Shown: piece after piece, positions 1 through 64,000 of the stretch
How the letters are laid out: each line of letters starts with the position of its first letter
Position numbering within the stretch: position 1 is the first letter of the stretch
NCBI GenBank assembly: GCA_030704615.1
Contig: CM060731.1
Coordinates: 15,562,001 to 15,626,000, forward strand
From: Takakia lepidozioides
Taxonomy: Eukaryota > Plantae > Bryophyta
Length of the DNA: 64,000 nucleotides
Direction: 5' to 3'
Notes under the pieces: model-generated
Told to the model about the DNA's origin: nothing
Database searches by the model: none
The model's input: the letters and a program-made list of their open reading frames with translations, nothing else
Program-made: the position numbers and the translations under genes

Positions 1-2431
1 GTGGCAGCAGTCAGTTGTGTTGAGATGGCGTGATATGATCAAGTTAGTCTGGGCAAGGTGGCTAGCTTTCACTTTTTCCCACAGAGGGAGTGCATCAGAA
101 AACAGCTACAGAGCAAGAGGTAGAAAATGGGGGTCTAGTTTACTCCATTCTGGATTCACTTTGAATGTTTTTGTTCGGTTGACTCTCTCTGCGTTGTTGT
201 TGATGTTTGCAGATCCGTCTCAGGCAACAGCATATCTGACCATTTGAATTACCTTGGGGTCTATCTCAGGGCCAAGGACAATCAAATGGACTCAGTCTAA
301 TGGCCTCAGTCTGGCAAAGGGAAGATCTTACAATTCACATAGTATCTACTAGTCCACAAATCCCCTTCAAACCTCAGTGTGCCTGTCAATCCCTGGAAGG
401 CCAGCCACACAAGGAGTTATTGACACGAGCTATTGACACGAGCACTTGTAAGTGTGACGCTCTTATTCCTAATAGGTTGCTAGTTCCCTCATCTCTTGGA
501 TTTTCTCTGTGGTATTTTCCTGTGGATTCCATGGCTCAAGCAGCAGCTGAATCAACATGTCATATCATTCCACTTCATATTGTTGGTCAAATCTCGACGA
601 AGAGCAGCCATGATGTTCCTCTTCAACTGGGGAGTTGGGAGGGACGTGAGAACTTTACCATCTGCGAGATCCAACCTTGTCGCCAATTGCGGTTCTCCTT
701 TGGCAGAACGCACCTCAATAGAGGCCCCCACGTCACTAATCTCACAGGTATCTCAGTTACAGAAGTGTGGGTGCATACCGTGGGATGCAACCATTTCACT
801 ATGCATGCAAAGTGAACACTTTTAACTTTACATTGTTTTCCATAAGCACAATGAAATGGATACCCTAGTTCTTTCATTTATGTAAATAACATGTAATGTA
901 ACCCTAAAACAAAAGACGTTCTTCACAACAAGAAGACCAAGAAGACCACTGTAACCTTTGATGTCTGTCGGAGTTGTTAGCCATTGTCCAATTTTAACCA
1001 ATAAAACCATTGGTCGGTTTAAGTGCTTTCTGCTCTTTGTAGCCCTCCCAGACCTTGTCAAACTTCCTAACCTATCAAAATTGGCCAAAGAGGAAATATA
1101 GCAATCATCAGCTTGACACGGTCTGAAAGTTCCACAGATACAAAAGCTCGAACAACAATTCAAGATTGGAATGCATCTTGAGAGGCCAGAGAGCCAAGAA
1201 TCGGAAGAGGCCAGGGTTGTTCGACCTAACAGAAAATATCGGTTGTTTCGTAAGGTTAGCAGAGATGACGTTTCCACCGTAAACAACTTGAGTCACGTGA
1301 CTGACCTCCAAACCGCTTCCGCAGTTGCTTCTTCTCGTCAGGATCTGCAATGATTTCAATTTAATGCTCGACCCCTCTGATTTCCTCAGCTCTGATCTCC
1401 CCTGCCACTCTCCGGAGCTCACCTTCCGCTTCTGGTCTCAACTTCCGAATCGTCCATGATAGTGTCCATCTCAAGAGCTCAAGAAGAGAATACAAGGTTC
1501 GCTCCTTTCCCTGCTCTTTCTCCATACCCTGAACCATAAAACCCAGGTCCGACAAATCTGAATTGAAAGACATACGGTGAACTAGCATATTTTGGAGCAG
1601 AAGTGTCCTTCGGTTGCATAAGGAAAAATGATCTCAGACGGCAATGCATTTGATCGTTATACATATCAGGTCTTTTGAGCATGTCAACATCCAGAAAGAC
1701 TTTCTTCACAGAAAGAGAGATTCATCTCATAAAAAGAGGATTTGAATGCATAGCGAGCGGTCAAAATTTTCTGCTCCCACCTCACGCAACACCTTCACTT
1801 CTGGCTTGGGGGCACTCAAATCACACTTATATATAGTCCCTGATAGTCCCTGCGGTCAAGAAGCTGCTGAAGTTGAAAAAAATATCTGAGTCTTTGCGCC
1901 TTCCTGAGGTATCAATCACCGTACCAATCTCTCATGGAAAACGCCACTGCAAGGATCCTGTTTTTTGAAGGTCACGAACCTGAAGCTGGTGCTTAACATC
2001 ACTCGTATAGCACACCAGTACTTGGTGGCCGTTTACACAATTACAGACATGCAGAACGTAAAAAAGCTCAAACAATGTATTCTGTTCTAGAGTTGGTGAT
2101 GAGGTTTTCGGTCTTCTCCTTGAAGACAGACTATGTGTTAGAAAGTTGTCGTTACATAGTTGCAGCTTCAACATTCTAACACAAAGATAAAATAAAGTTT
2201 CTTTAGCATACACAACTCTTCGGGTGTAATTCGAGAAGTCACATAAATCGGTTGTGTAACCACTGGAATATCTACTAAGTTTGTCTATAAAAGAGAGTAG
2301 TGTCTCTCACAAAAGAACAGAAGAGAGAGAGATGGATATATATTAAATACGATAGACTTCTTGTATGATTAATAAGGTATGTAATTGTTGTCATAAAGGA
2401 TCTAGGTTCTCAATGTGTACAATTTGCTATA

Positions 2432-3125
2432 TGGTATCGGAGCTAGGATGAGAAGGTTGTCATGTTGAGACACATGTGAGTCGACTAAGAATAAATAGAA
2501 CTTTAGATGAAAGAGTCGACATAATGTCAATAGCTAGCACAAGTATTGATGGCCTTGCTGGTACATGTAGTGCTTATGGTGCTACTGGTGGTGGTTTGAA
2601 TGTCCAAGCCACCACATAAGTAAGTCACTCTACTCCTGACTTGTGAGAAAACGATAGATTCAATGGTTCTAACTATGAAGAGTAGAGCATTATATTTTAG
2701 AAGAAAGGGAGTTATGGGGCATAATGGTTGGAAGCATACCCAAACCTGCTTTAAATGCACCACCGGCAGATATAAATGCATATGGAATGTGGGAAATAGA
2801 AGAGCAAGGAATAGTATAATGATGAATGTGAATAATAACCACTTACATCATCTTGAGGGAGTGATAACAGCTCAAGAAGCATAGGAACAACTTGCTAATG
2901 TATTTCAGTCAAAGGATTTAATGTCCAAAGTATATATAATTAAAACTTTTTATGCATTAAGAATGGAAGAAAATGATTCAGTAGAGCAGCATGGGCACAA
3001 TCCCCGTTAAAACCTTTAAACCAAAAAAAAAAAAAAAAAAAAAAAAAAAACTTTCGCACATTTAGAGCTAAGATATCAGCTATAGGCATTGTCTTAGATG
3101 CAGCTATAGTTTTATTAACTACAAC
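2432..3125 (+). mobile_element. Ty1/Copia remnant: tRNA-iMet PBS plus degenerate gag (UBN2/Retrotran_gag_2-like)
   Basis: TGGTATCGGAGCT at 2432-2444 matches the plant Met PBS. Downstream reads ARNSIMMNVNNNHLHHLEGVITAQEA*EQLANVFQSKDLMSKVYIIKTFYALRMEENDSVEQH and, after an insertion, FRTFRAKISAIGIVLD, typical of Copia gag. No pol follows. Confidence 0.75.
2993..3050 (+). mobile_element. Short poly(A)-tailed retroposed insertion (LINE/SINE 3' end) inside Copia gag
   Basis: GGGCACAATCCCCGTTAAAACCTTTAAACC plus A28 (3023-3050) interrupts the gag peptide between ...SVEQH and FRTFRAK... Confidence 0.65.
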
Positions 3126-5565
3126 ACAATTTTAAGTAAATTTGGACTAAAGTTTGGTCCAGAAATAAGGAGAAATATCTGAATATATATTTTTTTAAAT
3201 AAAAAGGGATTGTAGCCCTGATTATTTTATTATATTTTTGGTTGGCCGAAAAGCCATTACAATTTATTTGGGACTATTTGGGGAAAAAAAATAAGGCACA
3301 CACACCGTGATCAGTGAAATTAGAACCCGTACCCTCATTGAGGTAAACTTGAGCCAAAGCGGCCCCGAACTTGGCCCCTCGAAGAGGGAAGTGTTAACCA
3401 TGGTAACCAGAAACGAGAACCCTAGGATCTATGCTACTACCCCGGAGGAAGAAAGAAACCGGAAGTCAACACATGAATACAAAGAGTAATGGCACCAGAG
3501 TGAGTTAGTGCACTGCCTAGGGATTGCTAATGCAATTACACCTGCCTAAACTGAAGACGGGAGGCTTTAGTAGAGGCTTTAATATGTATTTTTTAAATCA
3601 TTTAAATGAATTTAAATTGATCATTTTAAATATAAATATAAAGATATAAATAATTATTTGTCTATTAAATATATAATATGAGCAATAAAGAAACATTATG
3701 TATAAACTAATTTATATTTGGCTCATAAAGCAAGTTCCACTGTTCACTCGACGTTTAGTAAGAGTTGAATGAGATACCAACAGTCAGCAGCTCAGTTGGT
3801 GAAATGCACTGAGTGCCACCCAGATGATTATGGGGTCAAATCTTGCTAGTGACGGGTGTGGTATGTTCATGGGTGGTGTCCCATTCCAACGCCACATGGC
3901 GGGAAGAGGCGGGGTTACTGTGAAAGAGGTTATACTATTAAGGGGGCCTGATTTGTGAGCTGTCACTCCCAGGTGTTTCCATTACATTAATAAATAAATT
4001 AAAAAAACGGGTGTCGGGTGATAACTCGCTTCATGATCCGCGGCCTGATGGATGATTGGAGCACCAGTCATATTCGTAACCACGACTGAGCTTGTGAAGG
4101 CCGTCAATATATAACGTACAAGACAAATCAATCAAATATGTGAGCAAAACATGGCACAATGACACAATACCATGACATGAAATGAAAGACAATGGGGAGA
4201 CATTGATGATAAACAACCAGGTTTTATTTCAGAGCCATGTCAATTTGAGTAAGTCTCGCTCCATGCAGTATGGACCAATACAAGTAACGTAAACCATGTC
4301 AATGAGAGTATCAACTTCTAGAAGGAGGACTGAACTCCGGTAACACAAGACGATGTCGGCCGACGTACTTATGATGAAAATATTTTGAGGAAAGCCATTT
4401 CCCAAAATCACGATATTTTGACAAGGTTGGAGAGACAATTTTCAAATCTGTATTCTTCCGTTGTTCCGAAGGTTTTTGTCAGCAGAAGATGGAAGAAGTC
4501 CCTGAAATGCTATCTCAAGTATCGTGGATATGGTGATGACCTCACAAAAAATATCCTCCAATATTACGTCAACCAACAATGTCTTGTGCGACCGAAGTTC
4601 AGCTGTACTTCTCGAAGAATTGGTGGTCTTGCAGACTTTCAGTGAATCGCGAGATGATGAATTACTCGTATGCTCTTCAAAACATAATGTCCAAGTAACT
4701 GACCCTGGAGTAAGATGCTGAAAGTATCCAATTGGGGAGTAAATATGTTGTTCGTATGCTTCTGGAGAGTGGCTCGGTGGCGAGTACATTGATGGAGAGA
4801 GTGACGTTTTCTACGAAATCTTTAAAGAAATAGTGTCGGGTGACCAGTCAAGGTTCATCTGTGACGGGCTGTGGTACTTCTGACGATTTACTATAAAGCA
4901 CTCGTAAACTGTTCTCCAACTAAATAATCTCCAACTGAACAACCACCAACTAACTGATTGGAGCTGTCACAAACAATGTCAAAAATCCTACTTATTGCTA
5001 GGTGTTTGATACTATTGCTGTTCTTGTAGCTGAATTGTATAGTAGTCATTTTGTTGTTCTCATGTGAATAGTATCAGGTCCCCAGAGACTGTTATATTCA
5101 GACTCATGTATCAACCACGGCCCATCATTGACCAATATACAACCATCAACTGCATGTCAGCTGATAACTAGAACTTCGATTCATTGTATGTGACTCTAGA
5201 AAAACACCCTAGCCCACAAGTAGTTGGCCAGCAGCTTGAGATATTTCTCCGGACTGTGATTGAATGAATTGGAGATTTCATTCTTAGCTGATGGTTTCAT
5301 GTAGGTGGTGTCTGATTCCGATTTCGGAATATGACAGTCTCAGTGGACCTAATGTTGTTGGAATAGGAAGTCCGCTTTTCGAACCACGAGTGATCGCGCG
5401 ACAGATCTCTGCCTCTACCACCATTGAGAACCACAACAAGCCGAGTGCATCCAGATGTCAATCAACCACAATGGTGCCATCAGTTCGTCAGGGAAAGAAT
5501 TTTGAAACCGCCATAATTACTTCAATCCATTTGAAGAGATATTTTAACAGAGCTTCCGCTCAGGA

Positions 5566-7998
5566 ACATTGATGACATCATCGTCTTTAGTGCTACGGTT
5601 GAGGAGCATGAGAGACACCTTCATGTGGTGTTTGAACGCTTGAGAGCGCATGGGTTGAAATTGCACCCTGGGAAGTGCAAGTTCTTCCACAACCAGATTG
5701 AGTATCTGGGCCACATGATATACCCTGGAGGATTGGGTGTTCAAAAGACGAAGGTGGAGGCCATTGCATGCATTCCACGCCCCATAGATGTTAGCAGAGT
5801 TCGTGCTTTCATGGGGTTGACAAACTACTATCGACGGTTTGTCAAGGGATTTAGTAGCATTGCAAGGCTCTTACTAAGTTGACCAAGGTGGATCAGGAGT
5901 GGCAGTAGGAGGAGGAGCAGGAGGAAGCATTTGAGGAATTCAAAGCTCGATTGACTTCTGCAGCTATTCTGAGGCGGCCTATTTGGGGGCGGCCTTTCCA
6001 GCTACATACGAATTGGAGTATGCTGGGGATTGGAGCAGTGCTCACACAGGTGGATGATGAGGGAAGAGAGTTCGTAGTGGCATATGCTAGCCGCTCAAAC
6101 AATGATGCCGATGCGAAGTATAGTTCTTATGAAGGGGAGTGTCTAGCTGCGGTATGGGCAGTGGCACATTTCAGATGCTACCTCTATGACAATCTTTTCA
6201 CCCTTGTCACGGATCACCAACCATTGAAGTGGTTGATGGAGTCAGACAAGCTTACAGGGAAGCTTTCACGATGGGCACTTATGCTTCAAGAATACGACTT
6301 TTAGGTGGTGCATCGAGCCGGTATTGTCAATTGGGATGCAGATGGATTGAGTCGTAATCCATGTACGAGCGAGCATGATGATACTGGAGCTCGGTGGCAT
6401 GGTGAGACGGATAAAGAGATGGTGCCAGGATGGCATGCATCTGCCTTTTTGTGCATCCTAGCAATGGGAGCTCAAGCTGGTCCATCCCATAACATTGGTC
6501 ATGTAGATGGTGTGCATGACAATCCGGAGATCAGTGAGGAGCTTGGTGGTGCTAAGGATGTGCATGAAGATGCAGCAGTGTTGGCCTACCTTCGTACTAG
6601 AGAGACAACAGCCAGTGTGACTGCTAAGGAGAGAGATCGGATCCTACAACGAGCCAAGAGGTTCAAGTGGGAGGGGACTCACCTACTCCGAATATGGGAG
6701 GATGGACGAGTGAGGATTGTGCCTCATCCATCACAACGAGCGCGATTGGTATGCCATGCCCATGAGGAGTTGGGACATTTTGGGATGCGGCGCATTCATA
6801 GTTTGCTGCAAGGACAGTACTGGTGGCGGGGCATGCACACGGATGTGCAACAGTTAGTGGCAAGGTGCATGGTGTGTGATAGAGTGCGAGCTTCTTTCAA
6901 TGCACCTACTCCACAATTGCATCATTTACCCATTATGGGTTTGGGCTATCGTTGGAGTCTTGACTTCACAGACCCATTGTCACTAACGATTCGCCATAAC
7001 AAGTATGTGCTGGTGATGGTGGAACATTTCTCCAAGTGGATTGAACTGGTGGCATTGCCTGACAAGGCAAGTGAGGGGGCTGCGTATGCATTCTTAGATC
7101 GAGTGCTTAGCCAATTTGGTGCTCCAGCCGAGGTACTCACGGACCAGGAGAGAGAGTTATTGGGGGAGTTTCAGGCTTTGTGTAAGCAAGCCTTGATAGA
7201 TCACCGCACTACTTCTCGGGATCATCCCGAGGCTGATGGTCTGGCAGAGAGGGTTGTACAAACAGTCAAGCGAGGCTTGTGCAAGTATGGCTTGCAGAAG
7301 GGACACTTAAGAGATTGGGACCTTCAGCTACCTTGGTTGGCCATGGGCTACAGGTTTAGCAAACAAACATCACTTGCCTCGTTCTAGCCTTATTTCCTTC
7401 TCTTTGGCCGAGAGCCAGATTTGCCTGCATCTAGACTGCAGTAGTTCTCAACCTTGATAATCCGGATGTATGGACACAAGCATGTGCCCAGCGGGCAGAG
7501 TTGTTCAAGAGAGTCATGCCTAAGGCTTTTGAGAACCTTGCTATTGCCCAACACCGAGACACATTGAGGTACGCCATTATACGTGGAGGGGGATATCGGC
7601 CAGGTGATCGGCGTTTCCACCCTGGGGACTATGTGTATCTACAGCAAACAACGTCTATGACTTTGGATGTCAAAGCAGGGCGTATGATTCTAAGGGTCCG
7701 GGAGGTGTTGCCTTCAGGAGTGTTGATTCTGGAGGGTTGAGATGGCATGGTATGGAAGGACCATGTGCGCAATTGTGCGCCATGTCACCTTCCACATGTG
7801 GATGGGAGGATAGATCCCAACCTTGCAGTGGTACCTGCAGGGTTGCGTTGCATGCTATGTGGGCAAACTGGTGGTGCCGCGACCATGTTGGTGTGTGACA
7901 AATGCTCAAGGGGGTGGCACATGGGATGCTTGACACCGCCACTTGAGGAGGTTCTTAGTGGAGAATGGTTGTGTCCACGATGCCTTGGACATAGGTAG
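5566..7998 (+). pseudogene. pol: Gypsy pol remnant (RT-RNaseH-integrase-PHD) with several stops and frameshifts
   Basis: ORFs 5625-5882, 5951-6304, 6305-7387, 7501-7740 and 7747-7998 are consecutive parts of one polyprotein. The C-terminal CMLCGQTGGAATMLVCDKCSRGWHMGCLTPPLEEVLSGEWLCPRC is a C4HC3 PHD finger. Confidence 0.92.
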
Positions 7999-8240
7999 TA
8001 GATATGACAATGGTGGAATTGACAAGTGATCCAAGGTCTAGCTGATGGGAGCTCAACGCCTTGGATACTTAATTGAAGATCATGGATTGTAGGAAGGCGA
8101 GTAACGATGGGGCTACTTTTGCACCCGACCTCTTGATCTATTGACTTTAGATACTGGGACATGTGCGATTGAAGACCAAACGATGATTTTATTGAGATGG
8201 ATACTTGTCAGCTATCCGGTCACCAGCTAGGGGGGGCGAT

Positions 8241-8762
8241 TGTGGCATAGCTTTCTAGGATTGAGTGCTTAGAATGTATGGTGGACAGCGATGTATGTTG
8301 TGGCACGATGCTTAGGTGCACGACAGCTGTCATGATTTTAGTCATGGTTAACTAGAATTACCTACTTCTAGTTAACTAGGACATTTTGGATATTTATATT
8401 TGTATTTTGTGTGTTGGGACTTCATTTGGTCTCACATGCCAAGTGAGGTGTCAAACCTCACTTGGGACATGGGGATGGGTTTACCCCTTGTGAGTGTTGA
8501 GGAGGGCTCATCTTCTTGTAGTTGAGCCTCCATAGCTCTAGGTATTGAGAGGGAGTGTGGTGAGGGCTTTGTAGGGTGGATTCCTTTAGTAAATGAGCCC
8601 TTGGCTTGACTTAGTTTATGTGATTGAGTGGATTCATGAGTGGAGTGTTTCCATTGTGTGTTCACTTCCATTATCATTGTGGCATAACTTTCTAGGATTG
8701 TGTGCTTAGAATGTATGGTGGACAGCGATGTATGTTGTGGCACGATGCTTAGGTGCACGACA
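8241..8762 (+). repeat. Terminal X-Y-X structure: 85-bp direct repeats (8241-8325, 8678-8762) around a 350-bp Y block starting TGTC at 8328
   Basis: The two X copies (TGTGGCATA...GCACGACA) differ at 2 positions; junction CACGACA-GC-TGTCATG at 8319-8334. Confidence 0.9.
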
Positions 8763-9952
8763 GGGTTCTTCTCTTGAGACCGAGCACACATGCATCATCT
8801 CTCTACAACAATCTATCTCTGCACAGTTCAGGCCCCTTTGAGACTCCATTAGTGAGCTCCCCCTTCAGCCACTAGAGCAGAGTTGTCTAGAGCAGGTCTG
8901 TTTTCATCAACTATATCAGCGATCCACCTTGTCCCTCCCTGTGTTGCTTGCTCTCTCCCTTTCAACATACAAAGGTGTCTTCCCCATGGAACCCTCCTTT
9001 ACAATTTCTCTTTGTGTCATTCATATGAAGTAAGGTAAGGGCTATGGGGGGGTTGCATGACAGAGGCAAGTGGACTTTTGGCTGATCTTCAGGGCAATCA
9101 GCAAACATACTTGCCAACCATAGTTTCCACTGATCAACTCTGAAGAAGCCGGTTGTAGTGTGGTATGTAGAGCAACAACTTAGGTCATTAGGGTTCGTCC
9201 GAGGGTGGGAGAAATTAAGAGCCTCTTGTTTCTCAAATGTATAGTTTGAAACAAATACCTGTAAGTTCAACAGCACTGCGTAGCACTCCTGCAATGGTCT
9301 TTCCCTCAAAGATCTCCGTATGTAACTTGGACAATTTTTCTCTCACTTCCACCTATAAGCTTCCATCATTCAACCTTCTGAGACTCTTTTCCTCCTTCCC
9401 TAGTAACAGATAGACTGAGCTCTGTATTTAAGGATATCCAGGCTTTTATGCCTGCAGGTAAGTGCACAGTGACTATGTCATGCTAATCAAATGTGACACA
9501 GTTTGCCATCCCATGGACACATTGACACAGGGTGTGCTGCATGGTGCTGGGTGATGACAGTCAGTTAGGCTTAGGGCTACTTCATTGTCAGGCTATAATA
9601 ATCAGCAGGTTGGAATCCAAATACCATTTCAGAAAAGGAAGTAAGGAAGAGATGGGAACCAGGAGCAGAAGAGAATCTTTCCTTCTTGCCTCTGTCACAT
9701 ACACTCACCCCTCTCTAACATCAGTATCATGATTCAGTCCATTCGCATCTACAAAGCAAATCCAACGAGCTCAACCAGTATAAGAGTTTCACTCGAGTCT
9801 TTGAAAGTCGCCGTCTCTGCGAGGTTCCGTTACAACCGACACACAAAAATGACGACGATGACCTGGCTGACGACGATGGCGTGGTACTATGGCACCCTGC
9901 TCTACCCTAAAATAGCTCTCGACCTTCGGTCGTCGCTAGAATTACAACCTCC

Positions 9953-10235
9953 CCTATCACACATCAGCCTCCAGCTCTGTGGTCATGTTGCTGTTGATAT
10001 AAGACAAGGCAGCGCTTACCAAAATTTTCCTATTACACATCAGCCTTCAGTTCTGTGATCATGTTACTGTTGATGTCGGACAAGGCAGCGCTTACCAAAA
10101 TTTATCTATCACACATCAGGTTCTGTGATCATGTGACTGTTGATATAGGACAAGGCAGCGCTTACCCTATCACACATCAGCCTCCAGCTCTCGCTGATCA
10201 TGTTGATATGAGACACGGCAGTGATTGCCAAAATT
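9953..10235. repeat. Tandem minisatellite, ~76-bp unit, ~4 copies
   Basis: Unit CCTATCACACATCAGCCTCCAGCTCTGTGATCATGTT...GACAAGGCAGCGCTTACCAAAATTT starts at 9953, 10029, 10105 and 10166. Confidence 0.9.
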
Positions 10236-10523
10236 AGGATAGCACTAAATCGGCCAACCGCTTGGTAGCTTTTCATTCAAGTGAAGAACAGAAGAGCATC
10301 TGTGCCAGGTGGAATCGCTCATCCCACAAGTCTTACACTGTGAAGCCTTGGCCATTTAATTACTCACTGCACAGAAGCTGAGCATGTATACCAGAGTTTG
10401 TCTCTGATAGTGTGTGCCCAATTTGGCAGGGTGCACACTGCACACAATCAGTGGGCAATGTATGTTCGTCTACATGTATACATATCTAGGAAAAATTCAG
10501 CCAGACTTTGCATAGCAGCTCCA

Positions 10524-12519
10524 TCAAGGATGCCTGCCGTTTTGTAGTTGCGACAAGATAGATGAGAAGCGGCGCTCATCGTGAGCCTCATCATGTACAG
10601 CGTTCTGCAGATCTTCTCGGAAACCTTCCAGCATCTCCACAACTCGAAGCACATGGCTGCACGTGAGTGGCTCAGAGGAGCTCTTAGCCCAGGTCTGTGC
10701 AGTCCGAATGCTGTTTCTGATCTCGCGACCATTCAGCTCATGCTCAGAAAACAAGTCCAGATCAAAATCGGTGAGGCCAGCGCGTCCAAGAAAATTCCCC
10801 CAAACCTTAGCGCGTTGTGCGGAGGAGAGGCGGTGATAGCGCAAAAACAAGGAGATTCGCGAGCAGAAGGCATCATCAAAAGTTGTGACACGGTTGGTTG
10901 TGAGGAAGAGCACACCCCGATAGTATTCAAGGAGGCGGAGAAAGATTCCAGTCATAGTGTTGCGCATTGGGTCACCACCTGAAGTGCGCTTCTCTAAATA
11001 GATGTCCGCCTCATCGAGGAGGAGGACTGCACGCCAGGAAGATGCAATGTCCAGGATCTGAAGGAGCTTCGATTCCAGTTGGTCTGCTGTTGCCCCCAAC
11101 TCTGAAGCACTGACAGACCAGAGTGGTCGGTGCAGCTTCTCTGCAACTGACTCAGCAGTAAGTGTTTTTCCTGTGCCAGGTGGACCGTAGCAGAGGAAGA
11201 CACAGCCTTCCCCCTTGTTGGATATGAAGTCTATCGGCTGAGTCCTGTCCGTTGTTGTGGCAAAGGTGTTGTCGTTATCAGAGGTGCTGTTTGTTGGCTC
11301 TGGGGATCCTACATACTGGGTTACTAACCCAAGAAGCATCTTCTTTTGCACCTCGTTATTCATCACCAAGTGCCGATCGTAAGCGTGGTCGTCAAATGAA
11401 ATCTCACTGAACCCCGTGACTTGGAAGCAACCCCATTGCTTGAGGCTGAAAGAGAATAAATTCAAGACGGACCAGGGAACCTTCGAAGTGCTTGAAGCAA
11501 TGAGGTTGCGTGGAGAGCTTGTAGAATTTCTTGCCATTAGCCAGAAACGCAGATTCCATCTGTTCCCTTTCGTCAACAAATCTCATTGGGCATACAGGGA
11601 GTGAAGTGAACTGGCGCTCATTCTTGAATTGTGGAATGGTACGCTCGACCATGCACTTGCGGTAGCTTTGGCCATTGTAGTCCATGACATCCAGTTCCAC
11701 CAGAAGTTTCTTCCCCTGCATGTCTTTGAAGTACCAGATCCCGCTAACGGTGGCGCACACCTGCTGACCAGACATCTCGCAATGGTAGTAGACCTTCTCT
11801 CCGGGGCAAAGGAAAGCCCACAGCAATTCCCAAGAGGTGGTGCCCTCGCGCAGCATCCGTTCGTAGTACACCAATGTGTCGTTGTATTCCATCTCCAGAA
11901 AGCGCATCAAATGACTCAAATGCAGCCTCGCAGCGGTCTCCCCTTCTTTGAGAGTAAAGTTACGTAGTGTGTCAATGGCGAGGAAGAGCTCTTGACCTTG
12001 GATTTTTGGCTTGTCAATAAACACTTCCTTGTTAAGTGGCAAGCAATTCTTCACAATTTCGATGAGGTGGGAGGAGAAGAGGGTGACCGAAACTGCATCG
12101 GGCCAGTCTTGTTCTCGATTGTAGACCACTTCGAAAGGACTTTGTTTCGACTTCTCTTTACCTCCACTGGTTCTCAACTTGCGCTGCTTACTCCAGGTTG
12201 CTTTTGAGTACCACTCGTCGTAAGCTGGCCACTCCCAGTCAGGATCCGTCACCTTCTTTTTCTCCTTTTTCTTCTTCTTCTCTTTTTTGTTCCCCTTCTT
12301 GTCATTCTTGTTCCTTAGTCCGCCAGGAGACTCTCCCTCTTCCTCTTCCTCCTCCTCCTCCTCTTCCTCCTCCTTCTCTTCCTCCTCCTTCTCTTCCTCC
12401 TCCTCTTTCTTCCCGCTCTTCTCAACCTTGGGCTTCCCCTGTCCTCTCAGGGTTCCCAGCTTGTAAGCTGAGCCCACCAAGCACAACACGAAAATCCCAA
12501 GGATGATCAGAGGATCCAT
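10524..12519 (-). pseudogene. Intronless AAA+ ATPase of the fungal-type family (N-terminal membrane anchor, acidic/Lys tract, conserved N-domain, AAA core), split by a frameshift near 11450
   Basis: Walker A GPPGTGKT, Walker B LLLDEAD, LRLLEYYRGVLFLTTNRV..FDDAFCSRI, lid LNGREIRN; N-domain SWELLWAFLCPGEKVY. ORFs 11404-12519 and 10524-11579 overlap in different frames. Confidence 0.85.
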
Positions 12520-14555
12520 CTCTCCAACACTCTCTGCAGCGGAGTGAGGATGACTAACACTCGGTACTCCTGTATCACTCTCCCAACTGAGCTGCCCCTT
12601 TCAAATTGAGAGAGAATTTTATACACACTGCATTGTATTGTTTGTACGCTGCAGTGGCTTGCTGTCCAAGCCAAACATCAGGCTCCGAACTTCCGCGTTC
12701 ATGGTCGGTACCAAAGCTGGCGTGACTTCCTGTGCACAAGGACTCGGTCAGACGAGCGAGCCCTGCAGATTCACAGTTTGACGAATCCGTCGGAGCGCAA
12801 TTGCAGAGAAGGCCATCTACCCCTCAACTGCCCACCTATAATTTGAAGTACTGGAAATTGAAAAACACACAAGTTTAACAACCCCTCCTCACTAATTTGA
12901 GGCTACAGACTACAGACCCACCTAGATTCAACCGTGAAATGAGTTCATGCATCTAGCTAACCAAAAATGATATGACGTTTCGCAAGGGTCAGGATTGCAT
13001 GTGGGTGCAGATGAAAACAAGGAAGGTCGAGATATCAGTCATCCCCCAAGGTGATCCTACATCCTTGAAATCGTATTTTTCTTCCATAAGTTAATCCAGG
13101 AGGCCGCCTGGGAGAGCTTGTACATGAAGTGACGTAATCACCAATTACCGCATATTACACATAGTCTTGACGTCCCACCGCTGCAGCTTTGCGGTCAGCA
13201 CTCCCCATTATATGAGGTAGAGTAGGTAGCCCAATGGTTGGGTATTTGTGCTTTGCTTGTGCATAACCTAGGTGATCTAGGGTTTAAAGTGTCCACTTTC
13301 CAACAAAAAGAAGTAATCCTTGGATGAGGAGACACTATAATCCAAGGTTCTTTGGGGAGGAGTCCTCTTTCTTTTCTTTCTATGATGCGGATTGTTTTCC
13401 TTGTGGCTCCTTTGCAGTGCCATTTAGGGGATTAGGTAGAGTCAAGGATTGGCACCAAAATATTTCACTTGTTATTTTGTTACTGTTTTTAATTTTTAGT
13501 TTCTCAAAAAAATAAACAGGGGACAGTGGCCCTGATAAAGTTTATTTGAAATTATTTTGGGGAAAAAAATTAAAACCCCTATTACACACCCCACATTAGT
13601 TATCATTTATGAAAGGGAGGTAGTCCTTGAAGACGGTATTGGCTGTCTTCTATGCATCATGTTGCAGTCAACGGAGAACATGTGGTCAAAGGACCTTACA
13701 CCATGGTAAGGCTCCCATTGGTGTGTTGTGCCGAGTCATGCCACTCAGTCTCACCTCCCCTTTATGTTTTCCCTAAGCAAGAGAGCCCATTGTGTTTCAG
13801 GCTTGTTAAAATTTGTTCAGAAAAATCCTGTTGGGTTTTGATGATCTTTGTTGCCCCCGAGTTCCCTCTCCAAAGAAGGGTGAGAGTCACCTAAGAATAT
13901 ATGAGGCCTCCTCAAGGAAGCGAAAATTATGGTGTCTCTTCCCCCCCAAGGGCTACTGCTATTGTGACATCCATCGGTGGATTGAACCCACAACAACTTC
14001 CGAGGTGTTATGTCGACCATTAGCACTAGGCTACAATTTGGTTGGACCGTCCTAAACTAACTCTAAGGCTCTAGAGGGAGGCGGGACCAGGGCCTAACGG
14101 GCCGTTTCTGCAAAACAAACAGTGCTCCCCACCTACTTGAAGTCCCAGAAGGTACTACGGCCACATACCATACCGACACATTAGAGGTTCACCCAACTAT
14201 GCACCCCTTGTAAGACCCAATTTCTCTATATTCTCTTTTCCTCTGTGAGCTTGGGTGCTAAAGCGGGGAAATAGCCAGTAAAGCACGCCAAGCTAGATGG
14301 GAAGGATCTCTCGCTAGAGGAGCCTCACAGGTGGGCCAACCAAATCACATGCAGGGGTATCAAGTGCAAATCATCCAAACACCAGGCACATCCAAATACA
14401 CTGTCTTGATCACCCAAAACATCCCGCGTTTGGCATAAGCCATCCGCTTTTTATATTAAGAAAATGGCTAATCTGGAATGGCAAATGGTGGCCTCTTATT
14501 GGCTGCCAGGATTTCTTTAAGTTTCTCCCACACATCAGCAGCTGTCAAAGTAGGT

Positions 14556-14684
14556 TACTGTTGGAATGAGACAAAGGCCTTGGCTAACTTTAGGTACATT
14601 TAATCAGCCATACCAACCACCCTACTTTTCATCCAGCTTACGAACAAAAGAGCATCTGTAATAGGTGGAATACTCCATCTTACA
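14556..14684. repeat. 129-bp terminal direct repeat, copy 1 (partner 36005-36133)
   Basis: TACTGTTGGAATGAGA...CCATCTTACA; 2 mismatches between copies. Confidence 0.95.
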
Positions 14685-15077
14685 TATGTAAGACCCGCCC
14701 ACGCCAATTAGGAGTGAGCTCCAGCGAGCTTCCGCAAGTGTATCAAAGCAAGGCCTACCGAGCCAAAAATCAATTTCAAAAAGAAAGACTAGGCATCCGA
14801 TAGGAGAGGGATGAAAAAACCTCTGGGGAAAACCTTACCCTACAAAGTGGGTGAAGGATAAAACCCCCAATAGGAAAAACCCCAATCCATACAATTGATG
14901 CAAGCTCATAAAAGCAGTTCTGTAGCTCTCATCTCTCTCACAATCAGATGTCTATTCAAAAAGACGAAAGCTAGCTGGTGAAGTCAAGCCAAGCCCAACC
15001 AAACAAAGCTAATGCAGCTCCACCACTGTACATAGCCAAGTTTTAAAAAGCAGAAAGCATGAATTCATGATCTGCAC

Positions 15078-18000
15078 TCATGCAGCACGGCCAGGGGTTA
15101 GAACAACACGACGGCCCTCTACGTTAATGCAAGTGAGATCAAAAACTAGTTTGCAATGCACAAGAGAATCAAGGTGGACAGTGTGGGAAAGAGGAGGAAC
15201 AGAGGGATGTTGAGGGAGCAGCCGATACTGTCTCCCCCGCAAGACTTCCGTAATAAGATATGGGCCCTCGATACGTTTGGTAGCCTTGGAAATGATCTTC
15301 CCTTGCTGAAGCCGCACACACACAGATTGATCCTGCAGAAATTCTTCTGAATAGCACACACGTCGGTTATAATTGCGAGCCTGAATCACCTGAGCTTTAG
15401 CTATGTTGGTTTTAGCAGAGGATATTAATTTTTGCCTCTCAGCACTCATCTCAACCAAGAATGCATCTCAATCAACAGGGTCAGTACTGACAGGAATCAA
15501 CGGAGTGTCATGCAAAGGGCTGTGAGCAAGTCTGTCATATACTAGCTCAAAGGGAGTATACCCGGTACTTGCTTGAACTGAAGTCCTATAAGCGAAAATC
15601 AAAACTGGAAGAGCCACATCCCAATCACCCAACAGAGAACCATTTTTCTCCATCATGGAACACATGGTCTTATTGAATCGCTCAGTCAGACCGTTGCACT
15701 AGGGATGATAAGGCGCCGTGGTTCGATGCTTTACCCCAAGATTGAAGCATATCACTTGCATTAACTGGTTGCAGAACTCTGTACCCTGATCTGTAAGTAT
15801 CTCAAGAGGACACGCGTGTCTGAATGATTTCATCAAAGAAAAACTGTGCGACTGCATCTGCATCCTTCGCGGCCAAAGGCAGGACCTCCACCCATTTAGA
15901 GAGGTAGTCCGTTGCTATGGCTATGTAGGAGTGGCCCTTCTCTGTGAGTTTAAGAGGTCCAACAAGATCTAAGCCCATCCTATCAAAGAGACCAGTGACA
16001 GGTATAGGCTGCATGGGTAATGAAGCGCGAGCCCGAGGAAGCAATGTCTTGGCATGACATTCAAACACATTGAGAAACAAAGGAGGCAACGTCCTGATGC
16101 ATACCCTTCCAGGTATATTGTTCTTGCAAACGCTTGACAATTTTTGTCATGCCACGGTGACCAGCAAAAGGTGAGGTGTGATATAATTCAAGCAACTCTG
16201 GAATAGAGCTCCTATTAGGAACATCCACGGATTTGATAAGGCCATCCAAGACAATTTTCTTCAACAATTTACCTTCACGTTCCACATGACAGGGAAGGTG
16301 ATAGTTAACTTGCATTTGAAGTGTCTTGGAAATACCTGGGAGTTGTGTGCCGGCCTTGCACTTGTGGGGAAGGGCTGCGATCAGGGAGTCATCCATGCCT
16401 ATCATGCACAAAGCCAAAGAAACAGTGGGTTAATAGCAGGTAATCAGAAGTGTCCGCCTCTGTGGTCTTCAAATAATATAACCCTGCATCGCATCTGAAT
16501 CAGGCTTACATATGAAGGTAGGCTGGGCATGAAGTACAGGTCCTAAGGGAAGTATCCATAAGAAACACGTGGCCATGAAAAAGAAGAAGGGTACAACTGT
16601 AGTAACCAGGCAGCATTGATCAAGCAAATAGGACCAATCCAGACACGCAAGTACAAAAGTGACCATCTCAATGAACATCAAAAGTGATCAGATCCCCTGC
16701 AGGTTTAACGGCATAGGGCAGCTCATCCATCAAGCTAAAAAAGGATGCATGTAGATATAAATCAGGCAGTGAACGATCAGGATTCTGCATGCGAGCCAAA
16801 TCATCCAGAGTCGTGTAAGGAACATGGGTCTTGGTCTCTCCCCTAGTAAGTGCATCAGCGTTGCCGTTTTCTTTCCCCTTCTTGTAAACTATATCATATT
16901 CAAAACCCTGTAGATGCAAAGACCATCTAGCAAGCCTGCCAGATAATTCACGAGGAGTTGTAAGGGCCTTGAGAAGGAGATGATCGGTCTCCACGGTGAA
17001 ATAACAACCATGCAGGTACTGCCTGAAGTGTTTCACCCCAAAAATTACAGCCAACCCCTCCTTGTTAGTAATACTATAATTTTTTTCATGTTTATCAAAT
17101 TGCCTAGATGCGTAAGCAACGACATGTTCTCTACCATCTCGCACTTGGCTAAGAATTGCAGAAACAGCCATGTCACTGGCATCTGTTTGCAAAAGAAAGG
17201 GAAGAGAGAAGTCTGGAAAAACCAGCACTGGAGCAGTTGTGAGGGCTATCTTCAGCTGTTCAAAGGCCTTGGTCTCAGGTATGCCCCAATGAAATCGAAC
17301 ATCCTTGCATAGAAGTATGAACAATGGACCGGCCATGTTAGCAAAATGGAGGATAAATCATCTATAATAAGAGGCAAGTCCAAGAAAGGCACGGACACAA
17401 TGTTTGTCATGAGGAAGAGGGAAGTCCCATACTGCCTGGATTTTGCTAACATCAGGTTTGATGCCTTCCCCACAAAGGATGTGACCAAGAAATTTAAGTT
17501 CTGCCATGCAGAAATCGCACTTTTTGGCCTTAACCTTGAGGCCTGCAGCTCTGAGACGACACAATACACGCTGCAGGTCAATGAGGTGAGAATCAAAATT
17601 AGCAGAATAAACATTTATGTCATCAATGTATACTAATGCACATTCCCATCTCAGATTGCCAAGAACCACATCCATAAGCCTTTGGAATATTGTTGTGGCA
17701 TTACAGAGTCCGAATGGCATGGTTTCGTATTGATAGATGCCATATCTGCATGTAAAGGCCGTTTTCTCTTTAGATGCTTCTGTCAAAGAGACCTGCCAAA
17801 AGCCAGAAGCTAGGTCAAGTGAAGAGAAAATTGTGGCTCCACTAAGCTGATCCAGGGTCTCGTTAATTCTTGGTAAAGGATATACATCCTTCTTAGTCAT
17901 GGAATTGAGCCGTCTGAAGTCAACACAAAACTTGGTGGAACCATCCTTTTTGGCCACTAACACGATAGGACTAGCCCAAGGTGACATAGATGGGCGAATG

Positions 18001-19298
18001 ACACCAGCATTCAACATTTTCTTAATTTCTTCATGAACCACTGCTCTCTCACGAACTGACTCGCTGTAGGCATATTGTTTGACTAGATTCCCATCAGTGA
18101 CAATCTCATGATTCAAAATACTGGTCCGACCAAGATCATGAGATCCTCTACTGAACACAGACAGGTTTCTTCGAATCAAAGCATGTAACTTAGCCAATTG
18201 AACCTTAGTTATATCACCCACCTGGATCTCGGCCAACACTTGAGCAAAGTGCTCCTCTTGCTTGGTGGTGAGAATAATGTCATCACTGACTGCAACAATG
18301 TTGGTCATGGCAATAAGGCTGTCCATAGGGCTGTCTACAAGTCCAATGTCATGAAAATTGAGAGCAGGCTCTACAGATTGAATTTCAGTCAAAGGCAAGG
18401 CAGTGAGTCTAGCCATAATCTGTCCCTTCTTGATTGTGACCATCATACGCTCAAGATTAACAAGGAGTAATCGGATTTCTCCTCTGTACCCCCTGTCTTA
18501 AACCCCAGAAGCCACCAAGCAGTGTTTCTGCAAAGATAATTTCTTCCAGCCTTCTACTTCCATGTACATGTCCTTGGGGCAAATAAAAGCCAGACCTATG
18601 GGGGCCAAGATTTGTAACATTGCAGGCAAATCAATATCATGATGAGCCCTCAAAAGTACGGAATTATTGGGAACAGGAAGAGGGGCTAGTCCAGTCTTCT
18701 TACCTGGTCCAGGCAAATGCCTTTGAAAAACGGTGGTGGCCGACTCATTGTTGAAATTAAAGAATCTGGTCCAGTTGTATGTGTTACAAGCTCTTTGGCG
18801 TATTTCGTGAGCAGCAGCCTGCATCTGAATAAGATGCCAAGTGGAACTCCCAGCCATAATACGGACAGAGTTCAGGTTGACTTTATGCCTTGTACCATTG
18901 CCACCACTCAAGGTCATGACATTCGTATGTAAATTGATTTCTGCCCTGGCTTCCCACATCCAATCTAAGCCAATTAGAAATTGCTCTCTCATAGTGACAA
19001 TTCCAGTCACCGTGACCACCGTACCAGCAATTCCAATAGGCATGGTTACAAGCCCTAACGGCTTATATTTGGTACCATCAGCTATAGTAACCTCCAGCCC
19101 TTTGGCAGACACTAATTTTAATCCCAACACTTGGACAACATGTAAAGGAACAGCAGAGACTGTGCATCCAGTGTCAACAATGCACGAAAAAAACAAATGC
19201 CCTACATGGCATTGAGTAAGTAGTGGGTATATACGAACCTTCTTCCTGGGTTTAATCACTTCTGTATGTAGCAACTTGAAAGTATCAGAAACAAGAAC
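15078..19298 (-). pseudogene. pol: Gypsy pol: aspartic protease, dUTPase-like, RT, RNase H, integrase (decayed)
   Basis: IVDTGC (~19170); GV*DRGYRGEI and KGQIMARL (~18405-18505); SPWASPIVLV, YPLPRI, MPFGLCNA, YIDD (17619-17630); QTDASD, ETDH, NADALTR; GHRG, DLVGPL, TGYTPFELVY. Confidence 0.93.
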
Positions 19299-20763
19299 GC
19301 TATGTCCACATTTCCCTGGATTATGCCTGCACGAAGCAAGGCCAACTGCATTCAACACCCTCCACTTTATTATAGTATTGCAGCAACATTCAAAGCACTT
19401 CAATTTGTATCCATCGAGAACATCTAGGCTAGAAAAAGACATTGTTGCAGCATAACTTAGGAAAGTACTTCTCCCCTTCCACTACACACATGAAATGAAA
19501 GAAGCCAACCAACAGCATACCATCCAAGAAAATATGAAACCAGCCAAGAAATGAGCCAATATATGCAGTGAAGGTCGACACTAAATGAAACTTATCCAGC
19601 ACTTACATTAGAGGAGGGAAACTGAGTTTTACCTCCATAAGCTTGCCCACATCAAATTTGGGAGCTTTCAAAAAATTTCTTTTCCGGTTGAATGAACTTG
19701 ACTACAAGTTCCTTCAAATCACAAGTTTGAGCTTCACACACAATGAACTTACAGGGATTGAGCTTCCAATGCGAATCAGAAGTCTTATATTGATAGCATT
19801 GTTGTAAAACACATGGACCAACAATGACAGTCTCTGGAATGACATATAGTATAGTTTCATGTAGTATGTCGCACACAACTATGTACCAGTGATGTGGCTT
19901 CTTTGCCACTTGCCTCCTTTGCCCATTCAGCCATCTCCACATTGCCACGGACTCTGCATGCACCACGCAAGGCCATCCACAACATCCTCTGGAAATGCTA
20001 TAATCAGCCATCTCCACATTGCAATGGATTCTGTCCGCACCAAGCAAGGCCAACTGCATTCCGCAGCCTCCACTTTATTATGGTATTGCAGCAACATTGA
20101 AAGCACTTCAATTAATATCCAACAAGAACATGTAGGCTGGAAAAGAAAAATTATTGCAGCAGAACTTACGTTCGTATTCCTCCCCTTCCACTACACACGG
20201 GAAATTTAACCCCTGGTACCTCAACATGCTCCCCTTCAAGCTCTTCCAACTCACCAACATGTCGCTCTATCTTTGCTCCCACCTCCTCACTGTATTTGAT
20301 CCCCATGAAAGCAGCCAAGCAACAAGATACCAGCCAAGAAAACAGCTAATGTATGCAGTGAACGTCGACACTAAACTGAAACTTATCCAGCACTTAAATT
20401 AGAGGAGGGAAGCGAGTTCTACCTCCATAAGCTTGCCCACATCAACTCTAGGAGCTTTCATAATATTTACTTTGTGGATGAAGGTGTTATATATAGGATA
20501 CATACTGGCTGATATCTTCTCAATGTCTTTTCCAATCACCTCTGGATGAACTTGGCTACAAGAACCTTCAAATCACAAGTTTGAGCATGCACAATGATCT
20601 CCCTCATCTTCCACCGAAGCAAGTCGAGACATGATAACACTACTTACATCAGGCTGCATGTCGTGAAACTGGTGAAGGACCTGCATGGAAATACTGGCTG
20701 CATACAATGTTTTGCAGTGTTCCTGACAAGCAACCACCATTGCAACCGTCATGTTCTATGGAA

Positions 20764-20806
<43 letters not shown>

Positions 20807-22275
20807 TCTTTCCCACTCACACATGAACCTCAGAAATGGACATCACTGAAACGCCTTCATTATCCCCAAAAACTATTGGCTGGTGTACTTGAGGTTCTAT
20901 TCCGAGTGATAAGAGCCCCATACTAGAAGCAGCACTGCACCCACTTAAAATGAGAGTAACCTAAAAGTTAGTGAGGATATTGCGACCCTGCACATTCTTG
21001 ATGAAGCCAGTTTGACAATTCGTAGAGAGAACATATATACTGGCGGTCAGCTTCAACTTTTCCTTTGTAATATCTTCCATTATTTGACCGGCCAACCTGT
21101 GATGACGACAATGCTACCCATATCCTAACAGCATTGCATTCAAAAAGAATTCCCAAAATCAAGATCATGAGGGGAAATGTGAAGTTCCCTTTGGAACCTT
21201 CCACATAGAATGAAGGGTTTGACAGCGAAATAAGGACAAAAAAGGGGAGGAAGATGTAGGTTCCGATTGGGATTTCGCATCGGGCCTGTAGCTTCATGAT
21301 GGTGATTGGTTATAACTGCTAATGGAAGAGATGTAGACTTGGCAGCAGATATTTAAACGTTTCGATTATAACTTACCAATCTGACACCAGATAACCTTTG
21401 TAAATCCTATCGAACTCTCCCTTCGAATTCGCATTGTCGATGCTTCCATACATGTCCATGAAGGTAGCGTTCCAAATTTCTTCAAGTAGATGCAGTTCTC
21501 GCCTGTGATATGATCACCATGCTATCATGCAATCATCGCATTTGAAGACACAACCCGTCGTTCAGCCATACTGACACATTCCCTCTCTGCAAACTCCACG
21601 TTCCAAATGGCATCCTCTGCAGACTCTCACTTTACAGACTCAATGAAGAATGCGACTTAGTGCTCTACGGTAACTATAAAATGCTTGAGCTATATCAAAC
21701 CAATAGGAAACTAACACATGTACCAAGCTGATAGGATTTCGGCAAACATGGATGGATGAGCTCATCCAATGGATGGATCCATTCATGTATATGTCTTCAA
21801 AATGACACGTGTACTAATAAAGTCATATAAATGCCTTTAAAATGCCATGTGTAGTGATGTAGTCATATATATAGAGTCATGAATCAATCTGCAGTCAGAC
21901 AGTCATAAGTTTACATGCCATGTCATGTTGTGGATGAACTCGTCCAATGGATGAATACATTCGTGTATTTGCCTTCGAAATGACACGTGTAGCGATGTAG
22001 TCGTATAATTAGAGCTGTGAAACCATCTCCAGTCTTGGAGTCATAACATTCCATGAAACGTCGTCCACGTGTAGTCAAACATATCACACTAGTCATATAA
22101 ACCATCCATGTCATCGTGGTCAACAATGTTTGACCAAAGCTTCATAACTTTCCGGAGTCATGTAGTGATAAAACTATGACTGCAACGCATTTCGGCGCTC
22201 TGTAATCATCTACCTAGTGCAGTTTTTATGACTCCGCCAAAGCCGTAGTCCTAAAAATGTTCATATCTTGTAGTG
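19299..22275. mobile_element. Inverted left arm of the CACTA element (TIR at 22247-22275)
   Basis: Ends ...TCATATCTTGTAGTG (reverse complement CACTACAAGATATGA...) followed by GAC; AGTCATA subterminal motifs at 21820-22250; 19690-20000 is an inverted homologue of 24240-24550. Confidence 0.85.
20767..20808. repeat. (CT)n microsatellite
   Basis: Visible TCTCTC run. Confidence 0.95.
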
Positions 22276-22836
22276 GACAGGTGACGGTTTCTTGGTCTAG
22301 TGCTTTCCTTTTGATTACAAAGTTGTAGTGAACTGTTGGATGCTTACAAGAGCTAAGTATAGGCTTTTAAATGATCAAGACAGTGAGATGGGAGAGGTGA
22401 AGGACCCTTGTGAGCAAATTTTTGAAGCCAGTGGACCCAGTCTGAGTTCACAACGGGCGGAACAAGGGTTCCTGGGCCTGAAACTCAACCAAGTGTGGCC
22501 ATCTAATGTTGAACAGCAAGCAGGTTGTCGCGCACCTCACTTCGGTAAGCTCCCCTTCAAGTCATAGTTACTCGCTTTGATGCGCGCGCCTAACTCCCAA
22601 CCTGGCCGCCGGGCCAACTCGGAGCTTTGGCTGCTCACCGGGACATAACGGTCCCCCTTTACTCCCCCAACAGACCCTCCACCAATTTGGGCCTAGTGGA
22701 AATTCCCTTTGGTAGATGGCAGTCCGGAATAGCTCCCCACTCCTTGGTCGCTTTCCGGCTCGCTAGCTTACTCACTAGTTTTTGGTCACCAATGGGCTTG
22801 CACCGTTCTCGGGGTCACAAACAACCATGCCATTTT

Positions 22837-24190
22837 ATGGCGAACCACCATGGAGACCCTCAATTCCCGGTGATGAGTCGCGGTGAGTCTTGGCCCACCC
22901 ACCACGGCCCCATTGGACCGTGGTGAGTCCCAAGACTCCCCACGACTCCCACCACAAGGTCTCCGCCCCATGGTGAGTCCTATGCCACCCCCACTAAGTC
23001 CCACTAAGCTACCTCCACCCCTTGTGGAGCCACCCCCACCGCAACCCGGTGTGCGGGGCTCCACCTAGTGAGCGCCTCCGCCTCCTTGAGTGCCTTGGGC
23101 ACTCAAGGGTGCTTCAGCCCCCCGTACCTATTGCTGCCACCTCCCCCACCACAGGGGCAGCTTCTGCGTCCCGACCCCCTGCCCTCAAGGCAAAGGGCCG
23201 CAACACAGGTGAACCAGAACTTGATGAGTTGTGCCATGCTATGCGTCTCATTTCTGACTGTCCTGCTTTATTGGACTTGCTTCTTGCTAAACGTACTCAA
23301 AATGTTGTTGTGCCTGCGAAATCCCTTGAGACCCGCATGACGAAGCAACCTTATCTAGAATACAAGGTGGGGCAGAACTTTGATAATTTCATCACCTTTT
23401 TGAGATGAGTGTGAAAATGAATGCAGTTTCACCTGCCTTTGTCACCAATGCCTTTCGTTTCTGTCTCAAGGGGGAGGCCCGAGAACTCTTTGAAACCACT
23501 ATCAAAGATCTGGGTGATGTGTCATGGTTTGAAGCTAAGGGTTTAGCTGAACAATTGTTTCATGAAGAAAAGTTGCCTAATTACTGTGTACCTGAGAGAA
23601 GCTACAAAGAAGGAGAAAATATATACAAATACTATAATGATATACGTACAGCAGTGTATAAGACCGTCCCTATTCTCTCGGAAAGGCCATTGGCCATTAA
23701 ATTAGGCTTCATCAGAGGACTACCTCTTGCAGAGCAGGTATACCTGCAATGAAACAAGTACTCCACCAAAAAAGAAATGGTTCAGTTAATAGAAAAACGC
23801 TTGCGCACTAAAGCAGCTAAACGGGGAGTTGTACCCAAAATTCCAGCCACACACATGTTGATTGATGCTTCGGACCTGATTGTGGGCACTAACAAGGGAA
23901 AGGCTATGGAGCCTGCAGTTGTACGAGATGTGCAGGAAACAGTCAGACTTGAATTACAAGCCTTTAAGGCTGATGCTCGTTGGCAGGCCCCCTCAAATTC
24001 CAACCCGAGTGGTGGCAATAGGGGACGTACTAATACTGGTGCTAGTATCAAAGCCATGTAGCATGTTACATCTGCAAAAGCAATGATCATGTCACTAGGT
24101 TTTGTCCTTACCAGGAAGATTTGCCAGGGATGATTGAAACCTTTGAAAAAAGAGAAAGAAAAGAAGGGTAAGGCTCGTTTAAACGAATAG
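22837..24190 (+). pseudogene. gag: gag of the dUTPase Gypsy element (on + because of the inversion)
   Basis: Pro-rich N-terminus, capsid-like FRFCLKGEARELF...GENIYKYY...FIRGLP, zinc knuckle CYICKSNDHVTRFC (24064-24105), gag end KARLNE* at the TTTAAAC slippery site. Confidence 0.85.
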
Positions 24191-24218
24191 GGTTACCTGT
24201 GAATGAAGGGACAGGTGA
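24178..24218 (+). promoter_or_regulatory. Putative -1 programmed ribosomal frameshift signal (gag/pol)
   Basis: Heptamer T TTA AAC at 24178-24184, 8-nt spacer, hairpin TTACCTGT-gaatgaaggg-ACAGGTGA (24193-24218); gag-frame stop at 24188-24190. Confidence 0.65.
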
Positions 24219-24991
24219 TCGTGGAATTAAGCCTTCTGAATAGCATTTCCAGAGGACGGTGTGGATGGCCTCACAATCCAGCATGCAAAATCCATGGCAA
24301 TGTGGAGATGGCTGAATGGGCAAACAGGTTAAGTGGCGAACAAGCCACGTCATTGGTACATAGTTGCATGCTTACATAGTACATGAAAGTGTACTATATG
24401 TCATTCCCGAAAATGACTATGTTGGTCCATGTATTTTACAACAATGCTATCAATAAAAGACCAATGGTTCGCATTGGAAACTCAATCCCCGTAAGTGGCT
24501 TGTGCGTGATGCTCAAACTTGTGATTTGAAGGATCTTATACCCCAGTTCATTGCAGAGGTGATTGGAAAAGACATTGAGAAGCCAACAGCCGGTATCTAT
24601 CCTCTACAGATCATGTGGGAAAGCCGGCTGGCTGGAGGTCTAGTCTCAATTTCACTCATCTAATGTCAGTGTTGTATCCATTGCAATGTGGAGATGTTTG
24701 AAACAACATTGGAGCATTTCCAGAGGATGGTCTGGATGGCCTTTCATGACGTGTGCCGAATCCATGGCAAGAAAACATTGCAGGCAAAACCCATGGCAAT
24801 GGTACCAGCACGGGTTGGTCCAAAGCCAATTGCAACAACAAATGAATAAAGGGTGTTGAAAGGAAAGCACTCCATAATTGATCATAATATCCACTGTCCA
24901 AGCATGATATCTTAATGGGAATGCGAAGGGAGTGTTACCACCTTAAACTATCATGCATGGTCTATAACTGGAGTGCACAAATCTAGCATAT

Positions 24992-27900
24992 CTAATCTTC
25001 ATCATCCTCATTTATGTCTGGGTCATTGCATGTATCATTGTCTTCACCACAGACTTGATCTTGTCCAAGGGTTGGCTGAACATCATCACCACGTATACGG
25101 GGTGCTCGGAGGTACAAGGAGGCCACCTGCTCTACAGTAACCGGTACTGCTCGGCTGCATGTTGGGCCATCAGTAACCAGAGTCTCCTCTAGTCTTTGTG
25201 GGGCTAACAATCCTTCCACTTCCGCCACATCATCATTATCAATTGATATGTCGCAAACCACTCTACGTGCTCGGGGGCTCTTCTCCAGGACGACTTTCCA
25301 CCCCGGCTCCTTCACACAATAAAAAAAAAAACACTTGATCAACCTGGCCAGGAAACACAAAAGGTTGCTTAGAAGGTAGAAGCATACGGTTAAAATTGAC
25401 CAGTGTGAAGCCATCATCATCCCGCTTCATTGACATAGGTTGACGACCCACGCGACGCGCCCGTACCCACGAACACAAAAACACCATGTTTTGGCTGTGT
25501 TTGGCCATAGTCAATTTGCAAAATCTCCCTTATAAGACCCACATATCTTGTAGGTTCCTCCATGTCATTGCCTGAATTGTTGGTAATGGGCTGCTGCTGG
25601 AAAACAGATGAGACTCCACAATCAAAAGACACCATACTTGTTGTGTTCATGCCGGGGGATGTAACCCTGTAATGGTTACCATACGCTGTCATACTCTTGA
25701 ATGACAGGGCAGTAAATGATGGAGGCCTTGAAAGATCCAGTAATTCCTCACGTGTTGTAGGATCAAGCCCATCTGATTGAATTGAGAGATGATCCCGTAC
25801 ACCTTGAGGGAGCCAAACAGCAAATGGAGGACATGGATGCAAATCAGGAGGGTACTGAATTGCCGTGGGATTGCTCATGCCTTCCAGCCCTTGCTCCTCA
25901 CGAAACAAGCGTCGTCCGGCTTCTATCCGTGTGGACTCTGCTTCATATATCCTGTCACAATCCGAGGGTCAGCCAGGAGATTGACAGAGGTGGCGTGGAA
26001 GATATGAAAAGACACAATATGCCAACTAATGAGAAATGACTAAAACTTGGAAATCTAAATGTCAATGAAGTAGATTTCTTACCTCAACATGACTGACAGA
26101 CGAGGATGGTTCTGAATGTTGTACTCCTGTACAATATCACGCAGGTCATTCAATTTTCGGGCTTTAGAACTTCCTTCCACAACTTCACGTTCCACAGTTC
26201 TGCCTCATCTGCATCCCACACCATTCGTACACTTCCATCAAATCCTGCCATATACTCTGTGCAAACACCCAATGCTTCTTCAAATTGGTATCCTTTTGCC
26301 ATGCTCCCCTCGGGCCTTGCCATGTTTCTTACGTAGCCCTTCATATCTTTCATTGCCCGCTCCATGGGGTACATCCAACGAGATGCTACGGGCCCGCATA
26401 AGTACAACTCGTCCACTAGGTGAACAACCGGATGTGTCATCACATCAAAAAATGATGGTGGGAACTCATTCTCTATAAGACACAGAGTGACAACTGCTTC
26501 AGTTCTCAATTCCTCATACTCTAGATACAGGATTCACCACTTTTGTACACAACTTCTTAAATACACGAGAATGGCCCTGCGAGGACCACTTGCCATGAGC
26601 CCACGGATAGCAAGCGGTATAATTTGCTGCATGAGCACATGATAGTCATGTGATTTCATGCTAGACAATTTCTTCTTCACCACATGCTTTTTGAAAGCTG
26701 ATGCGTAGCCTGTTGGCACTTTCAAGTTCTGCACAATCTCCAGAAAGACTTGTAACTCAGCCTCAGTGAGGACATAAGGGGCAGGAGGCATAATTAACGT
26801 ATCTGCTCTGTCAGGAGCCACAATTCCGGGCGCATCCCAAGTAGCTCCAAATCACGGCGAACTTTCAATGTGTCTTTCTCACCAAAGATAGTTTTAATAA
26901 TATTTTCAGCCAAGTTCTTCTCGCAATGCATTGCGTCAAACGTGTGGCGGATGATGAGACCCTACAAAATGAACACATAAGTAATTGAGCATTTACTCAT
27001 CACAATTTAAACAGAAAACGCAAAAATGTACACAGCCAATTTAAAGGCCATGAAGGAATTGCCTCCCAATAAGGTAAAACATATAAAATTGACAATCGCT
27101 TAGCTCCATGAGTTTTTGCTGGGTCTGTCCTGCTATCTGGCGTCCCTCCGTTTTCCACCCATGCAGTGCGAGCTGTTGCAAGCTCCTTGATTTGTGTTCC
27201 AGTCTGCGTTTTTGGAGGAGTTCCATGCTCAGTAGCGCCATTGAACATTCTTGACCTTCTATATGGATGATTGCGGGCCAGAAATCTTTGGTGGCCTAGG
27301 AAAACAATTTTCCCACATGTGTGTAACTGCTGTGAAGTCACCCCGGGTCCATAAGCTGGACAACCAGCATAACCTTTCGTCACTTGACCTGAGAGCAAGC
27401 CATATGCTGGGTAGTGATGGATTGACCACATCAACACTGCCCTCAGTGTGAATTCGCGTTGACCACGAGGACGGGAAACATCATGAGCTGCAATCCCTCT
27501 CCATAGTTCCAGTAGCTCTTCCACTAGGGGCATCAGGTAAACATCTACGTTGTCCGAGGTAACAGACTCCTTACCAGGAATCAGTAGCGCTAACATGACA
27601 AATAACTTTTTGGTCATTAACCACGGAAGCAGATTGTAATTGACCAAGAGAACGGGCCATGTGCTCCAACTGGTGGATTGAGCTCCATAGGGATTTACAC
27701 CGTCTAAGGCCAATCCAAATCGCAGAGATCGTGGCTCTGCAGCAAAATCCTCAAATGTGGTATCAATGTGTCTCCATGCTTTGCTATCAGCTGGATGTTG
27801 AACCAACCCATCATGGCTCTTATGTCTGTCGTGCCATGTCATGAGGTTAGCGATCGATTTACATCGGTACATACGTTTCAACCTTGGAATGACAGGGAAG

Positions 27901-29134
27901 TGTCGCAATACTTTCTTGGGCACACTTCCACGACCTGGAATGTAACGGGAACTGCGGCACACTGGGCAAATGTCTACATTCTCATACTCCCCACAGAAGA
28001 GTACACAACCACGCTCACAAGCATGTATCATGGTGTACTGCAATCCCATCTTGGCAATCATGGTTTTTGCTTCATAGTGAGTTTTCGGCAATGACTTCTC
28101 TTCAGGCAAAAAACTCTTACACAACAATCCCAGAAACTCATCCACAAATGCATTGGTGCACTTGTGGGTAGTGCATGCGTTCAGCAACGTCAAAGTTGCT
28201 TGCAGCCGGCTGATCGAGCACCCTTCAAAAAGTGGACATTGCGACTATCGGAAGAGTTTATCATACTTGGGATCAACGTGCAGGTGAGCATTCTCATCAA
28301 ATTCATTGTCTCCGGAATCGTCGAGGTCGTCGTCATGATCGGCAAATGTGTGATCGGTTCCACCATGAATGGGGTCCTCTCTGTTTGCATCTGCAAAGAG
28401 AAACGCTTCCTACAATACACAGTGGATTTCTACCTCCAATCCACCACCCTCATATGCGTTCTCTGTGACATTGGGCTCCCGTTGTGCTGCAGGGCCTTTG
28501 TCTTCATCATCTGAATATTCACATCCCTGCACCCCAATAGTCATCTTGTGAGTGGACCAACAACGATGTGACACTTGTTCATATTATGACATGGGAGGCA
28601 CGGTGACGTTGCAGTGATGCAGTCATATTTACGTATGTATCTTATGAATATACACCCAATCAAAACACGACATTTGTAGCCATTGAAGTCATAGTTGCAG
28701 TCACTTAGTTAGTCATATATGACTACATGACTACACATGACCAATGAAAACATGACATGTACATTAATTAAAGTGATAACGGAAGTGACGTAGTCATAGT
28801 CACGTCTGTATCTTATGACTTCTTGACTACAATCACCCAACGAAAATGTCGACATGTGGAGAAGATGATCGTTGCATTCAAAATTCAAACTAAAGTGCTA
28901 AAGGGAAAGTGGCGATCGTACCGGAAGAGAACAGTGTCGGAGAAGAGGATCCCTCTCGTGTATCATGTAATGATTCCTCACTGTTTCCGACAACAGTAGT
29001 TTTCCTCCATGACACTCATCGCAGTTGCATAGCATTTTTGTATGCCCATTCCTTGTGGCATAAGCTTCTTCCATTCGCCATAGACGATCATCTATTCTAC
29101 GCCTACGCATCCGGTCGTCACCTGCACTGTACAT
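24992..29134 (-). pseudogene. CACTA TnpD-like transposase (transposase-associated domain, Transposase_21, DUF4218, DUF4216), spliced and decayed
   Basis: MLCNCDEC...VRNHY; IHACERGC, RHFPVIPRLKR, GLALDGVNPYG, WSTWPVLLVNYNL; KSHDYHVLMQQ, FPPSFFDVMTH, RWMYPMER, RPEGSM; YVGLIREILQIDY, PFVFPGQVDQVFF. Confidence 0.93.
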
Positions 29135-30606
29135 GCTTTGAACGTCACCCCTTCCCTCTTTGCATGCTACGCACAGTGCATTGTCTCTTGTTTTGCACCA
29201 GCTGCCAATGTACTATTTCTATATTTATAGTATACTATAAGTATCGTTTCTGAGTGTCCATGGTGAAGCGGAAGGTCTTCGAAGTGACAGTCCCTCTCAC
29301 TGAGTACGAGAAGTTCCGAGAGCACCGGATTGCTGCCATAAAGGAGGTGGAAGCAACGTTCAAGCAGTCGATAGATGGGTGAGTTTAGTTCCTGACTTTG
29401 GTTACCCACCCACTAAACTTGCGATTCGCCTTATCCTCTGACCTTCCTACAGCTCTCATAAGCTTCATAGCACAAATGGGGGCGAGTAGCTGCGACTTGT
29501 ACAAACAGAGAGGCAAACAACATGTAGTGAGTGACGATTAGGTTTGAGGAGGGTGTGTCATTAGGCGGGAGATGTCCGCCGTCATTCGTGGGCAGCCATT
29601 ACGTCCTGGTAGGGTGCGGCTGTGGTTCAGCGTAGGCTTAAGAGTATTAGGGTATGTATGCTTGCATTTGTTTGTGATTGTTTGAGAGGGAGGTCATGGA
29701 GGTATTTGTGCAGGCTTGCGGGAGCGAAACGCCCTCGCAAGCCACGCGCTCCGAAGGAAAAAGCTAGGGATCAAAGTCCTGCAAGGCAAAGTGCCAGACT
29801 GAAGACAATGAAGACTACGATTCTGTATGAGGGCTCTTCTGAGGACGATGAGGACGATCCACTCCTCCCACGCCAGTGTGAGGCGAGTGCGTCGTCGGCG
29901 GATGCCACGGCGAGCCGAGGAGAACATGCCCAAGCTCATGTCGCAGGACAAAAACGCCCATCATCTACACTATGAACACCTTCTCCGTCTGTGGGTTATA
30001 GTTCTTCACAATGACCATGATTCAAATTATGTATGTTTTTGGTAAAATCACGAAGAGATAGGGTATGGTAAGATCATGAAGAGATAGGGTATGTCTGTCA
30101 AGACAGGGAAGTTGGACAATGCAGGGATCAGCCAAGGCACAATCACAAATGATTTCCACTAGACAAGTTGAAGTGCCAAAGGCACGATGTCAGCCCAATG
30201 TAGACTTCAGGTGTGTTCAAATTCTTTGCCCCATGAAACCAACGTCCTGGTACTAAGCTACAATGGCTACTTATAGAGATACTTGGGTTACTTATGCACC
30301 CAGAATATCAGTAAAACTTGGAGGGATACTTCTCATGGACCCATCAGGTTTGTCCCTTTGAATTCTTGCTATGGATTTCAGGAACACCCCATACCTAAGA
30401 GGGTTCAAAAATGTACTAGAAGGACATCATTGGGGCCAATCAAATTTGGGAGATTTACTGCCCAAGATCATACTGAGTTTTGGGTAATCTTGTCTTTACA
30501 AATCATATGTGCTTCCAGTTTGTTATCTTGAATTCAAGGATTTGCTTCTTGCTGCCTATATGTATGTGTAATCACCCACATTGTACTGGGGGAATTTCTT
30601 TTCAGG

Positions 30607-33111
30607 GCAAGCACAAGCGCACTGGATCCACGATCCCTGCTGCTAGCAATGGAGATGGCGCCCACAAGAACGCAGGAGGTGGCCATAACTCTCCCATCGT
30701 TTTGGGTTCTGTGCCACCAGTACCCCCACCTTATTATGGTATGCCTGAGTACCCACAGTCTGGCACTCAGTATGGTCAGGGTCAATATGGTGCTCCTCCA
30801 TATGGGCAATATGGCCAGTATCCTCCTCCACCATATTTGCCACCCCCTAATAGCTATGGGGGTGGCAGACCACCGGAATATCCTCCTGCTTATGGACAGT
30901 ATGGCCAGTATGGTCCTCGGCCTTCTGGCCAACAGCCATGGCCACCAGTCCCTACTTGGCAGGATCCTACTGTGAATTCTCATGTGCGTACGGAGGTCTC
31001 TGAAGGAGGGGAGGGTGCCGTTTCAAAGAATGATAGAACCAATGCTTTAAGGAGGGCTAATAGCTTAGCCAAAATTGAAGCTGCCAAGGTAAAGGAAGAG
31101 AGAATAGTTGCAGGTCTTCCTCCCACGGTGATTGTGACGAACCTCAAAGGAGCCCCGTATGGTCAGACCCGAAATGTATGGCACGTTGCCCTTAAAGGAC
31201 AGGCTTATCGCAAGCTAGATTGTTCCCTTGCCATCAACAACCAACCTGATGAACTTGTATACGAAATCAGAGATCACCTGGCTAAGCTATTTTCATATAC
31301 GCCACACAAGTTAAAAGACTTTCACCTAAAACAAACAATTGGCAGAATAATGAAGATCCAGTGTTATGAAGCACATACTGCGTGGTTGGGTGGTAAGGGG
31401 AAACCCATTACTGTATCTGACGAGGTATAGAACAAGCTTGTAAGTTACTGGCAGACAGAGGTGTTCCACAAAGTGTCGGGCAACATGAAAAAGGCAAATG
31501 GTGCAATTCAGAATCCTACCAAGATTGGCCGTGGTGGGAAGGCAATGGTGGAAGCACGCTTGGTAAGTGGCATCATCACGACTCTGTATTTTGTTCCTCA
31601 TTGAATTGCTATGTGTATATAGTCAGCCCTCACATTGCTTACTGACTTGTGGCATGGGTTTGTTTGTGGCATGGATTAATTAATTTGCAGGAAACCCTAT
31701 CAGGGTGCCCTCCTACATTATATGAAATTCAAGAGGGTTCAGTGTCACGGTTGTCAGCTGGGAGTGACAGGCGGGTAAGTATGTTTTCCAAGTTTGCTAG
31801 AGTGGTTGCTGCATCATAGGTTGCTAGGGTTTTTTTCAAGGCTTTTGGCCTGGGTTTTCTTTCCAATGGTTGTTCATGCTAGGTTTTTTTTGTTTGATTC
31901 ATACTTGGGCAAGTTTTCATGGATTGGCAGGAGGGAAGTCTCGCATATTCTACAGTAGTTGGCAGGATGGATGGCTTGGACAAAGTGGTGGAATCACAAG
32001 GACGTGACATGGCAGACTTAAAATTACAGATGCAGAGCATGATTGAGTACCAGAAAGCCATTGTGGCCAGATTGGGGATTAATCTACCAGGCGCATGACC
32101 AGTGACATCTACGATGGATGCGTCTGCTGTGACAATATCAAAATGTTTGGAATCCCAATTTCAGACGGTAACTGGTGCTCACTCTAAGCCCTTATGTCTT
32201 CTTGTCACTGATGATCATTTGAATTTGACCGAACAACAGCAGAATACAGGGAAGGCCAGCTGTGAGGTACACGTGGAAATTCAGCCATTGCCACGTACAA
32301 AGGCAGTAGCAATCCAGGGGGCAATGGTGACAGAGCCGCCTGGCACACCGGATTCTGGTATGCAGGTATGTGGGAGTTTAAATGGGGAGGAAGATGCAGA
32401 CGGGGACAAAACAAACAAGCATGTTGCTTTAATTTCTCCTACTCACATGTTGAAGCCAAATGACAGTTTACATCCTGGACCAGCGAGGAAGCATTTACTA
32501 ATTCTGGACTTAAATGGTCTGTTATGTGAATCTTTTCATTTTGCTAATGGGCCTGCATCCCTTCCCAAAGGTTTTGTGGGGAAGATGTGTGGCAAGAAGA
32601 TGGTAATTTGAGACCACGCTGTTATGACTTTTTGCAAAAGTGTTTTGAACACTTTGAGGTGGTGGTGTGGTCTTGTTACCAAGCTCGCAACTTCTTCCCA
32701 ATGGTGGACTATATTTTTGCAGCCCACATTAAGCTGGTTTTCCAGTGGGATGCCCTTCACTGTGATGAGGATCCAGTCCTCTCATGCCGTAAGGGGTCTG
32801 ATTCAAAGCCATTATATTTCAAGAACTTGTCTAGAGTGTGGGCAGACTGGCCAGAATGGACTTATGAGGACACTGTTCTTGTTGACGACACACCAAGAAA
32901 GGCGGCAAACAATCCTCCCTTCAGTGGGATTTTTCTAGAGCCATGGAAAGTGCAACCAGATTCACCAACTGATGAGTATCTAACAGAGGTGTTGTGGCCT
33001 TTCTTGTGGAAGGCATCGAAAGTTGCCAGTATTCCCAAGTTTTTGGATTCTCAGCTTGTTTTCGGACAACAACCATACAACACTGCTACTGTGAAGGTAC
33101 AAACATTCTGA
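30607..33111 (+). pseudogene. CACTA TnpA-like gene (Transposase_24-like) with C-terminal FCP1/NIF-like HAD domain; exons ~30607-31562, 31691-31774, 31931-33111
   Basis: V*NKLVSYWQTEVFHKVSGNMKKANG...GRGGK; GT-AG phase-0 introns; coiled-coil exon in frame with ORF 32102-32611; LLILDLNGLL, RP...FL, VVVWS, KNLSRVW, TVLVDDTPRKA. A probable further upstream exon lies near 29715-29950. Confidence 0.72.
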
Positions 33112-33649
33112 CAGTGCTCCAGAGGCTACAAGTTTTGTGGGTTCATTCATTGCATTGCTTTCCTGGATGCTTCTCCTCGGTTGCTTGATTAATGCTAGGT
33201 TTTCTTTGCAGGTTTTCATGTTGGCTTTTTTTGTTTGATTCATACTTGGATTTTGTTTCTATTCACTATTCATGTTTGCTCATTGCTTTCCTGGTTGTTC
33301 TCTGGTCTGTGACACAGTTTTAAAATGAAAGTGGATTAAATGATTTAAATTCTTCATTACATGGTGAAATTCCAACATGAAAACAGAATGGATCCCTCCT
33401 GCATACTATCAACCACAAGGAGAATGAAAATAGTCAACTACAGGGGAATACAAGCCCTATAAATCACATTACAAAAATCCAAATGAGACCAATGTCCCAA
33501 TGGACACCTCAAAAGCCACAAGGTCAAAAAATCCATGCCTCAAAAGGCCCAGCAAAAAACAAGCAAGCCCACACATGGGCTGAATTATTGTAGCTAGTAT
33601 GTTCTGGTGCTATTAGAATCAAGAACTCTATTAAACATTGCAATATTGA

Positions 33650-33930
33650 CTATCCCTTCTGCAGCTCCATAAGTTTCAGTAACTTTAGACTCCAAAGTGT
33701 TGTCTGGCCAACCACCTGCCCCAACTCGGTATGTTTCCTAACACCATTCACATATGATAGAGGGGTGTTACTGACACATGCCTCTTTGATGTACACATAT
33801 GCATAATCAAGGGGCACAACAGGGTACCCGTAACCCACCACAACACCTTAAAGAGCAACAATCAGCCCTACTCCAACTTTCTTGCGTTTGGAGTTCACAT
33901 CGAACAGCCGAACCTCGTCACCCACCCTGA
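33650..33930 (-). pseudogene. Tnp1/En/Spm-like domain fragment
   Basis: EVRLFDVNSKRKKVGVGLIVAL*GVVVGYGYPVVPLDYAYVYIKEACVSNTPL...LGQVVGQTTLW resembles the CACTA Tnp1 C-terminal pattern. Confidence 0.55.
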
Positions 33931-34279
33931 ACTGTGATCCCAACTCCACACAAAAAGAACACGATGTGAAAACCCATGACATACACACGACTAGGACACT
34001 CAACATTTGCGAATTAAAGAGAGCCCCAAGGTTGGAAAAAATAAAACAAACAAGACAAGGGCCTGGACTTACTCCATTTGCAGTCTCGAGTGGTTGTGAG
34101 ACCTTTTTTGGGGGGCTACTCGTCGGGTCGACACTCTTGCCCTTGGTCTGTACCGGCTTATCGACATATCACCTTCCAAGGCTGCAATCCCCCTGTTCTT
34201 TTAAATATTAAATGAAAACTAAAAATTAAAATATAAACATTAAAAAATATAAACTATTTCGGAAAACAATCTTGATGAC

Positions 34280-34970
34280 ACGTGGCATCACACCTGCTCA
34301 AACCAGAACACGTGGCAGTATATGACACGACATTCTTTATCCATATTTTCACCACGTGTAAAGATCCGTAGTCATATATGCTAGTCATATATTTTGTCTG
34401 TGTGCCACATGTCACATCTCAAGTGCAACAGGTGTCTCGCTAACAACTCTCCATGTAGACATCCCTGTAGTCATATGAGTGAGTCATGTAGTCATCACGT
34501 GTGAAATCTGCCATAGCACACGTGTCCCGCTAGCGCCTCTCCATGTAGGCATCACTGTGCAGACATGTAGTCATATGATCATGGCAAGAAGTCGTGATAT
34601 GTCAAATTCGTAGTGGCGCACGTGTCCATTCGTCGCCTCTCCATGTAGGCATCACTTTGCAGACATATAGTCATATGATCCCCTGACGAATGCATGATGT
34701 GTCGCTTGCGCAGTGGCGCACGTGTCCCGCTGAAGCCTCTCCATGTAGGCAGCGCTCAACAGACGATGTAGTCATATATTAGTCATATAGTTGTGACTGC
34801 AACCCTCTCTGCAGCAGGACTCCAGGTGCCACGCAAGCAGTCACGGATATGACTTGCAAAACGCAGTCCTAAAGACTAGTCGCTATGACAAGGTTTTTTT
34901 CCACTACAGAGTGATGTAGTCATGAACGCATATAAAACTGAAAAAATAGTCATATGTGAAGTCATAAAAA
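34280..34970. repeat. CACTA subterminal repeats, including a ~90-100-bp unit in ~4 copies
   Basis: Recurrent CACGTGTCC...CTCTCCATGTAGGCA...TAGTCATAT at ~34430, 34520, 34619 and 34719; many AGTCATA motifs. Confidence 0.85.
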
Positions 34971-34988
34971 CGCTCATCTTTTGTAGTG

Positions 34989-35885
34989 GTCGGAGGGGTT
35001 TATCATAGACTTCTCCCAGTCCGAGGTGTGATAGGAAGAGATGAACCGGTGATTGTAACTTAGGTAAACAACCTCTCCCTGCAGATGCCACAATTGTTCA
35101 GCCACCTTGAGCCAAAATGAAACTCGTGTAACAGTTCTAACCACCTTCTCCTTCACAACTAAAGAGTGCAAAGGGTAGCGCTCAACCGGGTTGTGCGCAT
35201 GGCAGAGCCCGATCTTCTCCTCATCAAAAGAGGTACCAAGATACACCACTATAACCCTGGTAGTGAACGTAAATTGATGCTGCGGGATTCCAGTAATGGC
35301 TTGCTCCCAAGTAAAATCGTCAGCATGCAGGTCTTTGTCCCAGGCAGGACGAATATTGGTCAATGCAGCCGCAGTGCCACCCCGAATGAAGTCCCACAAT
35401 CGATAGCCAGTAATGGTCTTGGGAAACTTAAAGCTTTCAAGATCAGAGGTCCGATCCTTTGTCACAACAAACTTTGGTACTCCTAACTGGGGCCAGGTGA
35501 GCAGCCCTACACCAAGTCGCCGACGAATCTCATTCCTGGGCAATCGCTTGGCAATCTCTTTAGCATGGAGTTTCTGCAGCAGTCGTCCCGCAAAGGCACC
35601 TTGCTTGGCGGCAGCTATTTTCTTGCGTTGTTCACGAGCCTCCCACTCATTGCTCACAGGTTTGCGAGCTTCTCCGATGGCGGTCCGCTCAAACTGAGCA
35701 CACCAGTACTCAGAAGGCACGTCCAAAGGGATTTTGTCGTCCGGACCCCTCACAGGTGGTTCGCCTTCAGTAGTTTTAACCAGATTGGGCGGCGTAAGAT
35801 CACGAAGAACACCCAAAAACACTGCCTCAAAAGAATCGTCAGCAATGTCTAAACAAGACAATTCATACGAGCTAGAAGCCGCCAT
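34989..35885 (-). CDS. ORF1 of the dUTPase Gypsy element, ~300 aa, unknown function; 3' end clipped by the CACTA insertion
   Basis: Uninterrupted ATG-initiated ORF between the 5' terminal repeat and gag. The last native codon GAC is the CACTA TSD, and the native end GAC AGG TGA now lies at 22276-22284. Confidence 0.7.
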
Positions 35886-36004
35886 CGCACTTGCTCACTG
35901 CACAACAAAACACAACTAAAACGAGAGCTACAAGGTGACGGGTGAATAAAGAGTATGGCATGATGAACGCCGCCATTGCAATCTTCAATACGTACGACCT
36001 GCCG

Positions 36005-36133
36005 TACTGTTGGAATGAGAGAAGGGCCTTGGCTAACTTTAGGTACATTTAATCAGCCATACCAACCACCCTACTTTTCATCCAGCTTACGAACAAAAGA
36101 GCATCTGTAATAGGTGGAATACTCCATCTTACA
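36005..36133. repeat. 129-bp terminal direct repeat, copy 2 (5' end of the minus-strand Gypsy)
   Basis: Matches 14556-14684; ends TCTTACA followed by TSD CCCT. Confidence 0.95.
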
Positions 36134-36852
36134 CCCTTTTCTACCCAAGAGGTAATACCGTAACATACCATACCCACACACCCATTGCTATCTTTAGACC
36201 CAGAGGGTACTACTGCCACATACCATACCGACACATTAGGTTATCCCAACTATGTACCCCTTTCTTATAGGTGGGTTGACTAAAAAAGGGTAGTTACCTA
36301 ATGAATGACATCCAACATAGGTACACACGGACATAGAGATGTAAAACTCCATAAGAAATAACCTGTGCACAAAAAATAATAATAACATAGCAAAATTGAA
36401 GTGCTTATTCTCAGGTAAATCTACGTCTTTTGGCACTCTAAAGTGAGCTTTTTTTTGTTGTCAGGGTTAAAGGCCGTGTTGTAAATTGACTTGGGATTGG
36501 TGCAGGGAATAAATTTCACCAGAGACAAGTTGATGGAGGCTGGTGCGGAAATGGTAGAGTTTGATAGAGTCACATGTGGATGTGAAAATAACATACAATT
36601 GCATGTTGCGGATTTTCTGCATTGGCTTCACAAAGAAGCGACCCAACCACATTAAGCGCACTTGCTACGCACAATTTCAAAAATGTTAGACAATTTCTAG
36701 GGCTCTTCTACAAAATGATGCAATTCTTAGAAGTTGGATGGCAGAAATGAAATGTGGACTCTTGTCGAAGCAAATTGTAAACTTATGGTGTCACTTGACC
36801 CTTCCTTCTACCCTTGTGAAATCCAACACATTAAGCCCTCCAACTCAACCAC

Positions 36853-39763
36853 CATGCGAATGAGTGGTCTGAGGCCAGAGTACCGGCCTGATGGACTCAT
36901 GGCTGGTTTGGGACTTCCCCGTTGCAGCACAGGAACTCTGAGAGTGAACCCGAGATGGGTTGGGGTTCTGGGAGAGGGGATGGGCGTCTGGATGCAATAG
37001 ATTATGCCCGGGGTATGCCTGGTTGCAGGTCCTCATTTGATGATGTCTGGGATCTTCCAGACGAAGATATTCTTCCAAGAGACCCAAAGCGAATGCGTGT
37101 ATATCCAGGAGGGGAGGCCAAAACACCTCGGTTTGATGTAATCTATGGGCTTGGACATCGCGGTGGTGACATTTATACTGGAATAGGTCTTGATGGCCTT
37201 GGAACCACCCGAGGGCCAATTAATGCAGACTACAATCAGGGAAAGGGACCCAGGTATCACGGTGGAGTATCTGTAATTCGTCCTTATCTGTCACCTGATT
37301 CTGCCCTTCCATCCACCGTGAGTCAAGTACCTGCACCCAACTTGGGTCCTGCTAATCCTGGTTATGCGAAGCGTGAGGTTTCAGTGGAGATAGCGGGGCA
37401 ACCGCTAAGTGGCATGGCATCATAGCCAAAGGTGGCACACCTGTTTGCCGTGCCTGCTGCCTGCCTGTCAGCAAAGGCATTGATGTGACTATGTAAGTGT
37501 GCTTTCAACTCAGCTTCCTGCCCATCTTCCCCCTAGATTTGTGTTAATGGCAGTCAACAGTGAACATTCCCTCCAGTATGTGTGTTAGCGGTTGTTTCAT
37601 GGTTTCATTCAGGCTTCTTGCATGTCGAGCACCTTCGAGTGGATTACGGTACCATGTTGTATGTTCTACCACACCATCCGGTGGAACTTCTAATTACAAG
37701 CATCTACAGATATAGTGTAGTGGGTGGTTTGGAAGATAAAGAGTCATTGTCATTTCTCTCAGTGTTCTTGTATCAGCCACTTATCTCATCATTATACTTA
37801 CACCTGTCTGTTTGACTGCGTGTTTACAACGTAATACAAGCTCATCATTGCCATCTGAATCAGTTTTCTTGCGTCAGCCAGCCCTTTTCCCCATCCTTAT
37901 GATTACAGAGACCCGGAAAGTGGGTTGACTGTGTGGCTGCTTGTTTTCATGTCGCAGCCCGGACGTGGTGAATTGCACAGCACGGACTGACCTCGACATG
38001 TTGGCAAAGCATGTATTTCAGGCAGGTGACTTTGGTGTGGTCTTTTTTGTGCCTGAGGGTGATGCTGATGTTCCTCCATACCAAGAGTTCATGAACTATA
38101 TTGGAGAGAAGCACCGCGCCGGTGTTGCTAAACTGGCAGATGGTACAACCCTTTTTCTGGTTCCTCCTTCAGAGGTCTCTGAACGAATCCTGAATATCCA
38201 TGGTCAGAATTGCTTGTTCGGAGTTGTATTGAAGTTCCAGCAGCCTGTCTCTACAGCAGGTTACAACCCACCACAGCAGCAAGCTCCTCCTCTGCCACAA
38301 CACCCTCCCCCTTTCGCTCAACAACAGCAATCACCGGCCCAGCATGTGCCACTACATGACTCACCCTATTCCCAACATTGTGGGCCCATGATGCCCTGCT
38401 CTCATCCCCAAGAGCCTGGTGGGCGTCAGGGATCCTCGAAACTGCCACCTCATCAAGGACAGCAGCTGCAAACAGGGCAAGTTACAAATGGGACTGACTT
38501 GATTTCTACACAGTCAAGACACTCACAGCTAGCAAACATTGCAGGACTCCCTGGCCTATTGACACCTGAGCTTATCGCATCTCTCCCAGCATTGCTGCCT
38601 CAGCACAGTCAATTGTCATCCAGTGCTGATATCAACTCAGCAGCACCATCGGTCTCTGGCAGTTTGAATGTACTTTCTGTAAACAGCAGTATGGCTGCGG
38701 GGAGTGCACCTATGAGCAGGGATCCAGCTGTGTTAGGAGCTTCTCCACTACAAGGTGATACGAGACCAATCTATCAACTCCCCTCACAGAACAATCCTCC
38801 ATCTGCCCAAGGATGGCCGCCCACTCAGAGCACCCGGTATGACCAACAACCCATGTTGGGTGTTTTTCACTCTCAAGGTCCAGACCAGGGTTCTGTTTTT
38901 CCACATGCACCATCTCCTGCTCAGCAACAGCAACAGCAACAGCCACAACAACCACACAGCAACAACAAAGCTACCAAATGCAGGAAAATCTTCCATCCCA
39001 TGGATCTGGTGTACCATTGCCAGCCTCAGCTACCCTTCCTGGCCAGGGCCTTCCGTTTTCTGGACCACCCCAATTGCAACAAGGATTCATGGGTGTTCTG
39101 GGCTTTAATGGGCAACAGTTTCTGCCCCCACCACAAATTACCAGGCCACCCCAGCAGCCAGTGGGGGTCCGAACACAGTCACAGGCTGAGCAGCTGACGC
39201 AGCTAACAGCATTGCTGACTCAGCGGCAGCAGCAGTCAGCTCAGCAAAAGGCTTCCACACAGATATTGCAACAGCATTACCAACAGCAGCCTTTTCTTAG
39301 TCAACCATCACCTTCCGCTCTCCCCTCTCACCAACATTCCCAGCAGTCACAACAAGCTTCGACTCACCAACCTCAACCATTGCCACTGCAGCAGCCACAG
39401 CCATAGCAAGCTTTCACCCAGCATCCGCAGACACCAAACTATGGGCAGTTCTCTCTGCCTCATTGGGGTCAGGGTCTTCCTCTCCAGCCACGAACACAGC
39501 CACCACCTCAGTTCCCCTCGCAGCCACAGTCACTTCCACAGCTGCAGCAGCAACATCGAACTCCCTCACACTTCCATGTGGGCAGCTGGGATAGTGGGGC
39601 ATCCCAGGAAGGGGCTGCCCCAGATTCTAGTCAAGCACAGGAAGCAGGTGAGCCAGATGGGCAAAAGACACGGTTCCAGGCAACATTGCAGCTGGCGGCT
39701 GCACTCTTGCAGCAGATGCAGCAGCAGCAGGAACAGTCCCAGGCAGGTGCTGCACAGCGATAG
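36853..39763 (+). pseudogene. FPA: FPA-like (Spen family, SPOC domain) gene, 3' part only and disrupted; intron 37493-37957
   Basis: WHGIIAKGGTPVCRA | PDVVNCTARTDLDMLAKH...YQEFMNYIGEKHRAGVAKL...TTLFLVPPS; Q/P-rich tail; C-terminal RFQATLQLAAALLQQMQQ. Frameshifts near 36920, 37405 and 38955, stop at 39404; no RRM exons seen. Confidence 0.85.
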
Positions 39764-42700
39764 CGAGTGGGGTGTGATGGATTCTGAAGGCTTCGTTGGC
39801 CAGGTGTGTCTTGTCATCATTTCTTGTTGCTGTCAGTTCCAGTTTCACACCTGCATTCCATGTTTGCAAATGTGTGGGACATAGGCCTCCAGGGAGCAGC
39901 CTGGACAGGCATAAGCTCTTAGTTGTGCAGGGGTCCTGCAAGCTCAACATTTACCCCTCCACAGTAATTAAATGCTCAGCCAACTTAACAAGCATCCTGG
40001 GCTCTCTTGCTTTGTCACTAATTCGATAAATGTAGTGGGACCTTGGGCATGCTTCCTGTTGAGACATGGCCGTGCTACTTTGAACAAGTTGGCCTTGAAG
40101 ATTGTCCCCAGACACCGGAGCTTAATCCATACCCTCATCATACGAGAGAATTCATCAAAATCTGCAGTCCACAGAGGAGACCTATTATCAAGGTCTCAGT
40201 AAACTGGAATAGTGAAGTCGAACTTTTCTTCTTGACAAGAGTTACCCAACTAAAATGCACTCATCAATTACTCAACATCTTAGTTTCTTTCGGTCTCAGA
40301 TTGTACCCTACTTCTCTGGACCCAGAAATGCTGTAGGCAAGTAAAGCAACCCCTTCAATTCTTTGCCCATCCATAAATGGGTGACAACTGGATTCATTTC
40401 TCTATCCTTGTTGGATGCACCATGGGACATGCTCACAAAATGTGGAGTCTTGATTGTCACCCTTCCGGTATCTTAGCACGTTTTCCCACTCTACACAGAA
40501 ACTCCTGTTGGAAACTGACAGTAAATATCTGGTGGAATTTCCGGCGGAGGCGTAGAGTGGTAGCCAAAATATGTTTAGTGGGTCAATCCTCCAAGAACCT
40601 GGTGGGCGCCATTACGCACCAAACTGGGTGCAGATATCTCAAGGCGTCTGCTGGCTTTACAAGAAAATGCATGCCACAGTTTCAGTTGGGGTACGAAAAG
40701 CTTGTTCAATTACTGGCACATTTCAAGTCCCTAATTTGAAAGTGTACATTGCAATAACTCACCTTAAGCTTGTATTGGTTTATCTTTACCTTGTGAGCGC
40801 TCAAGTTGCTGCTCTGAAGAAGGCTGGACATTAAACTTCCTGTACTTCCTCTTTGGATTTACAGGGTGATGTTTCTAACCAACACCAGGGCGGAGAGGTG
40901 GTCGGACTTAAGAAGCCCATCACTAGCAACCGCCATTACTGAAACACCAACTGAGAACCATAATATTGACATACAGCATGTAAGAAAAGCTACAGTTACA
41001 TGCAGGGACAGTGAGAGAGACTAACTGATGTGCATGTTGGCAACGTTTGGCATGTAACCTGCTGGCATGACTTGCTCCCATTTCTCCTTGGCTGGTATAC
41101 TGCCAAGCTGAATGAGACGAGTCAAGTTTCTCTCTGCCCTGTAGAGTTCTCTCATGGCAAGTTCTAAATGTTTTGTTCGCAGGTAAGTTTGTACTTGATA
41201 GGGAACTCATGCAACTTTTTCATGCGTGCAGTACATACATGTGAGCATATTCCCTTGACCCCCATGCAGACACCAAAGGGGGGAAAGGGTTGATGCTGTG
41301 TCCTTCTTTTGCAAACAAGGAAGAAAGCCCAGCATTTTACCCTCCCTTCACATCAGACCGCATGTGGTGACATTGACTGCCCAACTCAACTTACTTACAC
41401 GAGCACTCAGGTTACAGTTTAGTGGTTACATGCTCACTCCCTCAACTTGAGAAGATAGAATTGAGAAGATAGAACTGTTTCAGTATTGTTGATAGTGCAA
41501 GTTTTAGTACATATCGTGTAACACAATGGATCACAGTATCCTTAGCTTATAGAATGCATGTGGTTGGTGAGCTCTCATTATCAAAGGAGCCATGAGACGA
41601 AAAGGTCAAAATTTGTCATAATGCCAAAAAATTTGGACAAGGCACCATGAAATGTTATTGTGCACTGACTTACCAAAGGAATTGGAAAACAAATGTCACC
41701 TCGCGGGTGTACTTGGGAAAGAAGCCAAAACAAGATAATTTATCCCCAGATTTCACATACAAAGCAGCCTATCTGAATTTTTGGAATTTTGGTCTGATTT
41801 TTTGGGGAGGCAGTAGTTTAGGTGTCATATAGTCAGATTATGGAGGGCCTTTGTCTAGAAAGATTCAACTCAATACTTCAATTTTGTGGTCAAACAATTT
41901 TTTCCATGCAATTTTTGAATATGTTTACAAATTGGGACATATTAGTTTGTTATAATCTATCGAATGCAACGGTCAATTTGCCTATATTTTTGACAGGACA
42001 TGGATCTAGTAGATATGCACAGAAGTATAAGGTTCATCCCCATGGATGAATGGGGGTAAGAAGTTACACCCTCGTCCATAAGGGGATGCACCCTTTTTTA
42101 GTGGGCCCACCAGGAAATCGCTCGACCTTTAAGGGTTAAGGTTAATTATATACTATATATCATTCATGCATTATGTTGTGGCCTCATGGTGGTTGTGTTT
42201 TTCGGATAGAGACCCGAGTTGACATGGATTTCGACTTTTATAAAAATTAAAGTTAATATCTGTAAGACATCTATAAATTGCTTTAAGTTGAAAACCAAAC
42301 CGGTTGCCTGATTCAACCAAGGTGGTAAAATCCGGACCCAACGGGTTCCCCTCCACACACACACACAACACCAACCGGAGTTACCGTAAATAAGAGCCCT
42401 CTTTCCTTGGCGGATATTGTCCCCTTTCGAGGGTGGGCTCTATCATCGCAACATCTTAATCGCTCATAGTATGCAGTTGAATTGGTCTCAGTGTTAAAGA
42501 CTGAAAATGGTGAGACCTCTAATTTTGAGTGGATGAGTATAGTTATGTACAAGTTCAGTCGCAATATTCAAAGCCTAATTATATGTACCCATCAAGATGA
42601 ACATCCATTTTTTCAAACAATTTATATATAAATGAGTGCACATGATTATCATAGCTCACGCTATGCGATCTAAACCCTTAAAACCCTGCAAAGAGGACCA

Positions 42701-42825
42701 AGGTCTGATTCATCTACCTTTCGCTTCGCCTGCATCCTAGCAGCTTAAACGTTTGACCACTTGACATGTTTATGTTCATTGTTAATTTGGTTAGTGCCAA
42801 CTTCTAAGGTTTTGGATTGCAAATT

Positions 42826-43370
42826 GAAAAAAGACCACATGCTAACTGTCAAGAGGTTATGGCTCTTAATTGGTTGATCAAACTTTATGAAGACTGCATT
42901 GGCGGTGTAGAGTATATGGGACACCTAAGATAATCATCATATTTTCATAAACGTTTTAACTGACAATTTTTTAGTATATAACAAGCAAGATGTTGTCAAC
43001 ATGCCCCCACTTTATTCAACTATTGGGATGACGGCTTTGATACGAACTAATACTTATGGCAATCTTAGTCCTATATGTATGACACAAAACAAGGTTCCCA
43101 AAAAAGAAGAAAAAGAAAAAACTCTCAATCGTATACAACACATGAGAACTTTTAATTATATATATACATGAAGTAATTTATTATAAGATGGCGGTTTCAA
43201 TAAGGTCACACTACTAATCAATATAATGTGCTCGCACTTCATATATGATTCTAATTGTACAACCTCAACGACACATTAAAAATATCAAGATCTTCATTCC
43301 AATTTGAATGATATGATGTATACTTACAATGAGTAGAAGAAATATTGATAACAACTCATATACAATCAAT
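42826..43370 (+). pseudogene. Highly degenerate SNF2/ISWI-type ATPase N-lobe fragment
   Basis: QEVMALNWLIKLYEDCIGGVEYMG resembles ISWI [26 protein letters not shown]; weaker collinear traces APTLFNYW, HIKN and ILITTHIQ. Confidence 0.4.
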
Positions 43371-43486
43371 GTTGATTATGATCTTGAGTGGCGCAATCCC
43401 ATGGGAATAAAAGTGACAAGTCTAGAGTCATTAATTGATTATGGGTTTTTTGTATCATTTATATCCAAATTGCAACTAGTCACAAC

Positions 43487-44054
43487 CACTGTTGGACTGG
43501 TATCGTATTTTGAACACACCACGCTGGTACTGGTATATAGGCCTCTGGCCAATTGTATTACCAGGGAGGTACTAGTATTGGCAAAAATCTGAGATTTGAA
43601 TACCATGGTGGTATCAATAATACCTGATTGGTGTGGTGTTTCACGGATATCAATAGCAAGAGTTTTTAGAAATCGATACCAGGGTATTGTCAATACTGGT
43701 CTGGTATAAAAAAAACTCATGATATGTTAAATATTGAAAAGCCCACTTCTCATATAAATGTGTACAAGCATGCTTCATTGATTTTATTCCTTAAAGTATT
43801 CCTCAAGTTCCTCCAAGTATTGATACCTAGGTTTTCCTCACAAATTAGATATGGTACTGGTATTAGGTACCAGATTTTCAACCACCTACTAGACTGGTAG
43901 GGTATCATCCACAGTATTAGGAAGCATATACCAGGCCAATACCGGTATATGCTAGGGAGTAGCCTGAGGTGATACCAGACTGGTCTCGTACTTCATACCA
44001 ATATACATACCAATATTGATACCAGTTTCTTATCGGTATACCAGTCCAACACTG
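43487..44054. mobile_element. hAT-type MITE (568 bp)
   Basis: TIRs CACTGTTGGACTGGTAT / ATACCAGTCCAACACTG; perfect 8-bp TSD GTCACAAC at 43479-43486 and 44055-44062; internal TGGTAT/ATACCA subterminal motifs. Confidence 0.92.
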
Positions 44055-45002
44055 GTCACAACCCAGCTCAATGATATTAAATATATGTGATATTGATTGC
44101 AGTTTGATGTATAAGTTGGAGTTCTCATGTTGTGCGCCAATTTGGCGAGAGATATGACATTGGACTAGCCATATGAACATGAACTGGAGAAACAATGATG
44201 TATCAATCGAATGGTTTCAATTGATACAATCCATTCCATTTGTATCGATTGAGCTCCAAAATGGAATGGTTTCAATATGAATTGACCAAGAGAAGGAAGT
44301 GAAAAATAAAATAAAATATAGATAAATAAAAATATTAAAAAAGAAACTAGAAGGAATGGGTGCAAGGTCTGAAAGAGCACAATTGAAAAGACATTATCTA
44401 AATGCTTTTATTAGTATTCCGGAAGTCAAGAGAGAGAGGTAGTATAGAAGAAGTTTAATACATATTCTTAACAAATATTAATCAGCCCAATGAACATTGA
44501 AGATAATGCAAGATGTATCAATATTTGTAGCTAATTACTAATAAAATCTTCCATCATTTTCAATAGAGCATAAAGATCCCTACTAAGAAGGGAGAAAAAA
44601 CAGCAAAATAATGGACATCCAAATTATTTGAAAGGGTACGACCATTATGAAACAAACAAAAACACCTTAGAGATGGTGAATATGTGAAAATCTATATTCT
44701 CTATCAAACAAAGCAGAAGCTTTTATTTGCTAATAGAAGAAGAAAAAACTCACCCCCAAAATATATTTAAAGGAGTCGGAAGCAAGGAGGGTACTAAGAC
44801 TCACAAACTATAAATCAGAAATCAGAAATATATATATGACATAGGATCTTCTAATTACATGGTGGGCAAACATATTTTAAGGTATTGTATTACATTCAAC
44901 ATATATATCCAACATGTAGAACTCCATGAGGATCAAGATATGTCAAAAAGAGTTATTATAATTGCTTATAACTAGCAAATAAAATCGCGCAACATAGGTA
45001 GT

Positions 45003-45629
45003 ATGCCAACAAAGAAATATGCTCAAGGGATAAAAAAAAAAGAGGGTCCATTGGCTACTAGCCAAGGTAAGGTTGACATGAACTATCTTCGGAAAGAATT
45101 TACTCGAGCAGTTAGTGCTACAATTGATGCCAAGCTTTTTGGAAATCACCGACTCTTGCAGGAAGAACCGGATATAAACCTCAACTTTGCTAAAATCAAA
45201 TGTAAATGCAAGGTCAGAGGTAGAGAAACATGTTCAATCACATGCCCTTGTTATATAACAAGGAGAATGTGTGGGCTAGAATGCAATTGTCATGGATTTG
45301 CTGTAACAGTTTTGTCACTATGCCCTAAGTTGGCCATTCGTGATGGTGCGCTTGGAGAGGAGCTCTACACCCTAGAGGATCTTCCGAAACATAAATTGGC
45401 TTTTGTAGTGTGTGGGTACATTATGACAGAAGCCGAGTTCCACCACGCACTAGAACAGGATGGAACTCTATGTGTTCATCGCTATGCAATTATAGTCTCT
45501 TGGCCAAGCTTCAACAATGGTCGTTTGGGTGAGCTTGAAAAGGTCAAATATGTGGTTGACACGTCCAAGCATAGCACAGGAAAGGCGAATCACAGTTGTG
45601 AGCCTAATATAATGGTTAGAGCATGGTAA
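45003..45629 (+). pseudogene. Divergent Cys-rich pre-SET plus SET-domain (lysine methyltransferase-like) ORF or exon
   Basis: CKC...CSITCPC...CGLECNC, then GEELYTLEDLP, GYIMT, YVVD and NHSCEPN; possible GTAAG donor at ~45626; possible C-terminal remnant (AEYNDTYFRGFC) at ~45943-45980. Confidence 0.7.
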
Positions 45630-47101
45630 GATTAATCTTCAAAAGGCCGAAACACATAGAAGATTTGCTCACCATAGAGTCAATGCATCCAAAATAACCA
45701 TACCACCAACCGAATTCACATTACAAAATAGCAATCACAATCACAATCAATTCTGATGCAGTTTATGAAGCTTATATTGAGAGACATTGGGCAATCTAAC
45801 CATCATATTCCTTCACTTGTTTGAACCCCTAAGATAAGTATCATTATACTTAGCTTGTTGTGTGCATAGTGGGCATCACAAGTTGATTTATTAGTGGCAA
45901 TGCATTGTCGGCAAACAGTGGCCTTTGATATGCACAAAACAAGCTGAGTATAATGACACTTACTTTAGGGGGTTCTGTAAACAAGTGAAGGTTTTAATGA
46001 ATATGGTGGTTAGATTGCTACTAGACATATCAATGAGACACCCCACAATTAGGGCATATTTAGACCCACACCTTGGCTCAGTGTATAGACCCGTGATAAA
46101 AGCCATGGAATGTGCCAGGTGTGAGATGGCAGAGCCGTGGAAAAAGCCGGTTTCTCTTCTAGTGCCACCTGCCTACAACATTGGGGAGAGTTCTAGAACG
46201 TAAGGTGAAAATGTGGCATTGTGGTAGAGGTTGCACCATCTATAAATCAATGGAGTCTGTACATGCTGAACTCAAATATGTATTGAAAATGATGGTGAGA
46301 AAGGTTTTCATGGCGTGCTCAAGCGCATTGCACATTATGTGTGGAGATTTCCACATGTATACCGTATCATGTTGATATTGTAATTTTTTTGTACGAAATT
46401 AAGTTTCTAATAAGACCTCTTTTCTATCAATTCCAGATGTTCTATCATTCTGTTATAATTTTCTCAAATAGATGAGGTTAAAGCATTGGAAGAGGGTCGG
46501 AAGCCTTCTTTGAGCACATTTAAGGGCAATCATCAAATGACACTTATAAATGGAGAACACTAGAAATAATATGAAAACTCAATGAACATGTGCAAACTCT
46601 GATAATACGGTTTGCCCGTTTTTAGCATGTTAAATCTTCCGTACCCCTCTCGAGAGTGACATAGAACTGAAGACAGTTTCATTTCAATCGGTGTGACACG
46701 AGAGTGTAACTCCACTTGGTGTAATTCCCACTTGGTCTCGAAATTTGATCAAGTCCAAATTTGGCTAAATATAAAATGAAAAGATTTGACAGGGGGCGAT
46801 TGGAGGAGTCCACTCTGCCTGAATTTGATGAAAGTACCAAGATTGCACATGTGCATTAAGTTTTTACAATAGTCTTATTGTTTTCCTTATATTTCCCAAC
46901 ACCTAATCATGTCATATGATAGAGTGGTCATCTTCACAATTGTTCTACAAAAGATAATTATCATGTTTATATACTCCCTGGCAAGTCCCCACTCTCGAAT
47001 GATCATGCCCTACCAACATGCACCATATGCAGTTTGTCACTAATACAGTGGAAGTTTTTTAAATAATGAAAGCCAAAAGAAGAAGAGCCAGTCATAGTCC
47101 A

Positions 47102-47302
47102 CGTAACTAAGAGCCACTTTGTCTTTTGGCTACCATTCCCTTTCGGGGGTGGGCCCTAGGTCAAAGAATATATATACTAATGTGTAGGTATATATTCTAG
47201 CTTACGCCATTTATTCCTCATAATAGTTCTAAGTTGAAATGATCGAATAGCAAGAAGTTGAATATTTTCAAATCGTAAGGTGAGATTGTGATGGAGGGAT
47301 TT

Positions 47303-47343
<41 letters not shown>

Positions 47344-47406
47344 AGCCGGCGTAATTAAGAGCCACTTGCCTTGCGGCTATTGCCCCCTTTCAGGGGTGGG
47401 CCCTAT
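47102..47406. repeat. Two copies (47102-47159, 47350-47406) of a ~58-bp structured motif also present at 42385-42443, around a (GA)n microsatellite (47310-47339)
   Basis: Consensus CGTAAnTAAGAGCCnCTT...CCCTTTCnnGGGTGGGCnCTA seen three times. Confidence 0.8.
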
Positions 47407-50400
47407 ATGATATATGTAATATGTATGTATCCATCCCAAACCCCTTGATCAGTAATGATTGTGAGAGGTTTGACATGTTAGCTAACTTGATGTATAATAA
47501 GGAATAGTGAATTGTATTTTTCTCGCTTGCTTGTGTTGAATTTCGATCATGTCAATATTATTCAATAAACTAGATGGCGATTCTGCAAGTTAGAGTCGAG
47601 AGTGATTGTCAAGCTAGATTAGATGGATCGGTGTGAAGAAGACTATTTGAACATAGCTTTGCAGAGGCATGCATGATGATTGAGGTTATAACTGCAAAGA
47701 AGCAGTTATGTTGGGGTGGTGTGATATGAGGGTCTAATCGATGTTTGCAGTGATAAGGGAGTACATGCCATATTGCTCAGCTGTGATAAATAGTTGGGAA
47801 GCTGTGGATGCTAGACTGTTGGTACTGTCCAAGGAGGTGAGATGTTGCGTGCTAATGGGTCATGAGAAAAGTAAAACAAGCAAAAGAATGAGGGGTATAG
47901 AGGTGGCTAGAAGATATATAGTTTATGTTACTTTCCATGTATTGGGCGTAATATCGAAAGCAATGAGTTTGTCCGATTTGTATATTCGTAGTAATTTCGG
48001 TGGTTTAGAACTTGTCAAGGTATTTTACCACTAGTGTGAAGTTAGCTAGGAAATAGCTAGCTTTTATATATTGACATTTGGGATTGAACCAAGTGTCAAT
48101 CTAGGGGCCAATATATGTTTGGGCACCTGGCGTTGTTATCTTCAGGGCAGATCGCGGTAGGCTCATCTTTCTCGAGTTGAACCTCACCGCGTCTAGCTAT
48201 GGCGCCGTAGTGTGGATTCCCCATGGCGTGGGGTGCACTTGGCTCGACATAATATATAAGTGATGTTTTCATGTGCAAGTATGTGATTTTGAGAGAGCTT
48301 GCGTGCTTGCATCATCTCTTTCTTTATCACTCGAGAAAGATGAGCTCGAGTCTGTGAGTGCCAGGTTCGAGTTAGTTGTAGCACTTGTGTTTTCAGATCA
48401 TGAAAAACGGTTCAGCCTAGAGTGCAGGGATTCGTGCATGATCCTATCCAAAGCGGATAGAGTGCAAAGGCGAACATGTTGCAGGTTTGTAATGGATAGA
48501 GAGGCGGTCAGTGTTGCATAGCTCACCGCTATGGCAACCAAGTTTGGGCTTCTAGTGTGAAGCGGAGGAGATGTTGGCCACGAGTGGGCGAACTGGTGGT
48601 CGTCTACTTCAGTTGCAGGCCGAGTTGAGGAGCTGCAAGAATGTGGGCTACGCATGGGAAGCTAGCATGTTGCAGGTTCGAGATGATATGATCAGCTCCA
48701 AGTATTTCTGCCCGAAACTAGTTGTTGCGGGTAGATGAGGAGCAGCCGAATAGTGGAGCTGCGAGGGGATGCATCGCAGTCTGTTGGGAGCTTCAGCTCC
48801 AAGCTCATGAAGAGGTATAAGTGAAGAGAGGGGGCTGGTCCCTCTTGTGTGCAAATCAGTGCACTTGTGAAGCATGGGCTGAGTTGGAGTTTCAATCTGA
48901 AACTCAGTAGTGTAAGGGCTCTTAGAGAGGCAAGAGTGGGGCTGGAAGGGCAGCAACGAGGCACCCTAGAGCCAGGGGATATGCATGAGAAGTGCAGGTG
49001 CACCAAGTTTGTAAATGTGTGTATTTTCAGATTCGTTTTTGTGAGCTTCATGAAGAAATAGAGCTTGTTGGGCAGCATATAGCTTGCTTGTTGAGTTGGG
49101 GGTACTTCTAGTGGGCCGTGAGAGCTTATGAGTGTAGGGCGATGGGGCTGATGGCTCCGCAGAAGCCATAGCTCAGCGGCAGCAGGTGCAGGAGCAAACC
49201 CCAGTTCGGGGAGAGCTCGGGAATGCGTGGGAACGGCCCGGGAGCGATCGGGAACGCATGGGAACTTGTGTGGAGTTCCTGGGAATGCAGGGAACTGTTG
49301 ACCGTGACCGTTGACCATGACCGTGGGAAGCCGTGGTGCGGACACCACGGGTGGGCATGGTGACCAGATCATGGGGATGGCGGGCCGTGAAGGCTCATGG
49401 GCGTGGTACCACGGGGTATCACGGGGCAGCCCGTGGCCAACAAGCGCCTAGGGCGGGCCGTGAGGAGTCGTGGCGGTTGGAGCCACGGAAGGCCGCGAAC
49501 AGGCAGAGTGGGAAAAAAAAAACAAAAACAAAAACTCGTTTCTCGTTTCGTGGGACCTTGATGGAGAGGCTGGGCTATGAAGAACAACGGTTTTGAGCTA
49601 GCTGATCCGGCAGAAAAGTCGGAATTGCCTCCCTGTTGCATTTTAACAAAATGGATTACTTCCCTGCAGGTAATCTTTTTCGGGTTTTCAGCCCAATTCT
49701 TAACTATGGGGGAGACCAGCCTGCAGGTAATTCCTTTGGACAGAATGTTGTTGGGCCTATATGTACCTCTATTTGCTCCATTTTTTAACCTTCAGTGAAT
49801 GGCGTGGTTTCTTGAGGTGGTTCCATTATGAGGAATGGCTAGTGGACGTAAGGAGGCACTGGCGGACCCTGTGGAGGCTTCCATGGGGCCTTGGAGGCCA
49901 AGTTTCATGAGCTCGTGGAGGGCGGTTTGAGGGGTGTCTACAGGATGCTCTCATGGTCATGCAAGTGAGAGAAGAGAGGAAAAAAGAGGGTGTTGGGATG
50001 AGAGCGTGCTGGGGATAGGCGTTGCTTTAGCTTCCATTCCGAGACCTTTCCGTAGGTGGAGGCAAGAGTCAGTCCGGGTTTGGGCTGGGGTGTCCTTGCA
50101 GGAGCGACACTGTGGAGTTGTTTTTGGTGTGGGGGAGTTGTTGTTTTCATTCTTGTGTTTGGATCCCCTCCACACCTGCATGCTTGATTGTGCGCCATGC
50201 TAGTTTTGTGTGGGCGCTTGATTTTATTTGTGGTGGACTCGGGCTTGATCGCCGATCCCTGTCGATGGTGAGGCTAGGTTGATGACCAGTCAGACCATCT
50301 TTGTTTCTCTTGTGGTAAGGTTGGAGGTGATGACCAGCCAACCATAGGAGTGTCTGCGGTGGATGCGGCTGCAGGTGCAGGCTATGTTAGTAACCTAGTA

Positions 50401-50489
50401 TTCCAAACCATAAGCCGCAACAGGTTCTCTACCCGATTACCTTGTGGAGAGGGGGTACGTTAGAGACAGGTTCATGACCGGTTTGTCAG

Positions 50490-53060
50490 TTGACAGAGGT
50501 GCCACTACTTGCTGGGGAAAGTGCCGGTACGAGCACTAGCGATACTAGCGGGTATACGAGACGAGGCGTGCGATTTAGGCCACCTTCACCTCCTGTGTTT
50601 TCTACGGAAGGTTCTGATTCGGATTGTGATATAGGAGAACTCACACCAGCGGTGCAAGTTGTTTCCTTGCCATTGTTGTGGGACACAATGGAGGAGATGT
50701 ATGGAGCCACCAAGGGGCCACGAAGATACTCTGAGGCGGTGGGCACCATTGAGTTGGATGATTTTATCCAAGAGTTTGATAGTTGGTGTGACTTGTAGCA
50801 AATGCGCAATCCACAATTGTAAACGCCTTTCATGGCATGGAAGGGGCTGTTTCAACACCTTGAGGGGCCGCCCATGGATGATTACCATGAGTTTAGGCGG
50901 GGGCACGATGTTGAGATTGAGGAGTGGAGGATGTACTGATCACCCGACTATGTCTCCATCACTAGAGGCACTAGAGGCACAAGGGCAGCAGCCACACCGG
51001 CATCTGCAACAACAACTTCCACGAGCATTAGTGGGACTAGTGGTACAGCAACTACGACGTCCACCCAAACTACTGCTGCACCAGCACCAGTGGCGGTGCC
51101 TGCCTTCAACCCTGTTGTGGAGTTCTTCAAAGAGTTGAGAAGGAACTACTAAGGGGTGATGACATAGAAGTTAAGAAGCTTGCAAGAGTTCCAACGGAAG
51201 CATATTGAGAGCTTGAAGGAGGCTCTCACTCGCATGAGGCGCTTGATAAATGTACCCCAAGGGGTTACGGAGGCTCAGGCAGTCCAGTTTTGGTACGGGA
51301 TATTGGACAAGGAGCTAAAGAGAAGGGTGCAGGATGCAACTCTCCTACAAGCGGCCCAACCCACCTTAGCAAATGTGTTTTTATTGGCAGAGCGGATAGT
51401 GGTGGAGGAACGAATGGTCATGGTGGGATTTGTTAAGGAGGTACCACGGGGTAGTGGTGCTTCTAGCCAGCCACTACCTCAACGTGCTCAAGGCAACAAG
51501 GGGGCTCAGGTGAAGCCCAGGGAAGGGCAAAGAGGACCTCAGATGCATGGGTCTCTCCCTTCATTTGCAAGCCAACAACGGGCGGATGTGGTGTGTTGGA
51601 CATGTGGAGGACCCCATGTCAAGAAGGATTGCCCAGAGGGAGACAATGGCTTGGCACCGGCACAGCTTGCACAGTTGCAGTGTGGGCATGGTGGCAAGTA
51701 TGGGCATGGAGAGGCCCAGTGCTATGGTTTGCATCCTGAGTTGCGCCCAGGCCAGTTCCAAGGGAACAATGGTGGCCGAGGGTGAGGTGGAGCAGCCTAG
51801 AGAGGACGAGGTGGCTAGGCACGAGGTGCAAGCCAAGGGCAAGCTCAACATGGCCAAGGACGCGGAGGTCAGGGTGGTGACCAAGGCATGGCCAACCGGC
51901 TTCAACAACTAGAGCAGAGGCTCGCTGCCATGGCCACAACTCAGGTGGTACCGGCTCCAAGGCCGGATGGTCCACCTCCTGCTCCTAAGGGTGGAAATAT
52001 GGGAGGCATGGGATTCATGTGCGGGGCAACATTACCACTAGTGAGGGGTGCCACTACCACTACCACTATGGGTGGGGCACCACTACCACTATGTGCGGGG
52101 CAGGACTACCACTAGTGCAAGTGGAGTTAGCTGCGGCAGTGACTCGAGGAGCAGCACGAATTCCTAAGCCACGGGGTGCGGAGGTGGAGTTGGATCCACA
52201 GCGTGGGGAGGCAAGCCGTCAGGCCAGGCTTCCTCAGTCATTCACATTGGCGGAGATAGTGTTGACGTCGTCCATGGCACCTAGTTCTCGCCCGACTATT
52301 ATCGAGGCGGAGATTACTATGCCATTGGGAAGAGCTACACGGGCAGCACCACTACCTAGTGTTGCCAAGGCTACAACAGCTAGTGTGCTGTTGGAGGCGG
52401 CCACAGCTGTGTGTCAGGCTCCATTGTTCTCGGCTACCATGATTGCGATGTTGGGGGTAAGACCAGCTGAGGTGTTCAAGCTGGCAACTACACTCTGTGA
52501 GAGTGGGGAGGTTACTTCATCTTCTGTGGAGATAGTGGGAGGTATAATGCCAAAGGGATCCTTGGATTTGAGGGTCAAGACTGCCACGGTGGCGCCATGA
52601 CAAGCTGCAGCTGCCAGATTGATGGAGCTGCCAGCTAGGCCAGCCATTGAGTGCGCCATGGTGACACCTGGAGTTGTCATGTTAGACAACCAAGATGACA
52701 TTTTTCTGTTTGAGTGGACCGGTAGACAAGAGGTACCGGCCACTGCGGATCTTGTTGGACTCGGGAGCTCAGCCATTGATGCTGGGCAGAGTGCTATTGC
52801 AGGCTTGGGCCTCACGGAGGCGGATATGGAGCCGTGCCCTTTCCAGATACAGACATCTCTGGGAGGATCAGAGCAGGCTGAGGCCATTGTGACAGACGCG
52901 GTCTCGTACGATGTCCTTGTTGGTGGGGCAGTGTTGTACCCCATAGGCTTCATCCTGGATTCTTGGGAGGAGTCAGCTTCCTTAAGCCTGGATGTCAGTC
53001 AGGGGAGGGCCGGCGTGTGCAGCTCCCTGTGACGTTCATAGGAGGAGTTGTGGTTGCCCA
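50490..53060 (+). pseudogene. gag: gag (two zinc knuckles) and aspartic protease of the DNMT-Gypsy element
   Basis: LDDFIQEFDSWCD, LFQHLEG, QAVQFWYGILD, CWTCGGPHVKKDC, CGHGGKYGHGEAQC; protease ILLDSGAQ (~52750) and YDVLVGG. Confidence 0.85.
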
Positions 53061-53388
53061 GCGAGGCAAGATGCCGACACTGGCAGCATTCACACCTGCA
53101 GTGACTTGGCCTGGAGAGTTGTTGGATGACAACACTCATTCGGAGGATGTGTCACCTCCGGGAGAGCAGGATGACATGTATGGTATGGCAGAGTTGCCTG
53201 CCATGGTTGCTCAGACTCCATTTTGGGGCACGAGCAAGGATTTGCAGCGGGTTGCTGATTGTCGTGTGCAACAAGCCTGCGTAGAGGCTTTTGTACCGTC
53301 AGGAGAGGAGGTTAGTGCGGGGATTGCACCAAGACCGCCTCAGTTGTCACCATTGGACACCCCGATCGTGTGGCAATGTCCGGACGAA

Positions 53389-54350
53389 GGCATTTGCCTT
53401 CTACACTTATTTGGCGGGATCAATACCGGATTGGCTGTTGTGCTACAGGTAGGTGTACGAGTTCGGTGTTACTTGTATGTGGAGAGAGATGAGACTGCAC
53501 GATGCGTCTCATTCCATCATGTTGCTCAGTTGGTGTAGCAGTACCTGAGTTGTTTGTCGGTGTCTGCAGTTCGTGGATATCAACAGACCTTGCCAGCAGA
53601 CATTTCGTTGCTAGGGGCATAAGATTTGGAGTGGGTTGGCTCCATTGATCTGGTAGTGGCAGATTGGCCTTGCCAAGGGCATTCATCAGCCGGACATGAC
53701 AATGGATTGTGAGACTCAAGGTTGGGTCTGTTTTGGGAGATGGTGCGGGTTTTGCGCCACTTACAGCTTCATCAAGTTGTATCTCCAACATATATCTTGG
53801 AGAATGTGCCACTGATGGGCGATTCTCGGGCCAGGGTGATGGCCAGTGTGCATCAAGTCCGGTCGTGGCTTGGGTCAAAAGTGTTACTGGATGCCGCTGC
53901 TGTGGGGTCATGGGCTCATCGTCCACGGCTATGGTGGACTAACTTGATGCCACCCGCACTGCTCAAGCGTGCATTTAATGGGGTGCAGCGGCCAGCACAC
54001 CTCATAGTGGATAGCATTTTGGACACAGGGAGGCAGTCTCAGCGTATGAGACACGATGACCATATGCCTTTGGCAGTGGTCAATAAGGTGGGTCAACCAC
54101 GAGCAGCACTATCTACACTGCTCATCTTCCCATGATCGCATGCTTTTCGAGATAGTAGACCTGGCTTCATGTGGGATACTCAGCTGCAGCAGTTAGTGGA
54201 GCCTAATGCCGACGAGCGAGAGTGGGCTATGGGTTTTTCCACTGGGACCACGGTGGTGCCTTCTCTTTCTAAGGCATCACGTCGTCAGGTGTTGGGGCAA
54301 GCGATGGATCTCAATTGCTTGACTTGGATTATCAGCTTGGCTATGGCTGA
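53389..54350 (+). pseudogene. DNMT3-like C5 DNA cytosine methyltransferase domain inside the retroelement polyprotein
   Basis: One frame contains motif I LFGGINTG (53407), II YVE, IV WPCQG (PC 53668-53673), LFWEMVRVL, VI ENV (53800), VIII AHRPRLWWTN (53914), IX EREWAMGF..GTT and X RRQVLGQAM. Broken only by stops at 53536, 53620, 53710 and 54133. Confidence 0.92.
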
Positions 54351-54699
54351 GCAACGTAGAGTGCGGAGTGCATTTCCCTTGACGGTCTCTCTGCCTACCG
54401 AGACGGTACAGGCAGTGAGTGGGGGCGAGCCGGTGAGGACCACGGGGTGTAGACATCCATGGCACACGTGGGAGGTGCTCGAGGTTCAGAGGGAATTAAC
54501 AGCCAAGGTGGCTGTGATGGATGAGGTTGGGGATTCTTCTCGGATTGAGGAGGTCCTCAAGGATGAGATGATGGGGCAGGATGAGGCCTTATTATTGATT
54601 GAGCAGGGAGGGAGTACCGCTCAAGAGGTTGTGGCATAGCAACCACGGGACGCGTCCTCTACCTGTAAGTCTGCTGGAGGTTGCAGTTACGGAGGACAA

Positions 54700-57505
54700 T
54701 TGGGAGCCTGACATTGGACCCATTGTCAATGGAGGAGAGAGACGACGTATACGGCGGTTCCTGAGGGCTTATAGGAATTGCTTTGCCTTCAGTTTGAAGG
54801 ATTTGGGAGCACTGAGAGGTCAGGAGATTCGTATTGAGTTGGCCACGGACACGCCAATCTTTCGGAGACCCTATAGATACAGTGACATGGAAAGGTCTTT
54901 GATTCAAATGAGCGGTGATGCCAGCCAATAAAGATGTCTATGGCAATTGGACGGAGAGACGTATGTGCAGTGATTACCGGCCTGTAAATCGTCAGACCAA
55001 GTCCGATAAGTATGCCATGCCCACACTAAAGGAGATCTTTGATGCCATTGGGCATGCCAATGTAGCATTTTGGACTTGCGGTCCGGATATCACCAGTTGT
55101 CGATCAAGGAGGCGGACAAGCAGAAGACGACATTCTGGGGGATCAATGAGCACGGGAAGGATTGCCTATATCAGTGGCGGTTCTTACCATTCGGGCTTAA
55201 GAACGCTCTTGCAGAGTTCCAGAGAGTCATGGACATGATTCTAGCAGGGGTAGACTTTGTTTGGTGCTACATAGATGACATCATCATCTTTAGTGTTACG
55301 GTGGAGGAGCACGAGAAACACCTTCAGGTGGTGTTTGAGCGTTTGAGAGCGCACGGATTGAAATTACATCCGGGGAAGTGCAGGTTCTTCCACAACCAGA
55401 TTGAGTATCTGGGTCACATGATATATCCTAGAGGATTGGGGGTGTAGCAGACTAAGGTAGAGGCCATCGCACAGATTCCACGCCCCACGGATATGAGCCG
55501 AATTCGAGCTTTCATGGGGTTGGCAAACTACTATAGACGGTTTGTCAAGGGATTTAGTGCTATTGCAAAGTCTCTGACCAAGCTGACCAAGGTAGGCCAG
55601 GAGTGGCAGTGGGAAGATGAGCAAGAGCGAGCTTTTCAGGAGCTCAAGGCGAGGTTGATCTCGGCGCCCATCTTGAGACAACCTATCAGGGGGCGTCCCT
55701 TTCAGCTGCATACAGATTTGAGCATGTTGGGGTTTGGAGCGGTGCTCACAAAGGTGGATGATGAGAGAAGAGAGTTCGTAGTGGCTTATGCAGCCACTCG
55801 AACAATGCTGCAGAGTCTAAGTATAGCTCATATGAAGGGGAGTGCTTAGCTGCAGTGTGGGCCGTGATACACTTCAGGTGTAATCTATACGACAATCTCT
55901 TCACTCTTGTCACGGATCACCAGTCACTCAAGTGGTTGATGAACTCAGACAAGCTTACGGGGAAGCTTGCACGGTGGGCATTTATACTCCAGGAGTATGA
56001 CTTTCAGGTTGTGCATCTACCGGGTTTGGTCAATAGGGATGCGGTTGGATTGAGTTGCAATCCACGTACGAGCCAGCAGGATGACACAGGAGCTTGGTGG
56101 CATGGTGAGACGGATGAGGAGATGGTGCCGGGATGACATGCATCTGCCTTTTTGAGTATCTTGGCATCGGGAGGTCAGGTTGGACCTACAATAGGAATGA
56201 CTGTAGACGGAGTGTCTGAGGACCCTGAGGCTAGCGATGAGCCAGGTGGTACCAGAGATATACATGAGGATTCGGTTGTGTTGGATTATCTCCGCACTGG
56301 AGACACGACAGCTAGTGCGACTGCTAAGGAGAGGGATCGGATCCTACAACGAGCCAAGAGGTTCAAGTGGGAGGGGATACACCTGCTTTGAGTGTGGGAG
56401 GATGGTCGGGTGAGGATCGTGCCTCATCCAACACAGCGTGCACGGTTAGTGCGGCATGCCCATGAGGAGTTGGGGCATTTTGGAGTGCGACGCACTCATA
56501 GTTTACTGCAGGGGCAGTATTGGTGGCGTGGTATGCACACAGAGGTGCAACAGTTTGTGGCTAGGTGCATGGTGTGTGACAGGGTGCGTGCTTCATTCAA
56601 CGCCCCTACACCACAGTTGCATCCATTACCCATCATGGGATTGGGCTACATGTGGAGTCTTGACTTCGTAGGGCTTTTGCCACTTACGATGCGTCACCAC
56701 AGACATGTGTTGGTGTGTGATAAAGCCTTGATAGACCACCGTACCACTTCTCGGGATCATCCTGAGGCCGATGGCTTGGCAGAGAGAGTGGTGCAGACGG
56801 TGAAGAAGGGTTTGCGCAAGTATGGTTTGCAAAAGAGACATCTAGGAGATTGGGATCTTCAGGTACCTTGGTTAGCCATGGGCTACAGGTTTAGCAAACA
56901 AGCATCATTTGTCTCCTTCTCACCATATTTCCTTCTCTTTGGCCAAAAGCCAGATTTGCTTGTGTCTATTCGCAGGGAGGCTGCAGTAGTCCTCAACCTT
57001 GATGATCCGGATGTGTGGACACAAGCATGTGCCCAACGGGCAGAGTTGTTCAAGAGGGTCATGCCTATGGCTTTTGAGAATCTTGCTATTGCCCAACACC
57101 GAGACACATTGAGGTGTGCCACTATACTTGGAGGGGGATATCGGCCAGGTGTTCGGCGTTTCCACCTTGGGGACTATGTGTATCTGCAGCAGACAGCGCC
57201 TACGACCTTGGATGTCACAGCAGGACGTGTGATTCTAAGGGTCAGGGAGGTGTTGCCTTCAGGAGTGTTGATTCTGGAGGGTCGAGATGGTATGGTATGG
57301 AAGGACCATGTGCGTAATTGTGCACCATGTCACCTTCCACATGTGGATGGGAGGATAGATCCCAACCTTGCAGTGGTACCTGCAGGGTTGCGTTGCATGC
57401 TATGTGGGCATGTTCGTGGTGCCGCCGCTATGCTGGTGTGTGATTGATGTTCAAGAGGTTGGCACATAGGATGCGTTACACCACCTCTTGGGAGGGTTCC
57501 TAACG
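54700..57505 (+). pseudogene. pol: RT, RNase H, integrase (internal deletion) and truncated PHD finger of the DNMT-Gypsy element
   Basis: RMCSDYRPVN, DLRSGYHQ, LPFGLKNA, YIDD (~55268), FQLHTD, TDHQ, H-GH-C-C, DGLAER, CMLC...VCD*C...HIGC. Compared with the 5.6-8 kb copy it lacks ~55 aa of the integrase core and the last PHD Cys pair. Confidence 0.93.
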
Positions 57506-57653
57506 ATGGGGTAACTCTTGTACCCGACCTCTTGATCTATCAAGTTTGAGTGTAGTAGGGACAGTGGTGGAGGACTTAGTGAGGCTATGGCCACTATCAC
57601 ATCTTGTAGCTATCTGGACTTAGAGGGACCTAAGCGCCAGCTAGGGGGGCGAT

Positions 57654-57880
57654 TGTGATGGATTAGTGGCAGCCTAGTGATGGACTAGTGGTTGCACTAG
57701 TGGTGGCTAGTGACAGCCCAATGGTTGGACTAGTGGCTGCACTAGTGGTGGCTAGTGGCAGCCCAGTGGTTGGACTAGTGGCTGCACTAGTGGTGGTTAG
57801 TGACAACCTAGTGGTGGACTAGTGGCTACACTAGTGGTGACTAGTGGTGCACTAGTGGTGGACTAGTGATAGACTAGTGT
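57654..57880. repeat. CTAGTGG-based tandem array (10-12-bp subunits, ~45-bp higher-order unit) in the 3' terminal block
   Basis: Repeated GGACTAGTGGCTGCACTAGTGGTGGCTAGTG(G/A)CAGCC. Confidence 0.9.
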
Positions 57881-58651
57881 TTGGTGTGCACATGTGTTGT
57901 GTGGTTTTGGACAGCGATGTAGTTGTGTAGCAATATGTATGCACACGACAAACTCGTTAGATAGTTTGTGTTCTTATAAGATAAGAGGTTGGACTTTCTC
58001 CATTTTTGTATGTATACTTAAATTACGAAAACCATAATAAAATGGGCAATCAACGTTCTCCACATGAATCTCAAATGTTCCCAGGTAATTTGCCTACAAG
58101 GCCATCTAGTGGCATAGGTCATGGCCATTTTATTTAAAATGCATGCGTATCCTCGAATATTCTTAACAAAATCCAAAAACGACGTCATCTGGAGAGAGAT
58201 TCTATTGAGAGCGTGACAGTTTGTGAGCTAAGTGAGGATGACAAGGTAAAAAGAAAAAGGGTTGGGCTAGGGTTTCTAGCATTTTTCGGCATTGAAATAA
58301 CCTTGGCTATCTACTTTTGGCGACACTGATCCCTGGGGGGTCACTCTTTATAAAATATCCATATCACGTTCGTTCGCCGCTAATAAAAATAACCCCTGTA
58401 TACGGGTCCTTAGATCATTTATACCCCCTCTATACATATATTTTGAAGATTATAAAACCCCCTCCTGTAAATATATAGAAATTTGTAATTTCTATATATA
58501 TTTATAATTTTTAAAAAGTACCCCCCGTTGTATGTATATTTCTTTTTTTAATCATTAAAAAATACCCTCAAATATATATATGTATTTTTATTTTTATTAT
58601 ATCAAGTTTATTCTTCTAAAAACAGACCTCGGCCTGTACTACTATGTAGGT

Positions 58652-59038
58652 CCAAATTTTATGAAACCAAGTCGGTGCATCCCTACTCAGTGAGGGCTTT
58701 CCAACGGTACCAAAATCGTGGCTAGAGGCCCAACGGTTTGGGAGATCTCAAAGACCCTACAAACAATATTGTGTTCATGCCATATTTGAAAATAAAACCC
58801 AATTATTTACATTTATGTCTCCGTGTACAAAGGATAAATACAGGGCCAGTAATTGTTGCAAGAAAGCCCATTTTGCTATTTTTTGCGAGTTTCCAACGAC
58901 CAAAAATACTTGAAATTTCATATCTCCCACACCGCAAGTTCCAAAATTATGAGACCAAGCCGGTGCACCCCTCCTCATCGAGGGCTTTCCAATGGTACCA
59001 AACTCCAGGGCTGGGCCCCGCGGTTGGGGAGATCTCAA
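58652..59038. repeat. Pair of ~100-bp direct repeats (58652-58752, 58941-59038), probably subterminal repeats of a non-autonomous DNA element
   Basis: CCAAAnTTATGAnACCAAGnCGGTGCA...GAGGGCTTTCCAAnGGTACCAAA...GGGAGATCTCAA occurs twice. Confidence 0.75.
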
Positions 59039-60360
59039 CAATGATACAAAACAAAACATTGTCTTTCTTGTCTATTACTGTTTAACATTGTCTAAATTTC
59101 AAGAATCGCGGACTAGCCTAGTGGTATGGAGTTGGTTGCGGTGTGCAAGTGGTCTCAAGCTCAAATCGGCATTGCGATATATACATATCTTCAAAGTTTT
59201 CGAAAAATTCAAGGCACCATGAAATTTAAACCCGCAATGAGAGTCGTGACAATGGTGACCCTTACCACTACACTACCCTCCTAATCATGCAAATCCCTTG
59301 ATGTAGACTTATATTTAAAGTGTTGCTTACCTCCCCTATGTATGTATAATGTTGTACATGGGGGGGTTAAAAATACCCCCTCCTTGCACGCATGTGGCTG
59401 GTACAAGTTGGCTAGGGTGCCCCCCCCCCAGGCACTGATCACTCTTGGTGGCACGCTGGTTTTGCCAAACCAAACAAGTGGCATGCTAAACAATACTGGT
59501 TTTGTAAAAAATACATGCTGCTATACATGCTGCCATGTATTTAGAAGAAGGTGACCAAAGCACATTGAGGCCATGTCCCCCCCACCCAAGGCAACCACCC
59601 AATTCCAGGTCCACAAACCAATTTGAAAACTTTATATTGGTGTTTATTTATTCTTATTTATTTCCACTTGTTGTTACCTTCTTCATTGGCTTAGTATAGG
59701 CAAGGCTACAAAGGATTCCCCAACAACATATGAGCTCAAATTGGGAGTATGTTTCCATTAGGGTCTAATGATGGCAACAGTGAACTCATGTACATGAAGA
59801 AGATGAGGTGAGGTGCATTGGTGATGCCAAGCTATTATACAAGTGCAATTAACAAAATTGGAAACTTAGAAATATGTGAGGCCCTTCCTTGAACATTGTG
59901 GTCTATGAAGCAGCAACAGAAGCTGTGATTGAGATTTAAAAACAAAGAAAAAAAAAAAACATGGACAGAGGCCCTGGAATTTTATTAATAAGACAAGGGA
60001 AAAATAACCTTACAAAAGCCATAGAGGCTGATTGAGTTTAGTTTCCGGGGGGGATGGCCGCCAAGGGATCCACAGGTTGCGGTGAGAGGCAAGCCAGGGA
60101 CTTAGAACTTTTCTCAAGCCCAAGAAACCCACTCCGCTCCCTCATGCTCATCTTGATCTAACCGAGTCAGTGCGCTCATCAGTCGTATCATCAGGCTGAA
60201 TAACCCCCTCCTCCTATGCCATTTCTTCTTCTTATGTGTTATCAATCCAACCCCAGGCGGGCTAGGACCTGCCCTTTTCTAGGGTATGCTGCCTCTACAC
60301 GTCTCCCCATCTATCCTTCCACTCCATCCTTCTCTCTCCCTGGGTGACAAGTCCTAATCA

Positions 60361-63300
60361 AGCACGTACACTCATTGTTTGATCTATGACTTGATTAGCT
60401 TGCATTGCTGGTCTAATTCATGTTTAGCGTCAAGGCTGCATGCGTCCTCCACAATCACCTCATCTCCCATCACCTTGGCGGCTCATTATTCCTGCCAGCC
60501 TCTCCAAGGTACTGCAGTACTCCCCTCCTACTCTAAGCTTCCCAAAAAAAGCGTGCCTCTGGGTACGCGCACCTTGCTTAAAAGTCCCATCAGATCGCCG
60601 TTATCGCCTCTGCTTCTGTCTGTCTTCGGTGCTCCCCGGCTGTGTTCACTGCTGGCAGCTCCTCCTCTCTTCAAAGAAGGTCCCTCCCCCAGTGCTTGCC
60701 ACCCCGGCGACTCATGTTGGCCTACATCGCTCTGTGGTCATTGATCACCCCCCCCCCCACCCCGCCTCCGCCTCGCAAGCGTATTGGGCTGCCCTTCATT
60801 GCCGGCCGAATTCACCCCCGTTAGAGGTTCCAGTTTCTTTACTTCTGGCGGCCTGGTGCTCCTCCCAGATCCTTCTACCTTCTGACGCCTCGCTCCACTG
60901 CCTCGCTTCTGCCCTTAGCTTCTCTCATTTAAAAAAAAAAGGTGATACCTCGCCCTCTCTGTGGCCGTTCCTTTGTTGCTATCTTGTGCCCTGCTCTCCT
61001 GTTCAGCGATTGCTCCTCTCTCTCTTGCCAATGGCGTCCCGAGGTGCCCCCTCCCGCAAGAAAAGTACGGGCTTAGGAACAAGCTCTAGAGGCAGGGGAA
61101 ATTGGGTCCATCGTATCTCCACCTCCACTTTTGTCAGTTCAATTCTGGGTAAAGGTCCTGAGATTGGAGGTCCTTCGCAATGTCTGGACATGGTCCCTTG
61201 GGCGGAATCAGTGGCTTCCAACACTAATTCTCAGGATGTTATACCGCTTGATCTAGAATGCCTTAGAGCTCACTCCACAAAAATGATGCAGCATGGAATT
61301 CTGATTCATTTCCCAGGGCGGCCTAGGGACAAAGAGGGGGCGAGAAAATGGATCATAGAGCATCTGGGCGCGGAAGGCAGCTTGACACACCATTTCTGTC
61401 ACGCAATGGGAAGAGGATTCTACACTGTCAAATTTGGATCCAAGGAAGAGGCGGATCGTGCCCTGGCGTTCAACACTCGCAGATCGAGGTTCAAAGTGCA
61501 CATCTTTCCGTGGTCGCCGGCATGGGGACACAAGGACGGCGCCACCTGCAAGCCAAGGATTATCGCTCTGCCCTTTCTCCCGGATAATTATTTGGCCTCT
61601 CTCCCGGAGATAGGAGCACACTTTGGTTCCTACATAGGTTGTTTGAACGTCTTTGATCTTATCGACGATGCAGTCTTGAGTGTGGATCAGGATCCGGCCC
61701 TGTTTGATTCGGGCAAGGACAGTGATGTGCCTAAGATAGTAGTGCTAATGCCATAATCAGCAAAGATTGGTAATGCGATCAAGCTACCAATTCTCGACGG
61801 TTCCTTTATTTCTGTCCAAATCAAAAAAGAAATGTTGAGCATTATGTGTTTTGAGTGCACTGGGTAATGACATGTTTAAGCTGACTGCCCACATCGACAT
61901 AAAGGTGATTCCAAGATACACAACGAAGCCCCCCCGCCTGGATTGCCACTGCCAGAGACCAGAAGTGTGCCCGAGACCTGGCTCTCCCCTTCACGCTCTT
62001 TGGATGCAAGCACTGTGGCGGCCTCGCTCCCCACACTCTCGCTAGAACGGATTGCAAAATGCAAGCGAGCTGGCTCGCCCTCAGTCTTCTCTCCACCACC
62101 GAGGCCTCGTCTCATATTGCTACCAAAGAAAACCCCCCCCCCCCCCATTATCCCCCAACAGTATTTGACTTCTGCCCTTTTCTCTGACACAGAAGATGAG
62201 AGACTGATCAACTTTGGCAACTAGGTGCATGGATCTCCGATCCTTTGCAAATTTGAAGCTTTGTGAATGGACTCTAGAGAACGATGTGAGGTGTAGCCTT
62301 GCTGTGATCAAGGTCATTCCAATAATCTATGGCATGTTAGCTAGACCTAACCTCCCCCCCTCCATTATGCTGACTAATGGCTCGGAGGGCTTGGCAGGAT
62401 CTTGGGTTACTAAGCACCATGCTACATACTACCCGGAAAAACTCTGTCTTAAGCTAGTGGGCAACCTCTTCGCTGAGATGCCCTTCTAGTTCCATCTTTC
62501 CAGCAAAACCACGGTTCATTTCGGGGCTTTCTGGGACAACACCACGGATTTTGACTCGGCCTCAACGGTTCATGTGCTGATGGCTTTCAAATGGGATCAA
62601 GATATCATGAGCGAAAAGCCAAGCTCGACCTCCTTTTCTTAGGCCACAAAGCAGTCATTGTCAGACGGATCCTCAGATGGCGCCCCATCCTCGGGCAACT
62701 TCCCATCCTCTGGAGGCTTTGCAAGGAGCATCGAGGCTCTCAAGGCAGGCTTCACCTTGGCAGACGCCATCCTCGGTTTCATTGCTGCTCCAGTTCCATC
62801 GCCAGCTCCGTCCCCAAATATTCACAAGGACTCAGAGGTGGGTTCCAGCCTTAACGCAGGCTCATCCATGAAGGCCACACTATCTCGCCATCCGCCCCTT
62901 CTCCATCCACTGTTGGGGGCTCATCGTCCTTGCTGCAGCCAGGTGCATCGACAGGAGGTGTAATCAATTATTCTCGGACTTCGACCTCTCCTGGGCAAAA
63001 ACCGGCATCCTCTACACCAGGATCTCGGACTCGTGAATCACTTGGCATGATGCCATCCCCTAGGAATGGCAAATCCCCTGCTGAGTCGGAGGACCTGATG
63101 TCAACTGGAAACATCTCAATCTGTGTGCGGCTAAGTCGAAGCTCCAACTGAACTTTGGTGGCTAGTCATCTTCGCTGGTTTTGTGATAGAATCCCATCAC
63201 TATCCCCCCCCTCCCCCCGCAGCTGCTTAAGAGCCATATACTTCGGCTGATTTTTATTTGGGGTGGCCTTACTCGTGGTTAGGCCTCGTGGCAATTCCCC

Positions 63301-63503
63301 CTCTCCCCCCAACCAAGGTTTTGGTTAGTAGTATTGTACACCCCCCCCCCCCTACTCCCTATCAGTGCTGGGTGATTCCCCATATGTCATGCCTTTATGG
63401 CCCCTAAGGAGGTTATTTTTTCTTCCTCTCTGTTCTCATTTTGACGCTCCAATAAAGTTTTTTGCAGGGCCTCAATCCCTTTCTTAAAAAAAAAAAAAAA
63501 AAA
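60361..63503 (+). mobile_element. L1-like non-LTR element with ORF1 only (DUF4283/RRM-like plus decayed zinc knuckle) and poly(A) tail
   Basis: From ATG 61031: MGRGFYTVKFGSKEEADRAL...IFPWSP...LPFLP...IGAHFG; CFECTG**HV*ADC at 61846-61887; AATAAA at 63451 and poly(A) 63486-63503; no endonuclease or RT motifs. The 5' boundary is approximate. Confidence 0.75.
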
Positions 63504-63787
63504 TTCCTGATCAGTGGGGACCGGAGTGATGATACATTCATCTCCAAACAAGAGAGACGAGAGACTCCAGACTCCAGACCGCCAGATCTGGAGGTTTTTC
63601 TAACTCTGGTGAGGCCAAGCGAACCATGGTTACTTGGCCACGGGTAGGGCAAAGCCTTGGGGCCTTCTCTACCTGTCATTGCTATATACTTCCTCCTGCC
63701 TTGTCCTTCAAGCCATCGTCGGTGACAGGGTCTGAAGATTTGGGTAGTTCTCATTGAGGGGAGGTAGCTTTGATAGGCCTTACAAAG

Positions 63788-63981
63788 ATGGCAGGAGATG
63801 AGGAAAAGGATGTGCGAGAAGTGGCAGAAGTAGCAACTCCATCAGCAGCTGTGGAAGAAACAGAGGAGGTCAGCAAAGGGGTCGACGAGGAGGATACAGG
63901 GGCTCAGGTGGCTCCTATTGTAAAGCTGGAGGAAGTTGTCATTAGCACCGGGGAAGAGAACGAAGATGTTCTTCTTGATAT
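63788..63981 (+). CDS. RANBP1: Ran-binding protein 1, first coding exon (gene continues beyond the window)
   Basis: MAGDEEK...DEEDTGAQVAPIVKLEEVVISTGEENEDVLLD(M) followed by a GTGAG donor at 63982; matches the plant RanBP1 N-terminus. Confidence 0.88.
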
Positions 63982-64000
63982 GTGAGGCTGGATCTTGCTG

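Follow-up and report, generated by a model that had tools for sequence, protein, structure and literature searches.

The 64,000 nucleotides of Takakia lepidozioides DNA analysed here (the window) carry on the minus strand a Gypsy retrotransposon with the order A (129 bp)-internal part-B (10 bp)-TA-A-X (337 bp)-B and a 4-bp target-site duplication (TSD). This inserted form is best explained by a cDNA with a B-TA-A-X repeat at its ends, whose ends were joined and which was then cut by integrase at the inner CA-TA-TG, a reading to which we assign a probability of roughly 0.6. We infer both the end joining and the integrase cut at the junction from the layout of the sequence. The minus-strand Gypsy with the TA junction (14209-36133) is called family 2 in the following, and a second Gypsy family in the same window family 1.

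In its own sense (minus strand), the family 2 element starts with TG at 36133 and ends with CA at 14209. The left terminal block A1 (36005-36133), probably shortened in this copy, recurs as A2 at 14556-14684 with 2 differences over 129 bp (98.4% identity). A2 is preceded by a 2-nt spacer TA (14685-14686), by B1 (14687-14696), an inner 10-bp copy of the right tip ending in CA, and directly before B1 by a G-rich tract (14697-14705), which from its position and its GGGCG ending is likely the polypurine tract. The same ending was found at the same position in family 1 and in Gypsy-7 and -8 of Chlamydomonas. In the terminal 1 kb of the element, a purine run of at least 9 occurs only at 14231-14244 (minus strand), just before B2 and not before B1. 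Downstream of A2, 347 bp (14555 to 14209) terminate in GGGTCTTACA and consist of X (14219-14555), present once in this copy and multi-copy in the genome according to contig depth, and of the right tip B2 (14209-14218). The 10 bp of GGGTCTTACA are the longest stretch common to the right end and the sequence preceding the junction, in agreement with the preliminary description, which had reported only 10 bp as shared. The spacer is the centre of a perfect 16-bp palindrome (14678-14693) with 7-bp arms. As the window contains 5 palindromes of at least 16 bp, this length alone says little; the chance that 10 bp of the terminus recur precisely 2 bp ahead of A is about 1e-6, or 6e-6 if spacers of 0-6 are allowed.

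AGGG on both flanks (36134-36137 and 14205-14208, minus strand) represents the 4-bp TSD (chance p about 0.003). Removal of the element and one AGGG restored a degenerate host tandem repeat (67 bp, 89.6% to the upstream unit), which independently ties both ends to one insertion. Block A, the palindrome with its 2-nt spacer and the TSD were thus all found as previously described. Zero-mismatch run contigs cross the joint with the right flank (13900-14290) and that between A and the internal part (35919-36051), so that neither is an assembly artefact. The 14.6-21 kb between the ends are heavily interrupted, and what links the two ends is therefore the TSD together with the restored flank repeat, and not a spanning read.

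Pfam matches and translations revealed a broken pol (15150-19300, minus strand) with an aspartyl protease (about 18957-19193), a reverse transcriptase (RT, 17475-17954), an RNase H (16902-17288) and an integrase (about 15150-16210) that is spread over three frames and whose pieces align to rve-bearing proteins. The order PR-RT-RH-INT with a Gypsy-type RT is that of Ty3/Gypsy elements, as are TG...CA ends with a TSD within 4-6 bp, and the closest solved relatives of the RT were Ty3 chains (E 6e-50). A dUTPase-like piece at about 18390-18530 was weak (E 0.0014, below the Pfam cut-off). As in-frame stops and frameshifts interrupt pol, the element is, judged by its coding content, a dead Ty3/Gypsy retrotransposon with a DDE-type integrase. 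Three features of such elements are missing: instead of two complete LTRs, 129 of 476 bp are repeated in this copy; B1-TA separates the G-tract from the TG of the 3' LTR, where an adjoining polypurine tract would be expected; and the first TGG of a possible primer site lies 29 bp after A1. Present are split direct repeats in the A1-B1-A2-B2 order of PAT/Ngaro, with a B of 10 bp and the extra X. A Pfam scan of 32 frames of at least 150 aa gave no match to a tyrosine recombinase, and the RT is of the Gypsy and not of the DIRS type. By these domains, the element is not a PAT/Ngaro despite the common repeat order. Neither methyltransferase nor PHD appeared in the translations or the Pfam scan of family 2, this copy being broken and interrupted.

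Between pol and the left end, about 15.7 kb of nested or rearranged DNA (19300-34988, approximate borders assigned from Pfam, repeats and translations) include a CACTA-type start at 34988, a Tnp2 transposase (27000-28244) and an inverted gag-like piece at about 23300-24150, which may be the gag of the family 2 element itself. On either side of this plus-strand piece, which has a CCHC knuckle, lie direct (19299-20600) and inverted (24240-24770) repeat blocks. The CACTA-type element (25000-34988) contains Tnp2, a NIF-like phosphatase piece (32548-33111) and a 100-bp tandem near its start; no matching TSD was found for it. A 306-aa frame, open from stop to stop (34974-35894, minus strand), had no homologue by search and no Pfam family, and the DNA just upstream of it is multi-copy by contig depth. 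The window further contains an AAA ATPase of possibly horizontal origin, whose DUF7025 and weak fungal-type lid domain lie in two overlapping long frames (10524-12600, minus strand), pieces of a SPOC-domain gene with breaks (36892-39884, plus strand), presumably FPA-like, a weak SET-domain piece (44976-45629, plus strand) and a long frame with a poly(A) run behind it (60428-63503, plus strand), whose look we take to be LINE-like. No tRNA genes were found in the window.

Contig depth from four runs, all of one sample and in summed form warned to be no copy number, gave 15-23 times the flank for the internal part as a rough figure, which marks family 2 as multi-copy. In all four of these runs X was as deep as or deeper than A (summed contig depth ratios of 1.06, 1.40, 1.22 and 1.37) and 2.2-3.2 times deeper than the internal part. 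Within 13 bases (35989-36001) the depth dropped from about 300-700 to 98, with one copy corresponding to about 68-72; the linker between A1 and the internal part is thus near single-copy, and the region behind it is multi-copy. A TGG primer site was not found directly after A1. From the depth of X relative to A, the near single-copy linker and the missing TGG, it is probable that this copy has lost X and the primer site by deletion, leaving the 129-bp left end, and the left end of the family more likely corresponds to the right repeat minus about 10 bp. Against this, free A-X-B minis could yield the same X/A depth ratios. The earlier statement that the 5' end carries only the 129-bp A hence stands for this copy and is not supported for the family. 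The preliminary description had also named two full 476-bp LTRs in other copies, and hence a mere deletion of the 5' LTR here, as the result that would speak against it; as such a deletion would leave the junction in place, this test is too coarse.

Among the contigs listed, the junction was found in diverged copies in stretches of 210 bp (23 differences) and 264 bp (28 differences) running from X through A to 14706, with the junction-crossing contigs extending 22 letters past A, below the 31-letter bar for a bridge. As these contigs are diverged, the junction is a trait of the family. At least 9 contigs diverge from A at its first base, a mix of junction-type and flank-type. The bin with the last 15 bp (14209-14223) stays one copy deep in X1 and X3, where block X is about 40-50 times deeper. 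B2 is consequently not confirmed beyond this copy, which counts against the end-joining reading. A comparison of termini with other copies, as suggested before, therefore confirmed the junction in the diverged contigs listed and showed the ends only in part. No second full copy of family 2 was seen among the sequence examined, and a left end of A plus X is therefore a prediction of the model. A metagenome scan with the family alignment kept 80 loci of 331 relatives (best identity 49%), and 0 of the 11 placed on the RT tree fell into the family 2 clade; the A-B-A-B layout was absent in a repeat and junction scan of 81 loci, many of them too short, and in a reading of 7. Viral-contig scans gave one distant locus only. 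The only match of a genome-contig pattern scan (L082) turned out to be a chance 30-bp match in a bacterial record and had no other similarity.

The same architecture was found in family 1. Repeat comparison of the 3' end of copy 1 (8225-8762, plus strand) gave a G-tract, B1 (8239-8325, 87 bp), the spacer GC (8326-8327), A (8328-8675, 348 bp) and B2 (8676-8762). B1 and B2 are 97.7% identical, and their shared part begins right after the G-tract; the 5' end of this copy was not found within the window. Copy 2 (48013-57950, plus strand), assigned by homology and end comparison, has the order A-internal-G-tract-B with the TSD AACT and no repeat pair. Its A-like start reached a homology score of 126 versus 57±8 (maximum 86) in 200 shuffles, and its 5' block matches the entire B1-B2 interval. 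This plus-strand Gypsy also has motifs at about 53370-54130, which we take to be C5-methyltransferase-like, and a PHD-like end. The integrase of family 1 showed 47% to a K. nitens protein with PF00145 and 71% to Calypogeia and Sphagnum proteins; by sequence similarity, family 1 is kin of the Klebsormidium element KnitGypsy-Dnmt3.

The RTs of families 1 and 2 share 42% identity. In quick trees (LG+G4) of chosen subsets, with 65 and 30 rows for RT and 50 rows for integrase, the family 2 RT fell into a starred clade of its own, apart from the likewise starred one of family 1, KnitGypsy-Dnmt3 and PHD-bearing green-lineage Gypsy elements. A joint RT clade of both families was not rejected (p-AU 0.52, 30 rows), and the integrase tree put both on one side of an unstarred branch (support 94, with a long-branch warning). 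These protein comparisons show the two families to be distant. The preliminary description had called them unrelated, which goes too far: the RT phylogeny it proposed as a check separates them into starred clades, yet does not reject a single clade.

Outside the window, one of the closest parallels is Gypsy-7a_cRei of Chlamydomonas reinhardtii, for which 86 new insertions in one strain and a left LTR without the last 8 bp of the right LTR are reported in the available part of Craig et al. (PMC9940879). In the library entry from its supplement, the internal part starts with TGG and ends with a G-tract, those 8 bp and GC. Within the part of this supplement at hand, whose entries are consensus sequences with borders read by eye and entry ends inferred from file order, a tip copy plus GC beside the LTR was present in 11 of 19 two-part Gypsy families, at the end of the entry in families 2, 3, 6, 7, 8, 9, 10 and 11 and at the start in 5, 21 and 24, which are apparently reversed entries. 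The junction was absent from the entries of the other 8 (1, 4, 12, 13, 15, 16, 17 and 19); the count excludes 14, 18 and 22, which are single entries, and 20 and 23, which have an LTR entry only. A mirror layout was considered for 5a, 21 and 24, but reversed entries explain them better, by the end motif for 24 and presumably likewise for 5a and 21. All 11 junction families in this material have the spacer GC, and the tip copy measures 6-8 bp in families 2, 7, 8, 9, 10b and 11 and about 49 bp in Gypsy-3 and -6.

Family 2 resembles Gypsy-7a and its Chlamydomonas relatives, as far as their entries go, in being a DDE-integrase Gypsy with a tip copy and a 2-nt spacer between G-tract and right repeat, and it has the same 7+2+7 perfect palindrome form as the Gypsy-2 entry. 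It differs in its spacer, TA versus GC in the Chlamydomonas families. Gypsy-7a has a PHD finger and a TGG primer site; in family 2 the primer site is absent and no PHD was seen, the left block measures 129 bp, and a weak dUTPase-like piece is present. Among the Chlamydomonas families, the left repeat without the tip is stated for Gypsy-7a only in the accessible part of PMC9940879, which remarks on the missing 8 bp and contains nothing further on the junction or on the pattern in 11 of 19 families. For KnitGypsy-Dnmt3 of Klebsormidium nitens, the legend in De Mendoza et al. (PMC5890265) gives the repeat structure of DIRS elements, A-coding-B-A-B, and the portion of that paper available holds no junction, TSD or mechanism. 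Like this element, family 2 combines Gypsy domains with a DIRS-style repeat order; unlike it, it has no methyltransferase seen, belongs to another RT clade and has a B of only 10 bp. PAT, Ngaro and VIPER likewise show the order A1-coding-B1-A2-B2 and use a tyrosine recombinase, according to the excerpt of PMC4157794, whereas family 2 has a Gypsy RT, a DDE-type integrase, TG...CA ends and a 4-bp TSD. With two families in the window, KnitGypsy-Dnmt3 and 11 of 19 Chlamydomonas families, the suggestion that the layout is a heritable feature of replication rather than an accident is supported, and the spread is wider than had been proposed. In the openly accessible papers searched, no description of the junction or of a mechanism was found. 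Already in print is the oddity of the layout, unexplained in two figure legends in the parts of PMC5890265 and PMC9940879 available; apparently new, to judge from these searches, are the palindromic junction, its spread over algal families, a distant second branch with a TA spacer, and the proposed mechanism.

Standard reverse transcription sets the ends of the cDNA by a primer site behind the left block and a polypurine tract ahead of the right repeat. For family 2, the plus strand would be primed at the G-tract before B1, and reverse transcription would give a linear cDNA with a B-NN-A repeat at each end. These ends would be joined as a two-repeat circle or a head-to-tail dimer, which would create the X-B2 joint, and integrase would open the B-NN-A junction of the left repeat by staggered nicks after each CA. 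Processed retroviral ends carry 2-nt 5' overhangs, and a 2-nt spacer nicked after CA would leave similar ones; strand transfer of the cut ends would then produce the 4-bp TSD. B2 would be the left tip of the cDNA relocated to the right end, and a cut at both junctions, or recombination between B1 and B2, would yield the repeat-less A-internal-B form as at 48013-57950. The family is predicted to have a left end of A plus X (466 bp) followed by the primer site; in this copy, a later deletion has likely removed both X and that site. Such end joining would account for the identity of B2 with B1, the shared part beginning at the G-tract, the left repeat without the tip and the repeat-less copies. 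Its directly visible components are the layout, the 4-bp TSD, the DDE-type integrase, the G-tract before B1 and the junction in other copies. A mirror product from the other choice of junction was not seen, and the model gives no reason for the left over the right junction. Similarly, HIV-1 integrase cuts the palindrome at the 2-LTR junction, and integration can draw on 2-LTR circles, as reported in the accessible portions of PMC1905944 and PMC4372172, and the excerpt of PMC1180852 adds foamy virus as a further case of junction cleavage. The palindromic CA-spacer-TG junction of family 2 resembles these retroviral circles, in which, by the same excerpts, integrase cuts the junction and the product can integrate. 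In retroviruses, however, the junction consists of the joined cDNA ends and is a side route, whereas in family 2 it is encoded within the repeat itself and would serve as the regular route.

The 129-bp A could instead be the true left end of a native split-direct-repeat design, with X as a spacer and the inner B-TA-A as the template for the end junction. For PAT/Ngaro, an inner repeat joint has been proposed to serve as the template from which the end junction is rebuilt. An exact contig crosses the A-internal joint and shows it to be real, and the order equals that of A1-B1-A2-B2 repeats and of KnitGypsy-Dnmt3. We consider this design unlikely: it would require the copying of X from beyond A2, the depth of X is no lower than that of A, the stretch linking A1 to the internal part is close to single-copy, the 5' block of family 1 covers the whole B1-B2 interval, and the left end of Gypsy-7a, in the part of the source available, is short by 8 bp only. 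Self-priming was also considered for family 2 and is unsupported, the longest complementarity of A to the next 205 bp being 7 bp plus a 5-bp hairpin.

An equally doubtful reading is an ordinary element with two 476-bp LTRs, in which the 5' LTR was deleted, the plus strand starts 12 nt early and integrase trims B-TA from linear cDNA with no joining at all. It would fit the TG...CA ends of A-X-B with their 7-bp inverted repeat and the similar depth of X and A at about 2-3 times the internal part. It gives no reason, though, why the trimmed piece should equal the right tip (10 bp in family 2, 87 bp in family 1, about 49 bp in Gypsy-3 and -6), and it conflicts with the left LTR of the active Gypsy-7a, described without the tip in the available text, and with copy 2 of family 1, which has no LTR pair. 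Still less probable is a one-off event, in which an A-internal-B monomer without repeats was joined via a circle junction to a separate A-X-B mini and co-inserted with it. Although a monomer form is present in the window (48013-57950) and tandem LTR insertions are described as common in plants in the sources at hand, diverged copies again show the junction with X-A on one side, a monomer lacks the terminal redundancy for replication, and the layout is the consensus of many algal families in the entries available. The joining of cDNA ends followed by the inner cut therefore remains our preferred reading.

Whether circular cDNA is a regular precursor of integration is an old question of retrovirology, and in the retroviral literature at hand circles are usually regarded as dead ends for the most part. 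The layout of family 2 is the expected trace of obligatory end joining with an inner cut. As an element with the same junction jumps today in Chlamydomonas laboratory strains, the question of a circle precursor is directly testable there, and a second Gypsy branch with a second spacer (TA) points to the 2-nt geometry and not the letters as the conserved feature. More tentatively, and with slightly less than even odds, end-joined cDNA may be the regular integration substrate in at least two distant branches of green-lineage Ty3/Gypsy elements from Chlamydomonas to bryophytes, with an integrase junction encoded in the repeat and ends permuted at each insertion. If this route is indeed regular, programs that need two equal LTRs would miss or misdate such elements. 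The numbers of Gypsy copies with unequal LTRs or no repeats in algae and bryophytes may well be underestimated.

What the first reader, a model, noticed from the sequence alone, without database searches (positions are those of the whole stretch)
18400..18670. dUTPase-like domain between protease and RT in a plant Gypsy element
Seen: reading through the TAA at 18498-18500 gives LRAHHDIDLPA...APIGLAFICPKDMYMEVEGWKKLSLQKHCLVASGV*DRGYRGEIRLLLVN...TIKKGQIMARL, in frame with both PR and RT. Established: GVID.DYRGEI and KG..IAQL are trimeric dUTPase motifs 3 and 4; dUTPases are known in several retroviruses and only sporadically in LTR retrotransposons. Motif 2 (RSG) is replaced and motif 5 is not evident, so this may be a pseudo-enzyme. 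Both Gypsy families in this window thus carry a different nucleotide-modifying cargo in the same PR-RT slot.
Basis: partly seen in the sequence, partly recalled or inferred. Interest (0 to 1): 0.7.

Follow-up and report, generated by a model that had tools for sequence, protein, structure and literature searches.

The report
Conserved pseudo-dUTPase in bryophyte Gypsy retrotransposon
A broken copy of a jumping gene, likely from a moss or related plant, carries between two of its enzymes a conserved dUTPase-like domain that lacks four of the five catalytic motifs, so it likely acts as a non-enzymatic module, and fainter traces of the same domain sit in that spot in many related jumping genes.

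Summary
Confirmed, on the minus strand. A dUTPase-like domain (Pfam PF00692, 38.9 bits, cut-off 22) lies in frame between protease and RT of a decayed, 5'-truncated Ty3/gypsy pol. The host is likely a bryophyte. The TAA is not family-wide. The motif loss is: variants among other copies are 21 of 29 synonymous (expected share 0.28), and none touches motif 2. In 10 related domains (median identity 27%), motifs 1, 2, 4 and the motif-5 P-loop are gone, while motif 3 is kept (Asp 9 of 10, Tyr/Phe 10 of 10). It is therefore a selected pseudo-enzyme, not a working 'nucleotide-modifying cargo'. The protease-RT linkers of 49 of 87 nearest RT relatives hold a motif-less version of the same domain (0 of 87 reversed controls; HHalign to true dUTPases 97%), and Pfam missed it in 3 of 3 tested. 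Best guess: a non-catalytic trimeric pol module that still binds deoxyuridine. dUTPase in this slot is known from fungi, rotifers and planarians. This scan found it before in other genomes, twice with a motif-less second copy. My searches found no land-plant case and no motif-3-only form.

The parts
18333..18671 (-). dUTPase-fold pseudo-enzyme domain of pol (Pfam match 18369-18653)
18651..18665 (-). position of motif 1; Leu in place of the Mg-linked Asp
18540..18548 (-). position of motif 2; W-K-K in place of R-S-G; no amino-acid variant listed in other contigs, one synonymous variant
18480..18506 (-). motif 3 (G-V-stop-D-R-G-Y-R-G): catalytic Asp and sugar-selecting Tyr kept
18498..18500 (-). 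in-frame TAA; most other contigs read a sense codon here
18405..18425 (-). position of motif 4; Arg and Gln both replaced
18339..18353 (-). relic of the motif-5 arm: hydrophobic-Gly where true dUTPases have Phe-Gly, without the Arg or the Ser-Thr-Gly P-loop
18957..19193 (-). aspartic protease of pol
   Evidence: PF13975, E 4.4e-05
17475..17954 (-). reverse transcriptase core
   Evidence: PF00078, E 1.5e-35
17358..17360 (-). second in-frame stop (TGA), between the RT core and RNase H
16902..17288 (-). RNase H
   Evidence: PF17917, PF17919
15200..16216 (-). integrase (zinc finger, core, GPY-like motif), split over three frames
19298..19299 (-). 5' break point of this copy; upstream lies another repeat, and gag and the 5' LTR were not found
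   Evidence: (loose ends)

Best explanation
This is a dead copy of a multi-copy Ty3/gypsy family, likely from a bryophyte, whose pol carries between protease and RT a conserved dUTPase-like domain lacking motifs 1, 2, 4 and the motif-5 P-loop, so it likely cannot hydrolyse dUTP and likely serves as a non-catalytic, probably trimeric module that is predicted to still bind deoxyuridine. Shown: position, homology, family-wide motif pattern, purifying selection. Inferred: in trimeric dUTPases the base and sugar are held by the motif-3 hairpin and capped by the arm's aromatic residue, while Mg and the phosphates are held by motifs 1, 2, 4 and the P-loop. This lineage kept the first set and dropped the second. 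The domain would be cut out of, or travel with, Pol into the particle. There it would cluster Pol and hold dU nucleotides near RT, much as the inactive but essential BIV protein keeps its motif-3 Asp. It looks like a half-way state between intact dUTPases and a motif-less version of the domain found in the same slot of many Gypsy relatives.
For: PF00692 38.9 bits. Model with a 90-row alignment pLDDT 88.1, Foldseek and VIA hits to trimeric dUTPases (Z 13.9, rmsd 2.9, 112 aligned). Variants among other contigs 21 of 29 synonymous against 0.28 expected, p 7e-7; differences near-fixed in the others, i.e. largely this copy's own, are 9 of 10 non-synonymous. Identity to relative P0122: domain 42%, protease 36%, flanking spacers 21% and 26%. 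Motif census in 10 clade members: motif-1 Asp 0 of 8 aligned, motif-2 Arg 0 of 9, motif-4 Gln 1 of 10, motif-3 Asp 9 of 10, Tyr/Phe 10 of 10. The arm Gly is kept in 9 of 10. RT and RT+RH trees put window, P0122, P0124 and P0012 in one clade (SH-aLRT 98 and 97). Active-site division of labour and P-loop loss costing about 720-fold: PMC12524310, PMC4827122. BIV precedent: PMC4261571.
Against: No binding or activity was measured. The fold model is partly circular, because most of its 90 rows are true dUTPases; the single-sequence model failed (pLDDT 34.2). The closest intact relative, P0122, has Asn at the catalytic Asp. Tyr, Gly and the downstream Asn may be kept for structure alone: the Asn is kept in 71 of 76 motif-less linkers. 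Several of the 10 clade members are fragments or near relatives of each other. Twelve of the 29 variants come from one diverged contig (9 of 12 synonymous; the other 17 give 12 synonymous). Expression is not shown.
Confidence: 0.45

Rival explanations
1. The domain is a ligand-free scaffold or spacer: only the fold (and perhaps trimer formation) matters, and motif 3 survives because the hairpin is structural.
For: The motif-less linkers keep the fold signature without any motif (HHalign 97.1%, E 6e-11; motif-3 Asp in only 11 of 76). P0122 has Asn for the Asp.
Against: At 27% median identity the clade keeps Asp 9 of 10 and Tyr/Phe 10 of 10, which the motif-less linkers lose, so the fold alone does not need them.
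Confidence: 0.25
2. The domain assembles with host dUTPase subunits into mixed trimers, giving motif 3 to a composite site. It would either tether a partly active host enzyme to the particle or damp the host enzyme.
For: Active sites are built from motif 3 of one subunit and motifs 1, 2, 4 of the next, and monomeric herpesviral enzymes use a motif-3-only first domain (PMC12524310). Tandem dUTPases among the hits have middle domains that keep motif 3 but lack RSG (P0008, P0014, P0027, P0063). Sites work independently in hybrids (PMC4827122).
Against: Those tandem middle domains in P0008, P0014, P0027 and P0063 also keep a full motif 5, which this clade lacks. At most one of three sites of a mixed trimer could be complete. 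The element holds no second domain supplying motifs 1, 2, 4, 5 in this window.
Confidence: 0.15
3. The domain is still an enzyme, with weak dUTPase or a changed nucleotidase activity, using new basic residues (D-R-x-Y-R, Arg at the motif-4 Gln) to hold phosphates.
For: The catalytic Asp is kept in 9 of 10. Arg follows it in 8 of 10, and Arg or Lys stands at the Gln position in 7 of 10. dUTPases can cut without metal (PMC12524310).
Against: Residues found in 53 of 53 true dUTPases in the set without being selected for (motif-1 Asp, motif-4 Gln) are missing. P-loop loss alone costs about 720-fold. The dCTP deaminase profile scores 17 bits, under its cut-off of 27.
Confidence: 0.1
4. An active dUTPase that decayed neutrally in this one copy after insertion.
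For: This copy is dead: two stops, frameshifts, 5' truncation. Its own differences are mostly non-synonymous.
Against: Other copies share W-K-K and the motif-1 and motif-4 states. Nine relatives from other records lack the same motifs.
Confidence: 0.05

Closest known systems
dUTPase-bearing fungal Gypsy elements: Postia placenta PosPlaTy3-5, Phanerochaete chrysosporium and Tuber melanosporum (Tmt1) elements (PMC2864245, passages)
   Same: dUTPase domain inside pol, between PR and RT in PosPlaTy3-5
   Different: Those are described as chromodomain-bearing fungal elements. Here the host is likely a bryophyte, no chromodomain was found, and only motif 3 is kept. Their motif states were not checked here.
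Bdelloid Juno/Vesta/TelKA elements (PMC5408684), planarian Burro/GYPSM1 (PMC6431247) and the PNMA-related vertebrate metavirus (PMC11011659); passages
   Same: dUTPase or dUTPase-like domain in a Ty3/gypsy pol, between PR and RT in the first two
   Different: Animal hosts. The passages read do not describe a motif-3-only form or a widespread motif-less form.
Bovine immunodeficiency virus dUTPase-related protein (PMC4261571, abstract and passages)
   Same: Pol-encoded dUTPase relic lacking some motifs, keeping the motif-3 Asp, conserved, with no detectable activity yet needed for replication
   Different: BIV's is 74 residues and lies between RT and IN in a lentivirus. This one is a full barrel of about 115 residues between PR and RT.
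First domain of herpesviral monomeric dUTPases (PMC12524310, passages)
   Same: dUTPase barrel that contributes only motif 3
   Different: There a second fused domain supplies motifs 1, 2, 4, 5. Here none was found.
Dioscorea bacilliform virus polyprotein dUTPase (BFVD hits)
   Same: dUTPase in a plant reverse-transcribing element
   Different: It is a badnavirus (recalled), annotated as dUTP diphosphatase, and not an LTR retrotransposon.

Membership tests
Homotrimeric dUTPase (PF00692) | dUTPase profile and beta-barrel fold | tested here: met
   38.9 bits against cut-off 22; Foldseek E 7e-08, VIA Z 13.9, rmsd 2.9, 112 aligned (model built with true dUTPases in the alignment)
Homotrimeric dUTPase (PF00692) | motif 1 Asp | tested here: not met
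   Leu in the window; 0 of 8 aligned clade members against 53 of 53 true dUTPases
Homotrimeric dUTPase (PF00692) | motif 2 R-S-G | tested here: not met
   W-K-K; no amino-acid variant listed in laid contigs; Arg in 0 of 9 aligned clade members
Homotrimeric dUTPase (PF00692) | motif 3 Asp and Tyr hairpin | tested here: met
   kept in the window, around the stop; Asp 9 of 10, Tyr/Phe 10 of 10
Homotrimeric dUTPase (PF00692) | motif 4 Arg and Gln | tested here: not met
   Ile and Arg in the window; Arg 0 of 10, Gln 1 of 10
Homotrimeric dUTPase (PF00692) | motif 5 P-loop-like arm | tested here: not met
   only a hydrophobic-Gly relic
Homotrimeric dUTPase (PF00692) | homotrimer | not tested
Homotrimeric dUTPase (PF00692) | hydrolysis of dUTP to dUMP | not testable with these tools
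   needs an enzyme assay
Ty3/gypsy LTR retrotransposon | pol order PR-RT-RH-INT | tested here: met
Ty3/gypsy LTR retrotransposon | gag and paired LTRs | tested here: inconclusive
   copy cut at about 19298; no LTR pair in self-comparison
Chromodomain-bearing dUTPase Gypsy elements of fungi | chromodomain after integrase | tested here: inconclusive
   no Pfam chromodomain in three frames of 15000-16200, but the copy is decayed
Herpesvirus-type monomeric dUTPase | second fused domain with motifs 1, 2, 4, 5 | tested here: not met
   one dUTPase-type hit in six frames of the window; one stretch in P0122
dCTP deaminase (PF22769) | profile above curated cut-off | tested here: not met
   17 bits against 27

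The most novel reading that the evidence does not exclude
A catalytically dead dUTPase fold is an overlooked standing domain of pol across a broad group of Ty3/gypsy elements. It is hidden in what is treated as the PR-RT linker, and this bryophyte clade is the intermediate that kept only the uracil and deoxyribose pocket. The scattered 'captured' dUTPases between PR and RT would then be survivors or refills of one ancient slot, and the dead fold would have its own role in particle assembly or uracil handling.
Probability: 0.5. Interest if true: 0.7.

Novelty: new variant of a known kind. Interest (0 to 1): 0.5.

Why it matters
dUTPase between PR and RT is known but called rare in retrotransposons, and my searches found no report for land plants. 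The added value is that the domain is selected while inactive. That makes it a retrotransposon parallel to the unexplained BIV protein, and gives a small soluble domain on which non-catalytic roles of the dUTPase fold can be tested. If the motif-less version is as widespread as the 49 of 87 sample suggests, the standard four-domain picture of Gypsy pol is missing a conserved fifth module in a large part of the group.

Tried and rejected
No whole genome was held for the window, so copies were seen only as short contigs. A word-based homolog search on the domain found none among 394 candidates. A metagenome scan gave 327 pattern matches and no confirmed relative. Single-sequence folding failed (pLDDT 34.2). 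The complex-prediction tool and the protein atlas were not available, so trimer formation is untested. No RNA holder was listed; the two runs guessed to be RNA hold contigs of the family, but this shows no transcription. LTRs: repeats at 14141-14684 and 36005-36262 are short fragments of another repeat, not an LTR pair. I suspected a further domain in the long RNase H-integrase interval, but Pfam and PDB gave nothing. Capture from the host: the 10 clade domains fall apart from 47 others, including plant dUTPases (SH-aLRT 97, quick tree of short rows, long branches possible). Host names for relatives: the 30 clusters looked up gave none for the Gypsy proteins, apart from one member labelled as a bacterium, likely contamination. 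The motif-1 and motif-5 columns for the linker group are alignment artefacts and were not used. Both RT trees are quick trees; the careful searches did not finish. Earlier-findings look-ups by place, sequence and a second word set were empty.

Full report
Observation. The finding lies on the minus strand. One reading frame carries protease, a spacer, the domain, RT and RNase H, with stops at 18498-18500 and 17358-17360; integrase follows in shifted frames. Read with X at the stop, the domain scores 38.9 bits on Pfam dUTPase (cut-off 22, E 9e-10) and matches trimeric dUTPases in the PDB. A model from a 90-row alignment has pLDDT 88.1 and matches dUTPases by Foldseek and VIA. That model is partly circular, since most rows are true dUTPases; the single-sequence model failed.

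Host and element. The FPA-like gene at 37929-39197 has its best hits in Sphagnum (304 bits, 55%) and Physcomitrium (295 bits, 52%), then liverworts, then lycophytes. The host is therefore likely a bryophyte, probably a moss (inference). The copy is cut at about 19298, where other contigs continue differently, and no gag or LTR pair was found. In two runs of one sample, 166 and 158 contigs were laid on 1.3 kb, most of them under 95% alike, so this is a multi-copy family (summed depth is not a copy number).

Decay or design. At the TAA, 4 to 5 contigs per run read a sense codon and one contig of run X4 matches the window, so the stop is not family-wide. I classed the listed differences in 18400-18670 (40 of 41 rows plus four, stop codon left out). 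Of 29 minority variants among other contigs, 21 are synonymous against 0.28 expected (p 7e-7), and 23 are at third positions. Of 10 differences near-fixed in the others, 9 are non-synonymous. All 3 differences seen only in other studies are non-synonymous. No amino-acid variant is listed at W-K-K; differences close to contig ends are filtered by the tool. The family thus kept the protein under selection in its non-canonical state, and this copy decayed afterwards.

Relatives. Among 115 hits in 1.84 billion representatives, the five best, and three further hits, carry the same degenerate motif pattern; where flanks are present (P0003, P0005, P0006, P0007, P0012) they are Gypsy protease or RT. 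A pol search added P0122, 47% identical over the PR-domain-RT region. In these 10 domains (window included; identity 14-66%, median 27%): motif-1 Asp 0 of 8 aligned, motif-2 Arg 0 of 9, motif-4 Arg 0 of 10 and Gln 1 of 10, motif-3 Asp 9 of 10 and Tyr/Phe 10 of 10. The Phe-Gly of motif 5 survives as hydrophobic-Gly. The 53 true dUTPases used for comparison were chosen by motifs 2 and 5, so only their motif-1, -3 and -4 counts are unbiased. Against P0122 the domain is 42% identical, protease 36%, the spacers 21% and 26%, and RT 68%. The four clade members with RT group together (SH-aLRT 98 in a 122-row RT tree, 97 in a 38-row RT+RH tree; quick trees). An element with an intact dUTPase (P0228) lies in a weakly supported sister group (82). 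Hosts of these relatives are unnamed.

A wider pattern. Of the 120 pol hits listed, 118 lie outside the 10-domain profile, and 87 had a locatable protease end and RT start (31 dropped). Their linkers score above 5 bits in 49 of 87 cases with the clade profile and 33 of 87 with a true-dUTPase profile. The controls gave 0 of 87 reversed and 0 of 435 shuffled. A profile of 76 linkers aligns to true dUTPases at 97.1% probability (E 6e-11, 88 columns), while reversed, shuffled and protease controls stay under 1%. These linkers lack motif 3 (Asp 11 of 76). Pfam reported no dUTPase in the 3 tested at E up to 1. About 15 short-linker relatives in one branch score at background, so the domain is not universal. 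That many of these elements come from animals is my recollection, not a call result.

Mechanism. In trimeric dUTPases, motif 3 of one subunit binds uracil and deoxyribose, motifs 1, 2, 4 of the next hold Mg and the phosphates, and motif 5 closes the site (PMC12524310, passages). Removing the P-loop costs about 720-fold in rate, and Asp-to-Asn abolishes catalysis but not binding (PMC4827122, passages). The clade keeps the nucleoside side and drops the phosphate side. I infer a non-catalytic module that still binds deoxyuridine (0.45). The rivals are a ligand-free scaffold (0.25), mixed trimers with the host enzyme (0.15), an altered enzyme (0.10) and decay of one copy (0.05). Trimer formation and binding are untested.

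Literature. dUTPase between PR and RT: Postia PosPlaTy3-5, with dUTPase elements also cited for Phanerochaete and Tuber (PMC2864245, passages); bdelloid rotifers, where it is called rare (PMC5408684, passages); planarians (PMC6431247, passages). A vertebrate metavirus with dUTPase is noted in passing (PMC11011659, passages). Inactive but essential BIV protein: PMC4531489 (sections 7, 8, 11) and PMC4261571 (abstract, passages). PMC2774666 and PMC2238898 (passages) and PMC13524379 (no dUTP match) added nothing. Ten searches, judged from listings and the passages above, showed no land-plant LTR element with dUTPase, no motif-3-only form and no widespread motif-less form. The library lacks most subscription journals and Repbase reports, and I did not read supplements (the dUTPase tree of PMC2864245 may bear on origin). 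Earlier notes of this scan report the PR-dUTPase-RT layout in other genomes, two of them with a second motif-less copy.

The other Gypsy family (about 50.5-57.5 kb, plus strand) has a C5 methyltransferase between PR and RT (E 6.5e-10), a kind described from Klebsormidium (PMC5890265, abstract and passages). It has no dUTPase-type hit.

Verdict. The domain is real and conserved, and most likely inactive. The layout is known. A bryophyte host, a selected motif-3-only state and a link to a widespread hidden domain make it a new variant. Interest 0.5.

Noticed in passing
window 50500-57500 (+); partial second copy 5566-7957: Gypsy family with a C5 cytosine methyltransferase between protease and RT (Pfam E 6.5e-10), like the Klebsormidium elements; the second copy covers only RT to integrase.
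   Followed up: partly
window 10524-12600 (-): Two overlapping ORFs with DUF7025, AAA and a 'fungal AAA+ lid' match: a fungal-type AAA+ gene in a bryophyte-like window, possibly transferred.
   Followed up: no
window 24995-33111: CACTA transposase (27000-28244, -) and DUF4218 (26150-26533, -), with an NIF-type phosphatase ORF nearby (32548-33111, +).
   Followed up: no
window 37929-39197 (+): FPA-like SPOC-domain host gene, about equally distant from Sphagnum and Physcomitrium; used to place the host.
   Followed up: yes
window 16200-16900 (-): The RNase H-integrase interval is about 230 codons with frameshifts, against about 100-125 residues in P0178 and P0166; no Pfam or PDB match. It may hold another domain.
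   Followed up: partly
window 18670-18950 (-): A spacer of about 80 residues between protease and the domain keeps an aromatic pattern (Y/F-x-W-x-x-F) shared with P0003 and P0122; role unknown.
   Followed up: no
proteins P0008, P0014, P0027, P0063: Tandem triple dUTPases whose middle domain keeps motifs 3 and 5 but has lost RSG, suggesting composite active sites.
   Followed up: no
run X1, joint 18313-18789: One contig skips 475 bases spanning the whole domain, an in-genome copy lacking it; a neighbouring comparison for selection tests.
   Followed up: no
window 44976-45629 (+): Weak SET-domain match (E 0.0036).
   Followed up: no
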